From: Bispira polyomma
Taxonomy: Eukaryota
Direction of reading: 5' to 3'
Assembly: GCA_965649765.1 (NCBI GenBank)
Contig: OZ287755.1
Span: 40,486,001 to 40,550,000 of the forward strand
DNA length: 64,000 bases
Below are positions 1 to 64,000 of this stretch, in pieces. Positions within the stretch are counted from its first letter, which is position 1, and each line of letters starts with the position of its first letter. The position numbers and the translations under genes were made by a program. The notes beneath the pieces were generated by a model. The model saw only the letters and a list, made by a program, of their open reading frames with translations. It was not told where the DNA came from and did no database searches.

Positions 1-1689
1 TTATAAGTAAGGCTACGTATATATGAATACTACTCCTCATATAAATGAGGCAGCATGGTCTGCGCATGCTTGCAATCTGGCATTATTTATACATATTACA
101 GTAATGACACAGCTCCATTTATTACACATACCTGTCATTTTGCCAATTGATGACCAGGACAAAGCGCACACACACACGCACATATGTAATCAGTCTGAGA
201 TCTAAGAAAGATATACAATTATTGTCTAGGGAAAAGGGGCTCCGCCCTTAAAACAAACTATAATATTAGCTATTTCTTACTTCTTGACTAAACTTAACAG
301 TTGCAGGGGTATTTATCACCTTATTTGTGTTATTAGTAAAAGCTAAAGCTATGATACTGTATCTCAACAGCTCCAATACATACAATTATAACAACCATTT
401 GAAAAACAAGGTAAGTTATCGGTTTAATTTAACCTGGTGGTTTCTGAGTTTAAGTCTGGTCAGAATGTAACCACAACTGTGACACAAAATCCCATCCTGT
501 AATTAGTGCTGGTGAAATACAATAATACCATAAAATATCTAATCACTTGTCATTTTACCATAAACACCTCCATAGCATAATTATGAGATTTAGATTTGTT
601 TTCACCTAAATCATATCACGACTAACAGTTTTGTTGTCAGTTTAAAGCGGTATAGGGTAGTTCATATGATATGTTATGATCGATTTTTGACGCACATAAT
701 TGATGCCAGGTTATCTGCTAAGGCCCTACATCATTGACGATACAGCGACCATTATAGTAACCTTAGTAACAGAGAGTTCATGATCGTAGAGAGTTAACGT
801 TTTCCTGTACTGTAAAACACCGGCCTCCAGCATGTTTACTGCCAGTCTTCCCACATTTGTTGCACTTTGTAACATTTGTAACAGAACACACAATGGCCTA
901 ACATTCGTGCCTCATTCCCACCTCTACACATGAATTCCAGTCTCTGCCCTCGCAAGGATCTGGGACTTGTTATTTCTGCACCAAAAAAAAACAGAAATAG
1001 GTAACAACACAAATCTTGTTTAGATATTTCGCTGTGTGAGCTGGTATGGTGTAGTGTAGAAGAGCAGTCTATGTAATCTTTATATCTCATCTTGCCTCTA
1101 GTTTTGTTTTGTGAAGAGTCTTGGTATGTAGTCGGCGGTCTATAAAGCTATGTACAATGTAGCATTGCTTGTCTACCAGTAAGTAGGCAATAGTTTGGTT
1201 AGATCTAACCCAAGGATGTTATCCTCCAGTAACCATTATGGTCCAAGACCATTCACCAGACCAATTCTCGAAACATTAGGGGAAAACTATAGATGACCCG
1301 GGTCGACCAGGTATGGCCAGATATGTAGTCATTTGGATAACTACTTAAAATAGGGTGACCTCTGTCATTGGCTCCTATCCTCAGTGGCATGCTAAAATAA
1401 CCTCGATAAAAATGGTGTCATACTCAAACCTCTGTCTCTTCAGGTAGGGGAATGGCAGTTACTGCTTACTAGTTGGCTGTATTAGGGGCTTTGAAGTACA
1501 AGTTGGTAATCTATTTTCAAAAAAAGAGAGGGTAAAAACAGTAATGTTTATCCTGACTTACTTTAATTACATTTTAACAGTTATAATTACATATATATGT
1601 GACTTTACATCCCATTTATTTTATGGTTCCCATTACATTATGAAAAATTACCGGGTGTGATTTATTACCAGATAGAGATAACATTTTAA

Positions 1690-1880
1690 ATTGGTTGGTT
1701 ATATGTTGGTTTCAGCACATTAGGTCATATCACGATGGCCAGATTCAATGGTGGAAGAAATCACCGACATACGGCAAGTACCCGACATACTTTCCCACAT
1801 GAAGTAACAGATGGGATTTCAACCCACACTGGTAAAAGGCCAGTGATTATGACGCTAACCTCCTAAGCCCCAATGCTCTC
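1690..1880 (-). mobile_element. SINE family B copy (tRNA-derived, degenerate)
   Basis: Reverse complement of the copies at 4428-4640, 6460-6690 and 42920-43115 (shared ...ttcc(t)ccaccatt...tggcc(a/g)tcg(t/c)gatatgacc... core). Confidence 0.6.
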
Positions 1881-1935
1881 AGGCAGCCCCAAGGCAGTAA
1901 TTGATGGTTATATGGTAAACCAAAAAAAAAAACAC

Positions 1936-2038
1936 TGACTCAGGTGTGTAATCAGTGCTGTCTGTACTTATAAATACGGGGAACGGGAACTTTACTCCGG
2001 CATAATACCATACTCAGATGTACAGAACATTTAAACAG
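1936..2038 (+). promoter_or_regulatory. Putative GST promoter and non-coding first exon
   Basis: TGACTCA (AP-1-type) at 1936-1942, TATAAA at 1969-1974, strong donor CAG|GTGAGT at 2038/2039; the next acceptor (cag at 3301-3303) lies just before the GST ATG. Confidence 0.55.
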
Positions 2039-2499
2039 GTGAGTGGTAGTCTAGATGTGTAGTTGTTTGTGGATTTAAATAACCAACATAGTTCACCTAT
2101 AACTATTATTAAACATGTGTGTTTGCTGTTATTACTTATGAAGAGGTATTTTTTCTTGGGTTTTTTTTTTTTTTCTATATTGTAGTTCTAGTCCTATACT
2201 AATCCGAAAGACTACATACCTTTTTTGTCGATGTGTATTAAAAGTGTGTCACGAAGCAACATATACTAGTGGTACACCAGTTAAGGCCCATGTACAAATT
2301 GGTGCCCACCCAGATCGAGACAGTGGGTATCTCTTTGTAGGCACATATATTTGGTCATACAAAACATATTTATATAATAATTGATTGGATATAATAATTG
2401 TTTGCTTCATTGTTTAAACAATATTTCAACAATTTGCATCGATTGGTACACCAGAGGCGTTAACTGGTGTACCACCACTGCAGGCCAGGGCTTTGTAAT

Positions 2500-2820
2500 C
2501 CCCGTGGTCTAGTTGTTAATGTGTTGGTCTTATGATCAGAAGGTCCTCGGTTCTATCCCCAGTCCCGGCTGCTAGTTTCATTTGGTGAGATAACATCCTT
2601 AGGCAAGATGTGAACACAAATTTGCCTAGTGGATGACCACTTAAAATGGCGGTTCTCTGTCACTGAGTAATATCTCCAGTAGCAGATTAAAGATCCTTGG
2701 GTATATTGATAAATCATCCTCAAGCACCTCGGCGCCCATAGTGGCATGCCCATTTGTATATATTAGAGTAATGGTTATTTAAAGCGCTATATAAATGTTG
2801 TATAATAAAAATAATATGTT
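2500..2820 (+). mobile_element. tRNA-derived SINE family A with CORE-like centre and L2-like tail
   Basis: A-box-like gtggtctagttg, B-box-like ggttctatccc, central gataacatccttaggcaagatgtgaacac, 3' taaagcgctatataaat...taataa tail; related copies at 16700-16858 (-) and ~45810-46030 (+). Confidence 0.7.
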
Positions 2821-3315
2821 TTCAATCAATCTAGGGTATTATTTTGCATGTAAGGCCTTTGGATATGTAGTGGTACAAAAAATTGCATATCTTCTGTGCA
2901 GTTGTGGGTTCGAATATCGGCACTCTGTTGTATGTTGGGGGAATTTTCAGTGGACTTGCTGCAGGCATGTGGTCTCCACAGGCAGACAACCCTGACCAAC
3001 TACTACTACCCTGCTGATTATAAGAGTAAGGGCGGCGAAATATGGGCATACCAACATATTTTAACAGAATTGTGGGTACTTTATGGCATAATATTAACAC
3101 AATATTTGTCACTGCCATGTGCCCATAATATGCAGTGTATCAATACCCTGCTATGAGTTCGTACACTAGTAAACTGTGGTCAAATGACAAAAAAAGTATT
3201 GAAAATTGGCCATGTTGATGAAACAAATTATATATACAACCAAAATCTAACTTGTATATGCAGACTAACTTTTTAAATAAGACCCTTTTTGTTCATATAA
3301 CAGACATTCAAGAAG

Positions 3316-6300
3316 ATGCCAGCCCTGAAGTTCTACAATGACATGCTGTCGCAGCCAGTCAGGGCTGTCTGGATATTAATGAAGACAAGTCAAATCCCAT
3401 TCGAATCCGTCCCTGTGGCTCTCCTAAAAGGTTAGTTCAGATACTGCATATCAAGTATAGCACTGCACCTTTATCTGTTAAGTTTAATTTGGTATGCAAA
3501 AAGTTTGGTGTGATTTCTTGAACTACCCTATTGTGTATTAGTTACTGCCCTGAACACTTTGGACAGTGGGGCGATGCTGTATTCTCCCTCTGCATATCGA
3601 AACAGGTTTTGGTTTGCCAACACAACATTGTTAAATAGGAGCTGCAAGATATATGGTCCAGATTCCATAGAATATGAGGAACATTTTGTATTTAATTGTA
3701 ATGTGTATGACAATAATAGAAGTATTTTATTTGATCAAGCAATTACTCTAGAAGAATCATTTACTAGTATGTCTGTCCAAGATAAATGGGAATTTTTAAT
3801 GACAAATCCTGGCATAATTAAAGGCTTTGGACAATATATTGTGAACTCTTGGAATGTAAGACCATTATTAATATATGTTATGTAGGTTTATCCTTCATTC
3901 ACTCTTACTTATCAGTATAAAATATTATAGGTTAACTTTCAAAAAAAAATTTTTAACGACTATATCCTAAAGGTCTCGTAGGTCCAAACTGGCCGGCTTG
4001 TTTAATGTGCACCACTTTGTTGACAGTTTGATTATATAAATATTGAACACATGTTACAACCAGGTGGGAGTGAGTTTAATGAGTGGGGCTGAATTTATTG
4101 TATAATATATAATAATAAAATATTAAGTACACCTCCCAAGCCAGGTTGGACATATACTATTTCGCAATATTGCATTTGAAGTCTTAGTTCCTTCTTGTGT
4201 TTCACTTAAAAGAATGATGATATTCTTATTAAATTTGACTTAGGAGTCTGTTATGAAAGTAATTTGCATGCGATTGTTTTTTGGGTTTGATACCCTGTAA
4301 ACACCCATTGTAAAAATATTTTTTAAAATTAAACTTTTTCTAAGATAAAATATCTATATTATCAGAATTGCTTTGTGTGTTTAACAAAAGTGTAGCCATA
4401 TTTTATTGCTGTTTTAAATATTTTTGAGGGACCTCGGTGACTTTGTGGTTTAAAGCTTTCATTCTTAGTAATGTGGGTTTGAATCCTGTTTGTTCCTTTT
4501 TGTGAAAAGTTTATCAGGTATTTGCCTTAGAGTGATGTTTAGCTGTGCGGGAGCACTGGTTTCCTTTGCCATTATATATGGATGTCGTGATATAACAAAG
4601 GGTGTTTCACTTGAAAGCAAAGTGAAATTAAACTAATTTATTAATTTAGTAGCATATATTCATGATCTTTATGTTCATCAAGTAAATTACAAAGACAATT
4701 TTATATCCAAATACTCTTATTAATGTCTAATGACGTCTTATGGTTGTTATGGTATAAATATTTTTCAAACAAAGTCGTTTTAATTTCACAGGTGAACATA
4801 AGAAGAAAGACTACCTTGATAAAGTACCAGCCGGCCAGGTGCCAGCTATTGAAGATGAAGGTTTTATCCTCACAGAAAGGTAAAGTCAAACTGGTACTGA
4901 TATCGTTCAGAGGTCTATATGTGTATATATTATGTATGTAAGTATATATTTTTTGAAAAACAGAACTAATATAGAAAATAGTTTTGTAATACTATAAATG
5001 AAGATTGACAGATACAACTGTGATGCATTGTAGTTTGCATTTTTAACGCGCCTTATTGATGCGAGGCATCTTCTATAGCACAAGAATAGAATGATTTACC
5101 CAATACAGAACTCCTACAAAACATAGCCGCGGCCGTAAAAATGAACGTGGTGGTGTACAGACAGGGAATTGAGGGGGGTAAGCAAGATTAAAGAGAGATA
5201 GGGTTTAAGTTTTTATTCCTGAAGTCAGATAGTGGTTCTAGCTCTCTAAACTCAACAGGAAGACTATTCCTTAACATAGGTGCAGTAATTAGAAAGCTCT
5301 ATATCCAGCCCTCTTGCTGGGATTTACCGAGGCAACGGTAAGTCTTTTTCCCCATCTTAATGTTACTAAAGCAAAGACAAGTAGCAAGATAGAAGAGTTG
5401 TTAAGATACAATAGCTTTAAAAGTGGTGACATGGACTTTAAACAAAAATTTGATAATGAAAATAGAAAGTTACTATAATATCATATTTCCAGTCAAGCAT
5501 ATACATGCATATGCATATATACATACATATACATGAAAGAAAACTAATAAAAATATAAAAAAATAATCGTTTTATAAAGACCCATTTTTAGAAACATCAA
5601 GTAACTGTTTGCATTGCTGTTTTAAACTTACAACAATACAAACATATTTTTGACACTATTTTGTGCTGAAATTAGTTTAAATAATCAACAAAGAAAACTA
5701 GACACAATTAGGACCCGGACACAATTGCGACCACAACATGTAATGTAATACTATAAATGAATATAAGATATAACTGTATTGTCATATTTCCAGTCAGGCC
5801 ATCCTGACCTACCTGTGTAAAAAATACCCCAAGCTAGTGGCCTCCAACTGGTACCCATCTGGTCTGAATGAAAGAGCAAGAGTAGATGAATACATGAGCT
5901 GGCACCAAAGTAATCTGAGAAAGAATGGTGTGGCCTACTTTGTAAATAAGGTAAACAAAGTTTTGACATTTCAGAGTTATAGTAAAATAAACTGTAGAAT
6001 AGTGAATTTTATAAGTTTATTGAAATGTACATTACTCGGCAGTAGACGATCCTCCACACCAACTAGCATATTCTCATTTCCTTCACCAGTGAACTGTGAA
6101 TTAAGATATGATACAAGTGTGTAATGGTAAAGCCCAACATATCTAATGTAATCAATTGTTTATTTAATTTTGTTTATTACACATGTAGCTTTAAATAAAT
6201 GGAGAAAGCTGCCTACTAATATATCATTTATAATTATAATATGATTGTATTAACTGGTATTGTATGAACCGATTTAATCAAAACTGCATGGATGTTCACT

Positions 6301-7155
6301 ACCTTTAGCTATTTTTCCGGTAATAGTGGTCAAAGTCTCTATTGATATCCACAAATCTAGGATTTTACTGTATTAATTTAATGTACATAATACAACATAA
6401 GTACATAATACAAGACATTTTATTTTCATTTATACACCAAAAAAAGTATTAACATTTCTTTAGCGGTGGTGTAAATTGTGTTCTGGAAGCTGGGTTTGAT
6501 TTAAACTAGATAGTAATGTTGTATCGGGCATCACATTATATGATGATTGCAATGTGAAAGTGTTATACAATCGCTGGTCTTTAACTATTTACAGGGCTTC
6601 AGCACTGGTTCCTCTACCATTAAATTTGGCCGTCGTGATATGACCTAAGCTGTTGAAGGGGGCGTAAAACCCAACTAAATTTAAATGCAAACTACTTAAG
6701 AAGTAACCACATGTTACAGTTAATCATATAAATACATAGTTAATTTTCTGTAGTGGCTTGGCTGACTGGTGCATATCTATAATTATGATACAATAAGATA
6801 TAGCTATAAATACATAAATATCATTCTGTTGTGGTTGCAGTTTTTCCTCCCCAACATATTCAAGAAACCTGTGGATGATGCCAAAATTCAGGAGGTCACA
6901 GAAAACCTGACCAAGACTCTGGATTTTTTGGAGAACAACTTTCTGCAGAAAAACCCCTTTCTTGCAGGCAGTGAAATTTCCCTGGCTGACCTAATGGCTT
7001 ACTGTGAGATCATGCAGCCTGTGGCAGAGGGATTTGACGTTAAAAAGGGAAGGCCTAAGCTAGCTGCCTGGATGGAAAAGGTCAAGGGCAAGCTTAGCCC
7101 AGTCGTTACTGAAGCTCACGAGGCTATTTTAGAACTATGTAAGAGCAAAAAATGA
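3316..7155 (+). CDS. GSTT: Glutathione S-transferase, theta class, 224 aa; coding exons 3316-3430, 4792-4879, 5794-5950, 6841-7155
   Basis: All introns are GT-AG and phase-compatible (115+88+157+315=675 nt). Translation MPALKFYNDMLSQPVRAVWILMK...GQVPAIEDEGFILTESQAILTYL...RARVDEYMSWH...FLAGSEISLADLMAYCEIMQP has the theta-class catalytic Ser motif (SQPxR), cis-Pro VP, ES and N-cap SLAD motifs. AATAAA at ~7195. Confidence 0.93.
3559..3885 (+). mobile_element. 3' fragment of a non-LTR retrotransposon ORF2 inside a GST intron
   Basis: RSCKIYGPDSIEYEEHFVFNCNVYDNNR resembles the C-terminal C..C...E.E.HF...C..Y...R zinc-knuckle region of LINE ORF2 proteins. Confidence 0.6.
4428..4640 (+). mobile_element. 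SINE family B copy
   Basis: B-box-like gggtttgaatcc and the shared gcactggtttcc...gtcgtgatata...ttgaaag core. Confidence 0.55.
5040..5450 (-). mobile_element. L2/CR1-type LINE 3' end fragment
   Basis: Minus strand reads like an ORF2 tail (FLITAPMLRNSLPVEFRELEPLSDFRNKNLNP) followed by a 3' UTR similar to those at 18200-18560, 59150-59620 and 59660-59900. Confidence 0.55.
6460..6690 (+). mobile_element. SINE family B copy
   Basis: cagcactggttcctctaccattaaatttggccgtcgtgatatgacctaagctgttgaag...gcgtaaaaccc matches 42920-43115. Confidence 0.6.
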
Positions 7156-7206
7156 TGTTAGTAGAGCAAACATGAAAGGGTACTTGTTCAGTAGAATAAA
7201 TGTTGA

Positions 7207-7212
<6 letters not shown>

Positions 7213-7243
<31 letters not shown>
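7213..7243. repeat. (TA)n microsatellite
   Basis: Direct reading. Confidence 0.95.
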
Positions 7244-7246
<3 letters not shown>

Positions 7247-7740
7247 GTATAGGTGTGTACTACAAGTATGAATGTTGTGATGCAAATGGAAGTGTGTATT
7301 GGTATTTGGATTGTTGTATTTTGTGAAATATAGGAAAATAAAAATGTTATGAATTTTTGTTGATAAAATCCAGTTACAGTGTTATTGTGTGCAAAATATA
7401 ATATAATAAAATATATGAAACCTTATATAGAGATTCTGAATATTCATTGGACTTTAAAAATATAGTTAAAGCCCAAGTATCCAAATGTTCCCAGAGATAG
7501 TAGTTGTGTTTGGATAAGCGGGAAGTTTGGACACATAGGAGACTTACATTGCAATATTACTTGATTTTTAAGGACTAGTTCAACTGCAGCATTTCAACTA
7601 CCTTTTAAATATTATTTTGCACATTTATTGTATATTAGGCAAGTACTGCATCTTTCAGTGACTTTTGGTACTGTTTATTATTCAGTCTAATTATCCATCC
7701 TTAAATTCTAATCTAATCTACTGTAATACTTTTAGTTGCT

Positions 7741-7910
7741 AAATCTACCTGAATTGACACAGGTTGAGCCAGATGTCTTAGTTTGAGCGCTAACAATCCA
7801 GATTGAACCAGGTAGTTTCAAACCTCTAAATCTTTACCTGAATTGACACAGGTTGAGCCAGATGTCTTAGTTTGAACAATCCAGATTGAACCAGGTAGTT
7901 TCCAAACCTC
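7741..7910 (+). repeat. ~88-bp tandem duplication within a dispersed repeat (7700-8070) that is also present at 46810-47165
   Basis: aaatct(t)tacctgaattgacacaggttgagccagatgtcttagtttga...aacaatccagattgaaccaggtagttt occurs twice in tandem; diverged copy near 46880. Confidence 0.8.
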
Positions 7911-9899
7911 CTCCGAAGGCAGATTGATTCATATTTACGGTGTGAATGCTGTCAATCCAGGTTGAGCAGGGTCACAGTTGACATTTCAGCTGGGTCTGCT
8001 CTAGATATGTTAAATAAGGAGAATGGCTTGGCTGATATGAACCATATCAATTAGCAGTGGACTGCTGAAACTAATAGCAAATTTCATTTCACCGAGAAAT
8101 CAAGGTTTGAGTGATTTTATTAATCAGTTATCTTACTTATAATGTAGTTCTGTCATATTACTTAAAAAATTAAAATAAACTTGATAACTTTCAATAGAAT
8201 ATTGGTTATCAGTGTACTAAAAAAAGGTGACAAGGCTGAGCAAAAAAGATGAGCATTAATGTATTTTTTAAGATATGAATGCTAGATTATTCCAGACAGA
8301 AGATGTCCTATTTCATGTTGATTTGTCAAAATGGCTACTGCATGGGTAACTGTATTGAATTATGGTATGATACATCTGGTACCACGACACTTATTTAGAA
8401 GAATGAACCTGGGTGGTAAAACTCAACCCCATTTTTCAAACCCCAATATCACTTCATTTTGGAGTTCCACATCTAACCTTGGTCCTTTATTGTTTCACAT
8501 TTACACTATGCTGCTAAGTTCTCTAAGTAGCACCCATAAAATTCCAAACAACAAGTAACTTTTCAACTTATTTTTCGGTACTTCATGATTGCCTCACTGA
8601 TATACACTCTTGGATATTTCAAAACATCCTAATTGGTTTCTGAATTTCTGGACAACCAGGTTTCTCTGGGTGATATTGTTACAAATCAGGGTGATCCTTT
8701 TTCGCACACATTTGTCTTTTCTCGGCGGACGACTTATTTACTTATTCTACAAATCGGGCACCTCAACAAAGGGCAGACATGCTTCATTATGCTTTGAGAC
8801 ATCACAATGTCATGTGTGATGTACATTGATGCAAAGAACATCATATTGCGATCAGACTATTGTTTTACTAAAAACCATCACAAACTACCACTGGGCTGAT
8901 TCAAAAATTTATACACTAAGTCATAGTAATATACTCAATTGAACTAAAATATAGTTACACAGTAGCCCACACTAAAATGCCTAGTCTGTCTTTGACTCTG
9001 AAACCTGAACTTATTAATATTTTTAAAAAGTATTTCCTTATAATAAAAGGAAAATATTTTATTAGTATTGTGTAAACCATATTTTCACGCCTGTTCTATC
9101 TATATCTGTCAGATTAATACCAGTTGTCATTATGAATTGACCAACGACTTGCAGTTCTGAGTGACTACATTATGGGCCTATATTGGCGATGATTTTCACT
9201 TAAAATAATTTTAATCCAATTTTAAGAGATTGGATCCACTATTGCTCTTCCTGATCTGACAGAGCTACTCCTGGATTGGCTGGATCCAGTCGGAGCCACT
9301 TTTAACCTAATGGAGTTAATCATTTTAAAGCCTCTGATGAGAACAACTACCATTAGTGTCAGCGATACTGCATCGAGTACTGCTTTAACCACCTAGATGT
9401 GGAATCCACTACTGGTAACTTCAGCAAGAGCACCAAGAGAAGGAGTCTCCCTTTAGTTGATACTTTACACAGGACCAACATTCTGTGAAAAAGATGGCTT
9501 TTAGTGATATGCAATGGCTAGGAAAGGACACCAACTGAGACTCCACCACGAGGCGTAGATGTCAGGAATTATATTTTATCTTGACCTTCCCTAACACAAA
9601 CCCTGCAGGTCTCAATATATTTCTGTGCGTGTATGCTAGCTTGCCACACTCCTAGGCTGTTTTAATCATTTTTCAATGAAATATTGAAGTTTTAAATTGT
9701 TTCTCTATAAAAAATGGTTAATATTGCCAGTAAAGTATCATTTTAAGGTATGCAGCATAATATCTCGGCAGCACATTTATGTTTTTTACGTTCATAGCCC
9801 CTTAAATGCTCAGTCAATTTTGAAAACTAGATGTACTCATGTGGCCGTATTCTAAAAAGAAACTTTCGGGGGCAGTGTTTAAGCATTGTCCTTGTCAGT

Positions 9900-12800
9900 C
9901 GTCCACGACCTTAAATCTATGAGGGTACCAGTCTGTTGCTAACACAGGTATGAAAGTTAAGTCAATAAACAAACCCCATGTCGTTAAAAAATAATACAGG
10001 TAATTGAATCTGAGTGGGCGGCGCCCACAAGACAATAGAAAATTAGTAAATAAGTCCAGTTTAAATTTAGCCACAGACAAGTATTTTACTTTACATGATT
10101 TCACAAACGGTGATTTATGATACATATGGAAACACACACGAGGACTATTTTTGTTTTTTAGTGTTTTCTCCTCTCTGACAACCTCATGCTTGATTATCCC
10201 TCGGGCTGAGTATAAAGGGACGAAAATCATTTCTAGTTTTGTATAATTTAGTATATTCTTAGACGAGATATAATCAAGTTTTGGAGTGGTCAGACGGGAA
10301 GGCTGAGGGCTGTTTATTCTTATTTCAGTGACTATATGCACATATTCAAAAATTAAAACATTAAAGGGATTTAAAAAATGCCACAATCAAAGGGATTGTG
10401 TAAGAAGTGTGGCAACAGAGACATCCCCCCTACTGGAAAGAAATGCACCAGGGAAAGTCATGTAAAGACAGATACAGAAGTTGTGTTAGAAGATGCTCGT
10501 TCAGTGAAGGACACTCCTATTAAAAAACACGGGCGGGACACTCGGAACGGAAAGAAGTCGGCGGCGGATGCAGGCGGTGACGACCAGGACATCCAGAAGC
10601 AGATTCTCCAGTAACTCCAGATTGTGAACTCAAGGCTGGATCCTGTAGAAGGCCAAGTGGCTGAATCCAGGACTAGACGCACAAAGGGACATAGGACTAG
10701 TGGAAAGTTAAGTAGAACTCTTTTAAATCAAAAATGTAGTACTCGTTAAAACACTTCAGATTCTGATTCCTCAGATGAGGAGCAAGTATTGCCAAATCTA
10801 TCTACTTTGAGCAGTTCTGCTTCCTTTCAGCGTCGTGTCGATAATAGATTAAGGGAATTGGAAAAAGACAGTCAAAGTGCAGGTAATGATAGTTAAAGTA
10901 AAATAAAATCACAAAGAGGGGGCGTGGTTGACGTGGTAGTAAAAAATAAAGTGACCTGGCCTCAAGAGGCAATTCTAGGGGGGTTACTAGAAACAGAATG
11001 TCTTATGACCAGTTGTCCCTTACCCAATGGGTTCAAGGTTTCTGTAAGGATATTATGGATGACTCAGACAGTGATAAAAAAGACAAAAATGGTGGCCTAC
11101 ATGTCGGATCTTATGGAGGATGCAACGGATTTCACATGGCAAGGGGCAAAAGCAGCTCATGCTGTCTTGCTATGTGAAATGGAAAGAGGCACCCTCATAT
11201 GGGATGACAGTAATCGGGTCGATAGAATTCGCAGGGCTCATGCCCAGAAACATACTAGCAATACTTTTGGCAATGGCAAAAATTGGGAGAAAAAATCAGA
11301 TCACAGTGGCAAAAAACATTGGTTTTGCAAATTTTGAAACAGGGATGTGTCAACACACAAAAGACCACAAAATTGGTGGCAAATTGCATAGACACATTTG
11401 TGCTCACTGTCTGGCTACAGGTAGGGTGTTGTCTCATCCGGAAAAAGAATGTCTTTTCGCTAAGAAGAATGGTCAGCAGGCAAAAAACAAGTAAGCAGCT
11501 GTCTTCATAATATTAGTACAGAAGGCAGCTGGGGTCAAGATAACAAAGGCCACTTAGAAGTCAGTCATAGTAAGGACACAGCTAATGTTTTAGTGGTTCG
11601 AAAAAAGCAGCAAATGATGGTGTGGGATATATAGTTCCAAAGACTAAAAATGACATGTATAGAGAAAAAGAACAATTTGTTGGTTGCAATGAGACTACAG
11701 AATTGACTAGTCTCAAGGGTTTTAGTGTACAAAATGGTAAACACTCTCAGTACAGAGCCAAGTTTAATGACAAGTATTTTTACAGTAGTAAAGTCAAAAA
11801 ACAAGATGTTGACAGTCTATTAAAAGATGTGATGTGTACATTTAGGGCTGTAAGTTGTGATGTCAGAGCTAGATCATATGCTAGTCTAGTGAAAACCAGA
11901 CTTAAGGGAAACAAACGACACACGACTAACACTGAAATGCAGCACAAAAAGTAAGACATGCTAGGGTAGAAATATGTAGTGATAGTACTAGAACATACAA
12001 AGACAAGGTGAAACATGATGTGGTAAAGGGGGACGTGAGGGAAATCCCTCCCTTTAAATCAATTGAATCCAAGAGTGTCAAAGGCTTAGTGGACAAGCAG
12101 GAAACAAAACTAATTTACGACATAAATGGTGTTAAGGACAAGTTCATTCACTCGATACTATTTAACAATGGTAAAATGAAGTCAAAACAACCTGAGGTGC
12201 AATGTGACACGTTTGATCAGTTTAAACGACAAACTGAATTCCAATTTGGCTTTATTCCTCTGAATGACCTCACACTCCCTGACAGCACTGACAGTAATAA
12301 CAGTAGCATTAAATGTCCAATTAAGAGACACAATGAAGTGAAAAAAGTGGGCCGGCCTAACTTTATGGGGGCTCGTATACCCGTCGAGTCACAATTGAAC
12401 ACAGACACACAGAACAATGGAGAGAAATGCTTAATGGTTTTTGGGATAGCCAACTTATTCAGTTAATAGAATTTGGTTTTCCTCTGGGCTTTAATAGACA
12501 CTGCCAACTTAAGTGTGATGTGGACAATCATAAATCGGCTCAGGAGTATGCCAAGGATGTCAGGGTATACATTAATGAGGAAAAAAGCCATGGAGCCTTA
12601 GTAGGTCCTTTTCAAAACAATCCAATTAAGAATGGGCATAGCTCTCCATTCATGACAAGACATAAACCAAACTCTGACAATAGGCGAGTTATAACTGACT
12701 TAAGTTGGCCCAGGGGTTTTTTAGTCAATGCAGGAGTGGACAAAGACAGCTACTTAGGTGCTGACTTTAACTTGAGTTTTCCAACTATTGACGATTTGAC

Positions 12801-15100
12801 TAGGAAACTTATCAAACTGGGCAGAGGGGCGCATATATACAAGTCAGACGTCAGTCGCGCTTTCTGTCACCTAAAAATAGATCCCATGGATTATGACTTG
12901 CTGGGCTTGAATTGGGAAGGTACTTACATTGATACTTGTCTCCCCTTTGGGAGTCGCCATGAAAACCAGTTTTTCCAACATGTCAGTGAAGCAGTGCGTT
13001 ATATCATGCGTCAACGTGGATTTAGCGTCACAAATTACATCAACGATTTTTTGGGGTATGGGACGCCCACAGTAGCAAAACGCTCATTTGACTGCTTGTG
13101 TGAGATAATGCAATAATTAGGACTGACTATCAGTCAGAAGAAACTGGTATACCCAAATACACAAGCAGTGTGTCTAGGGATATTGGTAGACACAGTAAAA
13201 GGAACTGTAGCCATACCAGAAGAAAAACTACTAGAAATTAAGTCCACAGTTAAGCAGTGGCAAACAAAAAAATTGTACAAAAAGACAACTACAATCACTT
13301 TTGGGATAGTTGTTGTACATACATAAATGTGTAAAGCCGGCGAGATGCTTTCTGAATCGTATGCTAAAAGTACTGAGACGTATTGTAAACCCCAATAAAG
13401 TTGAATTAACTGAAGATTTCAAATGTGACTTAAGATGGTTTCACAAATTTCTCCCTGATTACAACGGGGTATCTATGTATGATCATAGAAGGGTGGATCA
13501 CACTCTAGAACTAGATGCTTGTTTACAGGGGCTAGGGGGTAGATGGAAAACCCTGGTATATCACTTGGCTATCCCTCTAAATTTTCAAAATTTGCAAATA
13601 GCCCATTTGGAAATGGTAAACATTCTGGTGGCCTTAAAATTATATGGAACTCATTGGCAGGGCACCAAAGTCCTCATAAAATGTGATAATCAGGCGGTAG
13701 TTCATGGTCTCAGTTCAGGCAGAGCCAAAGACCCTTACTTAGCAGCCTGCGCCAGAAATGTGTGGTATCTGGCAGCCACAGCAGACATTGACTTACAATA
13801 TGTGCATGTACTAGGTGAGGACAATAGGACTGCGGACTTGCTATCAATAGACAAATTCAGTGAATAATATAGTAGAATTAAATACACTGGTGCACAGTCT
13901 GGTATGGCTAGACACATCGATCAAGCTGACACAAATAGATGATACATTGTAAATAATAATAAAACTTATGTTATAAGTCAACTTAAAATGGATACTATGC
14001 TTTGTTTTGTGGGATCTGAAGCACAAAAAGCGTTACAGGCGGGAGTTAGTAGCAGCCTGCATACAGCATTCAGACCCAAGACAAGAAAATGTTATCAAAG
14101 TCTTTTTAGAACATTCATAGGATTTTGTTTATGTGCTGGGTTAGTATTAGAAGCCCTGGAAATAAAAAACGTCATGTCCGTTTTAGAATATTTGGTACTA
14201 AATAAAGTATCTGTCCACATGGTGGCTAATTATGTCCCAGCGTTAAAAGCTATGAGTATAGTGTATGATCTTCCATTTGAAATTTTTGATCACCCCAAAA
14301 TAAAGTACTTCATAAAATCTCTGAAAATTAATAGAACACATGTGATAGTAAAGAGAAATATATTGAATGTGAACACATTGGAGCAGTTGATAAGGCACTG
14401 TGGCCATGTCAACAACTCACAGGTATACAAGGCTATATTCCTCACAGGTTTCTTTGGTTTTTTCAGGCTCTCGAATTTGGCCCCACACTCCGTAAGAGAG
14501 TTTGACACTTCACGTCATTTTACGGGGGGATGGGTTCTTTAAAAAAGCACTGTTAAAATTCTTCTAAAATGGTCCAAAACTCTACAGAATAGAGACAAAG
14601 TTCAAATAATAGCTATGCCTTGACTAAAACCTTCACTTCTTTGCCCTTACATGGTTTTCAGAAACCTGTTCAAATTATATAGCCCAGGAAAAAATGACCC
14701 TTTATTTTAGTGCTTAACAGCCACTGGCAGGCAGGTGGTCACAGACTCACAGGTAAGAAAGACTTTGGCAAGACTTAACGAAAAATTGGGATGTCCTTCT
14801 AACTTCTACATGTTTCACGCTTTTCGACGTTCAGGTGCCACTCTGGCCTATCAGGCGAAGGTTCATATACAGCAAATTAAAGAGCATGGCACCTGGACGT
14901 CGGACTGTGTTTGGACATATATTCAGGCAAATACTAATAACACAGTGGTGGCCACCACCTTCCAAAGACTGCTAGATGTCTAGTGCTACTATCCCTACAT
15001 CTTGGGTTTGAGGCTTTCTTCATGTTTGATATATAAAATAGTATAAAGCAGTGTAAAAGTTGAGGTCAACTGAGGATAGAAACATTAAATTCACAATCCA
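9900..15100 (+). mobile_element. Decayed Ngaro/DIRS-type tyrosine-recombinase retrotransposon (element E1); ends approximate
   Basis: Gag-like ORF1 pieces (10378-11494; C-terminal CKF..GMC..HK..HICAHC..HPEKEC zinc finger), RT pieces (12008-13300; KSDVSRAF, LPFG, YINDF), RNase H (13310-13867; LELDAC..GLGG, IKCDNQAVV, HVLGEDNRTADLLS), YR (13988-14983; FRLSN, HAFRRSGA, HGTW..Y). Many stops and frameshifts; no split repeats located. Confidence 0.9.
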
Positions 15101-15779
15101 CACTTGTGGATTAAGTTAACCTTAAATTGGCACAGTTTAAGTTAACGCTGGTGACCACTTAAGTTAGGGTCACCTTAAACTTCTTCATTCAGGTGTTTTT
15201 CGTTAGTTTAAGAGCACCTTAAACTGAAATTCAAAATTGTATTTTAAGTCAAAACTTAAAGTGAAATTAAGTTGAAGAATAAACTTAAAGTGATAATTAT
15301 ACATATGACCTTAGCTTAAATATGAATGTTGTAACCTTTTTATTATTGTATACTTTAACCAGAAATGTACATAGTTAGTAGTATAGAACTTATATTTTAC
15401 ACAATTTTACATATATTTTATAAAATAAAAATATATATACCCTCATAGATTTCTTATTCTTGACTTGGAAGTGATAGGGACTGAAACCTAATATTTGGCT
15501 TGACTCAAGTGAAAGCTATGTAACTCCTGTTCCAAAATAACCTGTAATTGTGACTATTAAATTAAATGCATATTATCACTGATAAACAACTATACAAATG
15601 TATGCATTATAGAAATAGTAATGGTATATATTTCTATAAACTGAGCACATACCATTATAATACAAGGAGAATACAACTTAAACAAAAGTGCTCTAGAATG
15701 TTTTGTTAATAATACAGATTTTATATTTGAGCTGTTACTTTTTGTCACAAATAAGAATAGTTGTTATATATCTCATTTT

Positions 15780-16420
15780 CTAAATCAAACAAAAGGAAAA
15801 TTACTACCAGCATACTACTGTGTCCGGGACCAATGACTGTAATAAAAAATGTAACCCAGAACACTACATACACCAACTTCTGTCAGTTGTTAGCATTGAA
15901 TATCAATGGCCTCTAATATGGCATTTGTACAGAAAACTGTATGTGTTTTACTCTTTGTATGTGCTATTTTTTCTGTATTGAAAACAGTGAATTCTTAAGG
16001 TAAAATATACATATTTGATACTATAGCTTATATAAACTTGATTAGGATAAATATGTGATTTCAAGTTTTATAATAACACACTTACAATAATGGTTGTCAC
16101 AAATGCAAATAGTAGTTATATATCTAATTTGCCAAATCAAACAAAAGGAAAATTACTACCAGCATACTACTGTGTCCGGGACCAATGACTGCAATAAAAA
16201 ATGTAACCAAGAACACTACATACACCATCTTCTGTCAGTTGTTAGCATTGAATATCAATGGCCTCTAATATGGCATTTGTACAGAAAACTGTATGTGTTT
16301 TACTCTTTGTATGTGCTATTTCTTCTGTATTAAAAAGAGTGAATTCTCAAGGTAAGATCTACATATTTGATATTATAGCTTATGTAAACTTGATTAGGAT
16401 AATTATGTGATTATAAATTT
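15780..16420 (+). repeat. 352-bp-period tandem duplication containing the signal-peptide exon of the integrin-beta-like gene
   Basis: aaatcaaacaaaaggaaaattactaccagc... occurs at ~15782 and ~16134; ATG at 15906 and 16258; both copies end in G|GTAA. Confidence 0.92.
15906..15999 (+). pseudogene. Nonsense-bearing duplicate of the signal-peptide exon
   Basis: Same 94-nt exon as 16258-16351, but codon 31 is TAA (15996-15998) instead of CAA. Confidence 0.85.
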
Positions 16421-18785
16421 TGTATTGGCACACTCACAATAATGCTTTCCACGAAATAATGCATGTCTGTAAACTTTTATGTGTCCACACTTCAGAAGTT
16501 AATTATTCTGCTTATTGTGTTTTTGTTTACAAGGAGGTCGAGGATGTAGGCGGCGAACAACCTGTGCCTCCTGTACAGACAATGAGAGTGGATGTAACTG
16601 GTGCCAGCCACAGGTACCGTCTCATGTGACCTATAACAAACAATATTACATTGTACTGATACACTATACTGTCTTATGTCAGTTCTAAAAAACAATATTA
16701 CCAAGGATCTTTAGCCTGCCACTGGGGATACGACCCAGTGACAGAGGACCGCCATTTTAAGTGGTCCCCTGAGCCACTAAGCAAATTTGTGTACACATCT
16801 TGCCAAAGGATGTTGTACCAATGAAACTGGCGGCCGGTACCAGGAATAGAACCCAGGCAGAATTGAATGTATTCATATTTTAAATTTGTTCAAAAACAGA
16901 TGAGACAATATGACAGGCATAAGCCTTAAGCAGGTCTAGAGGCCCACAAACCTGTATCATGTCTCACAGTCTTATCACCAGTTGACATCATATTGTACAT
17001 TGTAGGATCTGACACGTGACGGGTTTTGTGGTTCTCCCTCTAAAATCAGCCGGAGATGTGACGGTGAAGCCAGTATAGGTGGGAATTACTTCAAAGTAAG
17101 TCACACAGGTTGATGAAATTTTATAAAATTCTTAGTTTACAAGAATGACAAAACATTGCCTTTTTCCAGGGTAATTGAACTTGACATTTTGTTGCATGCC
17201 TTGCCAACCAAATAGATCAATGCCGCAACCTCAATGACCTTTCCATGCAAATTATACAAACCTATTGTATGTATTCAGTCTAAAAATTATCTTCAAGGAA
17301 ATAAATTGTTTTTAGCTCTACCTATTTAAGCCTTGGTTTGCATACTTGATGTTGAGGATTACAGACAATAAATAATTTAAAGACTAAAAAGTGACAGTGA
17401 TTTCTAAAGAAAAGATGTTGGGACACACAAAATGAGTTCCCTTAAATCCCCACATGAGCTGTAATGAATTGTTTCTTCTTCTCCAACAGGAAGAGGCTAG
17501 TGTGAAATGCAATTCTATTGGTACATACGAATGTGGACGCTGTAATTGTGATGAAGGCTATTATGGCAAGTTCTGTGAGTGTGACGCCTGGTCCTCCAGT
17601 GAAGACAGCTGTAGAATGTAAGCATGAAAATATAGTATGTCTTGTAGTCATGGTAATTATCTCTAACTATTTTGCATTTTGGAAGAAAGATATTGCAAGG
17701 AAAATACAATTTTTTTTTGTATTGTATTAGCATACAGTGGACATTTGACATAGTGTGTTGTTACTCAAAGGTTTCAAGGATCAAAGTTGTGTGAAGGCAA
17801 TGGGGAGTGTGTTTGCGGGATGTGCGACTGTCACCCAATACACCCATATACTCTGCAAAGGTTTAGTGGCCAGTTCTGTGAATGCAATGACTATTCATGC
17901 GACTTCTTTGCCGGCATGTTATGTGGAGGTAGGCTTTCCTGTGGTCTAATTATGTTTGATTTATGTTTTAACAATAGATAATATAATTAAATAGTTGTAA
18001 TATATTAATGAACAACTAGATTTTACCAACATTTTAAACATTACACAAACTAACGTGTGTTCCACAGACGATAACTAAACATTGCCTTACTAAGAATACA
18101 ACATTATAATTATATGTAGACATTTAATCATTCCAGCAAACTTTAGGTACTATATTAACTGATAAGATATTGCCTGCCAAGAATACAAAAACAAGATTTA
18201 CAGTGTTTTCCGTACTCTTTATCCTCACTTTTTAAATCTAGTAGACTTTCCATAAAACTATCACTCTATCTCTTTAACCCAACCAAACAAAACATTGGTT
18301 GGCCCTGCTTTGCTGTTGCAGCTCCTGTTGAAGGAAACTGACTCCCACACACTGTCAAATCACAGGATAAAATCACAGGTTTCAGAAACCATCTAAAAAC
18401 TTACCTTTTTTAGACTTGCCTACCCCTCCTTAGTCATCCCTTCCTTCTAGTAACAACCTTACGGTTGCCCCCGGACTTTTCCTTTTTGTATATTAGTGCC
18501 TTAGAGGATGTCCTCATCAATTTGGCGCTTTATAAATGTTTCAATTATAAATGTTTTAATTATTATTATGAATATCAAGGTGCAGATCGTGGAGTGTGTT
18601 CCTGTGGACAGTGCATATGTTCACCTGGATACACTGGGAGTGCATGTGAGTGTACTATGTCTCAGGAGAAGTGTATGGCATCCAATGGACGTGTATGTAA
18701 TGACAGAGGGCACTGTCAATGTGACGTCTGTGTCTGTGACCAGTATGCCAAGGGACCAACATGTGAGGAACTTGTGGATGGTTGA
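16258..18785 (+). CDS. Predicted secreted integrin-beta-like protein, 251 aa (signal peptide - PSI - I-EGF1-4); exons 16258-16351, 16534-16613, 17006-17095, 17490-17617, 17771-17928, 18580-18785
   Basis: All five introns are GT-AG with matching phases (1,0,0,2,1); 94+80+90+128+158+206=756 nt, open throughout. Signal peptide MASNMAFVQKTVCVLLFVCAISSVLKRVNSQ; PSI CRRRTTCASCTDNESGCNWC...FC...RC; I-EGF repeats GTYECGRCNCDEGYYGKFCEC, CEGNGECVCGMCDC...FSGQFCECNDYSC, CGGADRGVCSCGQCIC..GYTGSACEC, CNDRGHCQCDVCVC...GPTCE. AATAAA at 18965. Confidence 0.88.
16700..16858 (-). mobile_element. SINE family A fragment in intron 2 of the integrin-like gene
   Basis: Reverse complement of 2545-2705. Confidence 0.75.
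18200..18560 (+). mobile_element. L2/CR1-type LINE 3' end in intron 5
   Basis: Reads ...IGWPCFAVAAP...GFRNHLKTYLF, then ggcgctttataaatg...tattattat tail. Confidence 0.65.
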
Positions 18786-19742
18786 ACTGTTTTAAGGGAT
18801 GTATATCAACTAAAAGTCCTTTATATGGCCAAATATATAGATTATGATAATACACAAATCATCTGATATATATTGTAATTTGTAACTGAAGCTACACAAA
18901 AGTGCGCATTTAAGAACACAACATGGGGTATTTGTAGATATAATGTTACACAATTTTAGAAAGAAATAAAAAAAATGGCTCATTCCATCCACCTTTGCAT
19001 TGTACAAAGAAGAGTCTTCTTTTGGCCAAAAAAATAACAATTATAGCAACAGCTGTCAAAGTTTTTGCTGTGCAGTCATTTATTGTGTGAATAAACTTAG
19101 ATGTGTATCATGATATATTGGACTCAAGCTGCTTAAAGGGATGAATATACCTATCCGATTTTGCCTCTGAATCTGTCATCCAACGTCCATCTCTGTCATC
19201 CGAAAAAAATCAAAAGATATTGAAACAGAGAAGTAGCATACACTTGGCTGAAGTCACCTCAGATTCGAAAAGGATGCACCATCCAGACTCCACTAGTGGA
19301 ACCAGGAAGCACCTACCATTTTCCCTTACTACAGTGGTTGGGATGGCCAAACCTCACCCTAGCCCCACTTCACCCTCATCGTTTAAGTCCATTACTAGAT
19401 TCTGCCCCACCCCTTTGCTAAAGTGGCCCAGAGTAGCTCTATCCACCCTTTTCATAGTGCACTAATGAGACCCACTCTGGCTTCCTCACAGTCTTCCTTT
19501 CCACGGTATTGCACTGGTGGGCTCTAGGTCCTTTCTGCACAGCAGGATCCTACCTCGTTGTACACTAAGTATAATACTCATTATTGTAAAAGTTCCTTCT
19601 TGATGCATAGTTGGCTCAGCCTCCTTCTTTAACAGTAGCTATGGCTACGGGACATGATGTGTCTTGTAATATTGACTTAGACATGGTCTTGACCTCTTAA
19701 GCTTCAGAAACCTGAATTTAGTTAGTGTGATATGGTCTTTGG

Positions 19743-22100
19743 TGAAGCCCCAGTCACACTGCAGGTACGATCTTTTAACGACTGCCTCGGACCTAAAAAT
19801 CAGGATAGTTTGTTACAGGTCTGTGATAATACCTAATAATTTAAACAAAGGTATTTAATGTTTGTGGATGATATTTATACTTCTTACGATCGTTTCAAAG
19901 TCCTCACTTCCCAGCCAAAGTGGACCCTGGGCTCCTTTAGCTTCCAGGAGGCTCATCTCACTCATCTCAATGTCCCAGCCAAACAAGCCCCAACAGTGAG
20001 AGGGTCATATTCTGCCAGTGGTTGGGGTTGGAGGCCTACAAGCTGTCCAACAAGCTGTGGATGGGCTTCATGACCAATGTATTCAACATCATCATGAGAT
20101 ACCATCTGCAGGATGTGCAACATCCACGGCAACAGCAACAACCACATCCATATCGACAATAACAGCAACAATAGCATGAACAGCAACAACGGCAGCAACA
20201 GCCACAGTCACAGCAACAGCCGAAATCACCGCCACAACAACTACAGCAACAACAACATCAACAACACAGCAACAGTAAAAACCACATCAACAGTCACGGC
20301 AACAACCACACCTGTATCATCAACATCAGCCACAGCAACAGCCACAGTCACGGCCACAGCAACAACCACAGTAACTCCCATATCAACAGCAACAGCAGCA
20401 ACAGCCACATCAGCAAAAGCAACAGTCACAGCAACTGTAACAGCCACTTCAGCAACCACGGCAACAGCAAAAAACCACATCAACAGCCACGGCAGCAACC
20501 GCATCCGTATCAACAACAACAGCAACATCAACAGCAAAAGCAACAATGACAGCCACAGCCACATCAACAGCCACAATCACAGCCACAAGAACAACTACAG
20601 CAACCGCCACAGCAACAGCCATATGAACAGCCACAATAATAGCTACCGCAACAGCCACACCAACAATAGCAACAGCCACATCAGCAGCAACAACAACAGA
20701 CGCAACAACAATTACAACAGTGACAACAACATCAGCAGCAACAGCGAAAATCAACAATAGCAACAGCCACAGCAACAAACATTGGTATATCACTTTACAA
20801 CAACAACAATTACAAAATTATATGGACACAAATATAAATACATCACCCATACCCCTCCAGAAAACTCAGTGGATGTATGCACTCCACTGTGTGCTATTTA
20901 TCTTCAATGATCATCAATAATCTTCAAAACATTGGACATGGACGTGCTTTACAACTTGTCTATAGTGCTCTTAAAACCATGTGACACAGCGCCCATTTTG
21001 CGAGGACATAAATGATTCCTTACGACCATTTTGGAACGTCTTGGTAGGAGCCACACATATTTTTGGGGTTTTCTTGATGGGCGACGATGGTCCATATCGC
21101 ATCTCTGTAGGTTGCACCAACTTTGTGGGATATACAGGGACTCCCTATACGATGGTCGTCGACTTCCAAGGACCAGTATTCTAATATCTGCAACCAGTTG
21201 AAGATCATCGTGTCACTAGCCATGACTGGTCACCAATTGTCAAAGACTGGTTGCAGAAAATTGCCCATAGTCCCTACCAGTTGCACCTCTTGTGAAAACC
21301 CCTCCTGGGTCAGACTATAAATAGCTTGTCTGATGCACTAATTGATCAGTATGCATCAAGTTTTCAAGCAATAAACATATCAATATATATCAATATCTAC
21401 TATTTTAAGATGGTGCTGTGGAGGTGGCCAGAGGTTTCCAGGCCAGCAATGCTAGAGGTGTCTAGGCTCAGGCCAGATGTGTTCAGCCCACTGAGGCCTC
21501 GATTCTGACCTGTGACAGGTTGAGTTAGTGGTGACTAAAACTGCTGTGTCTGTGGTGGTGTGCAGAAGATGGACCCTGTGGCTATAGCTGGTGGAGCCGA
21601 CGCAGGCCTGATGGCCACTGGCTGTAATAAAGCTGGTGTGGCTATTGTCTTATAGCCTGGACTGAAAAGTGTCTTGCATTAAAATAACCAGCCCACTGGG
21701 TTTTAGATAAATTTGTTGCCTCCAGCTTAATTGACAAAAAGATTATCTGGGGTTGTTTGTCTCAATAACCAACTTCAACTGCAGTTGGTGCGTGAGTTGG
21801 TTTTCGGAAAAATATTTCGCAATCTGTATTATTACATCACCCGCCCGCCTCCCACTGGGTTTCGCTGGTCATGGTCCGCCAGTCTGAGGCTGGCTAATGT
21901 TTCTTGCCTGATTGGATCCCGGTGGAGTGGGGCCTGGCCAACTGGATGTGGTCTGTTAGTCACTTTGATGGCCTGATGAGGAGGCAATGCTGGTCAGCTC
22001 ATCGTCCTCCTGATCCAGATCATCGCCCTTGCCCATCAGTACTTTTCTTATTAAACTGATTGGAAAGAGGGCTCTCACTTCAATCTAATAAGGAATATGA
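19743..22100. mobile_element. Probable decayed PIF/Harbinger derivative
   Basis: Terminus-like aagccccagtcacactg at 19744; subterminal acga/tcgt repeats at 20990-21290; 21280-21410 is homologous to 47570-47740, which directly precedes Harbinger transposase remnants. Confidence 0.4.
20110..20830. repeat. Degenerate (CAA/CAG/CCA)n triplet low-complexity tract
   Basis: Direct reading; it produces spurious poly-N/T/A/V/L ORFs in several frames. Confidence 0.9.
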
Positions 22101-22920
22101 TTATATCAAACACATACTGTTAAATACCTCCACAGAAATGAACCAGTGACGTCAATTCCGAGGTGGGGGTTCCTTTACCATTTCTTTTAAATAGCCCAGA
22201 ATAGGAGAGAAATGAAAAACATCAATATCTTGCTGAAGGTATTTTGACACCATAAATTACACAGTCAACTAAAATATGTCTTGCTAATGCATAGCAGTTG
22301 TTTTAAGCCAATTATTGCAATAGCCTTATGCACAGTGCTAATTATGTGTACAGAAAAAAATCATAGTTGCCTGTTCAGGGATGTGATATTTTCCCCAAAC
22401 AAGTACATATATGTAGTTACTCTTATTTTCCCCGTAATATGTTTTGGCAATAGTCAACAATCATGTACTTGAAGTTGTTTGTGGTACTTAAGTTGGCCGT
22501 TAATAGATTCCTAAAATGTCAAGAGATACACAATATCGATATCAAGCTTTAAGAGTGTGTACACACTACCATGGCAGTGTACATGAAACTCAATGCATTT
22601 CTCCTATTCTAAAAAGTAAATTTTTGTTGATGTCATGTTGAAAAACAGCAGCTCACACTGCAGCCTGGAAGGGCAACCCAAACATCCTAAAGTTCTGCAT
22701 CAAAACAAAGGAAATGCCTAGGTAAATAGAGGTGATTTTACATTATCTGAATGCACCAATTATCTAAGTTTAATTTAAGTCTAAGTTTAAGTACTATATT
22801 ACACTAATATTTCTAATAAACTTTAGACAATCCAATGGAAAAATTGATTCACGAGGAATCAGTGAATCAATGATACAATGGACACCCAGTCAAAGTGAAA
22901 AGCTGATTAAGATCTATGTG

Positions 22921-23100
22921 TTACATATCATTGTCATTGGCGAACAGGATATTGGAAAGTCTTCACTCGTAGATTCTCTTTGGAGTAACCAATGCTACGC
23001 TACTGGAATTTGGGTGACAAAATGATACCAATTTACGATATTGATGGACATGAAGCTTACCACTATACTTCGCATTTCTTTCATCACAATTCTGCTTAGA
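22921..23100 (+). pseudogene. Roc-type (Roco family) GTPase remnant
   Basis: LHIIVIGEQDIGKSSLVDSLW (P-loop GxxxxGKS), then after a stop and frameshift IYDIDGHEAYHYTSHFF, resembling the Roc G3 segment (wDxgGqe.y..th.fF). Confidence 0.6.
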
Positions 23101-24412
23101 ATGTAGTGTCAAAGCAGTATCACTCACACTCATGGTGACCCAGTGTGAAATAGAATAAAGTCGCTTGATGTGAATGATTGTGGCACAATCACCAACAATG
23201 CTTTATATAAATATTTCTGTGTTAATTGATATTTTGATCAGCCTTGTGGCTGTTCTCATCAGAGGCTGTAAAATTATTCTGACAATTCGATAAGGTAATA
23301 AACGTGCTCCGCTTGATCAGGATAAGCAATACCTAGTGGAAACAATCTCTTGAAATTGGATTAAAATGATTTTAATTGAAAATCATTGCCAATATAGGCT
23401 CATAATGTAGTCATTCAGAATTAAAAGTGGCCGATCCATTCATAATCACAACATTGTCAAATATTCATCCAATGGATATAGATGGAACAGGCAGAAGATG
23501 AACAGACATTTATCTTTTCTCTTCAACCAAATTAGCATATTATCACATATCAAACTTTTTTTCAAATTTGCAGCATGATAGATGTTATACTTGCTACATG
23601 TCTAGCAAATGTGCCTGTTAGTAGTCTCACAAACATATTTATTTCAATTCTAATTATTGTCTGCTGGATTATAAGGGGCCAGTTATATATAGATGAAACT
23701 TAGTGATTATTATTGACAGGAAATTGTATACATTTGTCAAATCTGCTAATGTTAAAATGATTACCTTCTTAATAGAAGCTGAAATAAAATTAATAGAGCT
23801 AGTAATTAAAATATATAATATGTTATGCTGTACCACTAAATATCGCTGCTCTATCGTTGAGTTTTCTACTTATTTTCTACAGGATTAGCTGTTTTACTGG
23901 TAACTACACTTATATGAATGAAATAGTACTTGCATCACTCATACAATGCATCATTTAAAAAGTGCCCTTGACCTTTACCCCGTTTCTCCACCAAAAAGTT
24001 TTATACTAAGTTCAATATTTTTGTGCAATATGGATGACAAACCAAACCAACGGGCATTAAACAGGAAATATAGCCTTTCTGTAGCAGATGATAAAGGAAA
24101 TCGAATAAAAGTACAAAAAGATGTGCTAACATAATTAGGGATATGTTGTAAATTATAACTGTATTAATTTAATAAAATATCTATTTGGGGAGAAATGGTG
24201 TCAAGGGAAACAACTGAGTGGAACAATTATGTTCTGAGCAACTTGAAATTTAATTATTTTAGAACTGAAATTATGTGGGCTTTAAACTCACTCTGAAGTT
24301 TGCAATGGCAATTTGAATTATACACTAATGCACAGTCATAATGTCTACTAAAGAATCAATTGAATCCAAATAAATAATTTTTTACACTATTTTCTGCACA
24401 ATGCAGTCATAT

Positions 24413-25462
24413 AACTAGACCTAGCACATCGGTGAACCGATGCATATTGGTATCTACCAGAAAGACAGAGCACCCTAGGTAGGAAGCACCTAAGCTATGG
24501 CTACCTTCGTCAGACCTTTAAGGAGGGGCCCAAAGTCAAATCTGACCACATCAGAAGATTTTCAGCCCATGATTCCTACAAGTTGGTTTCACACAGGAAA
24601 CTTGTAGGACCAATAATAAGCGAGTTATAAGCACTTTAAGTTTGGCTTTTGTCATTTGACCTTGAAGGAGGGGCCCAATATCAAACCTGACCACATGAGA
24701 ATACTCCCAGCCCATGATTTCCTATAGGTTGGTTTTCAAAACTGTAGGACAAATGATAAGTGAAATATAAGCACTTTTAAGTTTGGATACCTTGTTTAAC
24801 CTTAGATGAAAGGCCCAAGGTCAAACCTGACCACATCAGAAGATTCCCAGCCCATGATTTCCTATAGGTTGGTTTTCAAAACTGTAGGACAAATGATAAG
24901 TGAAATATAAGCACTTTTAAGTTTGGATACCTTGTTTAACCTTAGATGAAAGGCCCAAGGTCAAACCTGACCACATCAGAAGATTCCCAGCCCATGATTT
25001 CCTATAGGTTGGTTTTCAAAACTGTAGGACAAATGATAAGTGAAATATAAGCACTTTTAAGTTTGGATACCTTGTTTAACCTTAGATGAAAGGCCCAAGG
25101 TCAAACCTGACCACATCAGAAGATTCCCAGCCCATGATTTCCTATAGGTATGCTTTACATGCCAAACCTCTAGGACCAACAATAAGCGAGATATAGGCAC
25201 TTTTAAAGTTTGCTATGTGAGGTACTTTGGCACTCTGTGGATGACCTCGAATAAAGAGCTTTAAGGTAAAATGTCTGCATGCTTGTAGAGAAATAATTTT
25301 GAAAGAAGAGCCCCTGGCGGCCATCTTGTTTTTCACAATGAGGCTAATGTTAGTTGTAGAGAAGTATACCTCCCGCTGAGAATGTTAACGGCGAAAATCT
25401 CTCCGCAGCGGCGGCATAGCGAAGGTTAAACCAAAGTATCCACCGGATCGGTGGATACAATT
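24413..25462. mobile_element. Helentron-type non-autonomous element (HINE-like) with internal ~140-bp tandem array
   Basis: 5' hairpin CATCGGT-GA-ACCGATG (24427-24442), subterminal GTATCTACC (24450) inverted to 3' GGTGGATAC (25450), 3' palindrome GTATCCACC-GGATC-GGTGGATAC; repeat units start at ~24536, 24681, 24821, 24961 and 25101. Confidence 0.75.
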
Positions 25463-26399
25463 AGTTATAGATATGTATGAACTGCGTTACCCATATTTCT
25501 CCTTAAACAAACCTAGTGTTTTCAATAACACACACAGTACTTTGAACATACACCCCTTACTGGCTTTAAGCAAAAATATGATTGTGTCTGTCCTAAGCGT
25601 GGCCTATAAGGGGATGCTAGTTTAGTTTCAAAGCATCAGCTATCAACGACCTTGAATTATGTTCATTATCACACCTTCTTGTCATTCAGTCTGCCTATCC
25701 ACGTTGTCCAATCACACTGCCTCTCCTCTTTACTTTGATACTTACATCCAATACCGTATGCATCCATCATTGCTATATGCGTATAGGGAGTGCATTATTG
25801 GCATAAAAATGTTTTTCCTATGTTTTTGACAAAAATGATTGGTGTTCAGTGGCATAATATTGTAAAGTATACAGCATACATGCCACTTTAAAAAACTGTA
25901 GTGAATAATGAACTGAACTATGTAAAACATAACTTCCGGACTTTTTTTTTTTTTTGGTTAAAGTAGCAATCACAGACAATCATACACATACTGGCATACA
26001 ATATGAACAAAATGTACAAAAATTACTATTATCTCAATATGTTTTAATCCAATCTAACCCAAAATTATATTCAACAGGTAGCAATGTTTTACATTTTTCA
26101 GTTACAAGAGTTGATGCTAATTCCAAATGACAATTGGAACAGTGAAAAAGGGGTGTCAAAAATTGTGGCCAATAGTTCCCTTAAACATTAAAAAAGTCAA
26201 CTAAAGAAGCAAATGACATGTATGGTGCTTTGAATAAAGTCCCCGAAAAAACTTAATTTAACACTAAAATGAAATACTGATCTTTATTGTCTCTTAATGA
26301 GGAGAATTGCAATCATATTTTTATGCTTGCTTTCATAATGTCAGTGATAATACTTAGTTGTACTTCTGAAGCAAAAGTATTAAGAACAATCTCTTGTGT

Positions 26400-26700
26400 T
26401 CAGTTGATCATTCCCAAAATAAGAATGTACCTGTTGACCTAGAGAAGGTCAAAGAGAGTGCAGTTAACCCAGATTTCGTTAAAAACACTAAACCAGCTAT
26501 GTGGCCAGAGATGACATTACACTGGGTGATTTAGTCTACATCTCAGACATTACACTGGGTGATTTAGTCTACATTTCAGAGATGGTACAACTCTAAAGAA
26601 GGAAGACCAAGGATTGTCCCTTGGATGGACCGAGTGCAGTCTAAAAGAGGAAAGATTTTTGATCAAGCACACAAACCAATTATATAACTGACCAACAAGA
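26400..26700 (+). pseudogene. GST-theta last-exon remnant
   Basis: NVPVDLEKVKE...GDDITLGDLVYISE...EGRPRIVPWMDRVQSKRGKIFDQAHKPI parallels the last exon of the intact GST; frameshifts and an internal ~33-bp duplication. Confidence 0.7.
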
Positions 26701-27551
26701 TCATTTGTGCAAGTATATTGTAATGCAATAGTTCCTAATCAAAATGTTTCTCAAATCAATTTCTAATGTACACCATTGACTCATGCTTTTGCTAGACAAT
26801 TACTTCTGTGACGTATTAATGCTTTCTGATTTGTATTACAATTGTTACAATTTAATATTAGACGTTCCTAATGAATTTTAGATGTGGTAAAATCCCCACA
26901 CAGGAAAAGCAGGCTTTAGGCATGAATATTTTACGAAGCAATTGTAATCAAATAAAAATGTTTTTGGAAATATTCATTGAAGGGATATGAACTGAGATAT
27001 ATAAATATATAGATGCTCAATTAGCCTCTTTTATAAAGACTTATTTAAATGTAGGGGGTGCCTTGGCCCTACATTCACATTTGCAAGTGAGTCATTAAAC
27101 AGACGTAACATGGTACTGAAGTTATCCAATCCCAATCTGTTATCATTGATGTATCCAACACTCTCTGGTCTCCCAACAAGCAATCGGTTCAAAACTTTAG
27201 AAATTCTTTGGCACATAATGTACAGTTAAACTGGAAAAGATGGCCACCTTCAACATTCAGTAATATGCATAGGAAGCGGATTAATTGACAATTCTATTAC
27301 ACATCAAATATTTTTCCTTTTTTTTGGTTTACAAACAGGTACATGTTTTGAACAGTTTCATTTTTACTTGTTTATCTTGGAAGACTGCATACATACAATC
27401 CATTGTCTCATTGTACAATGATCAGAACTCAGAAGTGGTTAGTTGTAATGCAAACATTACAACATGAGTGTGTGGTCGTCGTGCTATTGTCAATTGATGG
27501 ATGCTATGTATAACATAGGTGTCTATTTCCACTGTCTAATGTGATGATATT

Positions 27552-28532
27552 TTAGTTGTATTTAATCTCTACTCTATCTCTCTGAACCTTCTTTTGCAAT
27601 GATTTTCTATAATAGCAACAGCAGCAGAATGTCTGTCTCCAAACCTTTTGAATTTCTGTCAACCGTAAAGCATAAATCAATGGGTCACAAATGCTGTTCA
27701 GGTACACAATACATGGTATTATCCTTTTCAACCAAAAAACCTGATTCTCATATTCAATGCTAGAGGCTGGCCTGTACAGTTGAAAGTATATCTCAACAAC
27801 TACAGGTGGACACCAGCACAGCATAAAAGAAACCAGGTTAAATATTGTTGTAAACAGTGCTCTGTTGTTGCTCCTGGACTGCTGGTTTTGTGAGTGGTCA
27901 AGTCTTTGTTGTTTACGCACCTCACAGTAAATAAAAGAATAGGTTGTGATCATTAGCAAACAGCAAATTATAACAAATGGGACACGAAATGTGTCTTTCA
28001 TATCAATGTTAATCTGGTATTCTGTTGCATTGCCCTGGTATCCATTGTAAAACATCCACTCATCTTTTACAATAACTGATGAATTTGGTATACTACGACC
28101 TATATACACTAATACAACAGGAATTGTCCATATAATGAACAGTCTGCAAAAAATACATCGACAGCGGGTCCAATTGTCATAATATAATGGTTTCATAATA
28201 GCCATGTAGTGTTCTGCAGCCAAAAGAATTAGATTGCATAGAATGACATACAAAATATATTCATAGCTCAAATTGTAAAGTCGATATCGATTCACCAATC
28301 TTTCTGGCAACATATTTTCCATTATATTTAAGTAATAAACCAACACAAAAGACAATGGTAGCAAAACATCTGCTAATGTAAGGCTTTTTACTAGTGCAAA
28401 GTAAGATCTTCGAGGGCTTTTCATTTTATATAGAACAATCAATAACAGTATATTGAGAATTATACCTGTAATAATGACCACCACAAACAGTATCACAAGG
28501 ATAAAGATCAATATTTCCATTACAAGTGCCAT
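27552..28532 (-). CDS. Rhodopsin-class (class A) orphan GPCR, paralogue 1, 326 aa
   Basis: Seven hydrophobic segments; TM1 N, TM2 LTLAD, TM3 EHY(MAIMKPLYY), TM4 W, TM6 CWCP, TM7 NSICDPLIY, C-terminal Cys cluster. Confidence 0.9.
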   Translation of the reverse strand: MALVMEILIFILVILFVVVIITGIILNILLLIVLYKMKSPRRSYFALVKSLTLADVLLPLSFVLVYYLNIMENMLPERLVNRYRLYNLSYEYILYVILCNLILLAAEHYMAIMKPLYYDNWTRCRCIFCRLFIIWTIPVVLVYIGRSIPNSSVIVKDEWMFYNGYQGNATEYQINIDMKDTFRVPFVIICCLLMITTYSFIYCEVRKQQRLDHSQNQQSRSNNRALFTTIFNLVSFMLCWCPPVVVEIYFQLYRPASSIEYENQVFWLKRIIPCIVYLNSICDPLIYALRLTEIQKVWRQTFCCCCYYRKSLQKKVQRDRVEIKYN

Positions 28533-30736
28533 CTTTCGTATATGTGTCTAGTTGATCCTGTTGATTTTTATGCTTTTGTATTTTGTTAAAATGTCACTAT
28601 AACAGTATTGCAGGAACATACAATATAGCGTGGAAAGTATGAATTTTCCTCTGTTGGTTGATTTATCACTAAACATTCACTGCATATAATTGTCAAATGT
28701 GTTATCATTGAAAATAACACAAAAATTACCATACCTGGGCTCTTACTTTCATAACTTGATGCATTTGTTGTTCATCAGTGGTTGCATGGTTGTAGTAAAG
28801 AGACTCAGATGCAGCTCTGCAGCCAAATTTACTTAGATTAACTCTGATCGTAGCTTTTCATTTCGTATGTAATTAAGCAATATTTAAAAAACCTGTTTGT
28901 TATTTTTTTAATATATCTTTTGCAATGCTGGCTTGTAAAAAGCGTTCGATAAATGCTTTAATTATGTGGATGATAAATTTATACTATCATTCAAATAGAA
29001 TTCATGTGTGTATTTATCAATTATTGTCAAACCAATGGATTGTACTCCAGGCAAACTATACTGAATAATTCTGCTTAGTTGACTATGTATGTTTACACCC
29101 TACAATAACATTTAAAGCCTATATAAAACCTGATTCAAGTAATAGTTTTAGCACAAAATACATGTTTCGCGAAAATTGTTTCAGACATACAACATACACT
29201 ATTTAGGACTAACACTGATGCAGTTGAATGTAATCAGTCATATTATGAGGAAAATTCTGATAAATGTTTAAATTTTTTCCAAAATGTGATGTGATAATTG
29301 ATGTGATGAAAGCAATTATTTCCTTAGTAATTTAAAATATAATACCATTCAAAACTTAAATTATACAGGTTGATGACTTCATTTAATCATTTTCCAACAA
29401 AAGCCCACCACAATCAATTAATATGATATATTAAAAATTACATATTTTCATTACTAGAAAATATGCTACACATTATTTTGGAGGGAAGCCTAGAATCAGT
29501 AATTCTACTGTCACAAGACAAGTTACCTAGGATGCATCAATCAATCAGGACACTGACTCCAATTATCAATAAAAATAATAAGCAAGTGTACAGAAATTAC
29601 AGACCCACAAGGTCTATAATCTTATTAGCATGCTATTGCATATCAATACCCCATAATGAGGATTTTTTAACTTTCTCTAACCAGATGATTATAAGATATA
29701 GTGCTAGTAAGATATTTAAAATCAAGATAATAATTTAAATATCAAATAAGGCCTCATATGGTGGCACTCAAAAAAATGAAGGATTGAAAAACTCTCAAAT
29801 TATTTGGAAGTTTAGTAAGAAAAGACAATTATGTAGTTCAATTTCACATGTATTTCTTGTCCACCATTATACATCAGGACATATTTTGAGATTAATTTAA
29901 TTGAGTGTTCCACTGTCTTGGAATTGAGTGGTCTAGATCAAGATAGATCACTAGACTTTAATCATGTTTTATCTTTTTCTAAGAAAATATGTGCAATCTA
30001 ATATACAGGTCCTTGATTAAAACACAGTCATTTACATTAATAGTGCAAACTTTTACTAGGGATTAATTACCTTAGTAAAAAAGATCATATCTTCACCCAT
30101 GTCTTTCACCCATTTATTATTATTTATAAAGCATTATACAAGATACTACGGAACTGGTGTATATGGAATTTGATGGAGGAATTCATCAAATTTTTCTTGA
30201 CTTAGTGTCATTTTGTTGTTACCTGGTGTGTGTTTTTTTGTGTGAATAAGCTGAAATATCAAATTTATTTATGCTAAGTAAAAATGTTATAGTAATTATA
30301 AATTTTAGAATTTCATGAGATATTTTATGCCAGTTAAATCAATCTCAGACCTTTAAAGCATCTTAACAACAACCCCAATTATCCCTCCAAAAATAATCAG
30401 TACAAAACAGAACTGCAAGATTATACCACAAATTAATCACTGTTAAACCTTTTGTTTATTTCCATACCAAAATAAATCATGTTGATACTGATATATTAAT
30501 AAAACAAAATTGCAACAGGTCAAAGCAGTAACTGCTAATATATCCTTAATATTTTACTAAGAGAGAATAAAGAGAAAGATTGATTTATTATAGTGGCATG
30601 TAAAAAATTAACAATTGTTATTTATCACTTCATTTCTTTTACACATATTTATTTTAGTTCTAATTATTGCCTGACAAATTATGAGGGAACAGCAATATAT
30701 AGGTTAAATCAACTGATAATAAATGACAGGAAATTG

Positions 30737-33700
30737 CATAGCAAGTCCACCCCAGGGGACTGCTAGTTCAGTCCAACCTCCTTTTTCTATCACACTACCT
30801 TAATCCCTAGCGAATGCAATAGCATTATCCAACTTTCTGTCCATCTGGGCCTTGTCCAATCACAGCATTAGCTATTAGTGACCCCTAAGCTAGGATAGCT
30901 ATCCTCCATATTGAATTTGTGTTTTCACCTGTGAACAGGACATTTAGAAAAACTGAAATTTTAACCACGTATTTACACTGAATTGGTTTTATTTATATTT
31001 TACTTCTTTTTATTAACTGACGTGGTACTGGAACTAGTGATTGTTGTGTGAAATGGGGAAAACAAAAGCAACTCCTGTGTTAAGCAGCAAGAAACGGACC
31101 ACAAAGACAACTTCAACTAGTACAGCCAAGAAAAGGGGTACTGGTCAGGTAACTACTACTAATACTCACGATCAATCAGAAATACATAGAACAGTCATTG
31201 CCGACACTGCGTGTCCTCTTATTGATTCTCAGTTACTGAACAGTTCAAATGGATCATCTAGCCAAGCCGGGCTCTCATCTCAGGCCGTACCCCAGTCACA
31301 AGTCGAGTCACAAAGCATGTCCGAGGTTCTTTCCATTCTGCGTGGTCTGGAGACCTCCAACGCTAACATAACCCGGCGATTGCAACTTGTAGAGGACAAA
31401 CAGACAGTTACACCCGCTAATTCTCCATTACACACCATGAGGGATGGTACGGTGGTCCAACAGAGACACGAGGGTTATTCGTTACCTCTTCCCCCTCCCA
31501 GGTACAACGGGGTCGCGCAGCCGCTGGCTCAACCTATGATGCAACCACCAACAGGTCAGGGTTACAACACAGATGGCATTGTCCCCAGTCTCGATGCATT
31601 AAGATCTTTTCCAAACGTGCAGGCGGCCGTTACCAGGCAGCTGGCTGACTACGAAGCCTTGGCCCAGAGGGGTCTAGTCCAGGGTAAGCACTCAATCAGG
31701 TAGAAGTCTGGTCGTTATAACTCCACAGATATTACTTTAGCTGATCCCCAACTCAGATGGTCTAACGAAGGTTGGGGTGGGGGATCGACTCGTCGAAGGC
31801 CAGTCTTTGACGACCTCACGTTGCCGCAGTGGGCGGCTGGCCAGCTGGCCAACTCGCTACAAGTAAGTGATCCGGCAACAATGAAAGCTATGGTGAACCA
31901 AGTGGTACACGCACTACGGGATGCAGCCACACTTCCGTGGCCTGCTGTCAGGACAGCCTGGGCTGTCAGTATACATGAGATCGAGGAAGGCAGGCTGTCC
32001 TGGCAGGACAACACTCAGTGGGCACTGAATCGCATCAGTGCCTCCCAGATGGCTATGGTAGGCAACAATGGCAGTAACTTGGCTAACGGGGCTTCTTCAG
32101 ATAGTAAATCCATCTGTAAGCTGTTTAATAATGGCAAGTGTACTCACAAGGCGGATCATGGCAATTATCGTCATGTATGTTGGTATTGTAATAAGACATT
32201 AGGAAAGGACGCGTCGCACCCAGAGTTCAAATGCTTTAAAGCGAATGTAAGTAAACAGCCAGACAAACAACAAGGTAACATCTAGGGCCACGATTCACAA
32301 CCAGTTGGACGAACATTAGGTAGTGATAAGGGTAATTCAATGATGAACGGTAACAGTAAATTTGTAAAAGAGTTTAATATAAAGGACAAAAACAGTGAAT
32401 TAGGTTATTGCGACAGAGGCATGTCTGAAATTAATACAATTGTGCAAAGTTCCAATAGTAATGATTATCAGCAGATGATAATGTCAGATAGTACAAGGTT
32501 TGTCAATAATGTATTCAACACTGATATAAAGGTGAACTTTGTTGATAATGATGTCTTTAATAATTTTGCAGTTTCAGTAGATGCTGGCGACAACTACCAG
32601 TATGAAACCAAGAATGTAAATGAATGTATTCAATTTCAGAGCAGGACCCAGTCGGGTCACCATAGATGGGACAGGAGCACTGAGGCCTGCATTTCAAATG
32701 GGAGCAGTCACTATGCTAATTCACCAGCTTGGAACAAAGAGGCACATACGTGTCAGGTATCAGTTATCAATTGGAAAACTTTTTGTGGGGAAATTCAAAA
32801 TTTGGCTCCAATTGTTTACATTAGGGATAGGGATGGAAAATTCTCAGGTTATTTCCACATGTTTTATGACGTGACTGCTGCCAAGTGTGTATATGCTCGT
32901 GTTGAATTTCCACCTAGCCAAAACCTTTGTATTATTCAAACCTTTCAAACCATAATCCAGGTTCAGGCTGTTTCTTTAAATACTACCAGTAATACTAATG
33001 TGGAAACTCATAACCAGGCTGTGATCAAGCAAGCTGCTGATACATTTTATTATTTCGAAAGAGATAATGCCTGTTTGAAGCAGTTGGGTTTTGATTATAC
33101 TGAATACATGACCAGGTTAGTAGATGCACTTATTAGTGACAGTGAAGACGAAACACCTGACAATTGCCATAAGTCAGACAATTGTGCAGACTTGTGAAAT
33201 GTAAGTACACAAAAACCAAGTGAGACTGTAAACAGTCTGATTTGTGATCAAATATACATGAACTCGTCAAGCAATGAATTCACTCAAATGGTTGATAGTG
33301 TTCGAGCAAACAAGGATTTGTACAAAGAAATTAAGGACTTTAATGACCCCGAGAAAACCATGGGTTTCTTGGCACTTTCCTCAACAGCATTCACATTCAT
33401 AGGTCCTGACAAACCTGTTAAGAGAATTAAAACAGTAGAAGACATGCTGCAAGTGGCTTCTGTTAGCAGAGACACTGCACTTCCCAATTATAGACAAGCA
33501 AGGGTTCCCCTGGTGTCAGGACTTAATCCAGATGCATGGGATGAAGTTTTCCAAGATTATCCTGACCCATGGCCTGTGGAGGTCTTCAGCTGTATGGACC
33601 TACCTACAGAAGACCTCCCAAGCTGCTTCAGTGGTGCCTCTCACCTTTGCTGGGGCTATCCCTCCTTCTTAGTTGGGCTTGGGGCTTAAAATTCCATCCT

Positions 33701-34899
33701 GAAATTTTAACTGACTTTGATTGTCAACCTGTACATAAGCTAACATGTAAATAAAAACCTCAAATGCAATCTTTTACTGTCTTATAATAAACTTACTTAT
33801 TAACTTATAACTTTTCACACCACCATTGGACTGTGCATAGCAAGTCCACCCCAGGGGACTGCTAGTTCAGTCCAACCTCCTTTTTCTATCACACTACCTT
33901 AATCCCTAGCGAATGCAATAGCATTATCCAACTTTCTGTCCATCTGGGCCTTGTCCAATCACAGCATTAGCTATTAGTGACCCCTAAGCTAGGATAGGTC
34001 CTTCCTTCTTACTCCCTCCTCTGAGTTCACCACTGGGGTTCCACAGTGGAATAAGGGGCTCTGAGAGGTTGGACTTCACCCTGCTAGGCGGTTGGTGTCC
34101 AAGGCCCGGGGTCCTGCTGTTACTACGTTGCATGTTCTCTCTTGCATGGACTTATTTTCAATTTATAAGCATAGTTGAACATTGACTCATATGGGGTTAT
34201 AACATATGCGACATTAGAGTGGTCAGCTTCATATGACTCAAGTTAACGATCCAAGGGACGCTTACTGAGCTAGTTAATACCACTTGTTGAATAAGTAACA
34301 CAACGTACCAATTTAGACACAATGACGATAACTTGGGTACACGTGTGGTCCCCACAAGGGCACCTTTTTGTACACGATCACTTAGCGTCAATTAGTATCC
34401 ATGTATCACAAATACATGTCAGAATTTACAGTAAACAGGGAAGTTTATCCCCTGAAATTGTTCTTAGTATCTTAGTCACCAAAAGTAACTTTGTTGTATA
34501 TTACAGTACATTATTCACACAATGAACTAGTTGAAGGTGATGTTAATGATAGTCATGTTTATAGTAATCAATGTATTTAAATGTATTTTCCTCTTTTGAG
34601 GTTATTTTATTGGTTCTAATCCAAAGTCTGGTGTGACTGAGGGGTTTACACTATTCTTTATATTTGTGATTGTCTCTTAGCTTATTATTAGCTTTGTTAT
34701 GGGTTTTTATTTTTGACCCGGCTGTATTTTATGGTAGCCTTGATGGGGCTTAAAATTCCATCCTGAAATTTTAACTGACTTTGATTGTCAACCTGTACAT
34801 AAGCTAACATGTAAATAAAAACCTCAAATGCAATCTTTTACTGTCTTATAATAAACTTACTTATTAACTTATAACTTTTCACACCACCATTGGACTGTG
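30737..34899 (+). mobile_element. Internally deleted Ngaro-type YR retrotransposon (E2) with split direct repeats A1-ORFs-B1A2-spacer-B2
   Basis: A1 30737-30898 = A2 33836-33997 (162 bp); B1 33680-33835 = B2 34744-34899 (156 bp). Gag 31053-32285 with TAG at 31701; ORF2 N-part 32340-33566 joined directly to the YR C-terminus (HGLWRSSAVWTYLQK). Confidence 0.95.
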
Positions 34900-36875
34900 T
34901 ATACATTTGTCAAATTAGCAAAGGTTAAAATGATTGCTAATTTGATAGAATGTAATTTAAATATAATATGTTATGCTGCATCACTCGATATGAATACTCT
35001 ATCTTTAGGTTTTCTACACATCAAAAGTTGTTTTACTCGTAACTTCAATAATGAATTATTTTTGCATCGCACATACAAAACATCATTTAAAAGCTTTTTT
35101 GGAACTCTAGAAAATCACTTAGTACATTATAGACATCCACCAAGGTACCATGGTGCCAACAAGTAAAAACGTTCTGAACCAGCCTTTCTACCTGGACATG
35201 CTTTATTTTATATTATTTATCTGTTGCCTTTGCCCCTTGTCCCATTTCTCTACCAAACTGTGTAATAATCAGTACCCAATTGTTTGTGCAATCTGGGTGA
35301 CAAATAAACAAAACAACGTGCATTGACAGAAATATAACTTTTTGGGTGCAGGTTATAAAAGAAAACAACTAAAATAAGATGTGCTAACACAATACGGGAT
35401 ATGTTGTGAATTATATAACTCTATTAAGTTGCTGTAACATATACTTAGTAAGAAATATTGTCAGGGAAATTGTAAACTTCAATTATATGTATTTTACAGG
35501 TACATCTACAGTCCAAGGTGAGGTGGCATATAATAATTCTCAGAGCATTTTAACAGTTTATATCTTAGATCATAATCATAGCACAGTTCTCCTGTTGGCA
35601 AAATGAGGTAAAGATATAGAGTTTAAGAAGCAGACTATGTGACCTTGTAGTAATTACAGGTGAAGTCAATTAAATTAATAGATAGTAGTTTGAGGTTTAT
35701 TTTATATACACATTAGTAAGGTATATACAGGGTAGGTTAAAAATGTTCAAGTTTTTTTAAAATTTAAAGAGAGAATTTTAAAATATCCCACTATGAGTAA
35801 TACTCATCAATAAAAACAAATCACAATAAGACAATTTAAACAGTGTATAGCAAATACCATAACTGAAGTATGTCATTAAACACAGACACATACTAAGTCT
35901 CCTTCACTCTACTAACAGCACCCTTCATATACGTAAACCATAAAGTCTATACTGTCCTAATGAGCCGTCACTCTCTACAACTCATAGTCCAGTGATTACA
36001 TGCTATGCAATACCTATTTCACGTTAGTTTCTATACATTAAGATCATAATTTGTGCCTCTTATGTGTACATATATGTTCAATATGTAACTCTTAATACAT
36101 AAAATCTAAATAAATGTCTTTATATAGTCTAATCACATAATCTAATTTCCTACGCTCAAATCTGATTATCCCTAATGGGGACGCTCTCCACCTACAGCAA
36201 GTACACTGCAATGCCATTAGAACCCAAGACCTTGGACAACACCGCCTGGCAGAGGTAAGTCCAGCCTCTCAGAGCTCTTATTCCACCCTGGCTCCCTAAA
36301 CGTGATGCTCAGGGGAGAGGTTAAGTAGACTGGACCCGGCCTCCACTCGGTCTTGGGCCCGATTGTAGGAAGAGTAACAAATAATACATATCATATTTTG
36401 TATATATCAAAATTTACTTAAAATAGCTGTGGTAAGGGGAGGAGGCGGGAAAATATTTCTAATGTTGTCTCTTGTAAAACGAAATTCAATATGGTAGGGT
36501 AAGCATGTGAGAGGAAAAATTTGGGGTTCAAATGTCTCCCATTGGTCAATCGAAAGAGAGGCCATTGAACAGTATTCAAATGGACCCCTAGGGGTTAAGG
36601 TAAAGGTATATATTTGCTAAGGGAACTGAATAAGCATACCCCTTTAGGGTCGTGCTGTGTACAGTTCTCCTGTTGGCAAAATGAGGTAAAGATATAGAGT
36701 TTAAGAAGCAGACTATGTGACCTTGTAGTAATTACAGGTGAAGTCAATTAAATTAATAGATAGTAGTTTGAGGTTTATTTTATATACACATTAGTAAGGT
36801 ATATACAGGGTAGGTTAAAAATTTTCAAGTTTTTTTAAAATTTAAAGAGAGAATTTTAAAATATCCCAAGCCAAA

Positions 36876-37841
36876 CTAAAGGGAAGAAGGGATAGAAGAA
36901 GCAAAGGCAAGGGGAATAGTTGCAGCAGCCTGAGGAGTTTTCTGAAGATAAACCCAGACTGCTGAAGATCTCCATAACCCGTGAGACATAATGTTTTGGA
37001 GAGAAACGTTATTGTTAAAAGCATAGGTAGCTCCTGACCTTCTAAATGTGTGAAAACTATGACCTCTGTGTGGTATACCTATATGTTGTAAGACCAAGGT
37101 TAAAGAATGTCTGATATGAGTCTCCACAATGGGAACATGAGGACAACTAGCAGTAACAAAAAGTGGACACTCTAAAGGCAAAGGCCTTGAATCTAACAAT
37201 TTATGAAGTGCCCTGACTGGGCACAAATGTATATTCTGCAGTTGGGGTAATTGAATTACATGATGTTCTGATCTATTTTGTAAGTTCTTAGCCCATTTAA
37301 GTATTAAATGAGCTCCAGGATGGCCAAACACAACATCCTTTCTAAGGAAATGACGCGTTCGGTCAAATTTATTTCTGGAATGCGGAGCAATGTTTGAGAT
37401 TCTAAGGAATCCAAAGTATGCCACCAGAAATATTGCCCTATATAATGGGGGATCCCCCAGAATGTCACATGCTTTAGATATCTGTTGTAAATGTGTAATA
37501 TCAAAAATACCCCTAGGTTGAGGTCTAAAAGTAGAAGAATGTGACAAACTCCTAATAAACATGGCAACTGAAGGATTTTCGAAAATATTTTGGTTCCAAT
37601 ATAGTTTGTTAGCTGTGAACTTTAGAGCTGATAAATGGTTGGTTAAAACATTAGGGGAAGAGCCGTTTTGCACCAGGTACTCCAAAAATGCTATAACAGA
37701 ATTAGTTGAAATGTCCTGTATGCCAACAAATATAAGAAAAGCAACGAAAGTTCTAAACTGTTGGTTGTATGTAGCAGTAGTCTTTGGACGTAATGCTGAA
37801 GAGACCCGTTTCCATGCAGAATTCATAAGGTGTTGAGTCAC
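36876..37841 (-). CDS. Tyrosine recombinase of E3
   Basis: Catalytic residues FLRISN (R), HTFRR (HxxR), HGLW and VWVY (Y). ORF opens at GTG; probably reached by splicing (see findings). Confidence 0.93.
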   Translation of the reverse strand: MTQHLMNSAWKRVSSALRPKTTATYNQQFRTFVAFLIFVGIQDISTNSVIAFLEYLVQNGSSPNVLTNHLSALKFTANKLYWNQNIFENPSVAMFIRSLSHSSTFRPQPRGIFDITHLQQISKACDILGDPPLYRAIFLVAYFGFLRISNIAPHSRNKFDRTRHFLRKDVVFGHPGAHLILKWAKNLQNRSEHHVIQLPQLQNIHLCPVRALHKLLDSRPLPLECPLFVTASCPHVPIVETHIRHSLTLVLQHIGIPHRGHSFHTFRRSGATYAFNNNVSLQNIMSHGLWRSSAVWVYLQKTPQAAATIPLAFASSIPSSL

Positions 37842-37858
37842 GGTGTTGGTTCCTACAA

Positions 37859-40468
37859 TTAAACATTTAAATTCAAGTTAAAGTAGTGAATAGGAATACT
37901 ATGCCATTTATATCCTGTTTGTAACATGTCGACCTGGTGACCAGTTGGTGGGTGATCTGAGTATAACCTTGATAAAATGTCTGCTATAGTATTGTCCTTC
38001 CCCCTAACATGCTGAATGACCAAAGTAATGTCATAAGCTGCAGTAAGCAGCCACATATTCCTTAAACATAAAGCTAAAAATTGGTCCTTAGTCTTATCAG
38101 ACCTAACTACCAGTACCACAGCCATGTTGTCACAGTTAATAATTATTCTCTTATGTTTCCACTGTATCCCCCACACACGCAAGGCAATTAATATATTAAG
38201 CATTTCAATGTGCACTATAGACAGCCGCTGATTATAGATGTTATAAAATGGAGAAGCAAAAACTTGGTCAGTATAAAGCCCCCCTAAACCAGTTAAACAC
38301 GCATCAATGAATACTTCATTCTGGTGAGGAGGAATTATTGGATCGATATAAGTTATGCCATTATACAAGGGAAGAAACCGTATAAACCAGAGCAAATCTG
38401 CTTTTATATCATTAGTAATATGAAATCGCTTGGCATGAGCATTCTTCCTGAAAGCCATTAACAATCGATTTATAAAAATCCTAGCCGGCTTAACACACTT
38501 ATGAACATATAGAAGCCTGCCTAAAACAGATTGGAAATTTCTTCTAGACATCCACTTCTTATTAAAAGCTTGTTGGCAACATTCGTAAGTTTGTTCCAAT
38601 TTTTCCTTGGAAATACTAATAACGCCCTCCTCTATGTCAATATCTATCCCCAGGCAAGTTAGACTTGTACTAGGACGTGAGATCTTGTCCGGATTCAGGG
38701 GAAGACCCAAGGACGTTACTAACTCATAAAGATCGTTAAAAGCGCCTTCTGCCTCATGAGCAGGTGATATTCCGATGTAGTCATCAATGTAGCAAAATAT
38801 AGTATGTTTACGTTTGCGCATAGTGTAAGCTATGACGTCAGAGCATCTCTGAAAAGATCTGGATCCGTGTATCCATCCGAACGCCATAGCCGGATCAATG
38901 TACTTACATTCATTAAAACAGATACCTAGCTTCATGGCATCGACCAGATCTATTCTTAAATTCCTAAATGCCCTCGAAATATCCAATTTGAATATCCTAG
39001 GATTATCGGTATCCCTGATTTTTGCTACAATGTCATCTATGGTAGGGAACTTTAAAGCGAATTCGACTCCATCGAAGCGTTGCTTATCTACATTACTGTT
39101 AACTGAACTGCCTTCCGGATAAGAGAGGTTAAGGATCACTCTATGTTTATTTCCGTCTTTAGGACGAGTGAGTAAGGGGGAACAGTGAAACAACTCGCTA
39201 TCTACTTTCTTAACTGGACCTAACATGGCACCATGAACTTGTTCCTTATTGATATATTGACTAACTGCCTCTGCATGTTGCAGGGCAGAACTATGATTAG
39301 AAACTTCCTTAACTGTTAAATTTTCAGAATGCTCAAGAGAAAGTGGAAACCCAAAAGTTAAATATTGGAGTAACAACTTATCCGGATAATCAATCAAAAC
39401 CTTCTCCCAAGCCTGGATTTGTAATTCAGAAGCTATTGGTATTCTGGCACCCTTATAATTGGCACAACCAGAATCCTTGATTGTGTGAGCTATATCCACC
39501 ATTTGTTGCACTGTAGCAATTTTAATTGGAGCCCTATCTGGGCCACAGAATTCAAATTCTGTATGACTTAAAGCAATGAAACCCTTATCCTTATCTGGAA
39601 AGTTAAAATCCTTAATTGCCTTATTCTGACTATCTATCTCGGAACCATGATCCTTAAATTCATACACTGTGATATTTGCTTGTCCTCCATCCAGTGACTT
39701 GTCCTTGCAATGAAGTTTTGTCTTCCCTTCATGCATGTCCAAGTTTGTACAATTATGAAATGGCTGTGTGACTATATCATCAGCTTCAATCAACTTATGG
39801 ATTAAGTTAGTTATATATGTAGTATAATTAACATTATGCCGATGCTGACATTCAATGTCTTTCTTATAATGATAGGAGGTATTTCTAGCCACCATGTGAT
39901 CAGTATCCGTAGGAATGTATACATTATGAACATCCATAATGTCCTCATGACTTTCCATGATGGTTACCTGTGTATAGAATTTTTCTAAAATATAAATAGG
40001 ACCTATTGGAGTGCCAAGACATTTTTCCAATGCACTCCCTTTTGTGTGATCCCCATCCCTCCAGGTATAAAACCCATTAATTTCTGAGTGAACAGAGTTC
40101 ACGAAAACCACGGGGAACAATGGTCCCCCAATCTCGGTGCAAAATTCCCAATTTGTTTTCGAAATCTCCACATATGCTTGTGTGGAATGTAACACATTCT
40201 GACCACTACGTTCCCTGTCCTGTGGACATTGAACACCAATATCAGAAACATCTATTACAGTATCTGTGGTACCCAAATGGAACTTGTCTTGACCTGTTAT
40301 ACTTGCCAATTTTTTATTTCTATTGGTTGTATCCCCAGAATCACCATAAGGTGTGTGTACATGTGTACGATTTTCGTGTATAATCTTTGTTTGCTCATTA
40401 TGTTCCATTTGGTTACCCTCAAACTGTGTAGTAATGCCGGTATCATTAATATCAACCATATTATACAT
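37859..40468 (-). CDS. Reverse transcriptase-RNase H (ORF2) of E3, 869 aa, with ~300-aa N-terminal extension
   Basis: KLDISRAFR, MAFG, YIDD, CLGIDID; RNase H FIDACLTGLGG, INCDNMAVV, HVRGKDNTIADILSR. Confidence 0.95.
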   Translation of the reverse strand: MYNMVDINDTGITTQFEGNQMEHNEQTKIIHENRTHVHTPYGDSGDTTNRNKKLASITGQDKFHLGTTDTVIDVSDIGVQCPQDRERSGQNVLHSTQAYVEISKTNWEFCTEIGGPLFPVVFVNSVHSEINGFYTWRDGDHTKGSALEKCLGTPIGPIYILEKFYTQVTIMESHEDIMDVHNVYIPTDTDHMVARNTSYHYKKDIECQHRHNVNYTTYITNLIHKLIEADDIVTQPFHNCTNLDMHEGKTKLHCKDKSLDGGQANITVYEFKDHGSEIDSQNKAIKDFNFPDKDKGFIALSHTEFEFCGPDRAPIKIATVQQMVDIAHTIKDSGCANYKGARIPIASELQIQAWEKVLIDYPDKLLLQYLTFGFPLSLEHSENLTVKEVSNHSSALQHAEAVSQYINKEQVHGAMLGPVKKVDSELFHCSPLLTRPKDGNKHRVILNLSYPEGSSVNSNVDKQRFDGVEFALKFPTIDDIVAKIRDTDNPRIFKLDISRAFRNLRIDLVDAMKLGICFNECKYIDPAMAFGWIHGSRSFQRCSDVIAYTMRKRKHTIFCYIDDYIGISPAHEAEGAFNDLYELVTSLGLPLNPDKISRPSTSLTCLGIDIDIEEGVISISKEKLEQTYECCQQAFNKKWMSRRNFQSVLGRLLYVHKCVKPARIFINRLLMAFRKNAHAKRFHITNDIKADLLWFIRFLPLYNGITYIDPIIPPHQNEVFIDACLTGLGGLYTDQVFASPFYNIYNQRLSIVHIEMLNILIALRVWGIQWKHKRIIINCDNMAVVLVVRSDKTKDQFLALCLRNMWLLTAAYDITLVIQHVRGKDNTIADILSRLYSDHPPTGHQVDMLQTGYKWHSIPIHYFNLNLNV

Positions 40469-40639
40469 GCATTATTTATCATTATGAATAATTTGCAAAT
40501 GGCTAAGCAAAATGTCTTCATCGTCATAGTTTACAATGCCATTATCTTTTAAATCTATTGACTTAGATACGTTAGTTTTTACAGTTCTGTCCCTACAACT
40601 CACTGCTAATGTTCCTTTCACTGGTAGTCGGTCAATGTC

Positions 40640-41953
40640 CTAACTATGCTTATTTTCTAACTGTTTTGTGGCATTGGCCTTGTAGCACTTAAACTCAGGA
40701 TGAGGCGAATCTTTATTCAAAATGGTAGCACAATGCCAACAGGCATGCTTGTAATTTCCATGATCATTCTTCTGTGAACATTTCCCTGAATTAAACAACT
40801 TGCAAATCGTGGATCTCCCCGTATATGCACCAGCCGAACCTGTGCTGTGAGATGAATTAGCCATCACTGTCTGGGACGCGCTAATTCGGTTGAGCGACCA
40901 CTGAGTAGTGTTGCCCCAGGTCAGGCGACCTTCCTCGACCTCCTGCATGCTTGTCGCCCAAGCCGTGCGGACGACCTCCCAGGGGAGCGACGAAGCATCC
41001 TTCAGCGAGAGTATCACTTGCTGGATCATATCCCGTAACAACTGGTTGTCACTTATCAGTAAAGCATTACACAACTGCCCTGCAGCCCAATGTGGAAGGG
41101 AAAGCTCATCAAACGTTGGACGCTTACGTGAAGACCCCCCACTCTAACCTTCGTTAGCCCATTTCATGCGCGGATCTGTGGCCGCTGTGTCGGTATTGTT
41201 ATAACGTCCCGACTTCTGGCGCGAATTAACCTTACCTTGGTTAAAGATAGCTTGTGCCCTGACTTCATACTCAGCCAGCCGCTGATTCACTAAGGCTTGC
41301 ACCTCGGGCATCGACCTCAAGACGTCCGTCCTAGGAACAATTCCGTCACGTGTGTATTCAGCTGAGGTTGAAGCTGTAGTAGTGGGCCCGACCAAATGTC
41401 CATAACCGCTGGTAGGCTGAACATAAACTGGTGGAAGCGCTGTGCTGGATACGGACGCAGGCTGCACGACTGAAGCAGTCGAGGCGGTTATATTTCCATA
41501 ACCGTTGGTAGGCTGCACCACTGGTGAAGGTACGTAAGCCGGTTGAAACGCTGTAGTGGACACGGCAGTTGTCTGTACCGGTGTAAGCCCCCTAGCTTCT
41601 ATCTGGTCCAACCGACGGGCTATGTCAGCGTTGGATTGCTCCATTCGATTCAGCATTGTCAATATTGCAACGTTATCACTGGTAGTATTAAGCGAAGTAG
41701 CGGGTTGCAGCATCTGTGGCACCGGGTGTTGTAAATCCACCGAGGTGGCCATCGGGAAGGTGGAACCTCCCGCTTGAGGTGAATTTTGATGAGAGCAGAG
41801 AGCTTGCTCGGACGGAACCCGTAGGTCTCCTATTATACTTTCATTCATGTCAGTACTATAAGCTACATTACCCTTTGTACCCTTCACAGTAGACTTCTTC
41901 TGTCGTCTCGACTTGGGTGCTGCTTTCGCCGGTGTTTTCTTAGCTCGTCCCAT
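40640..41953 (-). pseudogene. Gag-like ORF1 of E3 interrupted by a single in-frame TAG (41144-41146)
   Basis: The two ORF-track pieces are in the same frame; E2 has TGG (W) at the aligned codon (SNEGWGGG); C-terminal CKLFNSGKC...HACWHC...HPEFKC zinc finger. Confidence 0.88.
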
Positions 41954-42919
41954 GTGTACACGGTATATAATTCACAGTTAAAACAATATGTATATGATTA
42001 AAACCATTCCAAGGTAAAAAACTAAAATACTAAAAGACTGTAAAGTTCAGACACTTTATCATTAAGTGTCCCACAAAAATATTTCTAATGTTGTCTCTTG
42101 TAAAACGAAATTCAATATGGTAGGGTAAGCATGTGAGAGGAAAAATTTGGGGTTCAAATGTCTCCCATTGGTCAATCGAAAGAGAGGCCATTGAACAGTA
42201 TTCAAATGGACCCCTAGGGGTTAAGGTAAAGGTATATATTTGCTAAGGGAACTGAATAAGCATACCCCTTTAGGGTCGTGCTGTGTACTTGCACATAATA
42301 TGTACACAAATTACTGTCTTATCTCAAAATGTTTTAAACCAATCCAACCCAAAATTATATTCAACAGGCAGCACTTTTTTATATCATTAAATTATAAGAG
42401 TTGTTGCTAATCTCAAAGAACAATAATTGAAACAGTAAAAAATAATGTGTTTCAAAAGTTGTGGTCAAAATATGAGTGAAGATGATTGGGTAATTACCAA
42501 TGATTGATTGGCCAGTGACCTACTTTTGTGTGTGTGATACCAAGTTTCTGAGTTATAGGCTTTCTATGGCCTGTTTTCAGTTTTGTCTGTGCTTCAGTTG
42601 GCCACAACCAATGTAAGCTAATGCAGGGATTTTATCCAAAACAATTACAATAAAATTAAGCAAAACACTGTGACACCTTTTTAACTTTTTTTTTATTAAT
42701 CTTACTAAGCACATTAAAGTTTTACAAACAAAAGTTGAACTACTACTTATGTACAAAATAAAGTAAAAATACACCAACAAGAGAAAACATTTAATTAATA
42801 CAAACATGCCTAATTATACACTTTATTTCTGACACAGAGAAATTACTATAATTTACATCGTGAATACGTAACAAATTCGTAATCTTGTTTGCATTTACAA
42901 AGTCATTATCAACATAAAG

Positions 42920-43115
42920 CTAGGGGCAGTGGTTGCCTAGTAGTTATAAGTGTCTTGTACTCTAGGATCAAATCCCAAAGATTCCTTCTTTATGTGGGAA
43001 TGTTTACGTCGGCAGTTTACAGTCCTCCAACACTGGTTTCCTGCACCATTAAAACTGGCCATCGCAATATGACAAAAGCTATTGAAATCAACATGAAATC
43101 CAAATAAATAAAGTT
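42920..43115 (+). mobile_element. SINE family B copy
   Basis: ggggcagtggttgcctagtag head; cactggtttcctgcaccattaaaactggccatcgcaatatgac core; aaataaataaa tail. It is absent from the paralogous segment at ~53670. Confidence 0.7.
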
Positions 43116-44271
43116 TGCCTGTATTAACACCAAGTATTTCCTAAAGTTAGGAGGGGACATATAAAAGTCCTTTTTTGGGGGATGTTTAAAGAGTAAGAAA
43201 TTAACATTAAAATAGATCAATATAATGGGCTATTCCTGCACATCTTTTACATTCATAGAGGAGTGCAAGACACCAGAATATAAAAAAAAACATTCCACAG
43301 GGAAAACTACCTGCAATGGAAGATTATGTATTTGTTCTAACAGAATGTAATTGATGAAATTATTTTCAGGCTTTTTGGTAAAACCCCCCAATTAATGCAA
43401 AAAAGGTGTATCTGCAACTGAATTATTATTTCTTGATTTCAGTCGATTTGTGCAATAATAAAATATATATTACAACCGAATCTATTAACATGTGTTCAGC
43501 TTTTTATCAGGACTTTCAAATAAACCACTAATAATAGACATCATATCGCAATTTGATATATTTATTGCACCAGCTATGATTTTAAAAAATGTTGTCATAA
43601 AAGCAAAAGGTGGACAAATGCTGACACTCTTCACGTGACTAGCCATGTTCACCAGACTAACCATGTTCACCATGGTGTATACTATTAGCCTTCTGTTATG
43701 AAGACTTTTAAGAAATCAGAATTATTGAAATGGTGGGTGGGTACCTTTTTCCCTACATTCCCCTTTGCAACAGATGTAACTTGGTACAAAAGTTCACCAA
43801 ACCAATCTGTCATCATTCGTGTATATTTATTGCACACAAGCAGGTCCTCTCTCAAACAGCAATTTGTTTACATTTCAGAAACCCTTCTGGCACACAATGT
43901 ACAGTCAAGCTTGAAAAGAAGACCACATTCAACATTCAGTGACGTGCATAAGGAGTCAAATAATTGACATTATATTAGGCTCCAAATACAATCCAATTGA
44001 CTACACATGTACATGCTTTGAATTGTTTCATTTCTATTTGATTGTCGAGGACTGATTTGCATAGACTATGCTTTTTTGTCTCATTATACATTGATTATAA
44101 CTCAAAAGTAGCCATCAATATAAGCTCAGTTGTGGAGGTAACAGAATCCTTACAACTTATGAATGATCGCCATATATATGTTTTCTCTGTGTTACTGAAA
44201 GTAAATAATGTTTTAAACAAATATATTCTGTTACCAAAAGTAAGTAATGCTATGTAACACTATATATAACC

Positions 44272-45288
44272 TTAATGTATGTTTCCACTGTCTGACGTGA
44301 TGATATCTTTATTGTATCTAATCTCTACCCTATCTCTCTGAACCTTGTTTTGCAGTGATTTTCTATAATAGCAACAGCAGCAGAATGACTTTCTCCAAAC
44401 TTTTTGAATTTGTATCAACCGTAAAGCATAAATCAGTGGGTCACAAATGCTGTTTAAGTACACAATACATGGTATCACCTGTTTCAGCCAATAGTTCAGA
44501 TTGTAATATTCCTCATAAGAGTTTGGCCTGTACAGTTGAAAGCATATCTCAACAACTACTGGTGGAAACCAGCACAACATAAAAGAAACCAGATTAAATA
44601 TTGTTGTAAACAGTGCTCTGTTGTTGGTCCTGGATTGCTGGTTTTGTGAGTGATCAAGTCTTTGTTGTTTACGCACCTCACAATAAATAAAAGAATAGAT
44701 TGTGATCATCAACAGACAGCAGATTAAAACAAATGGGACACGAAATGTATCTTTCATATCAATGTCAATCTTGATTTCTGTTGCATTTATCTTGTATCCA
44801 TAGTAGGACATCCACTCATCTGTCACCATAACTGATGAATGTGGTATATTACGACCTATAAACACGAATATACCAGGCAATGTCCATATAATTAATAATC
44901 TGCAAACAATGTATCGACAGCGGGTCCAGTTCTCATAGTATAATGGCTTCATAATAGCCATGTAGTGTTCTGCAGCCAAGAGAATTAGATTGAAAAGGAT
45001 GACATACAATATATATTCATAGCTCAAATTGTAAAGTCGATGTTGATTATCTAATCTGCCTGTCAACATCTTTTCCATGATACCGAAGCAAAAAAGCAAC
45101 ACAGGACACAATGGCAGCAAACCATCTGCTAATGTAAGGCTGCTTACTAGAGCAAAGTAAGATCTCCGAGGGCTTTTCATTTTGCATAAAACAATCAAAA
45201 GCAGCATATTGAGAATTATCCCTGTAATGATGACCACCATAAAAAGTACAAAAAGAGTATGCAGCAAAATTTGAATTGCAAGTGTCAT
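44272..45288 (-). CDS. Rhodopsin-class orphan GPCR, paralogue 2, 338 aa
   Basis: Same motifs as paralogue 1 (EHY, CWFP, DPLIY). Start placed at the ATG aligned with paralogue 1; the upstream GTG overlaps an acceptor-like ttttacag. Confidence 0.9.
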   Translation of the reverse strand: MTLAIQILLHTLFVLFMVVIITGIILNMLLLIVLCKMKSPRRSYFALVSSLTLADGLLPLCPVLLFCFGIMEKMLTGRLDNQHRLYNLSYEYILYVILFNLILLAAEHYMAIMKPLYYENWTRCRYIVCRLLIIWTLPGIFVFIGRNIPHSSVMVTDEWMSYYGYKINATEIKIDIDMKDTFRVPFVLICCLLMITIYSFIYCEVRKQQRLDHSQNQQSRTNNRALFTTIFNLVSFMLCWFPPVVVEICFQLYRPNSYEEYYNLNYWLKQVIPCIVYLNSICDPLIYALRLIQIQKVWRKSFCCCCYYRKSLQNKVQRDRVEIRYNKDIITSDSGNIH

Positions 45289-47325
45289 ATTTAGTATATG
45301 TGTCCAGTTAAGGCTGTAAAATGTCACTATATCAGCAAGGCATCACCTCTAAGCATGGATATTCCTCTGTTCGTTTATTTACCACTAAAGATACACTACA
45401 ACTATTTGTAAAATGTTTTATCATTGAATACTACTTTAATTAAAAACAAATTACAAAACTAAATCCTGACTTCTTATTTTCGTAGCCTAATGCATTTTGG
45501 TGGTCATCATTGGTTTATGGTTCTGGTAAAGATGGTCTTTTGAATTACAGCAGCAACATATAAGTAGACTAACCTTGATCATAGATTTTAATCTCAAATG
45601 ACAGTAGTTAAGCTATATTTAGAAACCTGTTTATCATTATTGTAATATCGTTTTCGGCAATGCTGGCTTGTAAAAAGTGTGTCACTTACTTTGTGATAAA
45701 TGCTTTAATTGTTTTGATGATTAATTGATATCATTATTCAACGTATGTAAAATTATAGTTATTGTGTGTATTTATCATTTATTGCCAAACTGTGCTCTCC
45801 TATGACAGGCAGTTAGTCTGGTGATCAGAAGGTCACCATTTCAACTGTCAGTGGGGGTTGGTATGGTGATTGAAAAAGGTCTGTGGTACAACTCCTGCTT
45901 ATGTCAGATGATGGGATAACATCCTTGGGCAAGATGTGAACATGCCATTGGCTACTGATGATGACCCAGGCTATGTTTTGGGATGCATGATTTGGCTGTT
46001 GCGCTTTAAAACAGCCTTAAAAATATATAATGCATAAGATTTTTTGCTACAGGCAAACTACACTACATGATTCTGTATACAGAGATGTGGTTCACAAAAT
46101 TTTTCCGCTTTTTTGACAATTTTTTATGTAACTTGTGATAATATGTTGATGGTACATTATCACCAGTTAGACCCATTCTAGCATTAGCTGCCAAATGTTG
46201 TTACAATTATATATTATTCTGTAATCAGTCTGATAACAGAGGGATAATACGGATAACATAATAATATGTTGGCCTGTTACAACAACAATAATCTATTGTC
46301 TGTTGATTAACATAATAATTGTTGTTTCATTAATTTAATTAAAAATGCAACTTTATTGTACCATCTGCGTGAATGAGTTAACAGTGAACAGACAAAAAAA
46401 AAAACAGACAAAAAGACCACAGATTGAAGCTTAATGCATGGTGTTTCATCCACAAGCATCACTTTGCTGAATATTTCCAAAGGGTTAGGGTTCTCTTTTG
46501 ACATTAATATCAATATTCCAAGCAAGTAATTCTGCAGATAAAGACACTGATACTATAAAAGAATCCAGGCCTACTTTTCTACATTAAAACAGTGTATTTC
46601 CCACAAGTTGCCCATGTACTACTCTTCTTTAAAAAACACCCTTTAATTTGATAAGAGAGTACTTAAAACTATAGGCCTCTATCTAACCTGTGTTTCTTTA
46701 ACCTGGAAACATCTTGACAACTCTGAACTCATCAACGAGCATCAATCAGCTTGCAACGACCTTCCAAGCACTTGAAAGCCTATTTACCATTTAGTCTCAT
46801 TATCCAGACTTAAATCTAATCTACTCCTATACTTGTAGGTGCCAAATTTACCAGCAAACTATGCCTGACAGTTACCCATATTGACACAGGTTGAAGCAGA
46901 TGGGTTAGTCTAAATGATAACAATCAGGATTTATCCAAGTAATTTCCTACCCTCCTCCAGAGGTGGTTTTTCACAGATTCACCGAGATTGATCAAGCCTG
47001 TGTTACAGTGTGAACGCTGTTAATCCAGGTTGAACGGGATCACAGTTGGAAATACTGTATAGTTTGACATTTAAGCTACATCTGCTACAGATTCGAATTA
47101 AATGTGTTAAATCAGAAGAAAGGCTTATCTGGCATGGGCCATATTGAATTAGCGGTGGATTACTGTTTGTTTAAAGCTTTTTAAAAATTTGTTTACTCTC
47201 CTATTTTTTCATATAATATTGTGTCTTTTACCTTGTGCATAATTTAATAAATATGCACAATGTTTTATGTTCTGTAATACCATGCTGTAATATCACTTAC
47301 ATACAATATGTACAAAATTACTGTA

Positions 47326-47337
47326 TATATATATATA

Positions 47338-47376
<39 letters not shown>
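47326..47376. repeat. Interrupted (TA)n microsatellite inside a short tandem duplication
   Basis: aatatcac(t/c)tacatacaatatgtacaaaattactgtat flanks the TA run on both sides. Confidence 0.85.
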
Positions 47377-47381
<5 letters not shown>

Positions 47382-47529
47382 CACCTACATACAATATGTA
47401 CAAAATTACTGTATCAAGTAGACTCAACATAAAAACATTGGATTTGAGTGGATGTTAGCCAATAGTAATACAGCCTTCATGTGATGTTAAATCAATCAAC
47501 AAAATATGTTGTTTAAATAGGTTTTCCAG

Positions 47530-48540
47530 TATGGCAAGGACTATCATACAAATGTACTCAACCAGTCTAAGATCCTCGTGCAAGTAGTAATGACTGGTTG
47601 CTTATTATCATATGGTGATCCATACTGGTTGCACGTGAAGACCCCTTCTGGATCACCTATAAATATTTTGCCCAATTCACCAATAGAACAGTATACATCA
47701 AGTTTTGAAGCAGTCAATGTATTAATATATATTTTAAGATTGCATCCTGAATCACTAGGCAGTCCCCACTGAGCTTGATAGAGAATCCCAAGTTGATTTC
47801 CACAATTACCTTAGGATGGAGCCTGCTATTTTCAGAGAGTTGTTGGATAGGATGACCTCTGCTTGACCCCCTGAAGAAGAACATTAATTGGTGGCATGTC
47901 TTGGATTCTGGCATGAAGTTGCAAATCACCTTGAGGTACTTGTTCACTGGTAACAGCTACCAAAGGCTTAGTTATGTATTCAGAGTGCCTCATAACAGCA
48001 TTTCTGTCTTTGGTAGAAAGATTTAGCACACGATGGAACTTTCATCAAGCTGTGGGTGCAATAGACAGAAAAAACATGCAATTAGTACTCCTGAAAATTA
48101 TGGGTCATTGTTTCATAACTACAAGGGTATCTTCACCGACATCCTTCTTGGAGTTGTTGATGTACTGCTTCACATAGGAAGACATCGGTGTCAATGGTTC
48201 CACATAAGACTGTTTAGTGTTCAATGGCTCAGAGCTGAAGAGGGGTGTTGAGGATGGCACACTTTAACTTTCACCTGCCAAGCCACTTCCAGGCAATAAT
48301 CAGGATATTCCATATTTCTTGGTCCATGATGATACCTTCCGGTTTATTCAGTACATGATGAAGCCATTTTGACAATGACAAATGACAGATGAAGAAAGAA
48401 GACTTAACTACAGGTTGCCTCAGGGCCGAAGAATTATGGAGAACTCCTTCAGTATCCTGGCTAATAAGTTGAGTGTCTTGCTGACCACTCATTAAAAAGA
48501 GCCAGAAACAAAATGTGATAGAAACAGTAGTGAGACATGT
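47530..48540 (+). mobile_element. PIF/Harbinger DDE transposase remnant
   Basis: Frame-broken motifs ITLRYLFTGNSY, WNFHQAVGAID, GSLFHNYKG, PYFLV(H)DD, FNYRL.R.R..MENSFSILANK. Confidence 0.8.
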
Positions 48541-48830
48541 TGCTAATGAGTATATCAAATGAAAAAGTGGAGTCCACAATACCAAGGTCCTTGACATTAT
48601 AATACCATTGCCCATTAGTGTATTGGGAATGATGATCTTAAGAAGGATTTAAATTCAATTTGGAGTAATTTGTCCATGTCTGTACGGAGGAGAGTTTTGT
48701 GGGCATTTTGAGGTTTGAGACAAAAATAGATTTGAGTACCATCAGCCTACATTTAGTATTTAATGTTGCAACTATTGATGACTGGGCTGAGATGTGTGTA
48801 GATTGTAAAACGTAGTTTTTCAGCCAGTCA
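48540..48830 (-). mobile_element. L2/CR1 RT fragment, paralogous to 60240-60510
   Basis: Near-matching sequence at 60250-60510; degenerate YADD region. Confidence 0.7.
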
Positions 48831-49419
48831 AGAACAAGCTGATGTACTGTTGCCACCCACAAATGGGAGGGTCTGAGACAGTCTTGGTGAGACAGTAATG
48901 GTGATGCGTCTAGTACCATGACCTCAAAATTGGGTTGGACAGTCAAAATTGTGGTGCATAGTTGAAAACAAGACTTTCTTATGGTGGCCTTTCTACGGCC
49001 CAATGGTTTTACCAGCATAACTATGGACCATTGAAGGAATTGACAGGGAATTGCGTATTAAGCTAAAAAAGAGTAGAGACATGATTTTTGCAGTATGTTG
49101 TATATGTAAATGTAAAAATTAATCAAGGAAATGACAGCAAGTTATGCATATAATCTAATCGGTTTATATTTTTGTTAAAAAAATTATGTTCATAATCGGG
49201 TTTTTTGTTGCTGCTTTGTTTTAAGGGGGGAGGGGGGGATGATTTGCATCTTATGTATGTATATACCACACTTGCATGTATATATTCTGTTTTCAAGAAA
49301 CAAAAAAAAAAAAAAAAAAAAAAAAAAACAATAAAAAAGGGGCATAATTATGGAAAAAAATAACACTGGAATTAAAGACTTAATGCACAACTATCTCTCT
49401 GAACTGATCATAGACCTAA

Positions 49420-50200
49420 GCTTTGGACATGGTTAATCGTAGCACCTGGTACCTTGAGTTACTTGTTTAGGTGTGTTAGTGAACACAACAAATTAGCTGA
49501 TACCTTGGAAATATGTGGAATGTGTGTTGGGAAAGGGAAAATATGCCAAAAAGAATTGTAATCATTGCTGGGCTTTTCTCCTATACGTGGCAAAATGCAA
49601 TAGGGCAGCCATAGTGTTCCTTAATCAAGTGATATATGTGCTACGTAATGCCACAGACAAGCACAATATAGAACTAGATGTAAAGCCCTGAAGTGGTTTC
49701 ATAAATTTCTCAACAAGTTTAATAGTACTGCACTCTTTGACCACAATCCCAGTCTCAGACCACATGGAGCTAAATGCATGCCTTTCTGGTCTGGGTGACA
49801 AATGCAATAGGTTCGTGTATACAAAAAACATACTTGAGGTTTACTTAAACTTCACAATTGTACACCTTGACATGTATAATATATTGGAAGCATTTATGGT
49901 TAGGCAAAAAGCTGTAGTCCGCTGTGATAACCATGCAAGGTTTCATTTCTTACCTGATGCAAGTTGCTAGTGCTTGAGAACAGTATATTTCCTGGGCAAA
50001 GAGATTTAAGTAGCAGACCTCCTATCCAGGTGGCATATGATATCTCAACAATAACTTCAAATTAAGACAAATTATGGCAAACCCCACATGAGTGGAAGTC
50101 CCAGAGGAGTTGCTGGAAATTTAATGGGGTTTATGCCAACAACCCAACAAGCATACAAAGTTGTAAGCTTTAGGCTCAACTCCCTTGTCATTATTGTTTC
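49420..50200 (+). mobile_element. Heavily decayed DIRS/Ngaro RT-RNase H fragment
   Basis: KKEL*SLLG, MELNACLSGLG, IVHLDMYNIL, VVRCDN and VADLLSRW mirror the RNase H motifs of E1 and E3. Confidence 0.75.
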
Positions 50201-50440
50201 TTTTTAGAATTATTAGTACCAAGCAAAATGTCCCATCATTCCATAGATAATCATGTAGCAGCAATTAAGGCATGGATAAGAAACAAGCCCATTTATTGAT
50301 CCACACAAAAAGTATTTTAACAGGGCTCTTACACCATTTAAGGCTAAGATTGATAAAATCATAGACATAGAATTGTTGCACCAAATAATCAGGGTGTGTG
50401 ATTTCATGTATATGTGACAACTATTGAAAGTGGTTTCCTT

Positions 50441-52460
50441 AAGTGGCTGTCTCACTATCCGGATAATAGCTCCCGACCATCCCGATTGTACAATAGGGAG
50501 CCAATCGGGACACTCAAAAAACTAACCTGTTAGAAAACCTCTGCGATTTGATGATGTACAGCCGATAGGTCGGGGTGGATCGGGGTCAATTGTAAGCAGC
50601 TAACAAGTTATCTTAACCTTATAACGACCTATCTTTCTGATCAGCATCGATAAATTGCAAAGAACCCAGACTGTAAAGATAAGTTATTACTAATTTCCTG
50701 ATTGTAAAGATAACCTAGGAGAAGCGGCTGATAATTCGTTAGGAAGCCCCGACTGTAAAGATAGGCATCAATTGTAAACTGTTAAAGAGTTATGTTAACA
50801 TTATAATGACCTATCTTTCTGATTGGCATCTAAATCGGGAGTAAAATTTGCCATTTTGACAAAGATTAATCGTCCAATCCCTCCCGATAGGTGGGGAACA
50901 CCCTCCAGATTGGTTGGGAGCATTACGAGTTATCGGCTAATTTAAAATGTTAAGGATAGGTCTTTAGAAATGCCCAGAGTGTAAAGATAATTTTGGAATG
51001 TCATAAGGATAAGTCGTTACCAAGTTCGCGATTCTAAAGATAACTTAGGCGAAATGGCCCATAAGTCATTAGAAAGCCCTGACTGTAAAGATAACTTGGT
51101 GGAGGATTAACAATAGATCGGGTGGAACAAAAGATAACTTGGTAGTGAAAGCGATGACTCGGCAAACAATGGGGGGGTGATAGCGGACTGTATAAAAGGA
51201 AGACAGCACACTCGTTTTTCATCAGAATCATCCCAGCTTTCAGAGAGTCAACATCTACTTGCAATTATTACGTTATATGATTACAACAGGCTTTTATTTT
51301 TTATTATAAAGAATAAGTGAGGAGACCAGTTAAACAAATATTACAATGATGCCAAGAAAAAGGAGAGTTACAAAGAAATGGAATGTACAGCCAAGACAGG
51401 TGGAGGAGAGGGAGTTTGAAGGTTGAGATAAAGATGATGAGGGGATTGTACCAGAAACACAGCAGTCATCTGAGGTCCCACAATTTTTACAACAATTGAA
51501 CCGGCTTACTCTGAATGTTGCAGAAATGGAGTACACCCAGGAGACCCAGGATACCCAGCATAGTAGGGATACCCCGGACAGTGAGGTGGCGGCCTTCAGT
51601 AGGAAACAGAAGAAGGGGAAGATGAAGACCGTGTTGTTAACCAATGAGTAGGAGGAGGCTGTGGTGGCCTTTCCGAAGGAACATGAGTGGCTCTACAATA
51701 AGCGTGATCCACTGTATAAAGACACTCAGAGGAAGGACATGCTGTGGGAGTTGTACGGCTTAACCAAAGATTTGGACTCCATAGAGGTCAAGTGTGCCCA
51801 AGTCTGAGCAAGCTGATGGAGGCAAAGAAACCCAAAAATGAGGGAGCTAGAGCAGCCTATATGAACTGGTTTAGCAAGATGACGGAGAAACTGTTAGAAC
51901 GTTACTCCATGCAGTTCAAGATGGGGTCCTTCAACCTAGTATCCACACTCCAAGAAAGAGCAGCAGCCCCAACAGCTCCATCAGCAGCATTTCAGCCACA
52001 GCAACAGCCTTTCCCCCCTACAAGATGTGACCTTTAACTTTTATACCTTAACCACCACCGCAGGGACACTAGATCTATCAATAACAAAAGCAACAACAGC
52101 AACAACCAAGACCACAGCCTCCTTCATAGCAGCAGCATGGCCATTACAACACAAACAACAAAAGCATTACCATCCTTGGCCAGCATCAGTGGTATTCAGC
52201 AGGGCCAGCCAGTGATATCTGGAGTCAGCTCGACTAGTGGGACTAGTGGAGCATACTACCATAACCCAAAATACCTCGGGAACTTCCTCATTTGCCAGAG
52301 CATTTGATTTGAACACACCAGACACCGGCTACCAGAACATTAAGACTCCTGCAGGCTTTGGGGATGTTGCTGACATGCGGCTACCAACAGACGACACCAC
52401 AACAACCACCACCGATTCAACATCATCAACCACCACCACCACCGACGACTAGACACTCAT
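50441..52460 (+). mobile_element. Harbinger-type end with subterminal repeats and decayed MADF/Myb-like ORF
   Basis: Repeated gactgtaaagata motifs at 50670-51095; broken ORF from 51346 with EEAVVAF.KEHEWLYNKRDPLYKDTQRKDMLWE, typical of the MADF/SANT helper protein of Harbingers. Confidence 0.7.
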
Positions 52461-54699
52461 CTCCTCCTCTGTCAGTCATGTGACCACAAACTGGCCCTTT
52501 TCAGGGCCACTCAAATGTTTCAAGAACATTATCTAAAGCTGTTTGTTAAATGAAAGAACACTACAAGAAGCATACTGGCCCCACAAATAACTTATCTCAC
52601 TCACACATAAAACAAAATAAACTACCCCCACACACAAGAATGACAATAATTTCTAAAATATCAAACATACAAAAGCCCTTCTACGTAAAATCTTCTTTAT
52701 CATACGAAGCCCTTCTAGATATAATCTCCTTTATCATATGAAGCACTTCCAAGTATAATCTCCTTTATAATATGAAGCCCTTCCAAATATAATCCCCTTT
52801 AAATTTGAAAACCCATTTAAATTTTTTAAGACAATGTTCCCTTAAAAGTTCTACTTGAAGCAATTTACAGAGTTAAAGAATTGAGAAATTTATTTTTAAG
52901 CTGTCTAAATAAAAAAGGAAATAATTTGACAGACTTCTTTTCAAGGGGGTTTCACTATTATTTATTTACTTGGTTTTAAAATCAAAGGGGAGAGTACTAC
53001 TTAAAGGTTTTAAGCTGAAATTTTCTTAAAGTGGCATACACTAATTCTCGGCGTGTTTAACAGCATATATCTAAGACCATAAACATAATATGTACAAAAA
53101 TTACTGTTTTATCTCAATGTTTCACACCAATATAACCAAAAAATATATTCAAAAGGCAGCACTTTTTTACATCATTATATTACAAGAGTTGATGTTAATT
53201 TCAAAGGAAAATAATTGAAACAGTAAAAAATAATGTGTGTCAAAAGTTGTGGTCAAAATATGAGTGAAGATGATTGGGTAATTACCCATGATCGATTGGC
53301 CAGTGACCTACTTTTGCGTGTATGATACCAAGTTTCGGAGTAATAGGCTATCTAAGGTCTATAACACCTTTACGTTTTGTCTCTGTTTCAATTGACCAAC
53401 GACTAAGGAAGGATTTCATCAAATAATTACAACAAAATTTGGCAAAACACTGTGACACCTATCTAACTATATTTTTTTTATTAATCATAAGTACATTCAA
53501 GTTTTAAAAGTAATAGTTTAACTATCACTTGTATACAAATTAAAGTAAAAATATACAAACTGGAGAAAATATATTAATTAATACAAACATGCTTAATCAT
53601 ACACTTAATTTCTGATACAGAAGAACACCCTTGATTTGATGTTATTTCATTTACAATGTCCTCATCAAAATAAGGTTTCGCTCTATTGACATCAACTACT
53701 TTCCTAAAGTTTTGAGGGGACATTTAAAGAGTACAAAGTTACCATTGAAATGGATAAAAAAATAATGTGTTATGTCCAGTTGTGCAATAACAAAGTATAT
53801 GGTACCATGGAAATCTGTTAAAATGTCTTTTAAATAAACCATTAAAAAGAGACATCATATATTTATTGCACATACAATAAAGAGTTTGTCAGTTACAATT
53901 ATATCTTATTTAGTCATAAAAGCAAAAGGTAGACAAAATTGCATTATAATACTGATCACGTCACTAGCCATGTTGAACATGCCATAGTATATAAATATAG
54001 TTTACAAAATTTTAAATTTAAAAATATGATTAATTTGTGTTTACTTACCAAATGTAAAATCTTTTTCTGCTATGTTACAATACATGTGGGCTAAAATTCC
54101 AATAAAGTTGGTATAAACTGGTACCCTAAATACATTTAACAAAGAGCTAGAGTAAATGAGTACTGGCAGCATACAAATATAAGAAACAATGAGATTTTTG
54201 CATCTGAGGTAAGTTTATTATGAATCTTGATTGTAGGTCTAATCTTGATTCTTGAAATTGGGTATTTTTGCAGGCCTCGGTTAAACAAAATTTTATGCAG
54301 TCAGAACAGAATTAATATAACTTAAGAAGAGAACATCCAGTAACCTGGTGTGTCATTGAAATATGGCAGAGTCGCTTAAATAAATTCTAAACATAGGCTG
54401 ACCTTAGTTTACATGATCTGCCTATCTATTTTGTTCGGTTATTTATATTTGAATACTAACTCTGGTAATGCTTTGTTGAATAACTAACATCATAGGAATT
54501 TATAAATATATGACACTGAGACTAAATTGGCTTATTTTTCTTTCATTTGTTATGTAAATTTTTACACTAGTATTAATTAGTTTAAAAGTTTGAATCAGTT
54601 TTATAATGAGTTTGAAATACCAAAATATTAATATTTAAAAAAATAATTGTGGTGTTGAAGCAACATATACAAATATTAATCACAACCTCTTGTGTTTAG

Positions 54700-54975
54700 T
54701 TCATCATTTCAAAAGTAAAAATGTACCTGTTGACCTTGAGAGTGTAGCTTATGTTGGCAAAACAATGGATTTCATAGAAACCAGAAGGAAACCAGATTTG
54801 TGGCTGGAGATGACACTGGCTGATTTAATATGTATCGCAGAGATGATGCAAACTGTGACAAGTGGATTTAATGTCATAGAAGGAAGACAAAAGAGAGTCG
54901 CTTGGATGAGTCCAGTCTAGACTTGGACCGATCTTTGATATAGCACACAAACCAATTTTGGAACTTGCCAAATAT
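54700..54975 (+). pseudogene. GST-theta last-exon remnant
   Basis: NVPVDLESVA...KTMDFIE...TLADLICIAEMMQTVTSGFNVIEGRQKRVAWMSPV aligns to the intact exon (SLADLMAYCEIMQPVAEGFDVKKGRPKLAAWMEKV); deletions and a stop. Confidence 0.8.
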
Positions 54976-55614
54976 AATTTGTTTGTGCAAGTTTGATGTT
55001 AATTTTGTTTATTCCTAGGTAGATTTGAGTAGAATCTAGCATGTTACTGAACAATTTTCTAACAAGAATGTTTGGCAAATCAGTTTCCAATGTATGCCAT
55101 TAATACACGATAAACACAATCTTTAAATGGAAACTTGTTACAAAAGTTATCCAACAACAATCATTTGTGTATATTTATTGCATACACTCTTCCACTATCA
55201 AACAGCAATTGGTTCACATTTCAGAAATCCTTCTGGTACACATTGTACAGTCAAGTTTGAAAAAGACGACCACATTCAACATTCAGTAAATGCATAAGGA
55301 GCCAATTAATTGACAATTCTATTATGCTCCAAATACTATTCTACGTTTGACCACACATGTACATGCTTTGAAGTGTTTCATTTCTATTTGTTTGTTTTGG
55401 ATTGCTACTCACTGGCTATGTTTCTTTACCTCAGGATACATTGATGAAAACTTAGAAGTGGCCAGCATATAAGCTCAGTTGTGAAGGTGACAGAATGGTT
55501 ACAACTACTAAATGGCCACCATATATATGTGGTCGCTGTGTAACTGAAACTAAAGCTTTAAAAATATATATTCTACTTTCAAAGATAACTAATGCTACAC
55601 GACAATATATAACA

Positions 55615-56624
55615 TTAGTGTCTGTTTCCACTGATGATATCTTTATTGTATTTAATCTCTACCCTATCTCTCTGAACCTTGTTTTGCAGTGATTTTCTAT
55701 AGTAGGAACAGCAGCAGAATGTCTTTCTCCAAACCTTTTGAATTTCTGTCAACCGTAAAGCATAAATCAGTGGGTCACAAATGCTGTTCAAGTACACTAT
55801 ACATGGTATTATCTGTTTCAGCCAATTGTTCAGATTGTAATATTCAACAATAGAAGTTGGCCTGTACAGTTGAAAGGATATCTCAACAACTACTGGTGGA
55901 AACCAGCACAACATAAAAGAAACCAGGTTAAATATTGTTGTAAACAGTGCTCTGTTGTTGTTCCTGGACTGCTGATTTTGTGAGTGGTTGTGAGTCTTTG
56001 TTGTTTACGCACCTCACAATAAATAATAGAATAAGTTGTGATCATTAACAGACAGCAAATTATAACAAATGGGACACGAAATGTGTCCTTCATATCAATG
56101 TTAATCTGGTGTTCTGTTGCATTGCCCTGGTATTCACTGTAAAACACCCACTCATCTTTTATAATAACTGATGAATGTGGTATACTACGAGCTATATACA
56201 CTAATGCAACAGGAATTGTCCATATAATTAACAATCGGCAAATAATGTATCGGTAACGAGTCCAATTTTCATAGTACAACGGCTTCATAATAGCCATGTA
56301 GTGTTCTGCAGCCAAGAGAATTAGATTAAAAAGGATGACATACAAGATATATTCATAGCTCAAATTGTAAAGTAGATGTAGATTCACTAATGCTTTTGGC
56401 AACATACTCTGCATGAAAGTGAAGCAACAAAGCAACACAACACACAATGGTAGCAAAACATCAGCTAATGTAAGACTTTTTACCAAACCAAAGTAGGATC
56501 TCCGGACGGTTTTCATTTTGTATAGAACAATCAAAAGTAGCATATTGAGAATTATCCCTGTAATGATGACCACCACAAACAGTATCATCAGGGTATAGCT
56601 CAAAATTTCCATTGCAAGTGCCAT
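55615..56624 (-). pseudogene. GPCR paralogue 3, frameshifted in ICL3
   Basis: tgagtggttgtgagtctttg (~55981-56000) vs tgagtggtcaagtctttg in paralogue 1 is a net +2 nt change; TM6-TM7 continue in another frame (55615-55914). An assembly error cannot be excluded. Confidence 0.85.
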
Positions 56625-57489
56625 GTTTGGTGTATGTGTCCAGGTGATGCTGTAAAATGTCACTATATCAGCAAGACATCACTTATAATAACACCTGGAA
56701 AGCATGAGTATCCTTCTGTTCATTTATTTACCGATAAAGATACACTACAACTATTTTCAACTATTTTATCTTTGAATACTACTTTAATTATAACCAAATT
56801 ACATAAACTAAACCTTGACTTCTTATTTTTGTAACTTACTGCATTTTGTTGTTAATCATTTGTTTATAGTTTTGGTAAAGTGACTGTTGAATTACTGATA
56901 CATAAGCTAACCCTGATCATAGCTTTTAATCTCAGATGACAATAGTTAGGCTATATTTAGAAACCTGTTTATCATTATTGTAATAATTTTTTTTTGCAAT
57001 GCTGGCTTGTAAAAAGTATATCACTTACTTTGTGATAAATGGTTTAATTGTGTGGATGATTAATTAATATCATCATTAAATTTTTGTACAATTAAAGTTA
57101 TAGTGTGTATTTATCAATTGTTGCCAAACTGTGCTCTCCCGAAGCCTATAGGGCAGGCAGTTTGTCTTGTGATCATAAGGTTGCCAATTCAACTGCCAGT
57201 TTCAACTATACTGTACCATCTGAGTGAATGTGTTAGTAGTAAACATTAGAAAAACATTATCAATTGAAATTTAATGCATGATGTTTTACCCACAGGCAGA
57301 AAAAAATACAGGCCTACTTTTTTGGCGTAAAAACAGTATTTCCCACTAGTTGCCCATGTACTACTCATCTTTAAAAGAGCGTACCTTAAACTATAGTCCT
57401 CTATCTCACATGAATATTATTTTGTGTCTTTCTATTTGATCAACAAGCATCAATCAACTTACAACTATCTCCCATGCACTTCAACCCCT

Positions 57490-58340
57490 ATTTACCATTG
57501 AGTCTTACTATCCAGACCCAAATCAAGAAAGGTATATACTACAGTAGCAGTTTTAAAAACACACCGATACTTAACAGGGAGCAAGTGGAGTGACTTTAAA
57601 ATCAGTGAGGCATGTAAAAGCTGAGCAGAACAACTGACCAGACGTGCCAATGAATTCTGGATGCATTGCAATTTGTTTAAGTGACACAGTGAATTGCAGT
57701 AGTCCAGTCTGCTGTCTACCAGAGTATTTGCTACAGTTATTGCTACCGATTCTGGAAGGTACCTCCTGATTCTCCTAAGGTATCTAAGACCTTTGAAGCA
57801 TGACTTACACACTGATTGGATATGATTAGAAAAGGAAAAAAAATCACTATCAAACAAAACTATCATGTTCCTTACCTTATTAGTTCGGAATAAAACTGCC
57901 CCAAAAATGTTTACTGGAAAACAATTTGACAGTTCAGTACTCTGAGTGCCCGAGCCAAACAATATGAATTCGGTTTTATTAGGATTCAGCCTAAGGTTAT
58001 TAAGCGCCATCCAATTTTGAACATCTGCATTTCTGAAGGACTTCCACGGCACTGATTGATGTTTTTGGAGTAAGGTGTACGTAGATCTGTGTATCATCTG
58101 AATAGATGTAATATTTCAGCTAAGAATAGGAGGAAATAATTTTGCTAAGGGGTGCAGTGTATAGTTAAAATAAAAGTGGTCCAAGCACAGACCCTTTGCG
58201 GCACAACGAATTTTAGCATTTGCAAGTCATACAGAGTATCAACATTTTTAATAGACTGGTACCTGTCTGACAAATAGGAAACAAACTATTGCAGGACAGA
58301 CTCCTTTAGGCTAAACCAGGATTTTAGTCCTTCAATGAGC
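57490..58340 (-). mobile_element. L2/CR1 LINE RT fragment
   Basis: NWMALNNLRLNPNKTEFILFG, LVDSRLDYCNSL, KLQCIQNSLARLV, LHLLPVKYR. Confidence 0.9.
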
Positions 58341-58349
58341 ATGGCCTGA

Positions 58350-59620
58350 TCTGCGACAATCTCAAGCAGTGGTTTGGTATAAATGGCAGTGTTCTTAAAT
58401 GAATCATATCCTACATTACTCTCAGGGCACAAAGAATTAAGTTAGATGATCACCTTTTATCTTCCACAAACCTAGCATATGGAGTACCCCAGGGAACTGT
58501 CCTTGGGCCTCTACTTTTTACCCTTTATACACATCCCCTTAGCACTATCATTAATAATCACAATATAAAACACTGCATGTATGCAGATGACACTCAAGTT
58601 TATCTTTCTCTCAACCCTCAAAACGCAAATAAAAATATTGACCTACTTGCAGACTGTCTTTCCGCCATCCAGGCGTGGATGAACTATTCCAAACTAAAAC
58701 TAAAACCCAGACAAAACAGAATTCATTCTCATTGGGAACATTGAATTCTTAAAATCTTTGTTTCCCATCTCCCTTCTGGGAAAAGATAAACTACCAAAAA
58801 AAATGCCAAAAACCTAGGTGTCACTTTCAGCTTTTTCATTTAACACTAACATTGCCAACATCTGTCGCTCCTGCTACCACCATATACGCGACATCAAAAG
58901 AATCCAAAACCACCTGTCAGTGTTATTTTTCACCTGGGTTGTCGCACAGATGTCACTCCTTACCCCAAAAAATTACACTGGCTGCCCATTCAGTCTTGTA
59001 TTTTGTTCAAATTCACGTTACCACTTTTAATGCTGTAGTCACTCATCAGCCCCCTACCTTGCTTCCCTTCTTTCCTTCAGTAACTGTAACAGAGGCAACA
59101 GACTCTCTGTTTCTTCGGTCAGACCCATCAGGAAGGCGGGATCCAGAGCATTCTCCATTGCAGCTCCTTCATTATTGAACAATCCCACAGTTGACCTCAG
59201 ATCAGTTGATACACTTATCAGTTTTAGGGAAAAGCTTAAAACCTATCTTTTTTACCATACCTACCCACCTTAGTTTCCCTCGTGCACACTCCCACTTCCT
59301 TCCTTACGTCTTTGCTATGCCCATGGATTTTACGATTTGATCAATAATTCTGCTGTTGTGTTTTAGATGCCGAGCTACAGCACCCTTCACCATGTAAAGC
59401 CTGAAAGGGAGTTGGCCCCTTGCAGCCGGATGCTACGGGGTGGGTTAACACCCAGTCTGGCTGCTAACCAGCTAACCCTTACAACCTTGCTATGCCTATG
59501 GACTTTAAGATTAGATCACTGATTCTGCTCTTGCGTTTTAGAAGATGCCCAGCGTTAAAAATGCATAATAATAAGAGCATCAATAAAGCACGTTAAAAAT
59601 TTATAATAATAATAATAAGA
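58350..59620 (+). mobile_element. L2/CR1 LINE 3' portion with duplicated 3' UTR and TAA-repeat tail
   Basis: YGVPQGTVLGPLLFTLYT, MYADDTQVYL, WMNYSKLKL, FREKLKTYLF; tail (taa)n at ~59600. Confidence 0.9.
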
Positions 59621-59659
59621 CAATGCAGGCAAAAACAAAGTTTTTGTATTGTATTTAAT

Positions 59660-60960
59660 TATAGATTTTCAACGTGTCCTATCTGATACGAGGCATTTCC
59701 TACAGTGCAACAGAATCAGTTTAAAAAAAGTAAGGATGTCAGGGTGTACAGGAAAGAATCAAAAAGAGGTATGTGAGTTTCAATAAACAAGTTTCAAGCT
59801 TTTTCCTAAACCCACAAAGTGTTTTAAGTGATCAAAGCTCAACTGGGAGACTATTCCACAACATAGGAGGGGCATCAATAATCTAGCAGACTTTCTGTTT
59901 TACAGGTAAAAATCTGAAAGTCTCTTGCTACTCTTAAGGTTACTGAAGGAAAGGCGAGCAGCACAGTAGGAGGGCTGTTGAGAGATAACAGCACTGAAAG
60001 TGGTTACAAGAAATTTGAACGAAATATGAAAGTGAATAGTACGCCAATGTTGGTTTTGGAGGTATGAAGAGACATCAGTATGGATCCCCAGACAAAAGAT
60101 GACTCAATGCAGATAGTTTTAAATGCACTATAACTTGTTATGTGTACCTTTTTCTCTTAGCAGAAACAAATTGCAGTTGTCTAGATGGCTAGACAGTTAG
60201 CCACAATAATGGTAATATCAAATAACAAGTGACAAATGTTGCTGATCAGTGCATCAAATGAGAAAGTGGAGTCCACAGTGATACTACCAAGGTTCTTGAC
60301 ATTATCATATCATTGCACATTAGTGTATTGGGAATAATGATCTTAAGAAATGTTTAATTCAATTTGGAGTATTTCTTGCAAATCTGTACTGAAAAGAGAT
60401 TTTTGTGGGCATCTTGAGGGTTAAGAGAAAGATAGATTTGAGTATCATCAGCCTACATTTTGTGTTTAACGTTACAAGTATTGATGACTGAGCTGAGGAG
60501 ATGTGTGTAGATTGTAAAAGATAGATGCCTGAGGACCGATCCTGGGGTACCCTGAAAGGCAGGTTGAATGAGGATGAAAAGTGATTGATATGTTTGGTCA
60601 GGTAGGACCTACTCCAATCAAGGACTGTGCCATTTAGTCCATACCACTCTTTTAGGGTGTTGAATAGTAGGCCATAGTTGATGGTATCGAAAGCTGCAGC
60701 GAGATTTAGAAGGGCCATCACAATCCAAGGCAAGTTTTTTTTGTCATTACTGATGGAAAGTTTCCGTGGAGTAAAACTTTCTGAAAGCAGAAGTTGGGAG
60801 TTTGTTTGTTAAGGATTTTGTTTGTTAAAGTGGTCATTTGTTTTTGCAACAGTTATCTCAATGAGTTTAGAGTCAATGCTAATGTTAGAGACTGGTCTCT
60901 CATTTTTCAGCACGTTTTTGGCAATCTGTGATTACCACCACTAACGTTTTCTGCTAATTG
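59660..60960 (-). mobile_element. L2/CR1 LINE 3' portion, decayed
   Basis: LLNLAAAFDTINYGLLFNTLKEWYGLNGTVLDW, FRVPQ, and 3' MLWNSLPVEL...GFRKKLETC. Confidence 0.85.
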
Positions 60961-61048
60961 ATGATGTTATTTTACAAAAAAATGTTATCACATGACTAAC
61001 AATTACAATGTCCCATTAGTGTAATTATGATGAAATATGACTTTTGTA

Positions 61049-62258
61049 TATATATGTCACAGACCAAATTAAAATCCAGGTGGATTTTAAATCCGCCTAG
61101 GCGAGATTAAAATTCTAATTAAAATTTTGATTTCGCCTAGGCGGAATTAAAAGTTCCAAGTTTGTCTTATAGAATTTTAATCTCGCCTAGGCGGATTCAA
61201 AATCTGCCTAGACCAAATTAAAATTTTGATTTTGCCTAGGCAGATTTTAAATCCGCCTAGGCGAGATTAAAATTGGGGGAATTAAAAATTCAGATTGAGG
61301 TAAATTTTAATTATTTCATTTATGTATGCATTAAAATATGGATGACACCTTAAAATTGAACTTATTTTATTTCTTTTTAAAGCACTTTTTATTCATGGTT
61401 CAAAGCATTAATTCATACATGGAATATTATAGTAACTGCATTAATTAAAATGCTGTATGACTGGGTAAAATTTAAACTTGACCACACCAATATTTTTTTT
61501 TGTTTTGTTTAACCTACACTACATTAAGTTCAATTTTTTTTACCAGCTTAATATGTATTATTATTGTATTATAAGGGTAATATTTTCTTATTAGGGGTAG
61601 TACATGGGTGTCAAAAGGTTTGGAATTGAATTTATTAGTAAAGTACTGAAGTATACAACACGTAAGGATTATTGAAATAATTTAAATAATAACATTAATA
61701 GTGTGTCTATTGTTGTCTGTCTATTATTTGTCTTACCTATTTGACTACCTACTGTTAATTGTCATTAATTGGTTTAGCAATGTCTTTGTCTCAGTACTTA
61801 CCCTGATTTCTTCACTGCCCTGATAGAATGCAAAACACTGTAATTGCAATTAATGTTTGCAGTGAAAAATCACATGCCTCACAAAGAAATGATGTTTATA
61901 ATTAATGCAATTACTATATTCCATGTATGATTTAATGTTTTAAACAATGAATGCAAAGTGCTTTATAAAGAAATAAATTTAGTTTAATTTAAAGGAATAT
62001 ATACTTTTACTGCATACATAAATGAAATAATTAAAATTTCACTCAATTTGAAATTTTAATTTCCCCAATTTTAATCTCGCCTAGGCGGATTTAAAATCTC
62101 CCTAGGCGAAATCAAAATTTTAATTTGGTCTAGGCAGATTTTAAATCCGCCTAGGCGAGATTAAAATTAAGATTTCGCCTAGGCAACATTAGAATTTTAA
62201 TCTTGCCTAGGCGGATTTAAAATCCGCCTGGATTTTAATTTGGCCTGTGACATATATA
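61049..62258. mobile_element. Foldback/MITE-like element with ~400-bp imperfect inverted arms, in a TA run
   Basis: tatatatgtcacagaccaaattaaaatccagg... vs ...cctggattttaatttggcctgtgacatatata; arms built of repeated palindromic CGCCTAGGCG units; no ORF. Confidence 0.9.
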
Positions 62259-64000
62259 TGTAGTTGATTATAATCAGTCATATTGTCAACTAATTCTGAT
62301 TAATGTTTTAATGTTTCCACAAAGTGATGTGATAATTAATGTGATGAAAACAATTATTTCCTCAGCAGTTTGATGTTTAATACCATTTAAAACATAAATA
62401 ATAATGGTTAGTTAATCCTTTTCCTACAAACATTTCTTTTTTTAATTCAAACATGATTTATTGCCAATTGCCCACACCTCAAGGCCACTGAGGTTCTTGT
62501 CCAAAAATACAATATAATAGTAAATATAATAGTTACTTACAAATAAAACAGCTTTTTCTAAAAATACAATTACATATCCGTGATGAAGATTAATTAAATG
62601 CCAGTAAATCTGTGAGTGATATATAACTGCACTATATGAAATAGTTTTTTATCTCTGTCAAAACACGACAGTCCAAAGAATAAAGATTTGGTTAAATCAT
62701 TTTTACTCATGTTACTCAAAGGAAAATAACTATTTATGTTTTGCACCATTTATTTCCTTTGGGCAGCAAAACATGGACATATCAACAAATAATGAGTTGT
62801 ATCCTTTAGGTGAGCTTGACAATATAGACAACATTTTCCATGGTAATTAAGGCCGAGGCCACTTAAACCTATTCTCAGTCTGTTGTGCTATTGAGCAGAC
62901 TTGCCTACATTTTGTCAGACATAGCTTTATGTTTTATCTTTGATTTAAATACTTCAATTGATAACATGATGCTTTAATTGAGTCTGTTCCATTGCCTAAC
63001 AACTGATCAGAAAAAATTTAAATACTACTCTTTGTGGCAAGTTCAATATTTTTGCTGTTACTCAGATTATTATTTTGGCTTGCATGAACAATTGGACGGC
63101 AGAGGTTGACTGGGTTTCAGGTGCTAGGTTATTCCAGATCTTACACATCAGAACAGGCACATGTCAATTGAAGCCAACAATTTCGTTAGGTCTTGGTTAA
63201 GGCTTAGTTCTGAAAGTATTGGGTAAATAGAAACCTTGCAATTGTAATTGTAATTATGCAATTATTACATGCAATGCATTTTGGCTTTTATGTGTAATAT
63301 AGTCGATGAAAATCACTATGAATGATATTGGTTCCTTTCTTTTTTTGGTAATGCACTCGTACATATTTGTCATGAAATCTGTCATAGCATTTGTTGGGAG
63401 ATGTGGATGAGTACACTGTGTTTTACGTATATTTTAACGTTACAGATATACGATACACATAACTTCTTGTTGCACTTGATATATCAATAACTCTGTATAA
63501 GACATCTAAAAGCTTTGTTAAATTGGGCATAATTTGTACATTTATGTCATCACCAGATCCTATGATATCATATAACCATATTAGTAAGACTTTCGTTTGG
63601 GCTGAACTAACGAAAACTTAACTAATACTTTCCATTTACCAACAGAGTTGTTTAGTTACTGTCTGGTAGATTTGTCGTTACACCTTCGTTTGTTGGCATT
63701 TTAACAAAGGTTTCGATTAATGGGGCCTAGATTTGTTAATGGACCATCGATATTCAAAAGACTTAAGTCCACACTCTGAACTGATTCATCCATCCAAGGC
63801 AACTTTTCTTACATCAGTGGAATTACTGCCAAATTCAAATACCCCAGGCCCCTCTTGGGAAGTACACAACTTGATCAAGCGAACAGTCTGGGTTATTTAG
63901 GAATCACCTTTAATTCTAAAATAACTTGGATGACAATTATAGGTTAGTTGTATTTTGAAACTCACACAAAAAAGACTCAGTTTGTCTCATTACGTAAACA

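What the first reader, a model, noticed from the sequence alone, without database searches (positions are those of the whole stretch)
16258..18785. Secreted 'headless, tailless' integrin-beta: PSI domain joined straight to four I-EGF modules
Seen: an intact six-exon ORF with signal peptide, integrin-type PSI domain and I-EGF1-4, ending PTCEELVDG* with a poly(A) signal ~180 nt later. Established: integrin beta chains have hybrid and beta-I (vWA, ligand-binding) domains between PSI and I-EGF1, then a beta-tail, TM helix and NPxY tail; vertebrate ITGBL1 is an EGF-repeat-only relative. The 394-nt intron 17096-17489 is far too short to hide the ~370 missing residues. Inference: exon loss produced a soluble integrin 'knee/leg' protein that could be an integrin-alpha decoy or modulator, a matrix protein, or a PSI-based thiol-exchange protein. 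Clean phases and intact Cys spacing argue against a pseudogene.
Basis: partly seen in the sequence, partly recalled or inferred. Interest (0 to 1): 0.8.

Follow-up and report, generated by a model that had tools for sequence, protein, structure and literature searches.

The report
Secreted stalk-only integrin-beta paralogue
This invertebrate (probably annelid) genome holds a small intact gene, made by duplicating the integrin-beta gene and losing its ligand-binding head and membrane anchor, that should give a secreted cysteine-rich 'leg' protein like vertebrate ITGBL1. It is a lineage-specific variant of a known kind, and its expression is unproven.

Summary
There are six GT-AG exons (16258-18785, + strand) that give a 251-aa open frame. 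It has a signal-peptide-like start, a seven-cysteine PSI segment and I-EGF1-4, and it ends CEELVDG*.

- **Origin:** Exon boundaries and phases match the genome's single canonical integrin-beta gene on C12. Our exons 1-3 are its exons 1-3, and our exons 4-6 are its three I-EGF exons. About ten exons (hybrid and beta-I domains, ~370 aa) are missing, and the frame stops about where the canonical exon ends.
- **Nothing further downstream:** No beta-I, beta-tail or TM exon exists in the window or on this chromosome.
- **Copies:** The genome has exactly three copies of a ~5-kb duplicated unit. The window copy is intact. One copy has lost a cysteine. The copy 22 kb from the canonical gene is a pseudogene.
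- **Selection:** dN/dS is about 0.35, and exons are more conserved than introns, so the window copy looks constrained.
- **Expression:** No RNA data exist, so expression is untested.
- **Two partnerless cysteines:** The lost exon carried the partners of one PSI cysteine and one I-EGF1 cysteine.
- **Novelty:** Stand-alone integrin stalks are known (ITGBL1). Head-less relatives are annotated in Capitella and molluscs.

I read this as a new, independently derived variant. Its function as an integrin modulator is inferred only.

The parts
16258..16351 (+). Exon 1: ATG plus a signal-peptide-like N-terminus (hydrophobic core TVCVLLFVCAISSVL), phase-1 donor
   Evidence: 91.5% identical in both paralogues. 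No SignalP tool was available, so the signal peptide is judged from the sequence only.
16534..16613 (+). Exon 2: first half of the PSI domain. It has 5 Cys and both CXXC motifs (C-A-S-C and C-N-W-C).
   Evidence: Pfam PSI E=8e-4 and PSI_integrin E=5e-3. tblastn to canonical exon 2, with the same start and end phases.
17006..17095 (+). Exon 3: second half of the PSI domain (2 Cys) plus a short linker. It ends ...NYFK, where canonical exon 3 ends ...NYTQ.
   Evidence: Phase 0 at both ends, as in the canonical gene.
17096..17489 (+). Intron 3 (394 nt): the fusion point where about ten canonical exons (hybrid and beta-I domains, ~370 aa) are missing
   Evidence: It is colinear in all three copies. 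There are no PF00362 matches on this chromosome.
17490..17617 (+). Exon 4: I-EGF1, without its first cysteine, which lay in the lost exon together with the PSI-linking Cys. It also holds the start of I-EGF2.
   Evidence: Pfam I-EGF_1 34.5 bits. 62% identical to the canonical exon with identical boundaries. PDB beta-1/beta-2 I-EGF1.
17771..17928 (+). Exon 5: I-EGF2 core and the start of I-EGF3. It is 158 nt, the same length as the canonical exon.
   Evidence: Pfam EGF_integrin 41.2 bits. 57% identical to the canonical exon.
18580..18785 (+). Exon 6 (terminal): the rest of I-EGF3, a complete I-EGF4 (8 Cys), the tail EELVDG, and the stop TGA at 18783-18785
   Evidence: The stop and tail are kept in all three copies. 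The canonical exon ends 4 codons after the same Cys (CEDCP|gtaagt).
18965..18970 (+). First AATAAA after the stop (a second is at 19090-19095): a possible poly(A) signal
   Evidence: This is weak evidence, because the hexamer is common in this window.
15742..16041 (+). Window-specific tandem duplicate (352-nt period, 94% identical) of the promoter and exon-1 region. The upstream exon-1 copy (15906-15998) carries TAA at codon 31.
   Evidence: Paralogues B and C have a single copy.
15474..20785 (+). Extent of the ~5-kb segmentally duplicated unit shared with copy C (C12:47.984-47.990 Mb). Copy B (C8:66.296-66.300 Mb) matches to about 19628.

Best explanation
The locus is an intact, lineage-specific gene for a secreted, stand-alone integrin-beta 'leg'. 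The product has a signal peptide, a PSI domain and I-EGF1-4, about 221 mature residues and 36 cysteines.

**How it arose.** It came from a DNA-level partial duplication of the genome's single canonical integrin-beta gene. The duplicate kept exons 1-3 and the three I-EGF exons. It lost the roughly ten exons for the hybrid and beta-I domains through a phase-0/phase-0 internal deletion. It is truncated where the canonical I-EGF4 exon ends, so the frame runs six codons past the last I-EGF4 cysteine to a stop. The ~5-kb unit was then copied twice. The window copy is the one still under purifying selection.

**What is shown and what is inferred.**
- Shown: the anatomy, the derivation, the copy number, the state of each copy, and dN/dS below 1.
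- Inferred: secretion and function.

**Most likely function, by analogy with vertebrate ITGBL1 (a secreted integrin-stalk protein reported to inhibit integrin activation).** The free leg binds integrin ectodomains and modulates their activation. Likely binding surfaces are those that normally pack against the beta leg in the bent state. The loss of the C-x-C-x-C exon leaves the PSI cysteine equivalent to beta-3 C13 (first CXXC motif) and the I-EGF1 cysteine equivalent to C457 without their partners. They either pair with each other or provide reactive thiols.
For: - **Gene model:**
- **Domains:**
- **Canonical gene:** mapped on C12 with all domains.
- **Shared exon structure:** identical exon boundaries and phases for e2, e3, e4, e5 and e6. 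The lost exon ends ...CECDCERPEVE|.
- **Copies:** exactly three in 1.035 Gb. Copy C lies 22 kb from the canonical gene's 5' end and is dead, with 5 stops and several indels. Copy B has Cys174Arg and a 1-bp deletion at the e5 donor; T|GTGAGG four bases upstream would keep the frame.
- **Selection:**
  - W-B dN/dS is 0.355, Fisher p=1e-4.
  - Changes unique to W are 15 synonymous and 20 non-synonymous (omega about 0.34, p=0.002). None hits a Cys, and none is a stop or indel.
  - C has 12 synonymous and 34 non-synonymous changes plus stops.
  - W-B identity is 91.5% in exons and 82.9% in introns.
- **No hidden exons:** no beta-tail, TM or beta-I coding potential anywhere in the window or on C8.
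- **Tree of the I-EGF1-4 region:** W+B group with the own canonical gene and its closest orthologue (87/89).
- **Literature:** ITGBL1 as a secreted integrin inhibitor and a 'stand-alone integrin stalk' (PMC8921176). PSI CXXC motifs, the C13-C435 bond and the I-EGF disulfide pattern (PMC12383024).
- **Autonomous folding:** beta-2 leg fragments have been solved on their own (PDB 2p26, 2p28, 1l3y, listed).
Against: - No RNA run holds the locus. The three runs that hold it are DNA contigs, so transcription, the splice junctions and the 3' end are unverified.
- Two of three copies are decaying, so the family may be on its way out.
- No protein with this exact architecture, and no close orthologue, turned up in the protein libraries.
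- The 'W branch' in the three-copy comparison is unrooted and includes ancestral history.
- Two cysteines lack their canonical partners, which could also mean misfolding.
- The function is analogy only. ITGBL1 lacks a PSI domain and has ten repeats.
Confidence: 0.6

Rival explanations
1. The locus is a non-functional relic. A partial duplicate of the integrin-beta gene happens still to have an open frame in this copy, but it is not expressed or has no role. The low dN/dS would reflect past constraint or chance.
For: - Copy C is a clear pseudogene. Copy B has lost a structural Cys and its e5 donor register.
- There is no RNA evidence.
- No orthologue was found.
- The duplicated unit carries only about 430 bp of upstream sequence.
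- The window copy has a disruptive-looking tandem duplication of promoter and exon 1, with a stop in the upstream copy.
Against: - The W lineage has 35 substitutions but no stop, no indel, no lost splice site and no lost Cys. Copy C acquired about 9 disabling changes in 46 substitutions. At that rate about 7 would be expected in W, giving P(0) of roughly 0.001 as a rough estimate.
- Omega is about 0.34 with p=0.002.
- Exons are clearly more conserved than introns between W and B.
Confidence: 0.3
2. The model is incomplete. The real transcript uses the donor-like T|GTGAGG at 18762/18763, or another site, to reach further exons (beta-tail, TM), or it includes unrecognised head exons. In that case the product would not be head-less and tail-less.
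For: GTGAGG is a good donor consensus and is conserved in all three copies. Splicing has not been observed directly.
Against: - The same TGTGAGGA lies inside the canonical exon, where the exon continues to CCA|gtaagt. It is conserved because it encodes Cys-Glu.
- Pfam beta-tail, cytoplasmic and beta-I models hit only the C12 gene.
- tblastn and a locally built tail/TM HMM (hmmsearch --max) find nothing in all 64 kb.
- The introns are 153-651 nt.
- Identity between W and copy C (a pseudogene) downstream of the stop is 88-89%, no higher than the W-C exon identity of 88.7%. The W-B downstream alignment is broken by insertions in B.
- The duplicated unit ends about 2 kb downstream.
Confidence: 0.05

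Closest known systems
[quoted passage not shown]
   Same: A secreted protein made only of integrin-beta stalk modules, with no beta-I head, no TM and no cytoplasmic tail. It was described as a 'stand-alone integrin stalk' and reported to be a secreted inhibitor of integrin activation (PMC8921176).
   Different: As I recall the family description, ITGBL1 has ten I-EGF-type repeats and no PSI domain. Our gene has a PSI domain plus exactly I-EGF1-4, colinear exon by exon with its own genome's canonical beta gene. It groups with that gene in the tree. That makes it an independent, much younger derivation and not an ITGBL1 orthologue.
Canonical integrin beta subunit of the same genome (C12:47.912-47.962 Mb)
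   Same: The signal and PSI exons and the three I-EGF exons share boundaries, phases and 52-62% identity (30% in PSI). The cysteine spacing is the same.
   Different: Our gene lacks the hybrid, beta-I and beta-tail domains, the TM helix and the NPxY tail. It also lacks the C-x-C-x-C segment that ties PSI to I-EGF1.
Lophotrochozoan beta-I-less soluble 'integrin beta-like' proteins: Capitella teleta CAPTEDRAFT_224236, and Haliotis, Patella and Solemya 'integrin beta-like protein 1 / beta-PS-like'
   Same: PSI plus I-EGF modules with no beta-I domain and no TM. The Capitella gene is a compact 3.6-kb locus with no head exons within 10 kb.
   Different: All of these keep the beta-tail domain. The mollusc proteins also keep a hybrid-like segment (read by eye from the sequences). 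Capitella lacks the I-EGF1 core. A clade of our gene with the Capitella gene is disfavoured but not rejected (p-AU 0.082). I found no paper on these proteins in my searches.

Membership tests
Integrin beta subunit (canonical) | beta-I (vWA-like, MIDAS) ligand-binding domain, Pfam PF00362 | tested here: not met
   PF00362 matches only the C12 gene in the whole genome. The introns are 153-651 nt.
Integrin beta subunit (canonical) | PSI domain followed by four I-EGF modules | tested here: met
   Seven PSI cysteines have canonical spacing. I-EGF2-4 have 8 Cys each and I-EGF1 has 5.
Integrin beta subunit (canonical) | beta-tail domain, TM helix, cytoplasmic NPxY tail | tested here: not met
   PF07965 and PF08725 hit only C12. 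tblastn and a local HMM are negative over the whole window.
ITGBL1 / TIED | Signal peptide, no TM, built only of integrin-stalk modules | tested here: met
   This is at sequence level only; secretion itself is not tested.
ITGBL1 / TIED | Ten tandem I-EGF-type repeats and no PSI domain (feature recalled from the family description and the TIED name) | tested here: not met
   Four I-EGF modules and a PSI domain.
ITGBL1 / TIED | Common descent with vertebrate ITGBL1 | tested here: inconclusive
   Vertebrate ITGBL1 was not in my tree. Colinearity with, and grouping beside, the own canonical gene (87/89) argue for independent origin.
Lophotrochozoan beta-I-less soluble integrin-beta-like proteins | PSI + I-EGF + beta-tail, with no beta-I and no TM | tested here: not met
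   The beta-tail is absent. A clade with the Capitella member gives p-AU 0.082.

The most novel reading that the evidence does not exclude
This would be an independently evolved soluble integrin-beta leg, convergent with vertebrate ITGBL1. Losing the hybrid and beta-I exons would have freed the first CXXC cysteine of the PSI domain, so that the secreted protein acts as an extracellular thiol-exchange or decoy regulator of integrin activation in an annelid. It would be a natural experiment on what an isolated integrin 'knee' does.
Probability: 0.15. Interest if true: 0.6.

Novelty: new variant of a known kind. Interest (0 to 1): 0.4.

Why it matters
If the gene is expressed, it would be a second, independent invention of a secreted integrin-stalk protein. 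It is young enough that every step of its birth can still be read in the genome: partial duplication next to the parent gene, in-frame loss of ten exons, 3' truncation, dispersal, and death of sister copies. It would also provide a minimal natural PSI-I-EGF1-4 module, useful for asking how free beta legs such as ITGBL1 act on integrins and whether the PSI CXXC cysteines are redox-active once their long-range partner is gone. If it is not expressed, it is simply a well-preserved gene fragment.

Tried and rejected
- **RNA evidence.** All are DNA contigs that span introns, with no spliced joints and no variants.
- **Downstream or hidden exons.** Pfam genome scans, tblastn with five tail-bearing relatives, and a locally built tail and TM/cyto HMM run with --max were all negative.
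- **Orthologue hunt.**
  - The exhaustive HMMER search with exon 6 gave 460 hits. No close orthologue turned up, and none of the hits I inspected has this architecture. The best was 61% identity, to a 95-aa ORF on a Logan contig whose DNA could not be fetched.
  - The word search with Capitella P0093 (177-562 aa range) did not return the window's protein or a close kin.
- **Literature.** Three searches found ITGBL1 papers and an integrin-disulfide review, but nothing on invertebrate head-less beta proteins.
- **Earlier scan notes.** Nothing relevant beyond a hint that the genome is an annelid's. A word search for 'integrin' found no note.
- The joined six-exon protein has no reference, so it was never sent to any search, cluster look-up or fold tool. 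All searches were exon by exon. The joined frame was used only inside local scripts, for phase and cysteine bookkeeping, dN/dS and the leg-region tree. As a result there is no whole-protein Pfam/SignalP result and no AlphaFold model.
Full report
**1. Observation**

Reading window 15800-19400 and tracking the frames gives six exons on the + strand:
- 16258-16351
- 16534-16613
- 17006-17095
- 17490-17617
- 17771-17928
- 18580-18785

Every intron is GT-AG. The joined length is 756 nt, which gives 251 codons and a single terminal TGA. There are 38 cysteines, two of them in the hydrophobic N-terminus.

Pfam was run exon by exon, by reference:
- e2: PSI (E=8e-4) and PSI_integrin (E=5e-3). This is half a domain, so both are below the cut-off.
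- e4: I-EGF_1 at 34.5 bits, above its 26.1 cut-off.
- e5: EGF_integrin at 41.2 bits (cut-off 27).
- e6: EGF_2 at 39.4 bits (cut-off 22.1).

Against PDB sequences, e6 aligns to integrin beta-3 residues 539-600 (the end of I-EGF3 through the last cysteine of I-EGF4). e4 aligns to the I-EGF1 of beta-1 and beta-2. AATAAA lies 180 nt after the stop (18965) and again at 19090. The hexamer is frequent in this 36.5% GC window, with 146 matches against 123 expected, so it carries little weight.

**2. Where it comes from**

The window is C8:40486001-40550000 of a 1.035-Gb assembly in 75 contigs. Pfam models for the beta-I domain, the beta-tail and the cytoplasmic tail hit only one locus in the whole genome, C12:47.912-47.962 Mb on the minus strand.

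I mapped that gene with its best database relative (P0101, 791 aa). It is a complete canonical integrin beta: PSI, hybrid, beta-I, I-EGF1-4, beta-tail, TM and cytoplasmic tail.

Compared exon by exon, the two genes relate as follows:
- Our e2 and e3 have the same start and end phases as canonical exons 2 and 3. The cysteine spacing matches: C-x5-C-x2-C-x6-C-x2-C, then two more.
- e3 ends ...NYFK| where the canonical exon ends ...NYTQ|.
- e4, e5 and e6 begin and end at the same codon positions as the three canonical I-EGF exons. Identity is 62%, 57% and 52%. e5 is 158 nt in both genes.

What is missing is the run of roughly ten exons between canonical exon 3 and the I-EGF1 exon, about 370 residues of hybrid and beta-I domain. 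Both flanking introns are phase 0, so the deletion keeps the frame.

At the 3' end the canonical exon reads ...TCEDCP|gtaagt and ours reads ...TCEELVDG-TGA. The frame therefore stops within two codons of where the ancestral exon ended. This fits a duplicate truncated in, or reading into, the old intron. TGTGAGGA also occurs inside the canonical exon, where it is not a splice donor.

**3. No hidden exons**

Three checks were negative:
- The five introns are 153-651 nt long.
- tblastn of five relatives that carry beta-tail domains found nothing in the window beyond exons 4-6.
- HMMs that I built from 16 tail and TM/cytoplasmic regions, run with --max on every six-frame piece of the 64-kb window, gave no hit better than E=0.48.

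**4. Copies and selection**

DNA searches of the whole genome find exactly three copies:
- W, the window copy.
- B, at C8:66.296-66.300 Mb on the minus strand.
- C, at C12:47.984-47.988 Mb on the plus strand. It lies 22 kb from the 5' end of the canonical gene, in divergent orientation.

They are segmental duplicates of a ~5-kb unit that includes the introns (W 15474 to about 20785). All three share the same six-exon structure, the same stop and the tail EEL[V/M/I]DG*. The internal deletion and the truncation therefore predate the copying.

State of each copy:
- C is a pseudogene, with five in-frame stops and several frameshifting indels.
- B has a Cys-to-Arg change in I-EGF3 and a 1-bp deletion at the e5 donor. 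Using T|GTGAGG four bases upstream would keep its frame.
- W has no defect.

Selection measures:

| Measure | Result |
|---|---|
| W-B, Nei-Gojobori | dS 0.195, dN 0.069, ratio 0.355, Fisher p=1e-4 |
| Changes unique to W | 15 syn / 20 nonsyn, omega about 0.34, binomial p=0.002 |
| Changes unique to B | 9 syn / 18 nonsyn, omega about 0.51, p=0.08 |
| Changes unique to C | 12 syn / 34 nonsyn, omega about 0.72, not significant |
| W-B identity | exons 91.5%, introns 82.9% |
| W-C identity | exons 88.7%, introns 86.0% |

The changes unique to W are mostly conservative and none touches a cysteine. At copy C's rate of disabling changes, W's clean frame would be unlikely by chance (roughly 0.001, a rough figure). 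The caveat is that the three-copy tree is unrooted, so the 'W branch' includes shared history.

**5. Cysteine bookkeeping**

The mature protein has 36 cysteines: 7 in PSI, 5 in I-EGF1 and 8 each in I-EGF2, 3 and 4. I-EGF4 is complete, because its last cysteine is the C of ...PTCEE.

The lost exon ended ...CECDCERPEVE|. By the published beta-3 pattern, it carries the cysteine that bonds PSI C13 (the long-range C13-C435 bridge) and the first cysteine of I-EGF1. That pattern is from the review PMC12383024; the C437-C457 pairing is from my own knowledge of the beta-3 structure.

So Cys42 (the C13 equivalent and first residue of the C-A-S-C motif) and Cys103 (the C457 equivalent) have no canonical partner. 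Their lost partners were two residues apart, so the two could plausibly bond to each other and re-tie PSI to I-EGF1. Alternatively they could remain reactive. This is inference. It could be tested with a structure model or thiol mapping, neither of which I could run because the joined sequence has no reference.

**6. Relatives elsewhere**

An exhaustive HMMER search with exon 6 gave 460 hits at E<=0.001. No close orthologue turned up, and none of the hits I inspected has this architecture. The top scores are multi-repeat stalk proteins and canonical beta chains.

Several beta-I-less, TM-less relatives do exist:
- Capitella teleta CAPTEDRAFT_224236 (P0093, 321 aa) has PSI-like, I-EGF2-4 and beta-tail segments. 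I fetched its locus. It is a compact 3.6-kb gene with no head, hybrid or TM exons within 10 kb, so it is not a mis-model of a canonical gene.
- Haliotis, Patella and Solemya proteins are annotated 'integrin beta-like protein 1', 'beta-PS-like' or 'hypothetical protein'. Their precomputed Pfam domains list I-EGF and beta-tail models (PSI_integrin in two of the four) and no PF00362 beta-I. By eye, the sequences also have a PSI-like start and a hybrid-like segment.

In a maximum-likelihood tree of the I-EGF1-4 region, W+B group with the own canonical gene and its nearest orthologue P0101 (87/89), on a long stem. Forcing W+B together with the Capitella head-less protein costs 5 log-likelihood units (p-AU 0.082), which is disfavoured but not rejected. 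These trees used 23 and 14 rows. I left out the Haliotis asinina row because an extra repeat made its alignment ambiguous. I did not include vertebrate ITGBL1.

Together with copy C lying next to the canonical gene, the best reading is a local, lineage-specific origin. It would be independent of ITGBL1 and probably of the Capitella and mollusc genes. The grouping with Capitella, and a note from the scan about a glycerotoxin-like family in this genome, suggest the organism is an annelid. I did not verify this.

**7. How it probably works**

- Shown: the anatomy and the evolutionary constraint.
- Inferred: everything about function.

The protein equals the tip of the upper leg (PSI), the knee (I-EGF1/2) and the lower leg (I-EGF3/4) of a beta subunit, with neither ligand-binding head nor anchor. 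Such modules fold on their own; beta-2 leg fragments have been solved (2p26, 2p28, 1l3y, listed).

The closest functional precedent is ITGBL1/TIED, a 'stand-alone integrin stalk' reported to be secreted and to inhibit integrin activation (PMC8921176). I therefore favour a soluble modulator that binds integrin ectodomains at the surfaces normally facing the beta leg. I put about 0.3 on this given that the gene is functional. A redox role for the PSI CXXC motifs, both of which are conserved here, is a secondary possibility. Overall I put about 0.6 on 'real, functional secreted-leg gene', 0.3 on 'unexpressed relic' and 0.05 on 'incomplete model'.

**8. Novelty and limits**

The kind of protein, a secreted integrin-stalk-only protein, is known. 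This member is a new variant: PSI is retained, there are exactly I-EGF1-4, there is no tail, and it is recently and independently derived. My literature searches found no description of invertebrate head-less beta proteins.

The main weakness is the lack of any transcript evidence. The only public runs that hold the locus are genomic.

All database work was exon by exon, and the joined frame was used only in local scripts.

Noticed in passing
window 15742-16041 vs 16094-16393: A 352-nt tandem duplication (94% identical) of the upstream region plus exon 1, present only in the window copy. The upstream exon-1 copy (15906-15998) keeps the ATG and its donor but has TAA at codon 31. Transcripts starting there and splicing to exon 2 would be truncated.
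   Followed up: partly
window 16685-16881 (intron 2) and 18261-18548 (intron 5): Very high-copy interspersed repeats: word depth of thousands to 180,000 against about 20-200 elsewhere in the DNA runs. The intron-5 repeat ends 32 nt before the exon-6 acceptor. Both introns align colinearly in copies B and C, so the insertions probably predate the triplication.
   Followed up: partly
G000 C12:47951649-47951738 and 47950108-47950194; C12:47918341-47918520 and 47915321-47915506: The canonical integrin-beta gene has two tandem versions of one beta-I exon (both match P0101 residues 252-281). It also has two versions of the TM/cytoplasmic exon. This looks like mutually exclusive alternative exons, reminiscent of Drosophila myospheroid exon 4A/4B and vertebrate beta-1 tail variants.
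   Followed up: no
window 27552-28532 (-), 44272-45327 (-), 55890-56663 (-): A cluster of three intronless rhodopsin-family GPCR ORFs (Pfam 7tm_1, E=1.7e-20, 1.2e-19 and 3e-08). The third is truncated, with a frameshift-like end.
   Followed up: partly
window 10900-14550 (+), 31000-33700 (+), 36876-41953 (-): Tyrosine-recombinase (DIRS-like) retroelements and fragments. One ends about 1 kb upstream of the 5' edge (15474) of the duplicated integrin-leg unit.
   Followed up: no
window 20113-20785: A low-complexity array that is open in several frames, with no Pfam match. The same kind of array follows copy C on C12, so it belongs to the duplicated unit.
   Followed up: partly
window 6769-7155 (+): An ORF with a glutathione S-transferase C-terminal domain (Pfam GST_C, E=7.8e-10). 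It is probably one exon of a GST gene.
   Followed up: no
L032 (Capitella teleta KB296162.1, 130171-153750): Capitella has its own compact head-less, TM-less integrin-beta-like gene (PSI-like, I-EGF2-4, beta-tail), annotated only as a hypothetical protein. Together with the mollusc beta-I-less proteins, this suggests soluble integrin-beta derivatives are a recurrent and, as far as my searches show, unstudied theme in lophotrochozoans.
   Followed up: partly
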